NCBI GenBank assembly: GCA_048885525.1
Contig: JBHLLP010000005.1
Span: forward strand, 78,345 to 119,644
DNA length: 41,300 nt
DNA from: Candidatus Hermodarchaeota archaeon
Lineage (GTDB): Archaea; Asgardarchaeota; Lokiarchaeia; Sigyniarchaeales; SOKP01
Direction of reading: 5' to 3'
The notes below the pieces were generated by a model. That model was not told the origin of the DNA. It worked only from the letters and a program-made list of their open reading frames with translations, and searched no databases. Of the stretch, positions 1-41,300 are shown in pieces. The position numbers were made by a program, and so were the translations under genes. Numbering within the stretch: the first letter of the stretch is position 1; every line of letters starts with the position of its first letter.

Positions 1-224
1 AAGGAATACAAAGTTATCTAGAAAGTCTAAAAATATTCAATTAACTAAAATAGGAACAATAAATTAAAGTAGTAAAGAATATTATAGATGAACTCAATAG
101 GAAATTAAAAAAATAAAACTTGAAAAAAGATTTCTCTTAGTTTTATGGTAATAAAATTTTAATGTAATTAATTGTATTTTAAAATAAATTTTAAGTGATT
201 TAGGGAAAAAGTGGATAGCCTCCA

Positions 225-1796
225 TTGAAGTTTAAAACTGATTTCTTAATTATTGGAAGTGGAATATCTGGACTTTCTTTAGCATTAAAAATTTCTAATT
301 CAGTACCAGATGGAAATATCTTATTGATAACAAAAGAGAGCTTGCACGAAAGTAGTACTTTCCATGCTCAAGGGGGTATTGCTTGTGTGTGGGATGATAA
401 TGATAGTTTTGAGAAGCATATCCATGATACATTGATAGCAGGAGATGGTTTATGTGATAAGAAGGTTGTAAAAGCAATTATTACTCAAGCCCCTGAAAGA
501 ATACAAGATTTAATAGATTTAGGTGTAGAATTTACACGCAATGGTAATGGAGATTATGATTTAGGGCAAGAAGGCGGTCATTCTCAAAGAAGAGTACTTC
601 ATGTGAATGATCAAACGGGGCAAAGTATTGAGCAAAACCTTATCGAAAATGTAAAAGCATTAAAAAATATTGAAATAAAAGAATACTGGTGTGCTGTTAA
701 CCTATATGCAGAGAATTTCAAATGTTATGGTGCTTATGTATTAGACCAAGAAACTAGTGAGATCCATAACATTGCTGCAAAAGCTACAATATTAGCAACT
801 GGGGGTACAGGTAAGATATATCTCTATACTACTAATCCAGATATTTCATCAGGAGATGGTATTGCTATGGCTTATCGTGCGGGATGTTCAATTTCAAATA
901 TGGAATTTATTCAATTTCACCCTACTTGCCTTTACCATCCGTTCGCGAAAAATTTCTTAATTACAGAAGCAATGCGTGGGGAAGGAGCAATTTTAAAAGA
1001 TATTAAGGGTAATGAATTTATGGAAAAGTATCATCCTATGAAAGAGTTAGCATCTAGGGATATTGTTTCAAGAGCAATTGATGCGGAATTGAAAAAATCT
1101 GGAGATGATTATGTATTACTAGACATTGCCTCATATAAAAACCCCGCATTCATTACTAGCCATTTTCCTGGAATATATGAAGAGTGTTTGAAATTTACCA
1201 TTGATATTACTAAAGATCCCATCCCTGTAGTCCCTGCTGCTCATTACTGCTGCGGTGGTGTCATAGCGGGGATTGATGGGACAACAGAGGTTAAAAACTT
1301 ATATGCCATAGGTGAATCTTCTTGTACAGGTTTACATGGAGCTAATAGGTTAGCAAGCAATTCATTGTTAGAAGGATTAGTCAATGCCCATGAATGTAGT
1401 ATTACACTTAAGAATAGAATTTCTAATTTAAAAGTAAAAGAATTTCCCGAATGGGAACCGGGCAATGCAGTCCCATCTACAGAAGCAGTTGTTATTTCGC
1501 AGAATTGGGATGAGATTAGAAGATTTATGTGGAATTATGTTGGTATTGTTCGTACTGATTTGCGTTTACAAAGAGCAAAGAAGAGAATCAACCTCCTATT
1601 AGATGAAATAAATCAATATTACTGGGATTTTAAAATAGAAAAGAATTTAGTAGAATTAAGAAATCTAGCTACTGTAGCGAAGATTATTATCGTTAGTGCA
1701 ATATCACGAAAAGAAAGTCGAGGAATTCATTATAATTTAGATTATCCAAATAAATCTGATATGAGTAGACCGACTATTTTGAAAAAACCATGGTAA
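225..1796 (+). CDS. nadB: L-aspartate oxidase
   Basis: FAD-binding GSGISG, AQGGIA, EGGHSQRRVLH, MEFIQFHPT, LITEAMRGEG, AAHYCCGG, LHGANRLASNSLLE and RKESRGIHY motifs of NadB; TTG start. Confidence 0.93.
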   Translation: MKFKTDFLIIGSGISGLSLALKISNSVPDGNILLITKESLHESSTFHAQGGIACVWDDNDSFEKHIHDTLIAGDGLCDKKVVKAIITQAPERIQDLIDLGVEFTRNGNGDYDLGQEGGHSQRRVLHVNDQTGQSIEQNLIENVKALKNIEIKEYWCAVNLYAENFKCYGAYVLDQETSEIHNIAAKATILATGGTGKIYLYTTNPDISSGDGIAMAYRAGCSISNMEFIQFHPTCLYHPFAKNFLITEAMRGEGAILKDIKGNEFMEKYHPMKELASRDIVSRAIDAELKKSGDDYVLLDIASYKNPAFITSHFPGIYEECLKFTIDITKDPIPVVPAAHYCCGGVIAGIDGTTEVKNLYAIGESSCTGLHGANRLASNSLLEGLVNAHECSITLKNRISNLKVKEFPEWEPGNAVPSTEAVVISQNWDEIRRFMWNYVGIVRTDLRLQRAKKRINLLLDEINQYYWDFKIEKNLVELRNLATVAKIIIVSAISRKESRGIHYNLDYPNKSDMSRPTILKKPW

Positions 1797-1884
1797 ATTA
1801 ATCATAATTTTTGTTACTATAATTTTATATTATTATACTCATTAATATTGATAGGTTTATTCCTAAAGAAGTTAGGGTATTATA

Positions 1885-2688
1885 TTGAGCATTGGAAAGA
1901 AAATTAGAATAGAAAGAATTATTGATCGGAAAAGTAAAAGAACAATAATAATCCCTATGGATCACGGATTAACAATGGGAACCATTAAGGGTTTAGAAAA
2001 TGTTGCTGAAATGGTCGATAAAGTTGCTTTAGGTGGCGCAAATGCAGTTTTGATGCATTCAGGTATGGTGGGTGCGGGACACAGACAATATGGAAAAGAT
2101 ATTGGCTTAATAATCCATTTATCGGGAGCTACCGATTTAGCCCCTGATCCAAATCGAAAAGTATTAGTTTGTTCTGTAGAAAGGGCTGTAAAAATGGGTG
2201 CTGATGCGGTTTCAATTCATATTAACATTGGTGCAGATGATGAGCCTGAAATGCTCCAGGACGCAAGTAAAGCTGTCGAAACTTCAAGAGAATGGGGGAT
2301 ACCTTTGTTAGCAATGATGTACCCTAGAGGAAAAAAAATTAAAGATGAGAATGATCCCGATGTTGTAAATATAGCTGTTAGGGCTGGTGTAGAGTTAGGA
2401 GCGGATATTATTAAGACAAATTATTCTGGTGATGTTGATTCTTTTAAAGAAATTGTTAAAGGTGTTAGTCATATACCAGTGATAATTGCTGGAGGACCTA
2501 AGATGGATACTATCCCAGAACTTTTTCAAATGGTTTATGATTCAATACAAGCTGGTGGTGCAGGTGTTGCATTTGGACGGAACATTTTTCAATCAGAAGA
2601 TCCTACTAAACTTGTTAGTGCGATTAGCAAATTAGTACATAAGAATTATACTATAGAGGAATTGTTAGAAGAATTCAAATTTACTTAG
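1885..2688 (+). CDS. DhnA-type class I aldolase, probably 2-amino-3,7-dideoxy-D-threo-hept-6-ulosonate (ADH) synthase
   Basis: [24 protein letters not shown] (Schiff-base Lys), AGGPK and [10 protein letters not shown] motifs; [13 protein letters not shown] typical of the aroA' subgroup. Confidence 0.8.
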
Positions 2689-2698
2689 AATTTTCATC

Positions 2699-3967
2699 AT
2701 GATGAGAAAAATGACGATTTATATTCTTTTTAATGAAAAACTTGAAGCTCATAATGAAGATCAACAATTTCGGGTTTTAATTTCATTTGAAGACCTCTCA
2801 AATCGGGAAGAATTCATTAAAAAACATAAAGATTTGAATATATTAGTAAATATAGATTTTATACCATCAATTTCTACAATATTAAGTAAAAAGGAAATTT
2901 TAAGCTATGAAAAGGAAAAATTAATTAAACAAATTGAAGAAGACCAAAAGCTTCACTTTTCAATGTTAGAAGTAATAGAGATCTTAAGACTAAATGAATA
3001 TAAAAACTCTCATATCTCATATAAAGGTAAAAATGTGAACGTAGGAATTATTGATGATGGGATAAATAAAAATTTGCCATCATTAATACAGCAGACATCC
3101 CTTTTAGATAAAAATGAAAAAATAGAAAATATAAAGATTCAAGAGAACGAAATTTCGCATGGAACTATAATTGCTAGCATAATTAGTAATCAATTTAAAA
3201 ATGTTGATAAAAATTTTATTGGAATTGCACCAAATGTCAATTTAATTGATTTAAGAATATCTAAATCAAATGAAGGATGCTATTTCTCGAATATTTTAAA
3301 AATTTTTGATAAAATAATTGAAGATAAAATCACTATTGATATTCTTTTACTATCTCTTACTGCAAAAGGACCATCTGATGGAAAAGATATCTTATCATTA
3401 GCTTGTAATCTATTTGTAGATATGGGATTAATAATTGTTAGTCCTGCTGGTAATTTTGGCCCAGAATCTTACACTATAGGAAGCCCGGGTGCCGCAGAAA
3501 AAGTTATAACTATAGGGGCTCTTACCAAAGAACTTACTATACCTAACTTCAGTGGAAGAGGACCAACATTAGACAATAGAAAAAAACCAGATTTATGTCT
3601 ACCCAGTTCAAATGTTGTTGTACCGTTATCGCATAACTTTCGTGTTAAAGTGACTGGTACTAGTGTTTCTGCTTCAATTGGGGCAGGAATTATAGCATTA
3701 ATTAAAGAATATGACCCAAAAATCTCATACACCGAGATAATCGAGCTAATTAAGAAAACAAGTTTAGATTTAAATTATGACTCAAACGCTCAAGGATTGG
3801 GAACAGTAATAGTAAGTGATATCTTTAAGAATCTTGATTTACTTCATGATAAACTAATCCCTTATAACTATCTGGTTAAGAAGTCAATAAAAGTAACTCT
3901 TGAATTAGTAATTTTGTTTGTAATAATATTTTTCTTATTCAATCTTTTTAGAATTTTATTTTACTAA
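2699..3967 (+). CDS. Subtilisin-like S8 serine protease with prodomain and C-terminal TM anchor
   Basis: IIDDG (Asp), SHGT (His), PAGN (oxyanion Asn), TGTSVSA (Ser); FSGRGPT..KPDL; hydrophobic C-terminus LELVILFVIIFFLFNLF. Confidence 0.85.
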   Translation: MMRKMTIYILFNEKLEAHNEDQQFRVLISFEDLSNREEFIKKHKDLNILVNIDFIPSISTILSKKEILSYEKEKLIKQIEEDQKLHFSMLEVIEILRLNEYKNSHISYKGKNVNVGIIDDGINKNLPSLIQQTSLLDKNEKIENIKIQENEISHGTIIASIISNQFKNVDKNFIGIAPNVNLIDLRISKSNEGCYFSNILKIFDKIIEDKITIDILLLSLTAKGPSDGKDILSLACNLFVDMGLIIVSPAGNFGPESYTIGSPGAAEKVITIGALTKELTIPNFSGRGPTLDNRKKPDLCLPSSNVVVPLSHNFRVKVTGTSVSASIGAGIIALIKEYDPKISYTEIIELIKKTSLDLNYDSNAQGLGTVIVSDIFKNLDLLHDKLIPYNYLVKKSIKVTLELVILFVIIFFLFNLFRILFY

Positions 3968-3990
3968 TTTGAAGAGTGAAAGAATAAACT

Positions 3991-4521
3991 ATGTATCTAC
4001 TATTTCATATTGCATTACCATTAATATTGATGGAAATTCCACGAATTAAGCAATTAAGAATCAATAAACTTTCTTTAATAATAGGCTCGATACTTCCAGA
4101 TGTAATTGATAAACCATTAATTTTTTTTGGCTTGGGAAATGGAAGAAATATTTCTCATAATCTATTTTTTATTATATTAAGCTTCTTAATTCTTCATTTT
4201 TCAATTAAAAGAAAGACATCTATCTCTTTCCCATTTCTAATTGGATTAATTTTTCATATAATTCTAGATTTACCTGAAGTTCCATTATTTTACCCTTTTA
4301 TACCTTATGAATTTCCATACATTGATAATCCCATATTATTTTGGTTTAATAAATTATGGACAGATCCATTAGTCTTTATTACAGAATTTATTGGATTATT
4401 CTTCATTGTTTTTATTATAATCAATAATAAATTATACCATACTAAAGATATTAGAAATTATTTAGAAGGAATATATCAACCATCAATTCAGAATTCTAAC
4501 GAAAAGGAAATTGATATCTAA
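3991..4521 (+). CDS. Membrane-bound metal-dependent hydrolase (YdjM/DUF457-like)
   Basis: N-terminal H, GSILPDVID, RNISHN, HIILD and PLFYP motifs; several TM segments. Confidence 0.75.
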   Translation: MYLLFHIALPLILMEIPRIKQLRINKLSLIIGSILPDVIDKPLIFFGLGNGRNISHNLFFIILSFLILHFSIKRKTSISFPFLIGLIFHIILDLPEVPLFYPFIPYEFPYIDNPILFWFNKLWTDPLVFITEFIGLFFIVFIIINNKLYHTKDIRNYLEGIYQPSIQNSNEKEIDI

Positions 4522-4619
4522 GTCTTAAAAATGTTTATATTTATTACTTAAAATTAATAGTTTAATAACTAAAATGTGAAAAATTTAATACATAAACTCT
4601 TCTATTTCTAAATAGTAAA

Positions 4620-5360
4620 ATGAGTCAAAATAAAGTGCTCCATGTAATCGTCGATAATAGAGAGCAGAAATTAATGGCTCTATTGGATAAAAAAAAAGAT
4701 ACCATAACCTATGAATCAAAACAATTAGATATTGCCGATATCGTCGTTTCAAGTGAAGTTGCTATAGAGAGAAAAGAAGGATTGGACTTTGTTTCATCAA
4801 TAATGGATAATAGACTATTTGAGCAATTACTCCGATTAAAAGATACATATCAATATCCGATTTTGATATTGGAGGGCTTGAATGATGAGGTATTTGAAAA
4901 TACTGGCATGAAAATTTCATCAATTTATGGAGCTCTTTCTTTTATATCTTATAAATTAGGGATTTCTGTAATTCCAACGAGAAAACTGGAGGATACTGCA
5001 ATAGTCATTGAGAGAATAGCGTACAGAGAACAAGTAAAAGACAGCACGCCTATTTTTTCAAGAAAAGCACCTAAAGCAATGTCTAAGAAAGAAAGAAGGT
5101 CATTTATAATAGAAGGATTAGCAGATATAGGCGCTAAAAAAGCGGGCACATTAATAGATAAATTTAAAACACCATATGAAGTTTTTAGAGCTATTAAATA
5201 TACTGAAATATTATATACTAAGACAGGAAACCCTAAAGGAATTCGAGGTCCTCTTGAAGAACTTACTGGATTTGGTTGGAAATTTGTAGAGAAGAATCAA
5301 AAGCTTCTGTTTGGTAAAAAGAAAAAAAGTCCGCAGAAAAAAATTAATGATGAATATTAA
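4620..5360 (+). CDS. ERCC4/XPF-family structure-specific endonuclease (short form, nuclease plus HhH)
   Basis: VDNRE, ADIVV, ERKxxxDFxxSIxDxRL and ILEG motifs; HhH-like IGAKKA; possible degenerate PIP box QKKINDEY at the C-terminus. Confidence 0.88.
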   Translation: MSQNKVLHVIVDNREQKLMALLDKKKDTITYESKQLDIADIVVSSEVAIERKEGLDFVSSIMDNRLFEQLLRLKDTYQYPILILEGLNDEVFENTGMKISSIYGALSFISYKLGISVIPTRKLEDTAIVIERIAYREQVKDSTPIFSRKAPKAMSKKERRSFIIEGLADIGAKKAGTLIDKFKTPYEVFRAIKYTEILYTKTGNPKGIRGPLEELTGFGWKFVEKNQKLLFGKKKKSPQKKINDEY

Positions 5361-5366
5361 ATAATT

Positions 5367-6410
5367 CTAAAATTCAATTAGATCTTTTAGTCTAAAGTGC
5401 TGATATTTCTTTTTCTCTTGAAAAGGTGGGAAAAATTTCAGATCTATTTCCTTTCCTTTAATTATTTCTACTAAAGCAGTACCGTTTGTTTGGAATTTAT
5501 TTCCAGTTTCTTGAAACTTTACAAATACTGAATCATCAGAGAGAATTTGAAGTAATCCTTCAGCATTCTTTTCTACATTATAAAGTAATTTGAGACCACC
5601 TTCTAGTCTTTCTTTGGAAAGAGAACCTTCATAGATAGGAAAGTTCTTTGAACCAAAACCTTCTGAAATATAGTGATTCGTATGAAAATATCGATCTGCA
5701 ATATCTGTTCTATAAGATAAATTACCGGTAGTCTCTAGATTTACCGCCACATTTGCTTTTAAAGAGACTACGTTGTAGCTGACCCCACCAGAACGCGGTG
5801 TATGTCTCTGGGCTGCTAAGAGTGAATCTTCAATAGATTTTTGTTCAAATATATTTCGTCCAAGAAAATTACGAGATAACCCTACGCTTTTAGTAGGATC
5901 TGGTAATGAATTACAACAGAAAAAGATTCCGTAAGAGTTAAATCCAAATGCCACCCCTGGCAACATTCCAGGATAAGAATATACTAAAAAAGAGGAGCCA
6001 TTTTCTAATTTTTCAAATAAAAAATATGCATTTTTACCTATAATTGGATGAGCATCTTCATTGTGAGCAATTAATGTTTTATTTTCATATTTAAAGATCC
6101 CTGTTGAACAATCATCAACCCTTGGCATGTGAAAATAATTGTGGATGAAGATGTCATTAAATTCTATTCCAGATCCTTCAGCATACCCTCTAAGTTCTTC
6201 CATATATTGTGGAAAATATTTCTCTGAAATTTTTTTTACTTTTTTTAATCTCTCGGGGTTTTTGTTGTCCCAAACTTTATTAACTTTAAATCCTGGTAAA
6301 TTGTCTAATGTATTCTTTATCCGTTCCTTAAAATGTTGTCCAACTTGAAATCCGATTTCATAATTCGTTCCACTTACCCTTAATACAGGAAGAATTTCAT
6401 GGGAAATCAT
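5367..6410 (-). CDS. C45 family Ntn-hydrolase/peptidase (acyl-CoA:6-APA acyltransferase-like)
   Basis: YEIGFQVG, EELRGYAEG, DDCST (nucleophile Cys), AHNED, GFNSYGI and FHTNHY motifs. Confidence 0.8.
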   Translation of the reverse strand: MISHEILPVLRVSGTNYEIGFQVGQHFKERIKNTLDNLPGFKVNKVWDNKNPERLKKVKKISEKYFPQYMEELRGYAEGSGIEFNDIFIHNYFHMPRVDDCSTGIFKYENKTLIAHNEDAHPIIGKNAYFLFEKLENGSSFLVYSYPGMLPGVAFGFNSYGIFFCCNSLPDPTKSVGLSRNFLGRNIFEQKSIEDSLLAAQRHTPRSGGVSYNVVSLKANVAVNLETTGNLSYRTDIADRYFHTNHYISEGFGSKNFPIYEGSLSKERLEGGLKLLYNVEKNAEGLLQILSDDSVFVKFQETGNKFQTNGTALVEIIKGKEIDLKFFPPFQEKKKYQHFRLKDLIEF

Positions 6411-6636
6411 ATTAAGATTTAATTAATTATATGATTTTTAATTGTATTGAATTGAAATAAAATTAATGATGAATATTAAATTAAATATTTAGAAATAAAT
6501 TCATCTAAAATTGGATTAATATTTAATATTAATAAATTATACTAAACTTAAAAAATTTTAATAGAATTCTTTAACTCTTTTCTTATATCTTTATTAGTTG
6601 CCAAGCTAAAAATGTAGAAGAAGGAAATTTAGGGAC

Positions 6637-7401
6637 TTGATTATTTACCTTTCGCTATTTGCAATATTTTTTTCGAGTATGGTTTATGGCATAATTGGAT
6701 TTGGAGATGCTTTGGTTCTAATACCAATTATAACTTCTATCATAGGAATTAAAAATGCAGTGATTCTGGTAAACATTTGGGGGACATTTCCTGCTCTCTT
6801 AAATTTTATTAAATATCGAAAATTTTTGGATAAGGGATATTTTTTCCGATTTCTTTCATTAGGGATCCCCGCTACAATTCTAGGAACCTATTTAATTATT
6901 AATATAAGTGTAGAATGGATAGAATTATTTCTGGGTATTTTCATTCTTACTTATTCTTCTTTGAAGCTTATTAAATACTTTAAAAATCCCGAAAATATTG
7001 AAGTGAGAAAAGAAATTAATACAACCTCATCTCTCGTTTTATTTGGTGGATTTTCTTATGGTTTACTTACAGGATTGATTAGTGCAGCAGGACCACTTAA
7101 TGTTGCTATCTTAGAAAAAACGGGACATTATAGAGAAAGCTTTATTGAAAATTTCGCGGCAATTGGAACAATGTTATCAATATCAAGAATTCCATTATAC
7201 TTCCTAGGAAATATTTTTCCTTATGATTTGATTTTAGTGTTTTTGCTAGCTTTTCCAATAATTTTCATTGGGGCTAAACTTGGTCAGCAGATTACACCTA
7301 AAATCTCTGTAAGGAAATTCCAGATCATTGTATTTTTATTTCTTTTAGTGATAAGTTTAAAATCTATTATCTCTTCAATTATAAGTCTAATTTATTTGTA
7401 A
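6637..7401 (+). CDS. TauE/SafE family sulfite exporter
   Basis: GIIGFG..LVLIP motif, about 8 TM segments, GAKLG motif; TTG start. Confidence 0.8.
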   Translation: MIIYLSLFAIFFSSMVYGIIGFGDALVLIPIITSIIGIKNAVILVNIWGTFPALLNFIKYRKFLDKGYFFRFLSLGIPATILGTYLIINISVEWIELFLGIFILTYSSLKLIKYFKNPENIEVRKEINTTSSLVLFGGFSYGLLTGLISAAGPLNVAILEKTGHYRESFIENFAAIGTMLSISRIPLYFLGNIFPYDLILVFLLAFPIIFIGAKLGQQITPKISVRKFQIIVFLFLLVISLKSIISSIISLIYL

Positions 7402-7461
7402 TAGAATGATTTTTCATAAATATTAAATATATCATTCTCATCTTATTATCTATTAGAATAA

Positions 7462-7569
7462 ATGGATCCAACTATTATCGTCGTATTAGTTATTGTTTCT
7501 GTAGTTGTAGGAGTCGCAATAATAGCTTGCGTGTACATTTTTATGAAAAAAAGAGTAGCACCAGAATAA
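7462..7569 (+). CDS. 35-aa single-pass membrane microprotein (not in ORF track)
   Basis: MDPTIIVVLVIVSVVVGVAIIACVYIFMKKRVAPE*: one TM helix followed by KKR; AT-rich TATA-like element about 30 bp upstream; T-run downstream. Confidence 0.65.
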   Translation: MDPTIIVVLVIVSVVVGVAIIACVYIFMKKRVAPE

Positions 7570-7575
7570 TACTGA

Positions 7576-7600
7576 ATTTATTCTTTCTTTTTTTTTATTT
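7576..7600 (+). terminator. Oligo-T archaeal terminator
   Basis: Long T-rich tract immediately after the microprotein stop codon. Confidence 0.45.
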
Positions 7601-7690
7601 CTGCTAGAGACACTTTCTATAAATCATAAATCAACAATTCAAATAATTTTAAATATTTTTGAAAATTTTTGTCCAGTATTAGAAATTTAA

Positions 7691-8140
7691 GTGAATAGTA
7701 TGGAAAATCTAAAAATTGGACATTTTTTAATGAATTTTATGGGATTTTATATCTTAATTATCGGCATCTTATGGATATTTGTAACTGAAATCATGTTTGT
7801 GAGTGATTTTTTGTGGTATACGGGTGAAAGCTACCCAAGTTATTTAGCTTCTAACCCCATCTATGCAGAGATCTATATTATAACAAAAAAGTTGATCGGA
7901 TTTGTATTATTAGCGAATGGAATATTGGTTCTCTTTATCAACAATAAGAGTTATAAAAATGGGGAAAAATGGTCATGGTTTGCTCTTTTACTTTCAGGAG
8001 GTTTAACTTGGGGGACATTTATAGGTTATAAAATATTTATTGGTTACTACGGCGGTAGTATGATTACTTTTGTAATTGGAGCGGGACTTCTCGTAGCTGG
8101 TTTAGCTTTCCCATCGAAAGAAATCCTGGGTAAAAAATAA
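7691..8140 (+). CDS. Hypothetical 4-TM membrane protein
   Basis: Four hydrophobic segments; YKNGEKWSWF loop; probable start is the ATG at 7700. Confidence 0.7.
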   Translation: MNSMENLKIGHFLMNFMGFYILIIGILWIFVTEIMFVSDFLWYTGESYPSYLASNPIYAEIYIITKKLIGFVLLANGILVLFINNKSYKNGEKWSWFALLLSGGLTWGTFIGYKIFIGYYGGSMITFVIGAGLLVAGLAFPSKEILGKK

Positions 8141-8267
8141 GTCGAATTTTATAATTTTTTATTTTTTTTAAAAAGAAAGTAATTTCCAAAAAAGTCTCAT
8201 ATATAAGAAACTTAATCATATTATATTCAAAAGAATAATTAAAAGAAATTCATATAGTTAATTAAAA

Positions 8268-9458
8268 ATGCTTGATATTGGCAATATCAGAAATATTTGT
8301 GTTGTCGGAGCAGGTGTAATGGGGCAGGGCATTGCTCAAGTGTCTCTAATGGCGGGTTATAATGTTACTTTAATTGATTTACAAGAAGAAATTGTAGATA
8401 AAGGTTTAAAAAAGATCGAAGAAGGCTTAGAAAAGGTTAAAGCTAAAGGAAAATTGGAGGAAGGTGTCTCTATTGCTGATCTTATGAGAAATTGTACTAT
8501 ATCAACAGATCTGGTTTCTGCTGTTAAAAATGCTGATTTTGTATTTGAAGCAGTTGTGGAAAAGATGGAAATTAAAAAAGAAGTTTGTAATAGAGTAATG
8601 CAAAATTCACCATCCCATTGCATTTTTGCCTCAAATACGTCAACATTTAGAATAACTGAAATTGCAGAAGATTCAAATAGACCAGAACAGGTTCTTGGTA
8701 TACATTTTTTTCTTCCAGTCGCAGTTCAATGCTGCGTTGAAGTAATGAAAGGTGAAAAAACTTCTGATAAGGTTTTAGATGTAGGTGTAGCTATTGGTGA
8801 AAAATTACCTTGTATTAAAGGAAAAAGGCTTTCTGTGCGTATTGAAAAGGAGAGCCCAGGATTTATTGCAAATAGATTATTAATCCCCACCAGTATATAT
8901 ATGAATTGGATACTTGATCAAGCATATGAAAAGGGTATTCCATGGGAACAGATTGATGCTGATGCGGGAGGAGGACAATTAGTCTTCATGGGGCCATGTC
9001 TATTAGCTGATTATGTAGGTATAGATGTTAGCTATAACGGTATGAAAAGTTATGAAAAATATATATCTCCTGATTTTGCTCCAGGTAGAGTACTTACTAA
9101 ACTCATGAAAGAGGGAAACCTAGGGAAAAAGACAGGAAAAGGCTTTTATGATTGGACAAAAGGGAATCCAAAAATAAATTTGAGTAAAAAAGCTGATTTA
9201 TTTAATCCCGAGATTGCTTTAGCAATCGAATTAAACGAGGGTTGTAAACTTTTAGAAGAGAAAATTGTTTCGGGTTATAAAATTATTGATGAAATTGTGT
9301 TAAAAGGAACTAACATGCCTGGACCATTTAGTGCTGGAAGAAGCAATTATGAAAAATGGTCCAAATTATTGGAAGATATCTCAGAAAAAACAGGAAAGAA
9401 TTATCTAAAACCTTGCCAGTTAATGAAATCTGGTGATTTCGTTAAAATGAGAAGATAA
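8268..9458 (+). CDS. 3-hydroxyacyl-CoA dehydrogenase
   Basis: GAGVMGQGIA, EAVVE..K, ASNTST, GIHFF, PGFIANR, MGP..LAD.VGID and LGKKTGKGFY motifs; duplicated C-terminal domain. Confidence 0.9.
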   Translation: MLDIGNIRNICVVGAGVMGQGIAQVSLMAGYNVTLIDLQEEIVDKGLKKIEEGLEKVKAKGKLEEGVSIADLMRNCTISTDLVSAVKNADFVFEAVVEKMEIKKEVCNRVMQNSPSHCIFASNTSTFRITEIAEDSNRPEQVLGIHFFLPVAVQCCVEVMKGEKTSDKVLDVGVAIGEKLPCIKGKRLSVRIEKESPGFIANRLLIPTSIYMNWILDQAYEKGIPWEQIDADAGGGQLVFMGPCLLADYVGIDVSYNGMKSYEKYISPDFAPGRVLTKLMKEGNLGKKTGKGFYDWTKGNPKINLSKKADLFNPEIALAIELNEGCKLLEEKIVSGYKIIDEIVLKGTNMPGPFSAGRSNYEKWSKLLEDISEKTGKNYLKPCQLMKSGDFVKMRR

Positions 9459-9498
9459 TTTTGGGATATTAAATTTATTTAAAATAAAAAAAAAAGGA

Positions 9499-10758
9499 TT
9501 ACAATAATCCCATATATCTTTGAATTTGTGATTGAATGAGAAGTAGTTGGATATTACGTGCGCCACCAATAACTTCCTCAATTTTACTTATATCTAATAG
9601 TTCATCTAAAGGAGTGTTATCAGTAACGGAGATTCCGCCCATATGTTGTTGGACTTCATAACAGATTTCATGGGTAAGTTTTGCTAAGTAGTACTTTCCT
9701 TGAGAGGAAACGCTTGCAACCCACTTTTCAGCATCTTTTGAAGGTTTATCAGCAAATAATATTTTTTCATCATAAATTGTAGCAGCTTGTAAAGCAAGAG
9801 AAACGGCAGCAGTACATTTTGTTAACAAGTCTGCGAGACCATAACCAACACCTTGATATCGAATTACTGGTTTACCAAATTGTTTTCTTAAATTGGTATA
9901 GATAATCCCATAAATTAATCCCGAATAACATATACCAACTCCACTTCCCATAATACTTAATCTCTCAGGAACTAATCCTTCAAAAAGTCTCTTATATCCT
10001 AAGCCATCATCAGCAAGTATGTATTCTTTAGGAACCAACACATTATCTAATATTGTGTGTGATATCTGAACACGTGGTACTGAATTTATTTTTAATCTTT
10101 CAGTTCTTACTCCAAATTCGCGAGCTATAATAGCTTGAACCATCGTATCCCTAGGGTTACCTTCATCATACACACCGTAACACGCAAAGTAATCAGCTAC
10201 GGCACCATTTGTAGTATAGACTTTCTCTCCATTAAAAATAACTCCATCATCGGTTTTTGTACATTTAGTAGTCAGATTAACAGCATCAGATCCCCTTTCA
10301 GGTTCGGTAATACCAATACAACCAATTTTTTCTCCAGATAAAAGCTCATCTTGTACCTTTTGTGGTATATTGGACTCACCTCCATGATCATAATAATGAA
10401 ATGTAGGGTTACCGCATAAAATTCCCGTTGCTACGCGAGCTAGTTCTAATTGCGGATCCAGTAGTGAGATGTGTGTACCTAATAATATTTCCTTTTTCAT
10501 TCCATATGGTTTAAAATCTTTCCAAGGGTTAATTCTTTGTATATAACCATGTTTTCCAAGTTCTGGAAGGAGACCATATACATCCTTTGATTTATCAATT
10601 TTTGGATGCAAATCTAAGCAGAATTCTTGAAGTTTATTACAATATTCTTGCTCTTCATTATTTAGCATTGGAAAAACATTGTCGTTAAAGATTTTGAAGA
10701 CGTTTTCCAAGGACATCTTTTCGAGAATTTGATCATTAATAATTTTCTCTTGAAACAT
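9499..10758 (-). CDS. Acyl-CoA dehydrogenase
   Basis: ITEPERGSD, NGEKVYTTNG, RKQFGKP and QHMGG motifs; PERL together with VIGG suggests LCAD/IVD-type placement of the catalytic Glu. Confidence 0.9.
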   Translation of the reverse strand: MFQEKIINDQILEKMSLENVFKIFNDNVFPMLNNEEQEYCNKLQEFCLDLHPKIDKSKDVYGLLPELGKHGYIQRINPWKDFKPYGMKKEILLGTHISLLDPQLELARVATGILCGNPTFHYYDHGGESNIPQKVQDELLSGEKIGCIGITEPERGSDAVNLTTKCTKTDDGVIFNGEKVYTTNGAVADYFACYGVYDEGNPRDTMVQAIIAREFGVRTERLKINSVPRVQISHTILDNVLVPKEYILADDGLGYKRLFEGLVPERLSIMGSGVGICYSGLIYGIIYTNLRKQFGKPVIRYQGVGYGLADLLTKCTAAVSLALQAATIYDEKILFADKPSKDAEKWVASVSSQGKYYLAKLTHEICYEVQQHMGGISVTDNTPLDELLDISKIEEVIGGARNIQLLLIQSQIQRYMGLL

Positions 10759-10884
10759 TTTTAAGTCAATTTTATAAGTATTTTTTAAAATTTGAAAGAA
10801 TTGATATTAATTAGTCTAAATTTTTTATTACAATTAAATCTTTGAGATTAAAAAGAAGTTAGAAAGAATTTAATGCTAATTTTA

Positions 10885-12633
10885 CTAAGCATAATTTTCT
10901 TTCACATAATTTTGGACTCTTTTGATTTCATCTAAATGAGTCTCTACTTTTCCAAAAATATAGAATCTAACCTCTGGACCTGTTCCGCTTGGTCTAAAAT
11001 AAAGAGTTGAATCATTACTTTTCAATTGATAAATATCAATCATGCCATTACTATCAGATAATGCTTGAATTTCATAATCTTTATCATAAATATTAATTTG
11101 TTTTCCATCATTTTTTTCAAAATGCTTCATAATTCTGATCTTCTCTTCATCAACTGCTGGAATTGTTTGATTTATTCCTTTTATGGACCAATCTATTGAT
11201 TCGGAAATGACATATCCTCTGGAAATAAGTTCAGTTATTAATACTAATGCAGGAACGGGGTATTTATCTGCGATAAGAGTAAAGTCAGTAGAAAAATCAT
11301 ATTCATTAGTTTCCTTATTTTTAGAGACATCCAATATATTAAGAGTGTGGCCTCCGCTTTCTTCCCAGTAAACCATTAAGAAAGATTCTTTTTCTAATTT
11401 TTGATTTTCCATTAATTTAATTATTTGTTGTCTGAGAGGCGCTGGATCATTAATTTTAATTAAATTTTTATTCTCATCCTCAAAATATAAAATTGCCGTG
11501 TCGATTTTTGATTGATCTACTTCAATACCGAGAAGAAAATACATAATCACTCCAAGGTGTTTATATCCAACCCCAGTTAAAATATTTAAAAAACAAGAGT
11601 GATCACCTCTCAAATCACTTGGGATTGTTCTTACATTTATAATTTTTTTATTAAACTCCTTTGCTAAAACGTTATGCATCGCAGAGTAGATTTCATTCGG
11701 TATATAGGTGAAATATTCTCCATTCTGCTTAATATACAATACAATTCTATCTCTATCAGCGTCTAATAGCAATGCAATATTTGAATTCGCTTGAGACATT
11801 ACATTTTGCAGTTTTGATTCGTGTATATTTTTTAATGGATTTGGAGGATTAAGTTCCTCATCAACAACAGTAATATTTGCTCCATATTTCTTAAAAAGAT
11901 TTACAATCCCTCTCGCTTTACCTAAATAAGGCCAAATTACTATATTCTTATTCTTTATACTTTTTATTTCTAAGACTTTTGATAACAAGCTAATTACGTA
12001 GTCATTATTCTTTTGCTCTGCTTCGAGATATATAGGAGTGAAGTCTGACTTAAATGAAATTTCTTTCACATCAAGTGCTTTTCTCGAAATGTCTTTAAGA
12101 AGATCTCCTGAGAGTGGTATAGGGTAATCTATATATAGCTTTATACCGTTCCAAGATAAATCATTATGGCTTGCAGTTAATACAATAACTAATTTTATAT
12201 CTTCATATAAAGCAACTGATGCGGCTCCATATGGAGAAGAAATCTTAGATTCTCCTGGATTATCTTTTTGATAATAAATCTTAAATCCTTCATAAGCAAA
12301 AATTTCAGAACTATATTTTAATAATAGATCTTTAGTAGGTCGGTCATCCGTAAAAATTAGAACTTTTAAATTTTGATTATTTTTCATTTGTTTGAATTTC
12401 TGACTAATAGCTTTAAACATCCTTAGAAATAGATAAAATTTCCTTATCGTTAAGAAATATTTTTCCTCTTCAGGTTTTTTAAGATCAAGAATTTGAATTC
12501 GTAATCCAGATGTAGGAGCAACAATCGGGTCAATAATAGTTTTTTCTTCCTCTGTTAATTCAGGTAATTCTAAAGATTTTATTCCTTCTTCTAACTTTTT
12601 AAATTGAATGTTCTCTATCTCAAAATCTATCAA
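10885..12633 (-). CDS. Alpha-D-phosphohexomutase (PMM/PGM family), divergent
   Basis: TSGLR, TASHN (phospho-Ser), DADRDR (metal loop), EESGG and FRPSGTGP motifs. Confidence 0.82.
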   Translation of the reverse strand: MIDFEIENIQFKKLEEGIKSLELPELTEEEKTIIDPIVAPTSGLRIQILDLKKPEEEKYFLTIRKFYLFLRMFKAISQKFKQMKNNQNLKVLIFTDDRPTKDLLLKYSSEIFAYEGFKIYYQKDNPGESKISSPYGAASVALYEDIKLVIVLTASHNDLSWNGIKLYIDYPIPLSGDLLKDISRKALDVKEISFKSDFTPIYLEAEQKNNDYVISLLSKVLEIKSIKNKNIVIWPYLGKARGIVNLFKKYGANITVVDEELNPPNPLKNIHESKLQNVMSQANSNIALLLDADRDRIVLYIKQNGEYFTYIPNEIYSAMHNVLAKEFNKKIINVRTIPSDLRGDHSCFLNILTGVGYKHLGVIMYFLLGIEVDQSKIDTAILYFEDENKNLIKINDPAPLRQQIIKLMENQKLEKESFLMVYWEESGGHTLNILDVSKNKETNEYDFSTDFTLIADKYPVPALVLITELISRGYVISESIDWSIKGINQTIPAVDEEKIRIMKHFEKNDGKQINIYDKDYEIQALSDSNGMIDIYQLKSNDSTLYFRPSGTGPEVRFYIFGKVETHLDEIKRVQNYVKENYA

Positions 12634-12684
12634 ATATCACACCCAAAATGGATTCTAATTATTTATTACATTTTTATTAAAAAT

Positions 12685-13554
12685 TTATGACATTTGTTTA
12701 ATAACTTCTTTCAAAATTGCTAAAATTTTTTCTCGATATATCGGTTCAATCGCGATCATTCCATAAGTTTTTATAACTCGCCTTTCACTAGATAGGATTC
12801 TTTCGCAAAATTCTGGTGTAAGTCTATTTGGTAAATCTTGTTTATTAGCAATCCCAATAACCAATTTGTCTTGATAAAATTTATCTAATATATCATGAAT
12901 TATTTCTTTTGAACTGTTAATATTTTCAAATGTTGAATCAGTAACGAGTAATGTTATATCTGTTCCTTGTAAAAGACTTTTCCATAACGATCTAAATTGA
13001 GCTTGCCCAGCAAAATCCCAAAGAGTTATAGATCTTTCAAATTCATCACCATCATAAGATGCGATATCTGCTGTAATTGTAGGAATATATTCAAGATCAA
13101 CATCTTTTCCACAAATTAACCTAGTTAAGGTGGTCTTCCCTACTCCACCAAACCCTATAATCGATATTTTTATTGCACCTAAAATAATGTTATCTAATTC
13201 GTGTTCAAATTCAGTAAAAAGGCTACGATTGCCTGCCCAGCTGTCGTTCTCAAGAATTTTACCATACTTATCTATAAATTTCGTTCTTATGCTTAATATC
13301 TTTGAATTTACAACTGAATCATCGTCCTCGAGATCCGTACAGACAACAATAATAATAGTGTCAATGATAGTATAATAATATTTGAAATCCTCAGTTTGTG
13401 TACTTTTAATATCACTTTGACTAATTTCCTTCATAAATCCTGAAAAGGCACTTAAAAAACCTGCTAATAAATCCCTATCAACTTCAGAGCTTCCATAGTT
13501 TCTGAATAATATCGATTTGCCGTCTCTAGTTAAAACATTTATATATTGAATCAT
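12685..13554 (-). CDS. Longin-like domain fused to a small GTPase (Arf/Rag-like)
   Basis: N-terminal about 125 aa with longin pattern (YINVLTRDGKSILFRNY..DLLAGFLSAF..IIVVCTD); GFGGVGKT, YIPT, WDFAGQ and ANKQD motifs. Confidence 0.82.
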   Translation of the reverse strand: MIQYINVLTRDGKSILFRNYGSSEVDRDLLAGFLSAFSGFMKEISQSDIKSTQTEDFKYYYTIIDTIIIVVCTDLEDDDSVVNSKILSIRTKFIDKYGKILENDSWAGNRSLFTEFEHELDNIILGAIKISIIGFGGVGKTTLTRLICGKDVDLEYIPTITADIASYDGDEFERSITLWDFAGQAQFRSLWKSLLQGTDITLLVTDSTFENINSSKEIIHDILDKFYQDKLVIGIANKQDLPNRLTPEFCERILSSERRVIKTYGMIAIEPIYREKILAILKEVIKQMS

Positions 13555-13824
13555 ATGGTGGATGAAATTTATTTCAATATAACTGAATATTTACTATTAA
13601 AAATAAAAAAAACATAAATATTTGTTTTTAGGACTACTTAATGCAAAAAAACTAACCAATAAAATTTTGAAAAAAGTGATTTTCATTTAATTTTTGTTAA
13701 GAAGTTTTTTATAAGAGCATAATAATTAATTAAATAAGATTTTTTTATGAAAAATAATTCTTAAAGGAGATATATATTTCCAAATTGAAGGATCTCGTTA
13801 TAATTATTGAAAAGAGGATAACTG

Positions 13825-14424
13825 ATGGTAGATACAGATAAAGTAGATACAAATGACATTATTAACTTCATTCAAGAAGCGAATGAAAAAATAGATAAAT
13901 TTACTTCAATTCTAGAAAAATTTGGTCTTGATATTATTACAAAAATGGGGCAAACCAATACAAAAGTAAATATGCTTACTGATAAAATCAATGAGTTAAG
14001 CAAAGCAACACTAGACATTAAAGCATTAACACCTCAATTAACAAATGTTATTGAAAATCAAAAAATCTTAGAAGCAGAACTTGACTTAATTAGGTCTTTA
14101 ATTCAAAGATCGGATATATCTTTTCACTCCAGAGAAGCTCAAGGTGAAGAAGTTGAGCGGGATGTATCTGCTACAAATAAAAAAGAATCAATTGTAGAGC
14201 AATTCAATATTCTAAAGAATGAGCTAGATGATATTAAGGACCCCGAGACAGTTATTGAACAACTTGAGAAAATAAAAGAAGATATTTTTATCTTTAAAGG
14301 AGGCCATAGAATTCTTTATGAAATCTCACAATTTATAAAGATGATATTAGATAAAGAGGTTTTATTAGAGGCTAATAAAGAATCATTAAAAGAAAAGATT
14401 GTCTTCTGGACAAATAAACTCTAA
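13825..14424 (+). CDS. Hypothetical coiled-coil protein
   Basis: Long heptad-rich helix in the N-terminal half; SD-like GAGGA upstream; transcribed divergently from the longin-GTPase. Confidence 0.7.
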   Translation: MVDTDKVDTNDIINFIQEANEKIDKFTSILEKFGLDIITKMGQTNTKVNMLTDKINELSKATLDIKALTPQLTNVIENQKILEAELDLIRSLIQRSDISFHSREAQGEEVERDVSATNKKESIVEQFNILKNELDDIKDPETVIEQLEKIKEDIFIFKGGHRILYEISQFIKMILDKEVLLEANKESLKEKIVFWTNKL

Positions 14425-14439
14425 ACACATAGTATTTGT

Positions 14440-14850
14440 TTATGGGTCATATTCATCAGGATCTCCTCCGTCTTCAAGATATTCAACAAAATTTTTCAAT
14501 CCCCTTAATAGAACCATAATAGCCCGCTGTAATAGTTTTTCATGCTCTGCAATCTTACAATCAACCCAATAAGATAAATCGGTCATATTACCTTTTTCTT
14601 TTAAAATGTAACCATATCTATTAATATCGGGATGCTCTATTTTTACTGAGATCTTTTTATTTTCCATTTGGTCTGTAATGGCATGGGTAAAATCTCCAGT
14701 AGTCGATTTTACAGAACCCTTATCCGGTCCAAGTCTTGAGATTTCTTTAACTGTCATATTCCATTTAGAGATAAATATTGGATCTCTTATAGCTTCCCAA
14801 ACCCTCTTAGAAGGAGCTCTAATTTCCACATTAGTCTCAATCTTTGTCTT
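14440..14850 (-). CDS. SRPBCC/START-like lipid-binding protein (ORF track starts it at GTG 14829)
   Basis: TKIETNVEIRAPSKRVWEAI.D....KW N-terminal motif and C-terminal helix LRGLKNFVE; SD GAGGTGAT at 14854-14861 precedes an in-frame AAG at 14848-14850. Confidence 0.7.
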   Translation of the reverse strand, partial: KTKIETNVEIRAPSKRVWEAIRDPIFISKWNMTVKEISRLGPDKGSVKSTTGDFTHAITDQMENKKISVKIEHPDINRYGYILKEKGNMTDLSYWVDCKIAEHEKLLQRAIMVLLRGLKNFVEYLEDGGDPDEYDP

Positions 14851-14875
14851 ATAATCACCTCACAAATTTTTGAAC

Positions 14876-14892
14876 TATCTTAAGATATCTTA
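14876..14892. promoter_or_regulatory. Overlapping 12-bp palindromes, possible operator
   Basis: TATCTTAAGATA (14876-14887) and TAAGATATCTTA (14881-14892) lie between a minus-strand TATAAAAA and the SRPBCC SD. Confidence 0.3.
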
Positions 14893-14979
14893 GTTTTTAT
14901 ACATTTGTGTCAAAGAAAAAAATTCATGGAAAAAAAGCTTCAAAAACATATAAAAGTAGAATGTGAAAAATTGTAAATA

Positions 14980-15570
14980 TTATTCTTCTAATTTTGAACG
15001 CAAGGTAAGTTTAGCCATCTGTTCAAAAATTAAGTTAACATTTTTACCTGTTATTGCCGATGTTTCAAAAAAGGGCGCATCAATTTTTTCACTTAGATGC
15101 TCTGCCATGGGTAAAATAATCTTTCGCTCTTCATTCAAATCTATTTTATTACCGATTAAAATACGTGGAATTCCTGAAAGACCATATTTCACACTTGTGC
15201 TAAACCAATTGTTTATATTCGAAAAAGAGCTAGAACGTGTAATGTCATAAACCAACATCATCCCATCAGCACCGTTGAAATATGGTCGATGTAACATATA
15301 GAATTGCGGTTGACCAGCAATATCCCATACCATCAAATTAACTGTGATATCCTTACCAAGATCATCCTTTATTGTGACTGGTTCCTTGGTGATGTTAACT
15401 CCTACAGTTGGCACGTATTCGTAGTTGAATTTCTCACCACAGAAATTTGTTAAAAGGCTTGTTTTACCGACAGCGGGGTCTCCTATAACTATAATTTTGA
15501 AGATCATCTCAGTTCGTCCTTGAAACACTAATTTTCCTTTTTCATTTTCTTCTGTCATGATTTTTCTCAA
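14980..15570 (-). CDS. Rab-like small GTPase
   Basis: GDPAVGKTS, YVPTVGV, WDIAGQ, YFNGADG, LVYDIT (RabF5), GNKID and ETSA motifs; no C-terminal Cys for prenylation; probable start is the ATG at 15558. Confidence 0.9.
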   Translation of the reverse strand: MRKIMTEENEKGKLVFQGRTEMIFKIIVIGDPAVGKTSLLTNFCGEKFNYEYVPTVGVNITKEPVTIKDDLGKDITVNLMVWDIAGQPQFYMLHRPYFNGADGMMLVYDITRSSSFSNINNWFSTSVKYGLSGIPRILIGNKIDLNEERKIILPMAEHLSEKIDAPFFETSAITGKNVNLIFEQMAKLTLRSKLEE

Positions 15571-15637
15571 GTATCTTTTTGAAATTTTTCAGTATTTAAT
15601 TTAATTAATTAATGAGTTTCGAATATAAAAATTTTAA

Positions 15638-16183
15638 TCATTCTTTTTTAAGTTGAATTCGTTTTTTTATTTCAAATTTTGAAGTTTTGCTTTTCTCACG
15701 GGATATAAAAAATATCTCATCTAATAAAAAATTAATTTCTTGCCAATTATCCTGTAAATTTTTAGTTATTTCTAAAAGTAATTTTTTACCTTTAATTTGA
15801 CCAACACTTAAGTGGGGTTTAAATCCCTTTTTATATTTATTTACGTCGTTGCAGTCTGGTACTAAATTAAGAATTATTGTTTGTAGATCTTTAATTAGAG
15901 TTGAGGGCTCTGGATTTAGCCATAACGTATATCTTTGACGTCCATGGTTAAAATAATTAAATTGTTTCAAATAGATTTCAAAAGGCTTAATAGAATTACA
16001 TTTTTCTGAAAATTCTTTTTCAAGTGTTGAATAATCATCTTCAGGTCTAAATGGATATAGTAAAGTTATGTGTGGCATCCATCTATTAATGTTTCGGTCA
16101 TAATTTTCACGAATTTCTTGAATTGGCCCCCAAATCTCTTTTGGAGGGACAATAACTACAGCAGAGGTATAAACTTTACTCAT
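15638..16183 (-). CDS. 2H phosphoesterase / 2'-5' RNA ligase family protein
   Basis: Two HxT/S motifs: PHITLLYPF and PHLSVGQ. Confidence 0.85.
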   Translation of the reverse strand: MSKVYTSAVVIVPPKEIWGPIQEIRENYDRNINRWMPHITLLYPFRPEDDYSTLEKEFSEKCNSIKPFEIYLKQFNYFNHGRQRYTLWLNPEPSTLIKDLQTIILNLVPDCNDVNKYKKGFKPHLSVGQIKGKKLLLEITKNLQDNWQEINFLLDEIFFISREKSKTSKFEIKKRIQLKKE

Positions 16184-16201
16184 TATAACTTATTTTTTTC
16201 C

Positions 16202-16260
16202 AAATCTTTATAAGTTTAAGTTAGGATTGTTTCAAATAGAACTTAAACTTTATTAGATTT
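16202..16260. repeat. Inverted repeat (11-bp perfect arms plus 6-bp outer arms)
   Basis: AAGTTTAAGTT 16212-16222 pairs with AACTTAAACTT 16240-16250; AAATCT 16202-16207 pairs with AGATTT 16255-16260. Confidence 0.6.
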
Positions 16261-16717
16261 ATGGTTTTATTTTTAAGAAAGCTTTATAATCCTTTTTTAG
16301 AACCTTTCTAGTAGTATTTTTAGCTCCACAGTGTTCACAATTTTCTAAAAAGTTATAAGAAAACATCTTACAGTTGTCACAAAAGAATGGAAATGCTTTT
16401 GAGAACATTCTTTTTGTTATTTTTTTTTTATAACGATAAATATCTGTTTTTAATACTTCTTGAAGTTGTATAAGCTTTTGAATTTTATCAATTGTTTCCT
16501 TTTTCTTTCCAAAAATATAACATAATCCGAGAACCATCATAGTTATCCCAATAAGATTAAATAGAATGAAAATGTAAAGAAGTGAACTGAGGAAACTTCC
16601 AACTAAAATGGCGCAGGGAAACGTAATAAGAAAGAAACCAAAACCAGTTAGTAAGTATATTATCCCGGTTATGAACCTTCTATATTCACTCAACTTTTTT
16701 TTCAATGGAGATATCAT
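16259..16717 (-). CDS. Two-TM protein with C-terminal zinc ribbon
   Basis: Two hydrophobic helices followed by CDNC...CEHCG. Confidence 0.7.
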   Translation of the reverse strand: MISPLKKKLSEYRRFITGIIYLLTGFGFFLITFPCAILVGSFLSSLLYIFILFNLIGITMMVLGLCYIFGKKKETIDKIQKLIQLQEVLKTDIYRYKKKITKRMFSKAFPFFCDNCKMFSYNFLENCEHCGAKNTTRKVLKKDYKAFLKIKP

Positions 16718-17015
16718 ATGCTTAGCGTTAGTAAATTTGTGGTAGTGGAGATATTTTTTGTAACATTTATATCACTTATTTTTAAATCTTTCACATTATA
16801 TTTTGACAAAACAAAATATTAGGACCAATAGTATTGTTTCCTATTTATCTTCTAATGGAACTATTACAACGGTAGAAAAATAAGATTAACTCATAACTAA
16901 ATTATTATCATTATAATTAAAGAATCCTTTCTTAATTATATGTTCAAGAATGTAAAAACTTATATCATTTAAAAATGAATATTTAAGAAAAGGTAAATCT
17001 AAAGAAGGAAATCCA

Positions 17016-18278
17016 ATGATTTCAGATTTTGATAGATATTTAGAAAAATATGCAGAAGTAATTGTAAAAGTCGCACTTAATCTGCAACCCGGTCAACGTT
17101 TGCTGATTGGTGCCCCTGCCTATGATACTTTGGGAGTGCCCATTGAATTAGCTGCTCTAATAAGGGTAATCACTAAAAAAGCTTACCAAACAGGAGCTAG
17201 GTTTGTTGATGTAATGTGGGAAGATAATCAACTCAGCCTTCTTCGTTTTCAGTACGCACCAAGAGATTCTTTTGAAGAATATCCTAACTGGCGATCTGAC
17301 AACGCTGTTGAAATTGCCAAAGCTAGGGATGCATTACTATGGGTCGTTTCTTTCAATCCCGATTTATTAAGAGGATAGGATCCAAATCTAATTACTAAAT
17401 TCCTTGATGTAGGCTTAAACCGTTATAAACCACTGTTGGATCTCCGACATAAACTTGTAATGAATCACACAATTATCGCCCCACCACTTTCTGGATGGAC
17501 TGATAAAGTATTTCCCAATCTCCCGAAAAATAAACGAATTGAGAAATTTTGGGATACAATCTTTGAAATATGCCGAGTCAAAGATGAAGACCCTATTGCC
17601 ACTTGGGAAGAACATATTAGGCAACTCAGTGCCAGAAGTAAGTATTTAAATCAAAAGAAGTATGTTTCATTGAAATTGGATGGTCCTGGAACAGATCTTA
17701 CAATTGGATTACCAAAAGGTCATTTATGGGGGAGTGCAAGATTTAGAACTCAAGGTGGTATTGATTTTGTAGGAAATATCCCTACTGAGGAAGTATTTTC
17801 TATTCCAGATAAAGAAAAAACAGAAGGAGTCGTAACTGCTACAAAGCCTAAATATATCGAAGTTTTACTTGAGGATTTTAAATTCACTTTTTCGAAAGGA
17901 AGAGTTGTAAAAGCAACTGCAAAGAATGGTGAAGAATTTCTGAATAAATACCTTAAAATTGATGAAGGTGCATCTCGATTAGGTGAAGTAGCTCTGGTTC
18001 CACATAGTTCACCAATTTCACAGTCCGGATTACTCTTTTACAATACTTTAATTGATGAAAATGCATCGTGCCATCTCGCTCTAGGGCAATGTTTAAGGAT
18101 GTGTATAAAAGATGGTGAAAAAATGTCTGATGATGAACTCTCGGCTGCAGGGGGTAATACAAGCGGCATTCATCTTGATTTTATGATCGGATCAGATAAA
18201 ATGAATGTTGATGGTGTATTAAAAAATGAAAAAACTGAACCGATAATGAGGAATGGTGAATGGGCTTTTAAGGTGTGA
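17016..18278 (+). pseudogene. M29 aminopeptidase (AmpS/AmpT) interrupted by in-frame TAG at 17376-17378
   Basis: ORFs 17016-17378 and 17436-18278 share one frame and only the TAG separates them (PDLLRG*DPNLI); LEKYA, NIPTEEVF, LGEVAL, DENASCHLALG and IHLDFM motifs. Confidence 0.8.
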
Positions 18279-18365
18279 GTTATTGTGATAACATTAGATA
18301 TTAAAATTTCAATAAAATAAAATACTAAATTTTATTTTTCTCAAAAATTATTCTTATTTTGACTT

Positions 18366-18872
18366 ATGAAGATAAAACAACGGCATTTTATACGAAAATC
18401 CGAATTAAAACCCTTAAAAGATGAAATTCTAAAACAATATGATGAAAAATTTGTTGAACAAATATTTCCTCAAAAGAGTAATGTAGAGCTCATTCAAACA
18501 GAAGCAGGAGATACGTTATATGCAATAAATAATGTATTAAAACTCTTTAAATCAAAGGATGGATATATTCCTGTTTTAACTTTGTTGTTAAATAATCAAG
18601 TTGATTTGAAAACAATTGTTGTTGATTTTGGAGCGATTCGATATGTTGCAAATGGAGCAGATGTAATGCGTCCTGGAATAACTAAGATAGATCCTTCGAT
18701 ACTAAAGGGAGATATCGTAGCAATTATAGAAGAAACGAGGAATAGAGCTTTAGCAGTTGGAAAAGCATTGTTTAACGCTCCTGAAATGGAATTAAAAAGC
18801 TCTGGAAAAGTAGTAAAGAATCTTCACACAATCCAAGATTCTATTTGGGAATTTGAAAAAGAGTTTAAGTAA
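18366..18872 (+). CDS. PUA-domain RNA-binding protein (DUF1947, MCT-1/Tma20-like)
   Basis: VVDFGAIRYVANGADVMRPGI, LAVG and GKVVKNLH..D.IW motifs. Confidence 0.9.
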   Translation: MKIKQRHFIRKSELKPLKDEILKQYDEKFVEQIFPQKSNVELIQTEAGDTLYAINNVLKLFKSKDGYIPVLTLLLNNQVDLKTIVVDFGAIRYVANGADVMRPGITKIDPSILKGDIVAIIEETRNRALAVGKALFNAPEMELKSSGKVVKNLHTIQDSIWEFEKEFK

Positions 18873-19185
18873 ATTCTTCTTTTAAAATTGATCCAAGTAG
18901 AGTTTTATCTGACTCTGGTAATTCATCTATAGAATAACTTTCTCTTTCATAAGAGTCCAGTAGGGCTCCACACTGTTTAAACTTGCTTAAATTAATTATA
19001 ATCTTCAAACCTTCTTCTACAATTTTTTTGTCTTCGAATTCATCTGTAGCACACATTAATTTAATGATTGAATTAGCTTTCCATAATTCATTTTCATAGA
19101 ACTGATTGTCCATACCTAAAAATTCTTCAAAAATTTCTGTGAAAAACTCTACTTCAGCGATCAATTTTAGCTTATACCACCTCAA
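18865..19185 (-). CDS. Hypothetical acidic protein
   Basis: 106-aa ORF converging on the PUA gene; a GAGGTG SD near the 5' end suggests the true start is the TTG a few codons downstream. Confidence 0.6.
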   Translation of the reverse strand: MRWYKLKLIAEVEFFTEIFEEFLGMDNQFYENELWKANSIIKLMCATDEFEDKKIVEEGLKIIINLSKFKQCGALLDSYERESYSIDELPESDKTLLGSILKEEFT

Positions 19186-19534
19186 CCCTTACGTGCTGAA
19201 AAATACACATTTCTCCCTTGCAATTGCAAATATATATTATTCCATTAATATATTTTAATCCACTTATTTTAGATATTTTCCGTTATGATAATACTAACAT
19301 CTAGAAATTGGAGTCTAATGTACGAAATGGATCCTTTAATCATATTTTTTATTCGAAATAGTTAATTCTTTTGATTTTTTTTTCCGATTTAGGATAAAAT
19401 TATTAATTTCTTTGATTGTTAGCTTTTACAAATATCTAAAATTATAAGATTAATTTGAGACCCAATAAATTAAAACTCGAATAATATCTACGTATCTATA
19501 TATAGTTTAAATTAAGTTGTGATTTAAAGTTATT

Positions 19535-20326
19535 ATGAGTGATCAAGAATTAATTCTATATGAAGTGAAAGGGCGCATTGCTATAATTACAATAAATAGA
19601 CCGGATAAGGCAAATGCATGCAACATTCCAATGTTAAAATCGATACATCAAAATTTAATTAATGCTGACAATGATGAGAAGGTTAAATGTATTTTAATTA
19701 AGAGTATGGGGCAAAGATTTTTCTCGGCGGGTTATGATCTTAAAGAGATTCAAGGCTCTCCTGAAAAAGTGGCACAGATAACTGAATGGGGTAGGAAAGT
19801 CAATGAAACGATTGTTCTTATGAAAAAACCAATAATTACCCAAATTCAAGGCATTGCTATAGGTTTTGGTGTTATGGTGATTATGGCTTCTGATTTAAGG
19901 GTTTTTGCAGATAGACCCATTGATGAATTATATTTGAGATTGCCAGAACTCGCAATTTCTGCTTTTCCTCAAACGGGAGCTACTCTTTTACCCTTATTAG
20001 GATTAGGATTAACCTATGCAAAGAATCTCCTTTTTACCACAGATAAATTTGGAGTAGAACAATTAAAGAATATTAATTTTCCTGCAAGAATCTTCCCACT
20101 TGATCAACTTGAAACTGAGACTTTTAGTTTTGCTAAACAGATTGTTAAATATCAAACAGAATTTATCTTTTTTACAAAAACTATGCTAACTATTATGAAT
20201 AAAGTTTATCTAAAGTCTTGTTTCGATTTGGAAGATGAATGTGGGAAAGCCGCTTATGATACAAAGAAAAAGACAAACAAAGAACTAGACGATTTTATAG
20301 GGGGCTTACATGAAAAATACCCTTAA
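19535..20326 (+). CDS. Enoyl-CoA hydratase/isomerase (crotonase) family protein
   Basis: ITINRPDKANA, FSAGYDL, KPIITQIQGIAIGFG, ASDLR and LPE motifs; the first catalytic Glu is absent. Confidence 0.88.
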   Translation: MSDQELILYEVKGRIAIITINRPDKANACNIPMLKSIHQNLINADNDEKVKCILIKSMGQRFFSAGYDLKEIQGSPEKVAQITEWGRKVNETIVLMKKPIITQIQGIAIGFGVMVIMASDLRVFADRPIDELYLRLPELAISAFPQTGATLLPLLGLGLTYAKNLLFTTDKFGVEQLKNINFPARIFPLDQLETETFSFAKQIVKYQTEFIFFTKTMLTIMNKVYLKSCFDLEDECGKAAYDTKKKTNKELDDFIGGLHEKYP

Positions 20327-20380
20327 ATAGAAATTCAAAAATATATAAGATTTATTTATTATCGAAAGATTTATACACTT

Positions 20381-21010
20381 ATGTCGGATAAAACCAGAAT
20401 AAATTGGAATGTCAAAGGTGTATGGTACGAAGCGTGTGCTGCAGAGGGTCATTGTTCATTGTATTTTGGCAGAGATTTAGAGGCACCATGCAAATCTTTT
20501 CAATTATTTCAAATCAATGAGGGCAAAATTCATGATGTAGACATTAATGGAGTTTTAGTTATCCAAGTTATTGACTTATTTTCACCTAAGGCTGCCGATT
20601 TACTTGTGAAAGGTGGTGAAGGAGGCATATATATAAGTAATACTACTACTGAGGAGCAAAGAAAGTATTTGGAACCTTTTTTCATTAATAATGTACCCAG
20701 CATGTTATTGTTGAGAAAATCTTTAGGAGTTAAATATGTGGATATCAAATTAAGTCAAGAAGACAACACATACCATATTACGATGCCATATGGAGAAATG
20801 AAATTATCTTTTACACTCGGTTATGATGGAGGGCCTCAACGTCTCGAAAATTCTTTATTTAATGCATTTCTAAAGGATATAAAAATTTGTAACACACTCT
20901 TTTGGAAATATAATGATTTTGGAAAAAATTGGAAATTTATTAATAGAAGTGGTGCTATTGCTAATTTTGATCTAAAAGGTAAAATTAGGTTAGAATCTTA
21001 CTTTAAATAA
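20381..21010 (+). CDS. DUF1326-like protein
   Basis: WNVKGVWYEAC...C...I.EG...VDING...YI...TTEEQR.YL pattern; N-terminal Cys cluster partly degenerate. Confidence 0.7.
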   Translation: MSDKTRINWNVKGVWYEACAAEGHCSLYFGRDLEAPCKSFQLFQINEGKIHDVDINGVLVIQVIDLFSPKAADLLVKGGEGGIYISNTTTEEQRKYLEPFFINNVPSMLLLRKSLGVKYVDIKLSQEDNTYHITMPYGEMKLSFTLGYDGGPQRLENSLFNAFLKDIKICNTLFWKYNDFGKNWKFINRSGAIANFDLKGKIRLESYFK

Positions 21011-21304
21011 TCCTTCTATTTTACAATTTTCCAATTGAATTTTTTTTCATTTGACCCTAAGTAAATTTATTTTAGTAATTAGTTTGGGGCTTTTTACTTT
21101 ATGATTTATAAGTGTATTTGGAAACTATGTTTCTTGTGGAGTATAAAGTTAAAGTCTTATAATATGTGGATGATATATTCCTTGCATATTACACGATGTT
21201 ATAATTGACTTGAATTTTATATTACTCGGGACTATATGTTGATGGTCATAACGAGTATATTAATAAACATATCTCAATGACTTATCATAATTAAAGAGAA
21301 GAGG

Positions 21305-21619
21305 TTGTGTGTGGGAAAAATGAGTATGTATAGGTCATATTTATTGAAAAATAATTTTTGGGCAAAAAAAGGAAATGAAAAATTACCTGGAACTGAAAAA
21401 GTTTTTATCAAACATGATTCCGAAGTGGGAGGAATTTACGCAATTATTGCAAACGATAAGAAGGGAGTCAAAATTATGGCAGATGGTAGGGAATTTTTTT
21501 TTAATAACTTTGATAAACTTGATTCGTTTCTGACACGTCTTCAACAGCGAAAGGATGATTTCATGAAAATTCTTAGAAGAAAGAATATTTCACAGAAATT
21601 ACGAATGTTAGATATTTAG
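21305..21619 (+). CDS. Hypothetical basic protein
   Basis: 104-aa ORF with its own upstream region and a T-rich tract after the stop; probable start is the ATG at 21320. Confidence 0.6.
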   Translation: MCVGKMSMYRSYLLKNNFWAKKGNEKLPGTEKVFIKHDSEVGGIYAIIANDKKGVKIMADGREFFFNNFDKLDSFLTRLQQRKDDFMKILRRKNISQKLRMLDI

Positions 21620-21684
21620 GTTTTTTTCATCCCAAATTTTTTATACTTTTTTAAATGGTAAGAAGTAGATTAATTCAAATTTTA

Positions 21685-23295
21685 TTATTTCTTATAAATA
21701 GGTTGAAGCCCTGTTTGAAAATGTCTTAATCGTAATTCTGCCCCTCTAGAAATTTTTACTTTTGGGATTTTATCTCTATTTTTATAAAGTTCTGTAATCG
21801 CGGCTACAGCGTAATCTATATGAGATGTGCTATACACATTTCGCGGCATTGCAAAACGAACTAAATTCAAAATCCCTTCTCGTTGTTCTGGTGTTTTTTT
21901 ATCCCACTCAAAAGCAAAGGGACCTAATTCTACTGATCGGATACCGTAATGTTTTAGAAGTTCAATAGTAAAACCAACACCACCAAAATCATCGATTCTT
22001 ATATTCGTCCCTTCAAAAAATTTATCCATGTTTATATATACTGCATGACCGCCAGCAGGAAGTATAACTGGAATCCCATTCTCAGCAAGTTTTCTAGCAA
22101 ATTCCCTGACCTGAGTTTTTCGTTCATTTAGATAAGGTTCCTTTACAACCTCATAAAGTCCTGCTGCTAAGGCCATTATATCTCTACCACTCATCGCTCC
22201 ATAGGAATCGTTGCCAAATGTAAGAATCTGTTTTTCTTTTAACCGAATTCCAATATCCTCATCAACAGAAAACTTTCTATGGAAAAGGCCTTTATCTCTA
22301 AAGAAAAAGCCTCCACCCATATTCGCTAGACCATCTTTTTTGAAACTTATCGTAAAGCCGTCTACATATTTAAACATTTCTTGAACAACACTTTGGATTG
22401 AACGATTTTTATATCCCTCTTCAAACTCTTTTATAAAGTTAGCATTCTCGCTGAAGCGGCAAGCATCGAAGAAAAAAGGAATATTATATTTTTTAGCAAT
22501 TTCATGAACTGCTTTTATATTTTTCATTGAGACTGGTTGACCCGCTGCTGTATTATTTGTAATAGTAACATAGATTAATGGAATCGATTCAAAACCCTTA
22601 TCTTGAATAAGATTTTCAAGTCCTTCAAGATCCATATTACCTTTGAAGGGATTTTTATTATCCATTTCATCATAAGGAAAATCTTTCATTAGATCTGTTG
22701 AAAACAAATTTACAGCTTTGATACCATTTGCTACTATATTTGCCTCAGTAGTGTCGAAGTGTCCGTTATTTGGAATATAATAAGTAATATCCTTTTTTTC
22801 TTTTAAAATCGGAGCGATTGTTGAGAATAACAGATGTTCTGCACATCGTCCCTGTGGAACAATAAAAGCATTAGGGCGAATTAATTGATGAATTCCTCCA
22901 TTTACAAAACCTCCCTCATATGAAGTTAAATAAAGTTCATCGAGGAGTTTTTTTACATCTGTTTCACCAGAAAGAATTAAATCAATAGATCTTTTTGGCC
23001 TATTACCTCGTTCAAATGTGTCTCGAACAGCTTCTAAAAGAACATAATAACCCTTATTACGAGCATAAGATTCATCTCCATGGAATAAAGCTGCCCATTG
23101 ATAATCTGTCATTGTTCCAGAGCCTGAATCAGAAAGAAAATCTATAAAAATTAAATCTGCTGGAAAAGAAAACATATTATATTCGGTTTTCTCTAGTACT
23201 CGTTCGCGTTGCTCTTTTGTAACTTGTTTTATTGTACGAACTACTAAAGGTTTGTTTGCCGGGATTGGAACTCCTAACTCATCTTGCGATTTCAA
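21685..23295 (-). CDS. tnaA: Tryptophanase-like PLP beta-eliminating lyase
   Basis: IDFLSDSG, GDESYA, QGRCAE, HFDTT, TITNN.AAGQPVS, DACRF.EN, SFKKD (PLP Lys) and LRHF; FDTT and RHF favour TnaA over tyrosine phenol-lyase. Confidence 0.75.
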   Translation of the reverse strand: MKSQDELGVPIPANKPLVVRTIKQVTKEQRERVLEKTEYNMFSFPADLIFIDFLSDSGSGTMTDYQWAALFHGDESYARNKGYYVLLEAVRDTFERGNRPKRSIDLILSGETDVKKLLDELYLTSYEGGFVNGGIHQLIRPNAFIVPQGRCAEHLLFSTIAPILKEKKDITYYIPNNGHFDTTEANIVANGIKAVNLFSTDLMKDFPYDEMDNKNPFKGNMDLEGLENLIQDKGFESIPLIYVTITNNTAAGQPVSMKNIKAVHEIAKKYNIPFFFDACRFSENANFIKEFEEGYKNRSIQSVVQEMFKYVDGFTISFKKDGLANMGGGFFFRDKGLFHRKFSVDEDIGIRLKEKQILTFGNDSYGAMSGRDIMALAAGLYEVVKEPYLNERKTQVREFARKLAENGIPVILPAGGHAVYINMDKFFEGTNIRIDDFGGVGFTIELLKHYGIRSVELGPFAFEWDKKTPEQREGILNLVRFAMPRNVYSTSHIDYAVAAITELYKNRDKIPKVKISRGAELRLRHFQTGLQPIYKK

Positions 23296-23480
23296 AATCT
23301 TAAACCTACAAATTAAAATTCCAATTATTATTTTGAGTTTTTCGAAGATACTTGAATTTATAATTGTAAATCATTAAAAAATAATATGTAAAGCATAATC
23401 TAAGAATTTATCATTTGAAAAATTTAATTAAAATATTAAATATAATAATTACTAGAAGAAATTTTTAAAGAGATAATAAA

Positions 23481-25163
23481 ATGGAACTCCCTGATTATAT
23501 AAAAAATAGACTTTGGAATGATTATTTACCAGAAGGAATTACATTAGATATTGAAATTCCTGAAGATAAGTCTTTAATTGATGTATTTGAAACCGGCGCT
23601 AAAGAAAATGCCGATAAAGTAGCATTGGATTATTTCGGAAGGGAATTCACATTTGGGGAGATGGATCATTTAACAAGAAGATTTGCTAATGCCCTCCTAA
23701 AATTAGGGGTGAAAAAAGGAGAGATAGTTGCCCTTTGGTTGCCAAACAGTCCACATTTTAGTATTTGTTATTTTGCTTCTATAAGTCTTGGAGCTACAAT
23801 AACTGCAATCAGTCCCCTATTTGTAGCAAGAGAGATGAGTTATCAAATAAAAGATTCAGGTGCAAAATATCTCATTATGATTGATAGATTCTTTCGAGAA
23901 TTTAAGAAATCAGAAGATCAATTAACATTAGAAAAAGTGATTTTAGTGAATGTAGAGGGAAAGGTTCCAGATATACCTGAGACAGACAAAATAATACATT
24001 ACAACACATTGATGGATTCAAATCCTGAACCTCTTATAGATTTCAAAGTTAAAATAAACCCAAAAGAAGACGTTGCGATTATCCAATATACAGGAGGTAC
24101 AACAGGTGACCCTAAAGGTGCTGAGCTTTCTCATTACAATGCTCTATCAAATCTTATGCAAATTGGACAAGTCTCAGATTATATGAGAGAATATTATATT
24201 AAGAAAAATCTCGTGGGACTTTCTATACTCCCGTGGTACCATGTATTTGGTCAAATATGTGAACTTTTACAAGGTCCGCGTACTGGAGGCAAAGCGATTA
24301 TTTTTCCAACATTTGATATCCCTCGAATAATTGAAACTATTAAGAAAAAAGAAGCTAATTTCTTACTTGGAGTGCCCACTATGTTTATTAATATTCTAGG
24401 ATCACCTTTAAGTGAAGGTGTTGATTTTTCTAATCTTAAATATTGCAATGTAGGTGCATCTGCAATGCCTGTTGAAATTGCAAAAGAATGGGAAAAGAAG
24501 ACTGGATTTCCTTTAGGAGAGGGGTATGGTTTAAGTGAATCAACTGTATGTGTTTCAACTATGCCACCATGGGGTAAGAAAAAACTGGGAAGCTGTGGTA
24601 TTCCTATAGCTAACACATTAGTTGGGATAATTGATGAAAATCTGAATTTCTTACCAATAGGGGAACCTGGAGAATTAGTAGCATCTGGCCCTCAAATTAT
24701 GCTTGGGTATCATAATCGACCTGAAGAGAACAAGAAGGTCTTTTTTAAAGCAGGGGGTCATAGATGGCTGCGAACAGGTGATTATGCAAAATTGGATGAA
24801 GAGGGTTATATTTTCTTAATCGATAGGGTAAAAGATATGATAAAATATAAAGGGCACAGTGTTTATCCGAGAGAGATTGAGGAAGTTTTATATGAACATC
24901 CTTCAATTCAAGAATGTGTTGTTGTTGGTATTAAAGATCCAGAACGAGGCGAAAACATTATGACACATATTATTCTTAAAAAAGAATATCAAGGAAAAAT
25001 CACTGAAAAAGAAATAATCGATTGGTCTAAGGAGCAAATGGCTGCCTATAAATATCCAAGAATAGTAAAGTTTGTTCGTTCTTTACCAAAAAGCGCAGTT
25101 GGAAAAGTCCTAAGGCGTGTAATTAGAGATAAAGAAGCTAAAAAAGCAGAAAGAAGCAAATAA
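23481..25163 (+). CDS. Long-chain fatty acid--CoA ligase
   Basis: QYTGGTTGDPKG, EGYGLSE, WLRTGD, IDRVKDMIK, YPREIEEVL and LPKSAVGKVLRR motifs. Confidence 0.92.
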   Translation: MELPDYIKNRLWNDYLPEGITLDIEIPEDKSLIDVFETGAKENADKVALDYFGREFTFGEMDHLTRRFANALLKLGVKKGEIVALWLPNSPHFSICYFASISLGATITAISPLFVAREMSYQIKDSGAKYLIMIDRFFREFKKSEDQLTLEKVILVNVEGKVPDIPETDKIIHYNTLMDSNPEPLIDFKVKINPKEDVAIIQYTGGTTGDPKGAELSHYNALSNLMQIGQVSDYMREYYIKKNLVGLSILPWYHVFGQICELLQGPRTGGKAIIFPTFDIPRIIETIKKKEANFLLGVPTMFINILGSPLSEGVDFSNLKYCNVGASAMPVEIAKEWEKKTGFPLGEGYGLSESTVCVSTMPPWGKKKLGSCGIPIANTLVGIIDENLNFLPIGEPGELVASGPQIMLGYHNRPEENKKVFFKAGGHRWLRTGDYAKLDEEGYIFLIDRVKDMIKYKGHSVYPREIEEVLYEHPSIQECVVVGIKDPERGENIMTHIILKKEYQGKITEKEIIDWSKEQMAAYKYPRIVKFVRSLPKSAVGKVLRRVIRDKEAKKAERSK

Positions 25164-25270
25164 TTCATACATAGATAAGGTGAGAGATTTAACAGAATCT
25201 TCATTTTTTCCTATATGAGTTGGCTCTATTTCCATATCTGCAAAATTAGATAAAAAAGAAGTGAAAACCA

Positions 25271-26119
25271 ATGGTAGAAAAAAAGAGTAAAGAAGAATAT
25301 CAACAAGCTGGACAGGAAATATATGATAAACTACATCTGGCTACCTATCCTGTTGCAATAAAATACTATAAAAAAAAGAGTGAGATACCTCGAAATGTCA
25401 CGAGACCAGGGGCTATTGGTAAAAAAATGAGCATATGTCAAACATTCGCAATGGCAAGAAAATTTAATCAGAGTTATACAATCTCAGCTGAAGATAATTT
25501 TTGTACTCCATCTTCTGTTGGACATGGCTGGGTACCAATAACAATGGAAGAATTTGTTGAGAGTCAAGTGAAACAGGGATGGCATAAGGATGAAGCTTCT
25601 GAAAAACGGCGTGCTGAAGCATTATATAAGAAGAATTATCAAAACCTTATTGCTCTGAATTATCGAGGAATTATTGCGTCCCCATTACAAGAGACCTGCG
25701 TAATTCCAGATACAATTCTAATCTTTGGCAATGGCGCGCAGATTACTCATATTATTCATGCTCTAAATTTTGAACATAAAAAGAAATATGCAATAAGATC
25801 AGTGTTTGAAGGGTTTGGAGAGTCTTGTGGAAAGGGGGGTCTTATGCCATTTATAACTCGAAGAGCTCAAATAGTTATACCTGGGATGGGAGATCGTGCA
25901 TTCGGTGGAGTTCAGGATTATGAGATAGCAATTGGAATGCCCGGAGCGTTTATTTTCTATGTTTTACAAAATTTGTTTAAAACTGGAGGCAGACAAGGTC
26001 TTGGCTTCCCTGTACGTGCAATGATTCCTATGGGTTTAACTGAAAATCTCACCCCGGGATTTAAATATATGCGAGAAGTTATAGATAAAAAATTTAAAGA
26101 ATTAGAAGAACAAGATTAA
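25271..26119 (+). CDS. DUF169 domain protein
   Basis: L.L.TYPVAIK, SICQ...AR, DNFC, PL......PD.ILIFG, SC and PGMGDR.FGG motifs. Confidence 0.8.
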   Translation: MVEKKSKEEYQQAGQEIYDKLHLATYPVAIKYYKKKSEIPRNVTRPGAIGKKMSICQTFAMARKFNQSYTISAEDNFCTPSSVGHGWVPITMEEFVESQVKQGWHKDEASEKRRAEALYKKNYQNLIALNYRGIIASPLQETCVIPDTILIFGNGAQITHIIHALNFEHKKKYAIRSVFEGFGESCGKGGLMPFITRRAQIVIPGMGDRAFGGVQDYEIAIGMPGAFIFYVLQNLFKTGGRQGLGFPVRAMIPMGLTENLTPGFKYMREVIDKKFKELEEQD

Positions 26120-26132
26120 AGGGTGCAATGAT

Positions 26133-26602
26133 GTGGATTTTCGTTCAATGTTGATGAAAACTTTCAACAATTATCCCCCAATAGTGAAAAGATTCGGAAT
26201 GGAATTGTCTTTTGATGAGATAATCATGCTATTATTACTTTAACTTATAATTCTAATTTAGACCACGGAGAAGGGGTTGTACATGGAGGTGTCATAGCTA
26301 CTTTGTTAGATAATGCAGGATTTTTTACAAGTGCTATAGCTATCGATGGAATGGTAACAACATCCAAAATGAGCTTTCATCTCTTGTGTCTCGCTAGAAA
26401 AGTAAAATTAATTGCTACGGGTCATGTATTAAAAGTGGGAAAAAGATAAATCGTAGCAGAAATGAATTGTAAGGATGATAAAGGAAATTTAATAGCTCAT
26501 TGTACTGGAACATTCCTTATTATGACATCAAAGGAAAAAGTATTAAAAAAAATTAAAGAACATAATAAGATTAATGGAGGAAAATTAAAAAAAAATGAAT
26601 GA
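26133..26602 (+). pseudogene. PaaI-family hotdog thioesterase, frameshifted and with a premature stop
   Basis: GTG start; FNNYPPIVKRFGMELSFDE, then a 1-nt frameshift at about 26220; NHAIITL..GVVHGGVIATLLDNAG..ATGHVLKVGKR*IVAEM..KGNLIAHCTGTF with TAA at 26447-26449. Confidence 0.82.
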
Positions 26603-26636
26603 ATTTGTGGAAAAATTATTACCTGAAAAAGCAGAG

Positions 26637-26652
26637 AACCATTATAATGGTT
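26637..26652. promoter_or_regulatory. Perfect 16-bp palindrome AACCATTATAATGGTT next to TATA-like boxes upstream of hypD
   Basis: Exact dyad symmetry, overlapped and followed by TTATAAAT (26651) and TTTATATA (26660). Confidence 0.5.
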
Positions 26653-26782
26653 ATAAATTTTTATATAACTAAACACACGCAATAGTGAGTGAAGCAGAAG
26701 ATATAAAAAATACTTTTTTATAAGGTTCATTCTTTATTCTCAATAATTATGGGATTTTAATTTTTTAGATTATAACAAAAAT

Positions 26783-29143
26783 ATGAATGAACGAATAGAG
26801 AAGTTACGCAAGCAAAGTCGTGAAGCTATTCCTTATATTTCTTTAGAGCGAGCATCACTAATTACTAAATTTTATAAAAGTGGTTCTGCTAATAAATTTT
26901 CTGCTCCAGTTGCCAGAGCAAAGGCATTTGAATACATTTTGGAAAATAAAAAGATTTGTATTAATGAGGGAGAATTAATAGTAGGAGAACGTGGTCCTGA
27001 ACCGAAAGCGACACCTACTTATCCCGAAGTTTGTTGTCATAGTTTAAATGATTTAGATATCTTGAACACACGTGATAAAATTTCTTTTAAGGTATCTGAA
27101 GATACAAGACAAAAGACAGCAGATAAAATTATTCCCTTTTGGAAAGGAACATCTATTCGTGATAAGATTTTTTCTAAAGTTGATAATGAGTGGATTGATG
27201 CATATGAAGCAGGGATTTTTACAGAATTTATGGAACAAAGAGCACCTGGACATACAGTTGCCGGAAAAAACATATGGCATAAGGGATTCTTAGATTTTAA
27301 GCAAGAAATAAAAGTAAGTATTGAAAGTTTAGATTTTTACAATGATCCTGAAGCATATAATAAGAGAGAACAGTTAATCGCAATGAATATCGCTGCAGAT
27401 GCAATTATTGCTTTTGCTGAACGCCATTCTCAAGAAGCTAAACAACGGGCTAGCCAAGAACTAGATCCAATAAGGAAAACTGAGTTAGAGAAGATCTCAG
27501 AGATATGTTCTCACGTTCCTGCGCATGTTCCACGGACTTTTTGGGAGGCACTTCAACATTATTGGTTCATTCATTTAGGTGTTATTACTGAATATAATAC
27601 ATGGGACTCATTCAATCCAGGGCGTTTAGACCAGCATCTGTATCCCTTCTATAAAGAGGATATAGCAAATGGAATATTGACTAAGGAAGATGCGATAGAA
27701 TTACTTCAAGCTTTTTGGATCAAGTTCAATAATCAACCAGCTCCTCCTAAAGTGGGAGTTACTGCTGAAGAAAGCAGTACATATACCGATTTTTGCAATA
27801 TTAACATTGGTGGACTTAAAGAGGATGGTTTTGATGGAGTCAATGAAATGTCCTACATGCTATTAGATGTAATTGAAGAAATGAGGATAGTCCAGCCAAG
27901 TAGTAATGTTCAAATTAGTTCAAAAACTCCAGATAGATTCTTAAAAAGAGCCCTTGAAATTGTTAAAACTGGTTTTGGACAACCGTCTGTTTTCAATTGC
28001 GATGCAGTAATTCAAGAATTGACTAGGCAAGGTAAGTCCATATTAGATGCCCGAAACGGTGGAACAAGTGGTTGTATTGAGTCTGGTGCTTTTGGAAAAG
28101 AAGCATATATATTAACTGGATATTTTAATTTAGTGAAAATTTTGGAAGTTACGCTTCATAATGGTTTTGATACTCTCACTAAGAAACAGATTGGATTGAA
28201 GACTGGTGATCCTATATCTTTTGAGACTTTTGATGATTTCTTTGAAACCTATAAAAAACAGGTTATCCATTTTGTAGATATTAAGATTAAGGGGAATCAA
28301 ATAATTGAAAGAATTTGGGCAGAAAATCCAGCACCTTTTTTATCCATTTTGATTGATGATTGTATCAAGAATAGAAAGGATTATAATGATGGAGGGGCAA
28401 AATATAATACATCTTATATTCAAATTGTAGGAATGGGAAGTATTACTGATTGTTTAGCTTCTTTGAAGTATAACGTATTTGATAAGAAAATCATCTCAAT
28501 GGAAGATCTAATTAAAGCCTTAGACAATAATTTTAACGGATATGAAGTTTTACATCAGAAATTACTCTATAAAACTCCTAAATATGGGAATGATGATAAT
28601 TATGCTGATAAAATAACCACTCAAGTTTTTGAAATTGTTTATAATGCTATTGATAATCGCCCTAACACTAAAGGCGGTGTACACCGGATAAATCTACTTC
28701 CTACAACAGTGCATGTTTACTTTGGTCAGGTGACAGGTGCTACACCAGATGGACGTAAAGCATATACTCCCTTATCAGAAGGTATTTCTCCAGTTCAAGG
28801 AATGGATATTAATGGTCCAACGGCGGTTATTAAATCAGCAGGTAAAATAGATCATCTCAGGACAGGAGGAACTTTACTAAATCAAAAATTTGCACCTCAG
28901 TTTTTTTCAGAAGAAAATAAGATTAATAAATTAGCTCATTTAATCAGAGCATATTTTGAAATGGATGGTCATCATATACAATTTAATGTAGTATCAGTGG
29001 ATACATTACGAGCTGCACAGAAAAATCCCGAAAAATATAGAGACTTAATTGTACGAGTTGCTGGATATAGTGATTATTTTGTGAACCTAGGTCTCGATTT
29101 ACAGGATGAAATTATTAGAAGAACCGAGCAAATCGCAATATAA
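26783..29143 (+). CDS. hypD: Glycyl radical enzyme, trans-4-hydroxy-L-proline dehydratase
   Basis: RVAGYS Gly loop and SGCIE Cys loop; HypD-type segments PTYPEVCCH, FTEFMEQRAPGHTV, WDSF, KFNNQPAPPKVG, ESSTYTDF, KEAYILTGY and LPTT.H. Confidence 0.88.
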   Translation: MNERIEKLRKQSREAIPYISLERASLITKFYKSGSANKFSAPVARAKAFEYILENKKICINEGELIVGERGPEPKATPTYPEVCCHSLNDLDILNTRDKISFKVSEDTRQKTADKIIPFWKGTSIRDKIFSKVDNEWIDAYEAGIFTEFMEQRAPGHTVAGKNIWHKGFLDFKQEIKVSIESLDFYNDPEAYNKREQLIAMNIAADAIIAFAERHSQEAKQRASQELDPIRKTELEKISEICSHVPAHVPRTFWEALQHYWFIHLGVITEYNTWDSFNPGRLDQHLYPFYKEDIANGILTKEDAIELLQAFWIKFNNQPAPPKVGVTAEESSTYTDFCNINIGGLKEDGFDGVNEMSYMLLDVIEEMRIVQPSSNVQISSKTPDRFLKRALEIVKTGFGQPSVFNCDAVIQELTRQGKSILDARNGGTSGCIESGAFGKEAYILTGYFNLVKILEVTLHNGFDTLTKKQIGLKTGDPISFETFDDFFETYKKQVIHFVDIKIKGNQIIERIWAENPAPFLSILIDDCIKNRKDYNDGGAKYNTSYIQIVGMGSITDCLASLKYNVFDKKIISMEDLIKALDNNFNGYEVLHQKLLYKTPKYGNDDNYADKITTQVFEIVYNAIDNRPNTKGGVHRINLLPTTVHVYFGQVTGATPDGRKAYTPLSEGISPVQGMDINGPTAVIKSAGKIDHLRTGGTLLNQKFAPQFFSEENKINKLAHLIRAYFEMDGHHIQFNVVSVDTLRAAQKNPEKYRDLIVRVAGYSDYFVNLGLDLQDEIIRRTEQIAI

Positions 29144-29232
29144 CACTTCATTTTTTGAATTCTATTTATATTTGTTTAAATTCAAAAAATCCAATATTAA
29201 AGCCTAGGAGGTCATTACTCTCATTTTGATTT

Positions 29233-29307
29233 ATTTATGTACCTATTCAGTACATAAATTTATAAATGATTATTACTTATTAATCTATAGGTACATGATC
29301 GGTACAT
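29233..29307. promoter_or_regulatory. Putative operator array (four GTAC boxes) flanking a TATA box upstream of the GTPase-RHH gene
   Basis: ATTTATGTAC-N7-GTACATAAAT (29233-29259); TTTATAAA at 29259-29266; GGTACAT at 29290 and 29301; SD GAGGTG at 29331-29336. Confidence 0.6.
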
Positions 29308-29344
29308 ATAATTATTTATAAAATAAAAAAGAGGTGCAAAGATA

Positions 29345-30115
29345 ATGAGTAAAGAGAAGTATAAAGACATATTTAAGATTATAGTTCTTGGGGCTCCAGG
29401 AGTAGGTAAAACTGCTTTAATTGAACAATTTTCCGATAAATCTCTCCATAAAGATGCGGCTCCTAGAGCTGGTTTGAATTTATTTATTAAGAACGTTAAC
29501 ATTGATGGTAATGACTATAAACTTCAGTTCTGGGATATTATTGCCAATGACAAATTTGGTTCAATTCAAACATTATACTATACAGGGGCATCTGCTGTTC
29601 TTTACGTATTTGATTTGTCTAGACCAGAAACTTTTGATTATTTTCAAACACGTTTTAAAGAAATTTGGATTCAGGTTAAAAAAGATAAATGCCCTGTCCT
29701 TATAATTGGAAATAAACTTGATTTAGTTGAGCACCCAGAGGTTATTGATAGAGAAAAATTTCGTAATTTTGTTAGAAAAGAAGGTTTAATGGGTTATATT
29801 GAATTAACTTCAAAAAATAATATTGATGGTTTACTAAAACAACTTCCTATAATTATTCAAAAAGCTTTAAAAAAAAGTATTCAAGTCAAATTTTTAGTTA
29901 CTAGTAAAGAACTAAAAGAAATTAAAAGATCTGCTCGACGCTCTCATCAAACACAATCAGAATTTATTCGTACAGCAATATGGGAAAAAATAAGATTGAT
30001 TAATAAACCTTCTAAGATTGACAATTCAATAAAAAATGAAGAAATAATAGAAAAAAAATTACGGTTAGATGAATTGAAAAAAATTCGAGAATTATTAGAA
30101 AGATCAAAAGAGTGA
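29345..30115 (+). CDS. Rab-like GTPase domain fused to a C-terminal ribbon-helix-helix domain
   Basis: GAPGVGKT, LQFWDI, YYTGA, VFDLS and GNKLD motifs; C-terminal IQVKFLVTSKELKEIKRSARRSHQTQSEFIRTAIWEKI. Confidence 0.8.
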   Translation: MSKEKYKDIFKIIVLGAPGVGKTALIEQFSDKSLHKDAAPRAGLNLFIKNVNIDGNDYKLQFWDIIANDKFGSIQTLYYTGASAVLYVFDLSRPETFDYFQTRFKEIWIQVKKDKCPVLIIGNKLDLVEHPEVIDREKFRNFVRKEGLMGYIELTSKNNIDGLLKQLPIIIQKALKKSIQVKFLVTSKELKEIKRSARRSHQTQSEFIRTAIWEKIRLINKPSKIDNSIKNEEIIEKKLRLDELKKIRELLERSKE

Positions 30116-30187
30116 AAAAGTTGTGGAGTAGCTAATAATATTTTATATATCTAAATTAAGTCTCGTTCTAAATTATATGAAATTGCT

Positions 30188-30958
30188 TTAAAAGATAAAG
30201 GGAATAAGCGCTTTGCGATTTTTTGGATAATCAGGAAATGATTTTATATACCATAAGTGATTAGAGCGTGCTCTAGGTGCTAAATTTGCGAAAGTCCACA
30301 TAGCGAAAATTAAACCCGGAAAACTCCATGTCATAATTGCCCATCCAATCCATTCTGTTATTTCTCCAAAATAACTAGGACAACTTACATATTTGAACAT
30401 TCCTCCATAAGGAATTTTATATTCAGTTTCCCGAGGTTTTCGTAAATGTCGAATAATGTAATCTGAATGTAGATTAATAATAAATCCACAAATGAAAATT
30501 ATTATCCCTATTATAAAAATCGGATTAAAAAACCAATTTACAGGATATAACGGGGAAAATGTATTGATCCATCTAGCTTGTAAATAAGTGTTGATTCCAT
30601 TAAATGTAATACCCATTAAAATAATTGAAATTGGCATGGGGTGTTTGCCGCGAATTAACAAGGGATATATGAAAGTACGGTGAGAGTAATGTATCATCCA
30701 TATGAATAGAAATATTAAGGGCATTAATTCAGTTTTCCGTTCTCCAATAAGATAATAAATTAAATAAATAATAACAGTTGGTAATTCCATTGTAATCCAA
30801 CCTAATTTATTATTATTTATAGCAGGGCCCCATTTTTTATTAATATGTTGGCCATAGCCGGCCGTGATAAATAATAAAACTATGAAGAAAATTATTGAAG
30901 AGAAGCCAAAACTTATTAGAAATATGTTAAAGATTAGATATTCAGCCATTCTATCCAC
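30188..30958 (-). CDS. Steroid 5-alpha-reductase (SRD5A/DET2)-like membrane NADPH reductase
   Basis: GYG, W..MELP, HYSHR..IYP, INLHSD....LRKP, YKIP.GG.F.YVSCP.YFGEI.EW.GWA, NLAPRA...H.WY and YPKNRKALIPFIF motifs. Confidence 0.88.
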   Translation of the reverse strand: MDRMAEYLIFNIFLISFGFSSIIFFIVLLFITAGYGQHINKKWGPAINNNKLGWITMELPTVIIYLIYYLIGERKTELMPLIFLFIWMIHYSHRTFIYPLLIRGKHPMPISIILMGITFNGINTYLQARWINTFSPLYPVNWFFNPIFIIGIIIFICGFIINLHSDYIIRHLRKPRETEYKIPYGGMFKYVSCPSYFGEITEWIGWAIMTWSFPGLIFAMWTFANLAPRARSNHLWYIKSFPDYPKNRKALIPFIF

Positions 30959-31136
30959 TTCTTTGATAACGGTACAAATATTTATTTATCCCATACTTGC
31001 ATATTTTAATTCTTTTTAAGTTTTTAACTTATTTATTATATTTTCTTTAAAGGAGAAATGAGATATTTTAGAAGTTTTCCTTAATATTAGCTTAAATTTA
31101 AAAAATAACTATCATTTTTTCATTTTACTTTAAATA

Positions 31137-32354
31137 ATGAAAAAATTTCTAATGGCTACTAAAGAATCTTATCAGAATTGGAGATTTTGGCCAGTTCTAT
31201 GTTTAGTATTCATTTATGCTTTTAGTAGTCCTCTTTTAATGTTAGCAACACCTATCTATTTCTTTCAGCAAGGTGTTGATATAAAATTAATCAGTTTATT
31301 ATCAACAGCTCTAACAATTACTTATTGTTTTTCTCCAATTGCTTTCAATAAAATTTCAGATAGACTAGGGCGAAGAAAGAGTGTCATTATATCTATGATA
31401 GGTGCTTCCTGTGCTGAATTTATATTTTATTTTACATTGGATCCTCTAATCTTTTTAATTGCCAGATTATTTGAAGGGTTCATATTAGGTTTGTTTTTCC
31501 CTAATCTACTGGCAAGTATTTCGGATAATCCCACAATTGATCATAGGAAATATCTGTCAAGATTTAACTTTTCTTGGAGTAGCGCAGTGGTATTTGGATT
31601 ATTATTTGGTTCAATTTTTTTATACTTTATTGGTGAAGTCAAATTTATCTTTTATATTAATCCGATCTTCCTATTTTTTAATGCTATCATTACAATTTTC
31701 TTCTTCCAAGAGCCAAATCATAATTATTTTAAAACTCAAAGTAGTGTAATAGATATTGACCCTACAAATCCAACAAACTATCAAAAATCAATGACAATAA
31801 GCAAATATTATATTCCTGTTATTATTCCGTTACTATTTATTCTTGCTCTTTCTTTTTCTTCAGGAAATAGCTCATTATTATATCCCATAAGAGCAGAAAC
31901 ATTAGGTTTTTCATCTTCCAGTACGTATTTTATAAATATTTTTGCAACATCAGCGCAATCAATAACTATGTATATTGCAAGTTTATTAGTTTTAAATAAA
32001 CTAAAATTAGTTTCAATTACTACTTTGCTTGTTTATTCATTTTTATTTATTTTTTTCAATTTAAATAGGATTTACTTCCTCTTTATTATTTTATTTTTAT
32101 TATCAGGATTCTTTTTTGGGATAATATACGGTGCAGCGTCAAAGTTCTTTCTTACTCTGAATATACTAAAAAAGACATCTAAGTATAGTAGCATAATGGA
32201 AAGTTCTACTGGATTTAGTTTTTTTATATCTCAAATATTTCTTGGTTTTATTGCAGATATAAACATTGGATTAGGATACATAACTATTTCTTTAAGTTTA
32301 GCCATAATATTTCTTATAACTCTAATTTTTATTAGAAAATTTAAAGAAATTTAA
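31137..32354 (+). CDS. MFS transporter
   Basis: Motif A (KISDRLGRRK), ARLFEG, about 12 TM segments. Confidence 0.85.
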   Translation: MKKFLMATKESYQNWRFWPVLCLVFIYAFSSPLLMLATPIYFFQQGVDIKLISLLSTALTITYCFSPIAFNKISDRLGRRKSVIISMIGASCAEFIFYFTLDPLIFLIARLFEGFILGLFFPNLLASISDNPTIDHRKYLSRFNFSWSSAVVFGLLFGSIFLYFIGEVKFIFYINPIFLFFNAIITIFFFQEPNHNYFKTQSSVIDIDPTNPTNYQKSMTISKYYIPVIIPLLFILALSFSSGNSSLLYPIRAETLGFSSSSTYFINIFATSAQSITMYIASLLVLNKLKLVSITTLLVYSFLFIFFNLNRIYFLFIILFLLSGFFFGIIYGAASKFFLTLNILKKTSKYSSIMESSTGFSFFISQIFLGFIADINIGLGYITISLSLAIIFLITLIFIRKFKEI

Positions 32355-32357
32355 TGA

Positions 32358-33047
32358 ATGTCACTAATGAGACCAAAAATTAACCTAAAGAAAAAAGCAT
32401 ATGTATTAATTATAGTTAGAAATGTTCAATTCATTACTTTAACCATAATTGCTATGTTTTTCTATAAGGGTGGAACATATATTGATACTTCCTCGTCAGG
32501 TTACTTATTTTGGTATAATTATTTCAGTGATTTAGGACGAACAGTGGCTCATTCAGGTATTCAAAATATGATTTCTTGGATTCTATTTACAGTAAGTTTA
32601 TCTTTATGGGGTATATTTCAAATTCCATTTTATATTGCATTTCCAAATTTCTTTTCAAGTTCTAATCTTAAAATATAAAGTCTTATCGGATCCATTCTTG
32701 GTATATTTACAGGAGTCTGTTACGTTGGAATTGCATTTACTCCTTCAAATCTTTTAGATAACCATCATGATATATTTGTCGTTCTTGGATTTGGTTCTAT
32801 TTTCTTATCTAATATTCTTTATTCAATATTAATATATCTCGACAATAAGTATTCTAGTTTTTATGCTAATATATTAATTATTTCTGTAGGTATTTTAGGA
32901 ATATATTTTCTCATATTGTTTCTTGCTCGAAACATTAATAAAACGACTAAATTACTTATTTATGTATCAGGACAAAAAGTAATGATTTACACTCTTCTTA
33001 TATGTGGAATTATTCAAGGATATGGAGCTTTAACACAAGATCGATAA
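32358..33047 (+). pseudogene. DUF998/Frag1-like membrane protein with in-frame TAA at 32676-32678
   Basis: YxGG...Y.FW.NYFSDLG motif; the frame stays open after the TAA for 122 codons of TM-rich sequence (SLIGSILGIFTGVCYVGIAFTP...H...GQK) up to TAA at 33045-33047. Confidence 0.75.
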
Positions 33048-33080
33048 ATTTTTAACATTCCTACCTTTTTAAGACTTATA

Positions 33081-33821
33081 ATGAGTAGAGATAAGCAGTT
33101 AATAGAATTAATCCAAAAGGGTTCACTCCGTGGGATAATCTTTGATTTTGATGGCACATTATTAGATATTCGTCAAATACTTGAAAAATCAATAGAGGAA
33201 GTGCTGGAAAAAGAAGTCAATGAGGCAGAATTTGATATGGATAATACTATTCAAGAAATTGGTGCTTTACTAGAAACAATTCAAGGATATCCTCTACCCA
33301 AAGTCTTACTGGAGTCTTATGAAATTTTCAAATATATAACCGCCCTTAAGAACTTAACATATTTTAAGAAATTACGGATTGCCGTGAAGATTTTCTCTAA
33401 ATATTTAGAATATTCAAAAGAAGCATTATTTTTTCCATCAGTAAAACCTCTTTTAAAAAAGTTGAAGAAAATCTACGATCTATTTATTGTCTCTCATAAT
33501 AAAACCGAGACTATAATTGAGCATCTCGAAAAAGAAGGTTTCAATAACTACTTTAAAGGTATTTATGGAAGTGATAAAATTCCGGTACAAAAACCAGACC
33601 CAATGGCACTTCAACCAGCATTAGAAAATTATGAAAAACGTCGTAGGGGTGAATTCTTAATGATTGGTGATATGCCTTCAGATATCACTGCTGGTCAAGA
33701 AGCCGGATTATGGACAATAGGTGTAGCAAGCGGAGTAAGTAAAAATGAAATTTTAAGAGAATATGAACCTGACTTATTAATTGATTCTTTAGATGAATTA
33801 TTGAAAATAATACAAAATTAA
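33081..33821 (+). CDS. HAD-superfamily hydrolase (phosphoglycolate phosphatase-like)
   Basis: FDFDGTL, IVSH, KPDP and MIGDMPSD..AG..AG motifs. Confidence 0.88.
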   Translation: MSRDKQLIELIQKGSLRGIIFDFDGTLLDIRQILEKSIEEVLEKEVNEAEFDMDNTIQEIGALLETIQGYPLPKVLLESYEIFKYITALKNLTYFKKLRIAVKIFSKYLEYSKEALFFPSVKPLLKKLKKIYDLFIVSHNKTETIIEHLEKEGFNNYFKGIYGSDKIPVQKPDPMALQPALENYEKRRRGEFLMIGDMPSDITAGQEAGLWTIGVASGVSKNEILREYEPDLLIDSLDELLKIIQN

Positions 33822-33946
33822 TTTTTTTTCAGAAGCCCTTAATTGGAATCATATTATTGTGGATATCAATACAATAATCTCAATTTTGAATACATCAAAA
33901 CTGTAAATCTTTTTAAATATATTGTTGGTTTCTACGTATTTGAACA

Positions 33947-34981
33947 ATGATACCAATTAATCTGCCAACAATAAAAAAAATTGTTTTAATTATTAATGCA
34001 ATTATAGCCACTCTAGCCATTGTTATCCTACTTTTAAATTTAGATATATTTTATGTCTCTCATGCGAGTACAGGGATGTTACCTGTCATTACTTATGAAA
34101 CATATTCAACTATAGAGACTTCATATCTATATATACTCATTGCTTTAATTGGTATTAGTTCATATTTATCATTAACAAAAAGATTAAAAAAATGGGAATC
34201 CGTTCGGATTTTAATTATATCTCTATTAAGTCTTATTCCAATAATTTTCTTAATGTTATTGAGTGTAAATCCTCATTTTTTAATAATTTTACCCAGAGGA
34301 AGTGCACCTACTAGAATAATCGAGATATATCCCGGTTTGATTTTCATTATAATTCTTTTTATCGCATTTTTTGTAAATACCCTTCTTATAATCCAACAAG
34401 AAGGATACATTTTCAAATACGGTATCGCTTTGTCTTTATTTATTGGAGCTTTACTAATAAGTCATGCTATTCATGAGTCTGGACATGCATTATTAGCAAT
34501 TTTAAGCGGGGGTCAAGTTGTTAAATTTTATCCCTTTCCTATTTTCCAAGATGGAGTTTTAAGAACTGGTTATGTGACGTATCAAAACGTTCCTTCATTT
34601 CTAATTCCTTTAGTTACATTAGGAGGAGAGGTCTTACAATGGATTGTAATTCCAATAATTTTATTCATTTTAATCCGGATTAGAACCCCTAGGATTTTAA
34701 ATCTATTTCTAATATTTTTATTAGCAATATCATGGTTAGATTTTCCACTTTATGTAATAAATAATTCGCTCGGTTTACCTCATTGGTTTGTAATTGGATG
34801 TGATCATGGAGATATCATTAGTTTCACTATTCAAACAGGATTCCCTCTATGGGCAATGCTTATCTTTGCGTTTTTGCAGCTGGCTATTGGAATCATAATT
34901 TTTTACTTTAAGTTATTAAAGAATTATGTTCCGATTAAAAATCAGTTTGCTAGGAAAAATATTCCTTTAATAGACAAATAA
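33947..34981 (+). CDS. Membrane zinc metalloprotease-like protein (M50/M50B-like)
   Basis: HESGH within a TM region, downstream LGG and HGD; four extra N-terminal TM segments. Confidence 0.65.
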   Translation: MIPINLPTIKKIVLIINAIIATLAIVILLLNLDIFYVSHASTGMLPVITYETYSTIETSYLYILIALIGISSYLSLTKRLKKWESVRILIISLLSLIPIIFLMLLSVNPHFLIILPRGSAPTRIIEIYPGLIFIIILFIAFFVNTLLIIQQEGYIFKYGIALSLFIGALLISHAIHESGHALLAILSGGQVVKFYPFPIFQDGVLRTGYVTYQNVPSFLIPLVTLGGEVLQWIVIPIILFILIRIRTPRILNLFLIFLLAISWLDFPLYVINNSLGLPHWFVIGCDHGDIISFTIQTGFPLWAMLIFAFLQLAIGIIIFYFKLLKNYVPIKNQFARKNIPLIDK

Positions 34982-35137
34982 GCTTTTATATTTAATTTTA
35001 TATTTATTTTTTTTTTATTCGTGAATAAAAGACAATAAATATAAAAATGAAATCTGTTATTATTTCTTTAATCTAATCTACTGATAAATAAGAATATAAC
35101 ATTACTGTCAAAAATATTTTTACAAGAGTTATTTATA

Positions 35138-37558
35138 ATGATGTTAAAAAGAAATAAACGATTTATTGCTATTTTCCTAATTTTTTTGACTACTGCGATG
35201 ACATTCAGTTTCTTCATTTTAAAGACTCAAGCTGGACCTTATATACCAGAACAACATGCTAACAATCAATGGCATTGGGAGGTTGATGTAGGAGATCAAC
35301 TGTATTTCGAAGGAGAATTTGTAGTTGCTAACGGTACTACAGGTAAAGTGGAGAAGATGTTTAAGGATATTTGGATCTATAACATTACCTCCATTGTAAA
35401 TACCACTGTCGATTGGTTAGGATCGAATGAAGTCTCTGTAATAAACGCGGCTCAATGTTATTATAATGTCAGTTCAGGTGAGTTAGAAGCGTATTATCCC
35501 CCTAGTGAATTTGCTTTTTTCGGATATAATAGTACAGATTCTATAAAACACAGAATCAGAGCAGGCCAGAGTGGAATGCCCTTTGTACTCCCTATAAATG
35601 GTTCAAAGGGTTTGGAAGTTGATGTCTTAGCACCAATAATAAATGAAACAATGTATTATCCTTATGCACAAATGGGACAATTTAACGCGTTTGATAGTTT
35701 TACATCTGATCCAAATCCAAGTATCAATAAGATTCATTTCACTAATTCTTCAGATTATTATTTCTCTGAGGGATATTATTACGATAACGGAACATTGAAT
35801 TATGGATCAGCATATTTAAGGATTCAAATGGGTGAAGGTCCAATGTTAATCAACGCTACAATGAAACAGGTATTTGATCCTTATATCACTGATGAAGTTC
35901 AATGGGGTGTTAATGTTGGAGATGAGTTTTTCTATGATGCGTTTGATCCAGATGATGGATTTGATTTTGTCGATGATGCAGATGATGTCAAGGTAAAGAT
36001 TACAGATATTTCTGATGTTTTATTTAATAAATCAAATAATGGCTTTTCAGAAGAGCTGACTAAAATGGTTTTTCAATGTGTCTTTGCGGATATATATAAA
36101 TGGAATGGAACTGATTATGAATTCGGAGGTAATAGCATTGTAGGTGCGGCTAATAATTTTTATCCCCAATATTATGATGAAGTAGGGGATATGGTAATGC
36201 CATTCATCTGGCCAATAAATATTCCGATTGAAAACATTGGATTTATGTGGAATTATGATACTTTGGGGATCTGGGAAAATATGCCATTTGATACGATTGT
36301 TATGACTGAAAATGGATTTTTAGAGTTTGAATTAAGCAACTCTACAGGAATAGATTACGTAAAAATCGTAATAAGTAAGACCACTGGTGTTGCTCAATCA
36401 TTTTTCAATATAAATCCTGATGATTTTATGTTCTATGAACTAAAAACACAGACGTTAGTTGATTGGTCTGTAAATATTGGTGATGTTATTTATTACAAAG
36501 CTAATCAAGATGAGCATTATGATATGAAAGCGACAATTATCGGAACTTATACAGTTTATGCAAATATGACTTTCCTTGTTAATGAATATAATTTATATGG
36601 AATTCCATTAGCTTTACCCTCTGGTCAACCAGAATATCAATTTTTCACTTACCTCGTAGCTGAACTTGAATATTGGGATCCAGACACAGTATCTTGGTCT
36701 TATGCGACTACACAAATTATTTCTATAGCTAATATTTATTGGCCTGTATCACCACTAGTATTTGAAATTGGAGGTCCTCCAATGCTAATGCCCGAGGGAA
36801 CTTCTAGTTCAGATCTTTCAGATTTCTTTGATATGTGGAGTACAGTTTATGATGATATAACTTTTTCTACGGGTTATGTATTGCTCAGAAATACTACAGC
36901 GAATAAAGAATTAAATTACTATTTTGATGAAACTTCAGGTAGAATGACTATGATGTATGGATGGGCGAAAATGCCAATTCCTGGTGAGGATTGGACGTAT
37001 ATGTCAATCTATCCTAAATTTTACCATCCACTTACTGTAGGTACTAATACTTTTTCTGTAGGAAGTTATCATCCATCAGGTATAACTGTAAATATAGAAA
37101 TGTATGTAAATTCCCCAGGAGGAGCATATATTGCTACTTACTATCCTATGAACCCTGTGAATGAACCTTTACCAGTAGGAGAATCTTTTGCTTTCTTTGA
37201 TCAATTAATGACCAACTTTAGCTCAATTGTAGGGAATATTACCATGACAATCATACTCCCACCAAGTATAGATCTTAGCACAATAGGATTCTTTTTCTAT
37301 GCTTACAATATGAGTGGAAGCGACAAATGGGACCCAGCACCTCCAGAATTTTATCTCACTTCTGTTACTTATAATTTTGCCTCAAATTCAATTATAATTG
37401 AAATGCCACCCTTCCCTTTTGGATTAATATCAGCTATGGCTTACATTGATTCGGAAGAATTACCCGGCGAAATCCCAGGATATAACATTTTCCTCATATC
37501 ACTAATGATTGTTGCAATATCTGGAATTTTAATTAGGAAAATTCGAAAAAATAAATAA
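35138..37558 (+). CDS. Secreted cell-surface glycoprotein with three internal repeats and a Loki-CTERM-type sorting signal
   Basis: Signal peptide; three WxVxxGD repeats; many N-x-S/T sequons; C-terminal IPGY + TM + basic tail. Confidence 0.82.
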   Translation: MMLKRNKRFIAIFLIFLTTAMTFSFFILKTQAGPYIPEQHANNQWHWEVDVGDQLYFEGEFVVANGTTGKVEKMFKDIWIYNITSIVNTTVDWLGSNEVSVINAAQCYYNVSSGELEAYYPPSEFAFFGYNSTDSIKHRIRAGQSGMPFVLPINGSKGLEVDVLAPIINETMYYPYAQMGQFNAFDSFTSDPNPSINKIHFTNSSDYYFSEGYYYDNGTLNYGSAYLRIQMGEGPMLINATMKQVFDPYITDEVQWGVNVGDEFFYDAFDPDDGFDFVDDADDVKVKITDISDVLFNKSNNGFSEELTKMVFQCVFADIYKWNGTDYEFGGNSIVGAANNFYPQYYDEVGDMVMPFIWPINIPIENIGFMWNYDTLGIWENMPFDTIVMTENGFLEFELSNSTGIDYVKIVISKTTGVAQSFFNINPDDFMFYELKTQTLVDWSVNIGDVIYYKANQDEHYDMKATIIGTYTVYANMTFLVNEYNLYGIPLALPSGQPEYQFFTYLVAELEYWDPDTVSWSYATTQIISIANIYWPVSPLVFEIGGPPMLMPEGTSSSDLSDFFDMWSTVYDDITFSTGYVLLRNTTANKELNYYFDETSGRMTMMYGWAKMPIPGEDWTYMSIYPKFYHPLTVGTNTFSVGSYHPSGITVNIEMYVNSPGGAYIATYYPMNPVNEPLPVGESFAFFDQLMTNFSSIVGNITMTIILPPSIDLSTIGFFFYAYNMSGSDKWDPAPPEFYLTSVTYNFASNSIIIEMPPFPFGLISAMAYIDSEELPGEIPGYNIFLISLMIVAISGILIRKIRKNK

Positions 37559-37618
37559 AACAAATAATATCCTCATTTTTTTATTTTATAATTTTTATAG
37601 CATTTTATAAAGAGATAA

Positions 37619-37843
37619 AGCCTCAAACCATCCATTACATATAATTTTGTCGACAATTCAATGACGTTTGAAATCCCGATTGATGGTCCCTATATGGTAT
37701 TATCGGCTATTGCATATCAACCGATAGAACCAAGTGACGGAGATGGAACACCAAAAATCCCAGGGTATAACATATTCTTAATATCATTTATGATCATAAT
37801 TACATCTGGCATACTAATTAAAAATTTAAGGAAAAAAAAATAA
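37619..37843 (+). pseudogene. 5'-truncated paralog of the upstream surface protein (C-terminal part with Loki-CTERM-type signal)
   Basis: SITYNFVDNSMTFEIP..LSAIAY..IPGYNIFLISFM aligns with SVTYNFASNSIIIEMP..ISAMAY..IPGYNIFLISLM; similarity begins upstream of the ATG at 37661; in-frame TAA at 37616. Confidence 0.7.
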
Positions 37844-38063
37844 AAAATCTAAACATTTGACTCTTTTTTTAACTCTTATTTCTCTTTTATATTTAGTGTT
37901 AAAAAGATTAAATTTCTAAGAGAAAACATCAATTTCTTAATCATACTTTTTTGAGTATTACTCTAACCATTAATTTTTTATATAAAAGATCCTTTAAGTA
38001 AAAATAATTCAGCTGAAAATATTGAGTTTTATTAAATTTTCATAATGTTTTTAATAATAATGA

Positions 38064-39740
38064 GTGAAAACTATGGAACTTGAAAAAATGGAAAGGAAAG
38101 GAGTGGATACCGCTCGAGAACTCGACCTCAAGAGGAGTATCGAAGAAAAAATGCAAGAAGAGTTGAAATACGAGAAACGTCACCAAGATTGGACGTATAA
38201 GATTATGAAATTCAATCCAATCGACCCTTTGAATGACTTATATCGGTACATTATAAAGCGGATGGACTTGAAACACATCGAAGGACGCCTACAATGGTGG
38301 GCTGCTTACATTTATATTAAATGGGCAGTCCGAACGTTCTGGAACTTCAAAGCGGAATATCCAAAAGGGAATATGTTCCCAGAATATGGTCCGGGTATTT
38401 TAGTGGGCAATCACGAGTCGCACATCGACCCTTTCTTTTATGGAGCAGCATGTCATCGCAGAATCCGTTATATGAGTAAATTGGATAACTTTAAGACTCC
38501 TGTAGTTAGAACTCTCTTTAATAACCTTGGAGCATTTAGGGTAGATCGTGAAAATCCTGAACATGGGTGGGAAAAAGCAAAGGAAATAATACGAGGTGGA
38601 GAATGGGTAGGTATATTCCCAGAGGGTACTAGATCTAAGGATGGAGAACTTGGAGAGTTTAAAACTGGAGCAGTAAGACTTGCAATTGAGATGGATGTAC
38701 CAATAGTTCCTATGGCGGTAGTAGGTTCTATAAATGCGTTACCTAAAGGAAAGCTAGTAATGAAACCAACTCAAGTTATAGTACGTGTTGGCGATCCAAT
38801 TTATTATCATGACTATGATATCAATACTGTATCTTATGAAGACATAAGAAGATTAACTGATGAATTGAGAACAATAGTTTGGGAATTACGCGAGGGGATC
38901 TATGGAAAAGAAGATGAGGAAGAACTTTCTATTGGTTCACTAGAAGATGCTGAGAAAAAACCTAAGTTTAACTTCATGAGCTATTTAAAGGATCAAGGGA
39001 AAGGAATTCTAAGGTTGATTGATGATTCTTGGTACGCTCTTTTAAAAGCTTTAGAAGAGTTTGGAGTAAGGAAGCAGTTTCAACACACAGTTCAATGCTT
39101 TTCAGGAGATTTAGTTTGTGGATGGTCTGATCTTATGATGCCTTATAAGGTAATAGACTTTGATAAATATATACCAGCAGAAGGTGCTGCTCTTATTTGT
39201 CCAAGCCATAATTCTGAATGGGATGTACTTATTTTAGCAGCAAGTATAATACATCATCCACCTAGACGAGTTATGTGGCAAATGGCAAAACAATCGTTAT
39301 TTAAAATACCCTTAGTGAATGCGTGGGTTAGAAATCATCATGCATTTCCATTAAAACGTGGAGAGCATGACGTAGATTCGTACAATTATGCGAAAGAACT
39401 TCTCAATAGTGGAGAAGTGGTCTGTACCTATCCAGAAGGAACTACTAATCCTGGAAATGGTCAGCTTCTAGAAGGTCATACTGGTCCCATGAGATTAGCA
39501 ATAGAAACACAGGTTCCAATAATTCCTATTGGTATAACTGGCACTGAAGCTACATATCCGAAACATGCAAAAATGTTGAAATTTTATAAGGGTCAAATAT
39601 TAAGATGTGGTCCTCCATTTATGGAACACCAAAAGTACTGGGGTAAACCAATGCCAGATTACGATGAGCTTAAGAGATTAACAGCAAATATGATGGATAA
39701 AATCAGAGATTTACTTTTCTATGATACTCATGATGTATGA
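38064..39740 (+). CDS. Tandem lysophospholipid acyltransferase (two PlsC domains)
   Basis: Domain 1: NHESHID, FRVDR, FPEGTRS, PIVP. Domain 2: SHNSEWD, FPLKR, YPEGTT, PIIP. Probable start is the ATG at 38073. Confidence 0.88.
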   Translation: MKTMELEKMERKGVDTARELDLKRSIEEKMQEELKYEKRHQDWTYKIMKFNPIDPLNDLYRYIIKRMDLKHIEGRLQWWAAYIYIKWAVRTFWNFKAEYPKGNMFPEYGPGILVGNHESHIDPFFYGAACHRRIRYMSKLDNFKTPVVRTLFNNLGAFRVDRENPEHGWEKAKEIIRGGEWVGIFPEGTRSKDGELGEFKTGAVRLAIEMDVPIVPMAVVGSINALPKGKLVMKPTQVIVRVGDPIYYHDYDINTVSYEDIRRLTDELRTIVWELREGIYGKEDEEELSIGSLEDAEKKPKFNFMSYLKDQGKGILRLIDDSWYALLKALEEFGVRKQFQHTVQCFSGDLVCGWSDLMMPYKVIDFDKYIPAEGAALICPSHNSEWDVLILAASIIHHPPRRVMWQMAKQSLFKIPLVNAWVRNHHAFPLKRGEHDVDSYNYAKELLNSGEVVCTYPEGTTNPGNGQLLEGHTGPMRLAIETQVPIIPIGITGTEATYPKHAKMLKFYKGQILRCGPPFMEHQKYWGKPMPDYDELKRLTANMMDKIRDLLFYDTHDV

Positions 39741-39760
39741 TGTATTGAGGAAATATTTAG

Positions 39761-40816
39761 ATGGAAACAAGTGAGCACATAAGTAAAAAAAAAATTAAAG
39801 TTGGAATACCAAGAGCACTTCATTTTTATAGATATTTTCCATTCTGGAAAAAATTACTTGAAGAATTAGATGCTGAGATCATTTTAAGTCCACCAACTAA
39901 TAAGAAGATTGTTGAGGAAGGTGTAACCCATGGATTTGGAGAGCTCTGTATTCCTGTAAAGATATATTATGGTCAAGTACTGAAGCTAGTTAGAGAAAAT
40001 CCAGATCTAGATTATATATTTGTTCCTAGGTATGTCGCAGAAGTGAAGGAAGCGTATTTCTGCCCTAAATCTCTATCTTTACCTGATGTTATTAAAATCT
40101 TACCAGAAATTCCGAAAATATTAAACTTTGAAGTAAATGTAAAAGAATTTCCAATAGCATCCTCTGCCATCGAGCTTGGAAGAGAATTAGGAAAAACTCA
40201 AAATCAAGCACTTAGCGCATACAGAGAAGCACAAAAATATTTTGATGAATATCACGAGTTCCTAAGAAATGGTGCTCCCGTTAATCATGCATTAAGGTTA
40301 GTGGAAAGGAACCGCCCATTTACTCTACCCAAGAAAAAGCAAAAAGGAGATATTAAGTTCTTACTTTTGGGTCATGCTTATAATATTTTTGATACCTTTA
40401 TCAATTTAGATTTTGAGAAGAAATTAAGAGATCAAGGTGTTGAAGTACTCACAATCGAAAATCTACCCGAATCTCTTTTCAAGGAACCGGTAATCATAAA
40501 TAAGCGTTTACGTAATTATTGGCGTCATGAAGAGGAAATTATGCAATCTATTAGATATTTCCTTACAAAAGGTCGAGGTGAAATTGACGGAGTTATTTTC
40601 CTTATAAGTTTTGCTTGTGGACCAGATAGTCTAATTTCTGAATTAATTATGCGAGATATGAAAGTTGTAGGATTAGCTTTCTTGGAAATTACAATGGATG
40701 AACATTCTGGAGAAGCAGGTTTATTAACTCGTGTTGAATCCTTCGTTGAGATGGTTCGGAGGAAAAAGAAGAAGTTAGCAACGGATTTAAAAAAGAAAGA
40801 AACAATAAAAATTTGA
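39761..40816 (+). CDS. DUF2229 / 2-hydroxyacyl-CoA dehydratase-related Fe-S protein (PlsA/Ger reductase-module-like)
   Basis: KVGIPRAL..Y...PFW, LSPPT, ELCIPVK, YIFVPR, FCPK, LGHAYN, FACGPDS and DEHSGEAG..TRVESF motifs. Confidence 0.8.
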   Translation: METSEHISKKKIKVGIPRALHFYRYFPFWKKLLEELDAEIILSPPTNKKIVEEGVTHGFGELCIPVKIYYGQVLKLVRENPDLDYIFVPRYVAEVKEAYFCPKSLSLPDVIKILPEIPKILNFEVNVKEFPIASSAIELGRELGKTQNQALSAYREAQKYFDEYHEFLRNGAPVNHALRLVERNRPFTLPKKKQKGDIKFLLLGHAYNIFDTFINLDFEKKLRDQGVEVLTIENLPESLFKEPVIINKRLRNYWRHEEEIMQSIRYFLTKGRGEIDGVIFLISFACGPDSLISELIMRDMKVVGLAFLEITMDEHSGEAGLLTRVESFVEMVRRKKKKLATDLKKKETIKI

Positions 40817-40938
40817 TTTATTATCAATACTAGACTTTATAAATAAAAGAAAAAGTGTAAATTCTTTAGTATCTTCTTTATAATAATATATATATAACAA
40901 TAATCGTTTCGTTCAATAATCCCAACCCTGTTTTTGAC

Positions 40939-41300
40939 ATGAGCGAAGAAAAACTAGCAATACATAAAAGAAAAGTAGAAGCTATCTCTGAAATGGTTAG
41001 AAATGCGTACGATAACGCGAAGCCGGGGGAATATTTCTCTCTAAAAAAAGCGAACGTTTCCCACATGGCTCCACAACCGGATAACCCGATCTATAGTGAC
41101 AAGCCGATAGACGTGAAGTCACTTACAGACATTATTGAGATAAACCCGGATACAAGGATGTGTATTGCAGAAGCAGGGGTTACTTTTGTTAGGCTTGCAA
41201 GAGAAACCTTAAAGTATGGGCTCGTACCGCAATGTGTTTCCGAGCTCAAGGGAATCACGATAGGCGGGGCAGTAGCAGGATGTTCAGTTGAATCCATGTC
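40939..41300 (+). CDS. FAD-binding (PCMH/VAO-type) oxidoreductase, DHCR24/BfaA-like; runs off the window; not in ORF track
   Basis: Open from ATG 40939 to the window end: HKRKVEAI...IDVKSLTDIIEINPDTRMCIAEAGVTF..L..ETLKYGLVPQCVSELKGITIGGAVAGCSVESM. Confidence 0.8.
   Translation, partial: MSEEKLAIHKRKVEAISEMVRNAYDNAKPGEYFSLKKANVSHMAPQPDNPIYSDKPIDVKSLTDIIEINPDTRMCIAEAGVTFVRLARETLKYGLVPQCVSELKGITIGGAVAGCSVESM

Follow-up and report, generated by a model that had tools for sequence, protein, structure and literature searches.

We identified a fusion of a Rab-like G domain to a ribbon-helix-helix (RHH) module whose own promoter carries a conserved pair of predicted operators, and we consider it likely that this protein, P0001, is a dedicated autorepressor DNA-binding protein with the Rab-like domain as an add-on. 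The gene (29345..30115, + strand; called from its ORF and translation) lies in a window of 41,300 nucleotides, by which we mean the whole stretch of archaeal DNA that was analyzed. It encodes 256 amino acids, arranged as an N-terminal Rab-like G domain, a short connecting helix, the RHH domain and a tail helix, and is preceded by the Shine-Dalgarno sequence GAGGTG (29331..29336, + strand), located 8 nt 5' of the ATG and also found in the orthologous loci. A first-pass annotation had proposed a Ras-family GTPase-RHH regulator of a kind not described before, and both the reading frame on the + strand and all motifs quoted for it (GAPGVGKT, NKLD, PRAG, WDIIAN, ELTSK and the RHH pattern) are indeed present. 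The fusion extends well beyond a single assembly, as the annotation had asked of an Asgard search: about 60 full-length homologues with identities of 55-83% were found, in addition to a 317-aa subfamily, and 22 genomic loci could be compared. Full-text literature searches returned no published description of a Ras-RHH fusion, in agreement with the annotation, and in a search of 1.84 billion proteins none of the other Ras proteins with a match past residue 200 carried an RHH domain. Pairwise identity within the family amounts to 72% for the RHH domain, 67-69% for the tail, 60-64% for the G domain and 28-31% for the spacer before the tail; among the aligned homologues, the RHH domain and the tail are the most conserved stretches of the protein.

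The RHH domain comprises residues 178-219 (29876..30001, + strand), with a strand QVKFLV (residues 180-185), helix A (187-199) and helix B (204-219), and the strand-helix-helix pattern QVKFLV ... SHQTQSEFIRTAIWEKI spans residues 180-216. When the C-terminus of the query was compared to Pfam by itself, it matched NikA-like (PF21983) at 27.0 bits (cut-off 27) and RHH_1 (PF01402) at 20.6 bits (cut-off 20.5); with the full-length query, the RHH matches fall under the cut-offs. Across the family, all 29 C-termini are matched by NikA-like (best 2.8e-8) and DUF6290 (best 3.2e-7), and 17/29 by RHH_1, which bears out the C-terminal RHH domain that had been read from the letters. Nine positions (Q180, K182, L184, Q202, Q204, S205, F207, I208 and R209) are invariant across 25 sequences. 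The intertwined dimer that the annotation had set as a modelling check was also recovered, as a homodimer model of residues 172-256 reached an ipSAE of 0.47 (0.46-0.47 in three runs; best control 0.00), with a contact agreement between runs of at least 86% and a partner pLDDT of at least 68. In calibration, the dimer mark was reached by 20/30 structures of same-chain pairs and by 1/23 single-chain structures. The modelled ribbon is antiparallel, pairing residues 180:184, 182:182 and 183:181 with K182 at its center, and helix B packs against its own copy. Considering that RHH dimers have been solved in abundance, this pass may reflect a remembered fold rather than evidence for P0001 itself. The AF2 monomer of the full protein is uninformative on the RHH domain: its G domain is confident (pLDDT 80-90), and its C-terminus has low pLDDT and an unformed RHH strand, as would be expected of an obligate dimer. 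Searches of solved structures with the C-terminus gave no significant match to a solved RHH protein, whether one sequence or a profile was used, and no paralogue of the RHH module was found in the host genome. By the profile matches and the predicted dimer, the assignment of the C-terminal 80 residues to an RHH module that forms an intertwined dimer is well supported. Beyond it lies an amphipathic tail helix, L-x-L-x-E-L-K-K-I-R-E-L-L-E (residues 236-253; 30050..30103, + strand), which is conserved, is kept in fusions of the RHH module to leucine-rich repeats (LRR), and falls outside the interface of the dimer model; it may hold dimers together.

Two candidate operators flank the predicted core promoter of the gene. 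O1 (29236..29256, no strand assigned) is a 21-bp palindrome of the form TATGTAC-N7-GTACATA whose two GTAC cores lie at 29239 and 29250, while O2 (29288..29308, likewise without strand) reads TAGGTAC-N7-GTACATA, with cores at 29291 and 29302, and covers the predicted transcription start. In each of them, the two GTAC cores are one helical turn apart. Between them lies a predicted archaeal TATA box, TTTATAAA (29259..29266, + strand; assigned by position and consensus), 3 nt from the end of O1. This O1-TATA-O2 arrangement is kept in 22/22 orthologous promoters in which the flanks have diverged: mean column identity over the 22 loci is 0.965 for O1 and 0.89 for O2, against 0.60-0.65 in the flanks. 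The distance from O1 to the TATA box is 20 nt in 21/22 loci, and O1 and O2 are spaced by 52 nt in 15/22 loci, with a range of 49-54. The pattern GTAC-N7-GTAC occurs twice in the window, where 0.06 occurrences are expected, and nine times across the whole 3.58-Mb genome. A 21-bp position weight matrix built from 44 sites ranked O1 first in the genome (30.9 bits) and O2 second (28.0), followed by a site at 18.9 bits. No further operator was found in the genome with the matrix above 19 bits, with the box-pair pattern at 2 mismatches, or with all GTAC-Nk-GTAC spacings; an excess at spacing 17 resembles ordinary coding sequence. Own-promoter operators conserved in 22/22 loci thus speak for the transcription factor proposed by the first-pass annotation, with the restriction that no operator was found at other genes of the genome. 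The own promoter is the sole evident target, and by its predicted sites the protein seems to regulate itself and not other genes. Comparative support is strong: with a conserved operator in the promoter of its gene, P0001 very likely binds DNA sequence-specifically and is autoregulated. An Rfam search of 29100-30250 gave no matches.

The same boxes follow the RHH module into genes that lack the Rab-like domain. They are found 5' of LRR-RHH genes (L024, L025, L026 and L037), of RHH genes without any N-terminal domain (L031, L039, L052 and L053) and of small proteins that begin with the RHH module (L033), and a locus from a sister family (L035) has five GTAC cores in exact 11-bp phase. Direct-core arrays of 4-5 cores at a 9-11-bp phase are present at L035 and at L043-L047. 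Among loci with a Q-[VI]-K-F ribbon, boxes lie at most 300 nt away in 32 of the 33 that could be assessed; L034, which encodes a 357-aa Ras-linker-RHH protein, has none within 300 nt, and its sole box is located 940 nt upstream, before the preceding dehydrogenase gene. Small paralogous RHH proteins with an F-I-K-x-M ribbon have phased TGATCA repeats instead and those with an L-I-K-x-L ribbon phased GGxxCAT repeats, with GTAC-N7-GTAC found in 0/12 of these paralogues. In the loci compared, a change of ribbon residues goes along with a change of the operator core.

The N-terminal part of P0001 (residues 9-165; 29369..29839, + strand) is a Rab-like G domain according to Pfam, a Rab2B match, Foldseek and AF2. 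It matches Pfam Ras (PF00071) over residues 11-160 at 2.9e-28 (98.9 bits, cut-off 21.6), and PDB sequence and fold searches place it nearest to Rab2, Rab12, Rab10 and Rab8 among solved relatives, with Rab2B matched in sequence at 5e-24 and Rab10, Rab1 and Rab8 in Foldseek at a TM of 0.75-0.82 by target and a probability of 1.00. The motifs G1 (GAPGVGKT, residues 16-23; 29390-29413), G4 (NKLD, residues 123-126; 29711-29722; both on the + strand) and G5 (ELTSK, residues 153-157) are retained, and because of this the domain probably still binds guanine nucleotide. The residues concerned are under clear constraint, with K22 and S156 kept in 25/25 sequences, N123 and D126 in 24/25 and T23 in 23/25; the Mg-binding P-loop Thr is replaced by K, Y or V in some members. 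Switch I reads APRAG and switch II WDIIAN (residues 63-68; 29531-29548, + strand), and a HMMER alignment to Rab-2B places R41 at the switch-I Thr, A67 at the DxxG Gly and N68 at the catalytic Gln. That the switch motifs are degenerate had been noted from the single copy, and the 25 aligned homologues confirm it throughout: the switch-I Thr position holds K (21), R (1), T (2) or I (1), the DxxG Gly position A, D, N, H or S and in no case G, and the catalytic Gln position N, D or E. In this alignment, switch degeneracy is a family-wide feature and not a quirk of one copy. It is also unusual within its own genome, in which 66 Ras-family matches were found and 40/45 of the best Ras-family paralogues keep WDxxG[QE]. 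Without the Thr of switch I, the Gly of DxxG and the catalytic Gln, this domain cannot act as a GTP/GDP spring of the canonical type. The protein ends in ...LLERSKE and has no C-terminal prenylation Cys, the last Cys being at or before residue 115.

P0001 lies between an upstream glycyl-radical enzyme gene and a convergent downstream gene for a steroid-reductase-like membrane protein, and this pair of neighbors recurs in most of 27 loci. Two of the LRR fusions (L024 and L025) have the same synteny, running from the glycyl-radical enzyme through X-RHH to the steroid-reductase-like gene on the opposite strand, and for two of the genes without an N-terminal domain (L052 and L053), conservation of the end of the enzyme gene upstream indicates the same locus. 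Considering that sister genomes carry LRR-RHH or N-domain-less RHH genes at the same locus with the same operators, the G domain is, judging from these sequences, an exchangeable add-on. Ras-type and LRR-type copies do not occur together in any genome of the phylum sample. In a tree of the RHH module that was drawn to order the gains of N-terminal domains and covered Ras-type, LRR-type, N-domain-less and RHH-first members, only the RHH-first small proteins separate from the others (support 98/98). Across the phylum sample, the module occurs in 49/134 genomes of one GTDB family, in 1/1 genome of its sister family and in 0/265 of the remaining genomes. It is confined to one family and one sister-family genome, and a link between the whole Asgard GTPase expansion and transcription, as the annotation had envisaged, goes further than this distribution allows.

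For the mechanism, we propose that two RHH dimers would occupy each operator in the fashion of Arc and CopG, with the palindrome of the GTAC core read by the outward-facing invariant ribbon residues Q180 and K182. Dimers may also be able to contact one another, given the tail helix and the O1-O2 spacing of 52 bp (five turns). With O1 abutting the BRE/TATA region and O2 lying over the predicted start, occupied operators would block TBP/TFB and RNA polymerase, so that the protein would keep its own level constant. That the outcome is repression and not activation we infer solely from the positions of the sites. The Rab-like domain would serve as an exchangeable module for partner binding or oligomerization, which, to speculate, could either pull the protein off its operator or stabilize it there.

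A different assignment of the DNA-binding role, in which the RHH domain is merely a dimerization or partner-binding module and another factor such as an HTH dimer binds the GTAC palindromes, strikes us as very unlikely. An HTH dimer could also fit a palindrome of 21 bp whose half-sites are spaced by 11 bp, and as far as geometry goes only the covariation of ribbon and operator argues against such a dimer encoded elsewhere; the repeat core shifts with the ribbon residues. Beyond the single site, however, the boxes stay with the RHH module when its N-terminal domain is an unrelated one, and also in the sister family, the direct arrays of 4-5 cores (L035, L043-L047) fit stacked RHH dimers rather than a single HTH dimer, and with an operator unique in the genome, a separate factor would also need to be dedicated to one gene. 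If the RHH protein itself is the binder, it could still act as an autoactivator or dual regulator, with O1 recruiting TBP/TFB as Ptr2-type activators do and O2 acting only at high concentration. The higher conservation of O1 relative to O2 (0.965 versus 0.89) fits this idea, as does the O1-TATA distance fixed at 20 nt in 21/22 loci, as if the bound protein touched the pre-initiation complex. We nevertheless rate it as unlikely, given that O1, 3 nt from the TATA box, overlaps the BRE position instead of lying upstream of BRE, that O2 covers the predicted start site, and that an RHH protein at its own promoter is usually a repressor; to our knowledge, such proteins are nearly always repressors. 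Slimmest of all, by our estimate, are the prospects of a DNA tether resembling ParR, ParG or SegB, in which the RHH domain would mark a chromosomal site and the NTPase or tail would link that site to some structure of the cell, serving positioning or segregation instead of gene control. The 11-bp phased repeats around the core promoter of an RHH gene do recall parC/ParR of plasmid R1, L035 even has five phased cores, a conserved tail helix extends beyond the dimer interface, and an NTPase is attached. Against this, the locus is chromosomal with conserved metabolic neighbors rather than part of a mobile element, P0001 has only four cores, no motor gene was found next to it within the window, and the attached NTPase, a switch-less Rab-like domain and no motor of ParA, ParM or TubZ type, is replaced by LRR or absent in orthologous loci. 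Gene context also led us to reject a ParR/ParG-type partition adaptor, considering that a partition NTPase gene is absent nearby and chromosomal synteny is conserved, as well as the antitoxin of a type II toxin-antitoxin system, since the neighbors are metabolic and an adjacent co-transcribed toxin gene is absent, which is the same in most of the 27 loci.

More serious is the question of what the Rab-like domain contributes to the proposed autorepressor. It could make the protein a nucleotide-sensing transcription factor, in which the GTP/GDP state or the GTP level sets the occupancy of O1 and O2 by RHH tetramers, and in which guanine-nucleotide status or a GEF/GAP-like partner would consequently set transcription. 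We hold this to be possible, though the less probable outcome, and are equally tentative about the broader claim that the domain binds guanine nucleotide and that its nucleotide or partner state gates RHH occupancy of the promoter. The base- and phosphate-binding residues (K22, T23, N123, D126, S156) are constrained, the domain is 60-64% identical across the family with a confident Rab-like fold, and a short helix joins it to the DNA-binding domain. Precedents exist both for operator binding set by nucleotide and for RHH proteins with a fused sensor: type Ia ParA of P1 is a P-loop NTPase whose operator binding is set by its nucleotide state, and in the RHH regulators NikR and PutA, a fused sensor domain does the gating. 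On the other hand, the residues that signal the gamma-phosphate are missing in the 25 members, save two with the switch-I Thr, and in some members the Mg-binding Thr of the P-loop is itself lost. Operators and RHH domain are moreover kept in orthologous loci with LRR or no N-terminal domain, and because they persist without the G domain, nucleotide sensing would be inessential to the core function. The description of the G domain as a GTP/GDP sensor in the first-pass annotation was thus overstated, with state-coupling residues missing and the domain itself replaced or absent in orthologous loci.

Several described systems share parts of this architecture. In the autoregulatory repressors Arc and Mnt of phage P22 and CopG of plasmid pMV158, as by analogy would hold for P0001, the ribbon of the RHH dimer lies in the major groove and two dimers occupy each operator of about 21 bp. 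The likeness extends to operator subsites one helical turn apart at the protein's own promoter, to the order of strand, helix and S-E-F-I-R-x-A pattern with its RHH_1 and NikA-like Pfam matches, and to a dimer interface like that predicted for P0001. In P0001, however, a Rab-like domain of 170 residues precedes the RHH domain and a conserved tail helix comes after it, and the promoter is archaeal (TATA/BRE), with operators on both sides of the TATA box. NikR (nickel), MetJ (SAM) and PutA (proline dehydrogenase) combine, as P0001 is proposed to do, an RHH domain with a ligand- or partner-binding domain in one chain and regulate their own locus. The domain attached in P0001 is instead a Ras-superfamily G domain, of which we found none in described RHH regulators, the order is reversed with the RHH domain last, and orthologous loci have LRR in place of the attached domain or lack it. 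In type Ia ParA of P1 and F, a P-loop NTPase is joined to a DNA-binding domain, and repression of the protein's own operon depends on which nucleotide is bound; ParR of plasmid R1 places RHH domains on repeats in 11-bp phase to either side of its own promoter, with a C-terminal helix that holds the NTPase. Unlike these, P0001 has no partition motor or plasmid context, has four cores, and has an NTPase part that is dispensable in orthologous loci. Among archaea, CdrS (PMC7439475) is, as P0001 would be, an RHH protein controlling transcription from promoter sites, but it is small and stands alone and controls a neighboring cell-division gene, whereas P0001 has its operator only at its own promoter and carries a G domain in addition. 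With Rab GTPases and the Asgard Rab-like proteins (Thor-Rab, PMC10933270), P0001 shares G1, G4, G5 and a YYxGA motif after switch II; it differs in lacking the switch-I Thr, the DxxG Gly, the catalytic Gln and the prenylation Cys, and in having an RHH domain where the hypervariable tail would be. Tran et al. 2024 (PMC10933270) describe GTPase architectures of MK-D1 with roadblock, longin and unknown ('?') domains, and mention no DNA-binding fusion.

What is new here is the exchange of N-terminal domains (Rab-like, LRR or none) behind the same operators at one locus. The reach of the finding is limited: the fusion is a lineage-specific innovation within a single Lokiarchaeial family, its G domain is without the canonical switch and its sole visible target is its own gene, and it therefore says little about eukaryogenesis. 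Nonetheless, Asgard archaea have dozens of Ras-family genes, almost none with a known output, and P0001 joins one such domain to a DNA-binding module whose predicted target is precisely defined, conserved and unique in the genome. Should gating prove true, P0001 would offer the first case of a Ras-family domain wired directly to the binding of specific DNA sequences, and the locus would be a plug-in platform on which one autoregulated DNA-binding core takes up either a Ras-like or an LRR domain, a natural experiment on how Asgard signalling domains gain transcriptional outputs. Ras-like and LRR domains are the two hallmarks of signalling proteins of the ROCO type. Natural variation at the locus (Ras, Ras with linker, LRR and no N-terminal domain) offers ready-made controls. 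Two apparent short proteins, P0222 and P0223, were rejected as stand-alone products and are mis-called Ras-RHH genes in which ATA replaces ATG.

The reading frame at 29345-30115 (+) is a genuine gene, with 256 encoded residues and a Shine-Dalgarno sequence (GAGGTG) 8 nt before its ATG. The first-pass annotation had proposed that its product ends in a ribbon-helix-helix (RHH) domain, and we find that it does. On the whole protein, RHH-clan Pfam scores fall slightly below their cut-offs; a search with just residues 170-256 gives 27.0 bits for NikA-like (cut-off 27) and 20.6 bits for RHH_1 (cut-off 20.5), and all 29 C-termini of the family match NikA-like (best 2.8e-8) and DUF6290 (best 3.2e-7). 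A two-copy model of residues 172-256 gave an ipSAE of 0.47 (best control 0.00), with pLDDT of at least 68 and at least 86% of contacts shared between runs; 20 of 30 solved homodimers reached the ipSAE mark, against 1 of 23 proteins solved as single chains. The modelled contacts, an antiparallel ribbon (180:184, 182:182, 183:181) and self-packing of helix B, are those of an intertwined RHH dimer. Many solved structures are dimers of this kind, so we read the score as likeness rather than proof. Pairwise identity within the family is 72% for the RHH, 67% for the tail helix (236-253) and 60% for the G domain, and only 28% for the spacer between RHH and tail helix. The sequence E-L-K-x-x-I-P-[SA]-H-x-N-G-x-Y-L-E-K-P-x-E-E-E, which leads into a charged helix, is a short conserved motif that occurs alongside the RHH (P0051-P0058, P0065-P0068, P0071, L031, L039) in the 317-aa Ras class, the LRR fusions and the stand-alone RHH forms, and lies C-terminal to the RHH in small RHH-first paralogues (L038-L049); it is missing from the 256-aa class, including the window's protein.

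Upstream of the gene lie two 21-bp units, each made of two GTAC cores 11 bp apart: predicted operator O1 (29236-29256), which ends 3 nt before the predicted TATA box TTTATAAA (29259-29266), and predicted operator O2 (29288-29308), at the expected position of an archaeal start site. The pattern GTAC-N7-GTAC occurs twice in the window (0.06 expected) and nine times in the 3.58-Mb source genome. The four-core cluster (29239-29305) is all the more striking since GTAC is twofold under-represented genome-wide (base composition predicts about 9640 occurrences, and 4937 are present). With a position weight matrix built from 44 sites, O1 scored 30.9 and O2 28.0 bits, and a scan of the source genome found no other site above 19 bits. 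Public genomes yielded 22 orthologous promoters, for genes whose products share 41-83% identity with the query, and every one of them has the O1-TATA-O2 layout. Columns average 0.965 identity in O1 and 0.89 in O2, against 0.60-0.65 in the flanks; in 21 of the 22 promoters the distance from O1 to the TATA box is constant, and 15 have O1 and O2 spaced 52 nt apart. A second conserved patch (29194-29226), about 40 nt upstream of O1, reads TTAAAG-CCTAGGAG ... CTCT and reappears in most orthologous loci as TTTTAAAGGNTAGGAG-T-run-CTCTTA; it may be another promoter or a termination signal for the enzyme gene upstream, and Rfam returned no match for it.

The same C-terminal module is also fused to LRR domains (61% identity over 83 residues) and occurs without any N-terminal domain. 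GTAC-N7-GTAC boxes in the same promoter layout precede the LRR-RHH genes (L024, L025, L026, L037), the genes without an N-terminal domain (L031, L039, L052, L053) and the gene for an RHH-first protein (L033); L035, from the sister family, has five GTAC cores in exact 11-bp phase against its own TATA box. Where the ribbon is Q-[VI]-K-F (Q-V-K-F in the query), boxes lie within 300 nt in 32 of the 33 loci that could be assessed; the exception, L034, has its sole box 940 nt upstream, before the preceding dehydrogenase gene. Two classes of small RHH paralogues from the same GTDB family (119-140 aa; L038, L040-L049) carry 3-5 phased repeats directly after the TATA box of their own promoters, the ribbon F-I-K-x-M pairing with TGATCA repeats and L-I-K-x-L with GGxxCAT repeats, and GTAC-N7-GTAC is found in none of 12 loci of these paralogues, which form a natural specificity series for ribbon-DNA recognition. 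L033 and L035 group with the RHH-first proteins in the tree, yet have the GTAC core and a Q-x-K ribbon; the operator core therefore goes with the identity of the ribbon residues and not with overall relatedness. As judged from these comparisons, the operator accompanies the RHH and not the GTPase. Where the module is fused to LRR, the first frame predicted to be driven by the GTAC operator-promoter is a small ORF (about 45-56 aa) beginning M-[AT]-Q-M-L (L024:2827-2994; L025 about 2790-2935; L037, in strand coordinates, about 1640-1780), which abuts or overlaps the LRR-RHH gene start and ends in a CGRC motif in two of three cases. One genome contains, besides an intact LRR-RHH copy, a broken one (L027/L051; G227:C6, about 144078-144239), whose RHH and tail helix are out of frame with each other and which lacks GTAC boxes.

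The G domain is exchangeable, the N-terminal domain being swapped at one locus. A glycyl-radical enzyme gene (786 aa; 26783-29143 in the window), 78-91% identical across loci and far better conserved than the RHH gene, is the immediate upstream neighbour in 22 of 27 loci, and most of the loci also have a steroid-reductase-like gene downstream, on the opposite strand. The LRR-RHH genes L024 and L025 occupy the syntenic position of the window's gene, and the conserved enzyme-gene end likewise precedes L052 and L053, which lack an N-terminal domain. No GTAC operator precedes the enzyme gene in the window.

The G domain itself matches Pfam Ras (residues 11-160, 2.9e-28) and is confidently modelled (AF2), with Rab2, Rab12, Rab10 and Rab8 as its closest solved relatives in sequence and fold (5e-24; TM 0.75-0.82 by target). 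All motifs quoted in the first pass were found, and HMMER alignment to Rab-2B places the degenerate ones: R41 at the switch-I Thr, A67 at the DxxG Gly and N68 at the catalytic Gln, with G1 (GAPGVGKT), G4 (NKLD) and the G5 Ser all intact. Across 25 aligned homologues, the switch-I position holds K in 21, T in 2, and R and I in one each, Gly is absent from the DxxG position throughout, N, D or E replaces the catalytic Gln, and K22, N123, D126 and S156 are each conserved in 24-25, indicating that switch degeneracy is a family-wide trait. Given the loss of the Thr, Gly and Gln positions and the retention of these four residues, we consider the domain Rab-like and switch-less, and predict that it can bind nucleotide. 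The source genome has 66 Ras-family matches, of which the query ranks 46th by score; WDxxG[QE] is present in 40 of the 45 best. Among the only five of these 45 without a recognisable WDxxG motif are two neighbouring open frames of 528-530 aa with the P-loop GDHEVGKT (G000:C29:33069-33560 and C29:34795-35283).

A dedicated autorepressor is the best-supported reading. Judging by the promoter geometry and by what is generally known about RHH proteins and archaeal promoters, each operator would be bound by two RHH dimers, as in Arc or CopG, covering the BRE position at O1 and the start site at O2, and the dimers may be bridged by the tail helix over five helical turns; autoactivation from the same sites has lower odds. 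The main reason to expect recognition of the boxes by the RHH itself is the covariation between ribbon and operator, and we rate a separate factor binding the palindromes as less probable, as we do a ParR-like DNA tether. For the G domain, the likeliest role is that of an accessory module for partner binding or oligomerisation which binds nucleotide but does not switch; gating of DNA binding by this domain is less likely than not.

Known relatives in kind are RHH autoregulators with an accessory domain. Full-text literature searches, and papers on Asgard GTPases, gave no description of a Ras-RHH fusion, and among the best 150 matches in 1.84 billion representative proteins the combination occurs only in the query's family. 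The proposed role is sharply testable, but the system is narrow in both lineage and apparent target. The architecture does extend beyond this assembly, to the 22 orthologous loci. Among 400 sampled genomes from the phylum, 49 of the 134 that belong to the window's GTDB family carry the RHH module (34 of 53 in its genus), as does the single sister-family genome, but none of the 265 others. Open frames in the surveyed genomes fall into Ras-type (253-279 and 323-356 aa), LRR-type (421-455 aa) and short classes, and no genome of the sample has Ras-type and LRR-type copies together. Submitters label some homologues Thor-, Hod-, Odin- or Hermodarchaeota; we did not rely on these labels, since they clash with the narrow GTDB spread and the high identity of neighbouring genes. 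Some orthologues have ATA instead of ATG, or a start shifted upstream into the Shine-Dalgarno region (L055:3140-3160; L008 about 3985-4003), so that gene callers report shortened products of 137-139 aa (P0222, P0223); with the start codon replaced or shifted in their source genes, we rejected these two as stand-alone RHH proteins.

What the first reader, a model, noticed from the sequence alone, without database searches (positions are those of the whole stretch)
38064..41300. Candidate acyl-ester to ether (plasmalogen/alkyl-ether) lipid locus in an Asgard archaeon
Seen: three co-oriented genes, PlsC-PlsC, then a DUF2229 Fe-S protein after 20 bp (with a GAGGA SD), then a FAD reductase after 122 bp. 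Known: PlsC-family enzymes acylate glycerol phosphate. Anaerobic plasmalogen synthase PlsA/PlsR and glycerol ester reductase Ger combine BcrAD-type activase domains with DUF2229/2-hydroxyacyl-CoA-dehydratase-like modules to reduce lipid esters to vinyl or alkyl ethers. BfaA/TmsA and DHCR24 reduce lipid C=C bonds. Archaea classically make isoprenoid ethers only. Inference: a pathway that builds fatty-acyl phospholipids and converts them to non-isoprenoid ether lipids, bearing on the lipid divide at eukaryogenesis. Caveats: the activase and second reductase subunit are not in the window, and the FAD gene may be transcribed separately.
Basis: partly seen in the sequence, partly recalled or inferred. 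Interest (0 to 1): 0.82.

Follow-up and report, generated by a model that had tools for sequence, protein, structure and literature searches.

The report
Lokiarchaeal acyltransferase plus split ether-reductase operon
The window ends in the front half of a conserved Lokiarchaeial (Asgard) operon that joins the genome's only active-looking fatty-acyl transferases to a three-protein, ATP-driven iron-sulfur reductase related to the bacterial enzymes that turn ester lipids into ether lipids, which is a testable but unproven route to non-isoprenoid ether lipids.

Summary
There is a 558-aa double PlsC, a 351-aa stand-alone DUF2229 protein 20 bp later, and a FAD_binding_4 ORF 122 bp further on.

A beta subunit, a BcrAD activase, a small ORF and a degenerate PlsC-like gene open contig C59. 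In many relatives they follow the DUF2229 gene directly. PlsC2 sits directly upstream of the DUF2229 gene in 77 of 80 named Promethearchaeota loci. All three PF01553 domains of this genome lie in this operon.

The alpha subunit has a HAD/BCR/DCCP fold and three invariant Cys. It is modelled to pair with beta. It forms its own clade, only weakly sister to the activase-fused PlsA/Ger-type proteins.

The "FAD reductase" is not a separate gene. It is the cut 5' end of a 4.85-kb cassette: a DHCR24-like flavoprotein fused to alpha', then activase', then beta'. The cassette is 92-97% identical in DNA across genomes whose flanks are 71-73% identical. It splits the operon and breaks the assemblies.

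Ester-to-ether chemistry remains inferred. PlsC and Ger homologs in Lokiarchaeota are already published. This scan has noted the same operon and cassette in 20-30 other genomes.

Verdict: a real feature, a new variant of a known kind, of moderate interest.

The parts
33081..33818 (+). HAD-family phosphatase (PF13419). In most relatives it is the first gene of the operon, directly upstream of PlsC2. Here it is separated from PlsC2 by a 4.2-kb insertion.
   Evidence: Pfam. It is 80% identical to the HAD gene upstream of PlsC2 in G003. A HAD gene lies upstream of PlsC2 in most of the 80 loci.
38064..39740 (+). PlsC-PlsC fusion (558 aa) with two complete lysophosphatidate-acyltransferase-type domains
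   Evidence: PF01553 twice and TIGR00530 above cut-off. HX4D motifs at H117-D122 and H382-D387; EGT motifs at 185 and 456. The two domains are separate genes in families f2 and f3 and fused in f1.
39747..39751 (+). GAGGA Shine-Dalgarno-like motif 9 nt before the alpha start codon
   Evidence: Read directly from the sequence
39761..40816 (+). Alpha (Red1-like) subunit: a stand-alone DUF2229 protein with invariant C63, C101 and C286
   Evidence: Pfam. Invariant Cys. AF2 model with pLDDT 85; top Foldseek hits are HadB/C, DCCP, BzdNO and MbdON. Heterodimer with C59 beta supported by the complex model.
40817..40897 (.). AT-rich spacer (13.6% G+C) with TATA-like runs. This is the last host-type sequence before the cassette.
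   Evidence: The DNA identity to relatives changes at about 40898.
40898..41300 (+). First 403 bp of the roughly 4.85-kb mobile cassette. The ORF from 40939 is the 5' end (120 codons) of the DHCR24-like FAD_binding_4-DUF2229(alpha') fusion gene. It is cut by the end of contig C5.
   Evidence: DNA identity to L142, L114 and L064 is 92-97% here against 71-73% for PlsC2 plus alpha. Full-length orthologs are 803-837 aa and are followed by activase' and beta'. The contig ends here.

Best explanation
The window holds the front half of a Lokiarchaeial lipid operon. Its ancestral order is HAD phosphatase, PlsC, PlsC, alpha, beta, BcrAD activase, a small protein of about 64-80 aa, and a PlsC-like protein.

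Shown: alpha (this window) and beta (contig C59) are paralogous subunits of the HAD/BCR/DCCP fold. Each carries three invariant Cys at the modelled interface. A dedicated BcrAD-family activase is encoded beside them.

Inferred: the activase dimer takes a low-potential electron, probably from ferredoxin, and uses ATP hydrolysis to inject it into the [4Fe-4S] clusters of the alpha/beta core. The core then reduces the sn-1 acyl ester of a glycerophospholipid to an alk-1-enyl or alkyl ether, as PlsA/PlsR and Ger do in bacteria. The two active PlsC domains would make or re-acylate that glycerolipid. The PlsC-like protein has lost its catalytic His and may only bind lipid.

In this genome the operon is split between alpha and beta by a laterally acquired cassette that encodes a second such enzyme. 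The alpha' subunit of that enzyme is fused to a DHCR24-like flavoprotein, a candidate C=C (vinyl-ether) saturase. Only the first 403 bp of the cassette were assembled.
For: Operon conservation. PlsC2 lies directly upstream of alpha in 77 of 80 named Promethearchaeota loci. Beta, activase, small ORF and PlsC-like gene follow contiguously in at least 14 of them. The same order holds at only 45-59% identity in families f2 and f3.

Own genome. Beta, activase, small ORF and PlsC-like gene sit at C59:145-3276. All three PF01553 domains of the genome lie in this operon.

Enzyme class. DUF2229 at E 4e-45. Three invariant Cys in alpha and three in beta, shared with alpha', beta', the BBD D-domain and R466. 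Foldseek top hits are HadB/C (3O3M), DCCP (6ENO, 7YYL), BzdNO and MbdON, with E 8e-10 to 7e-7.

Alpha-beta pairing. The complex model scored ipSAE 0.75 against a best control of 0.00. That mark was reached by 58 of 80 solved complexes and 2 of 110 mismatched pairs. The runs agree in at least 94% of contacts and the partner pLDDT is at least 88. All six Cys lie in the interface. Like complexes (HadBC, BzdNO) are solved, so the pass may reflect likeness rather than this copy binding.

Link to PlsA/Ger. Ger is defined as BcrAD-BcrAD-DUF2229 plus HGD-D-like segments (PMC13159169). PlsA/PlsR belongs to the HAD/BCR family (PMC12838417). A PlsA/PlsR-like pair (985 aa with two BcrAD domains plus DUF2229, then 466 aa) is inserted at the same alpha/beta junction in 9 loci. 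The Loki alpha clade is sister to the activase-fused clade in the tree, with weak support of 85.

No CoA-transferase or 2-hydroxyacid dehydrogenase was found among the operon's genes by Pfam.
Against: There is no biochemical or lipid evidence. Cultured Promethearchaeum MK-D1, a member of another family, yielded only phytane and biphytanes after ether cleavage (PMC7015854).

Alpha is not inside the PlsA/Ger-type clade, and the sister relation is weak (SH-aLRT 85, quick tree). The experimentally verified PlsA, PlsR and Ger sequences could not be fetched for a direct comparison.

More distant Asgard alpha-beta-activase triads (31-35% identity) and a Dehalococcoidia alpha-beta fusion have no lipid genes beside them. 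The triad alone therefore does not indicate a lipid function.

The third PlsC-like protein lacks HX4D and EGT.

The junction between C5 and C59 is inferred, not assembled.
Confidence: 0.48

Rival explanations
1. The alpha/beta/activase enzyme works on an acyl thioester (acyl-CoA or acyl-ACP) or a free acid derivative, for example by radical dehydration or reduction as in 2-hydroxyacyl-CoA dehydratases. The PlsC enzymes then install the modified chain on a glycerol phosphate. On this reading the operon makes unusual ester lipids, not ethers.
For: The closest solved folds are CoA-ester enzymes: HadBC, BzdNO and MbdON. Alpha lies outside the PlsA/Ger-type clade. Triads without lipid neighbours exist.
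Against: The HGD-D match is sub-threshold and covers only the last 60 residues, whereas DUF2229 scores E 4e-45. The operon holds no CoA-transferase, CoA-ligase or 2-hydroxyacid dehydrogenase. The genome has a separate true HGD-D system with its own activase on C2.
Confidence: 0.2
2. The operon remodels or salvages lipids taken up from bacterial partners. Lyso-lipids are re-acylated by PlsC and ester bonds are then reduced or cleaved by alpha/beta. The operon is not a de novo fatty-acyl ether membrane pathway.
For: Lokiarchaeia are syntrophs with limited biosynthesis (PMC7015854). The genome keeps the archaeal GGGPS. The upstream HAD phosphatase fits headgroup or lyso-lipid processing.
Against: Two PlsY homologs are present, so sn-1 acylation could be endogenous. 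Nothing in the sequence separates salvage from synthesis.
Confidence: 0.17
3. One reading: the FAD gene is an independent C=C reductase (BfaA/DHCR24-like) of this same operon, possibly transcribed separately.
For: The fragment carries a FAD_binding_4 domain. The nearest ESM Atlas cluster is automatically named Delta(24)-sterol reductase, score 0.98.
Against: Every full-length ortholog is an 803-837-aa fusion to a DUF2229 alpha' domain, followed by its own activase' and beta'. The unit is 92-97% identical in DNA across genomes whose flanks are 71-73% identical. It also occurs away from the PlsC operon in G215, G171 and G168. Five stand-alone homologs had no DUF2229 or BcrAD neighbours.
Confidence: 0.05
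4. The alpha/beta/activase enzyme is a DCCP-like reductase of a small molecule, and its position beside the PlsC genes has no functional meaning.
For: DCCP is among the top fold hits. NCBIfam gives a weak double_cubane match on alpha'.
Against: The adjacency survives divergence to 45% identity and gene fusion or fission of PlsC. All the genome's PF01553 domains flank the enzyme on both sides.
Confidence: 0.07

Closest known systems
Anaerobic plasmalogen synthase PlsA/PlsR (Clostridium perfringens CPE1194/1195; single-gene forms in Enterococcus and Lactococcus)
   Same: The module set is the same: a BcrAD-type activation module plus two paralogous reduction/dehydration modules (Red1 is DUF2229, Red2 is PlsR-like) of the HAD/BCR family with [4Fe-4S] sites (PMC12838417).
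   Different: Here the three modules are three separate proteins with a single activase domain, not Act-Act-Red1 plus Red2. Alpha falls in a separate clade from all activase-fused proteins. The genes sit in an operon with PlsC acyltransferases and a HAD phosphatase. The host is an archaeon. The product is unknown.
Glycerol ester reductase Ger (Thermotoga maritima Tmari_0479; Desulfatibacillum alkenivorans SHJ90043)
   Same: Both carry the DUF2229 reduction domain with HGD-D-like segments and depend on an activase. Ger homologs were already reported in Lokiarchaeota and Heimdallarchaeota (PMC13159169).
   Different: Ger is one roughly 1400-aa BBDHDDH polypeptide. P0002 has no B domains. The Ger-like proteins of this genus are the separate 985-aa plus 466-aa pair, which was not found in this assembly. 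No direct comparison with Ger was possible.
(R)-2-hydroxyacyl-CoA dehydratases (HadBC with HadI; HgdAB with HgdC) and class I benzoyl-CoA reductases
   Same: Same fold (Foldseek E of about 1e-9), a heterodimer of paralogous subunits, three-Cys cluster sites, and an ATP-driven BcrAD activase.
   Different: Sequence identity is 12-16%. The Pfam HGD-D match is below threshold. There are no CoA-transferase or aromatic-degradation genes nearby. The genome has its own HGD-D system elsewhere.
Bacterial PlsC (1-acyl-sn-glycerol-3-phosphate acyltransferase)
   Same: Both domains pass TIGR00530 and keep the HX4D and EGT motifs.
   Different: Two domains are fused in one 558-aa protein with a charged N-terminal extension. 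The acceptor, its stereochemistry and the acyl donor are unknown.
DHCR24 / BfaA(TmsA)-type VAO-family flavoproteins
   Same: The cassette's N-terminal 465 aa carry FAD_binding_4. The nearest Atlas cluster is automatically named Delta(24)-sterol reductase. An Anaeramoeba protein annotated as DHCR24 is 57% identical.
   Different: The domain is fused to a DUF2229 subunit, and that fusion was seen in only three 90%-identity clusters. No curated family match was found, and the nearest solved relatives are cytokinin oxidases. The substrate is unknown.

Membership tests
PlsC / LPAAT (PF01553, TIGR00530) | Acyltransferase domain scoring above the curated cut-offs | tested here: met
   PF01553 197.5 bits (cut-off 23), in two stretches. 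TIGR00530 164 bits (cut-off 102.95).
PlsC / LPAAT (PF01553, TIGR00530) | Catalytic HX4D and EGT(R) motifs | tested here: met
   HESHID at 117, HNSEWD at 382, FPEGT at 185 and YPEGT at 456 in P0001. The motifs are NOT met in the C59 PlsC-like protein or its orthologs.
PlsC / LPAAT (PF01553, TIGR00530) | Acylation of lysophosphatidate | not testable with these tools
   Needs an enzyme assay
HAD/BCR/DCCP-type ATP-dependent Fe-S enzymes | Catalytic subunit fold | tested here: met
   AF2 model with pLDDT 85.2. The top 20 Foldseek hits are all HadB/C, DCCP, BzdNO or MbdON, with probability 1.00 and TM about 0.5.
HAD/BCR/DCCP-type ATP-dependent Fe-S enzymes | Conserved Cys ligands for [4Fe-4S] in both subunits | tested here: met
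   Alpha C63, C101 and C286 and beta C51, C81 and C309 are invariant in 17-sequence alignments. All six lie in the modelled interface. Cluster binding itself has not been shown.
HAD/BCR/DCCP-type ATP-dependent Fe-S enzymes | Cognate BcrAD_BadFG activase encoded alongside | tested here: met
   C59:1372-2373, PF01869 E 3e-47. It is contiguous with alpha and beta in relatives.
PlsA/PlsR - Ger (lipid ester reductases) | DUF2229 (PF09989) reduction domain | tested here: met
   E 4.1e-45 over profile positions 1-217 of 218
PlsA/PlsR - Ger (lipid ester reductases) | Two BcrAD activation domains fused N-terminal to DUF2229 (BBD) | tested here: not met
   P0002 is 351 aa with no BcrAD domain. The activase is a separate single-domain protein.
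PlsA/PlsR - Ger (lipid ester reductases) | Groups within the clade of PlsA/Ger-type proteins | tested here: not met
   The activase-fused proteins form one clade (support 100). Loki alpha plus alpha' form another (98). The two are sisters at only 85 (quick tree). No experimentally verified member was in the tree.
PlsA/PlsR - Ger (lipid ester reductases) | Converts an sn-1 acyl ester to an alkenyl or alkyl ether under anoxia | not testable with these tools
   Needs anaerobic expression and lipid analysis
2-hydroxyacyl-CoA dehydratase (PF06050 HGD-D) | HGD-D domain above the gathering score | tested here: not met
   24.2 bits against a cut-off of 28.4, and only residues 274-331 match
2-hydroxyacyl-CoA dehydratase (PF06050 HGD-D) | Neighbouring CoA-transferase or 2-hydroxyacid dehydrogenase | tested here: not met
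   None among the operon's genes in this genome or in relatives
DHCR24/BfaA-like flavoprotein | VAO-type FAD_binding_4 domain | tested here: met
   31.4 bits on the 120-aa fragment and 53.2 bits on the full-length ortholog
DHCR24/BfaA-like flavoprotein | Specific relationship to sterol delta-24 or methylene-lipid reductases | tested here: inconclusive
   Supported only by automatic names. NCBIfam gave no specific family. The nearest PDB relatives are cytokinin oxidases.

The most novel reading that the evidence does not exclude
Lokiarchaeia make fatty-acyl-derived (non-isoprenoid) alkenyl or alkyl ether glycerolipids using their own fully split version of the PlsA/Ger reductase, hard-wired to dedicated PlsC acyltransferases. 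The laterally spreading cassette adds a DHCR24-like flavoprotein fused to the reductase, which saturates the vinyl ether. That fusion would then name the still unassigned enzyme for the plasmalogen-to-alkyl-ether step.
Probability: 0.27. Interest if true: 0.85.

Novelty: new variant of a known kind. Interest (0 to 1): 0.55.

Why it matters
How a eukaryote with ester-linked fatty-acyl lipids arose from an archaeal host with isoprenoid ether lipids is an open question. PlsC and Ger homologs in Lokiarchaeota have been listed before as scattered genes. Here they turn out to be one conserved operon of five to seven defined genes, which also holds all of the genome's PlsC-family domains. That turns a gene-presence argument into a compact construct that can be expressed anaerobically and assayed. 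It also names the lipid products to look for in Asgard enrichments. The inserted FAD-fusion cassette is a second, independent hint that this enzyme family is coupled to C=C reduction in lipids.

Tried and rejected
1. The genome-contig scan with the alpha alignment returned only Promethearchaeota among its best 80 loci. No named bacterial PlsA or Ger could be fetched, so no tree with verified enzymes was built.

3. Terminal direct or inverted repeats were sought at the cassette ends in L142. None was convincing, and no integrase was seen, so the mode of transfer is unknown.

4. None had DUF2229 or BcrAD neighbours.

5. The neighbours of the distant Asgard triads (families f7, f29) were scanned. 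They include NosD/beta-helix, LVIVD and ABC transporter genes but no lipid genes.

6. The Dehalococcoidia alpha-beta fusion sits among purine genes.

7. The rest of the cassette and the 985/466-aa pair were searched for in this assembly and not found with these queries.

8. A selenocysteine reading of the in-frame TGA flagged in some 840-aa frames was rejected. ORFs called from the first start codon are 803-837 aa and carry no stop.

9. The careful tree search did not finish, so only the quick tree is reported.
Full report
OBSERVATION. Three co-oriented ORFs end the window: 38064-39740 (558 aa), 39761-40816 (351 aa) and 40939-41298 (open at the 3' end).
- The first has two PF01553 domains and passes TIGR00530. 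Both domains keep the HX4D and EGT motifs.
- The second is a full-length DUF2229 domain (E 4e-45) with a sub-threshold HGD-D tail.
- The third carries the middle of a FAD_binding_4 domain.
- The window end is also the end of contig C5.
- Orthologs of 80-92% identity are labelled Promethearchaeota or Promethearchaeia, so the Asgard assignment holds.

THE MISSING PARTNERS. The genome has three BcrAD_BadFG genes. One lies on contig C59 in this run:
- C59:145-1335, a 396-aa DUF2229/HGD-D-like protein, here called beta
- C59:1372-2373, the activase
- C59:2330-2572, an 80-aa ORF
- C59:2590-3276, a PlsC-like protein

In relatives these genes follow the alpha ortholog directly.
- In G034 the order is PlsC2, alpha, beta, activase, PlsC-like, at 66-85% identity to the proteins of this genome.
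- In family f3 (G026) it is HAD, PlsC, PlsC, alpha, beta, activase, PlsC-like.
- In family f2 (G032, G025, G038) it is PlsC, with or without a second PlsC, then alpha, beta, activase, at about 45% identity.

Among 80 named species-level loci, PlsC2 is directly upstream of alpha in 77. At least 14 of the 80 show the whole uninterrupted operon. All three PF01553 domains of this genome lie in this operon. The genome also holds two PlsY homologs and the archaeal GGGPS.

WHAT THE ENZYME IS.
- Alpha has three invariant Cys (C63, C101, C286) and beta has three (C51, C81, C309). These are shared with the paralogs alpha', beta', the D-domain of the 985-aa protein and the 466-aa protein.
- The AF2 model of alpha (pLDDT 85) matches HadB/C, the double-cubane protein DCCP, and the benzoyl-CoA reductase subunits BzdNO and MbdON. 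It matches nothing else at comparable scores.
- The alpha-beta complex model scored 0.75 against a best control of 0.00. That mark was reached by 58 of 80 solved complexes and 2 of 110 mismatched pairs. The runs agree in at least 94% of contacts and the partner pLDDT is at least 88. All six Cys are at the interface. Related complexes are solved, so this shows likeness rather than proof of binding.

These results make an activase-driven, HAD/BCR-type iron-sulfur enzyme the well-supported reading. The genome has a separate classical HGD-D protein with its own activase on C2. The DUF2229 pair is therefore not the organism's ordinary dehydratase.

RELATION TO PlsA/PlsR AND Ger. Ger is defined as BcrAD-BcrAD-DUF2229 followed by HGD-D-like segments (PMC13159169). 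PlsA/PlsR is Act1-Act2-Red1 plus Red2 (PMC12838417). The present system has the same modules as three separate proteins.

In a quick maximum-likelihood tree of the alpha-type domain:
- All activase-fused proteins (bacterial forms of about 1000-1500 aa plus the Loki 985-aa protein) form one clade, support 100.
- Loki alpha and alpha' form another clade, support 98, with alpha' nested inside Loki alpha.
- The two clades are sisters with only 85 support.

Alpha is therefore a relative of the PlsA/Ger type and works like it in architecture, but it is not a member of that clade. Verified PlsA, PlsR and Ger sequences could not be retrieved. More distant Asgard triads and a Dehalococcoidia alpha-beta fusion lack lipid neighbours. 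The lipid link rests on the Loki-specific PlsC association, not on the triad itself. One metagenomic contig carries a 1438-aa BBD protein, an activase and an alpha-beta fusion in tandem. This echoes the Loki loci in which a 985-aa plus 466-aa PlsA/PlsR-like pair is inserted between alpha and beta.

THE FAD GENE.
- In every relative that has it, the N-terminal FAD sequence runs into a contig end.
- Where it is assembled, it is an 803-837-aa protein: FAD_binding_4 (about 1-465), then DUF2229 alpha' (43% identical to alpha). A 343-aa activase' and a 444-aa beta' follow it.
- In DNA the window is 71-73% identical to relatives across PlsC2 and alpha but 92-97% identical from about 40898 onward. The whole unit of about 4.85 kb is 90-97% identical among genomes whose flanks are 76-79% identical.
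- It is inserted after alpha, or inside beta leaving fragments, or elsewhere in the genome.
- Its FAD part is richer in G+C: 42-43% against 29% for the genome.
- No terminal repeats were found.
- The fusion occurs in only three 90%-identity clusters. The nearest stand-alone flavoproteins are 62% identical (one is named Sigynarchaeota), and an Anaeramoeba protein annotated as DHCR24 is 57% identical. The nearest Atlas cluster is automatically named Delta(24)-sterol reductase.
- C59 begins with 42 bp that match the spacer lying about 80-100 bp after the cassette's end in L142.

The most economical layout for this genome is therefore PlsC2, alpha, the cassette (only its first 403 bp assembled), then beta, activase, small ORF and PlsC-like. 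The near-identity of the cassette among co-occurring populations explains why assemblies break there.

WHAT REMAINS INFERRED. The substrate and the product are inferred. Cultured MK-D1 showed only isoprenoid hydrocarbons after ether cleavage (PMC7015854). The third PlsC-like protein has lost its catalytic His in all orthologs examined, so it may bind lipid rather than transfer acyl groups. Five stand-alone homologs of the flavoprotein had no PlsA-like neighbours.

PRIOR KNOWLEDGE. PlsC and PlsY in Lokiarchaeota (PMC6737245) and Ger homologs in Lokiarchaeota and Heimdallarchaeota (PMC13159169) are published. In the library searched, "DUF2229" occurs in only three works, and none was seen to describe this operon. 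Within this scan the same operon and the same cassette were already noted in some 20-30 other genomes, with the same cautious verdicts. I reached my reading before consulting those notes.

VERDICT. This is a real, conserved feature and a new variant of a known kind. The enzyme class is secure. A lipid substrate is likely. Ester-to-ether chemistry is plausible at about one in two.

Noticed in passing
window 40898-41300; also L009, L011-L014, L016, L017, L085-L098 and others: In more than 20 independent assemblies the contig ends 20-220 codons into the same FAD-fusion gene. The cassette is far more conserved than its flanks, which is a likely cause of assembly breaks between co-occurring populations.
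   Followed up: yes
G000 C59:2590-3276 (L003): The third PlsC-fold protein has lost the HX4D His and the EGT motif in all five orthologs aligned. It looks like a conserved pseudo-enzyme or lipid-binding module.
   Followed up: partly
window 33947-37843: A 4.2-kb insertion separates the HAD phosphatase from PlsC2. It holds a 344-aa polytopic membrane protein, an 806-aa secreted or anchored protein with only a weak DUF7225 hit, and a 60-aa ORF. In most relatives the HAD gene and PlsC2 are adjacent.
   Followed up: partly
L142:4752-4803 (P0125 residues about 455-475): The linker between the FAD domain and alpha' is encoded by a 25-27-nt tandem duplication (the peptide EKTNYKKKN followed by EKTNYKEKT). 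This may mark the fusion joint.
   Followed up: no
G000 C2:65092-67128 and C22:13165-16401 (L001, L002): There are two further BcrAD activases. One sits beside a true HGD-D protein (378 aa). The other lies between a ketopantoate-reductase-like gene and a protein of at least 446 aa with no Pfam match.
   Followed up: partly
P0141: A protein of the anaerobic protist Anaeramoeba flamelloides annotated as 24-dehydrocholesterol reductase is 57% identical to the Asgard flavoprotein domain. This could reflect gene transfer between prokaryotes and that eukaryote, or contamination.
   Followed up: no
L142 (DATKTW010000084.1), L111, L100, L102, L125, L127: Contigs carrying this Loki-type operon at 80-86% identity are filed under a Nanopelagicaceae bacterium and under Borr-, Odin-, Hod- and Thorarchaeota MAG names. 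These are probably mis-binned or mislabelled records.
   Followed up: no
L158 (JGI 3300032156 contig), 2546-10178: A 1438-aa BcrAD-DUF2229 protein, a 337-aa activase and a 725-aa alpha-beta fusion lie in tandem in an unidentified organism. This parallels the co-location of fused and split systems in Lokiarchaeia.
   Followed up: no
G000 C25:23036-23548 and C18:58023-58535: The two PlsY (PF02660) matches lie in open frames of 404 and 413 aa, about twice the usual PlsY length, so they may be fusions.
   Followed up: no
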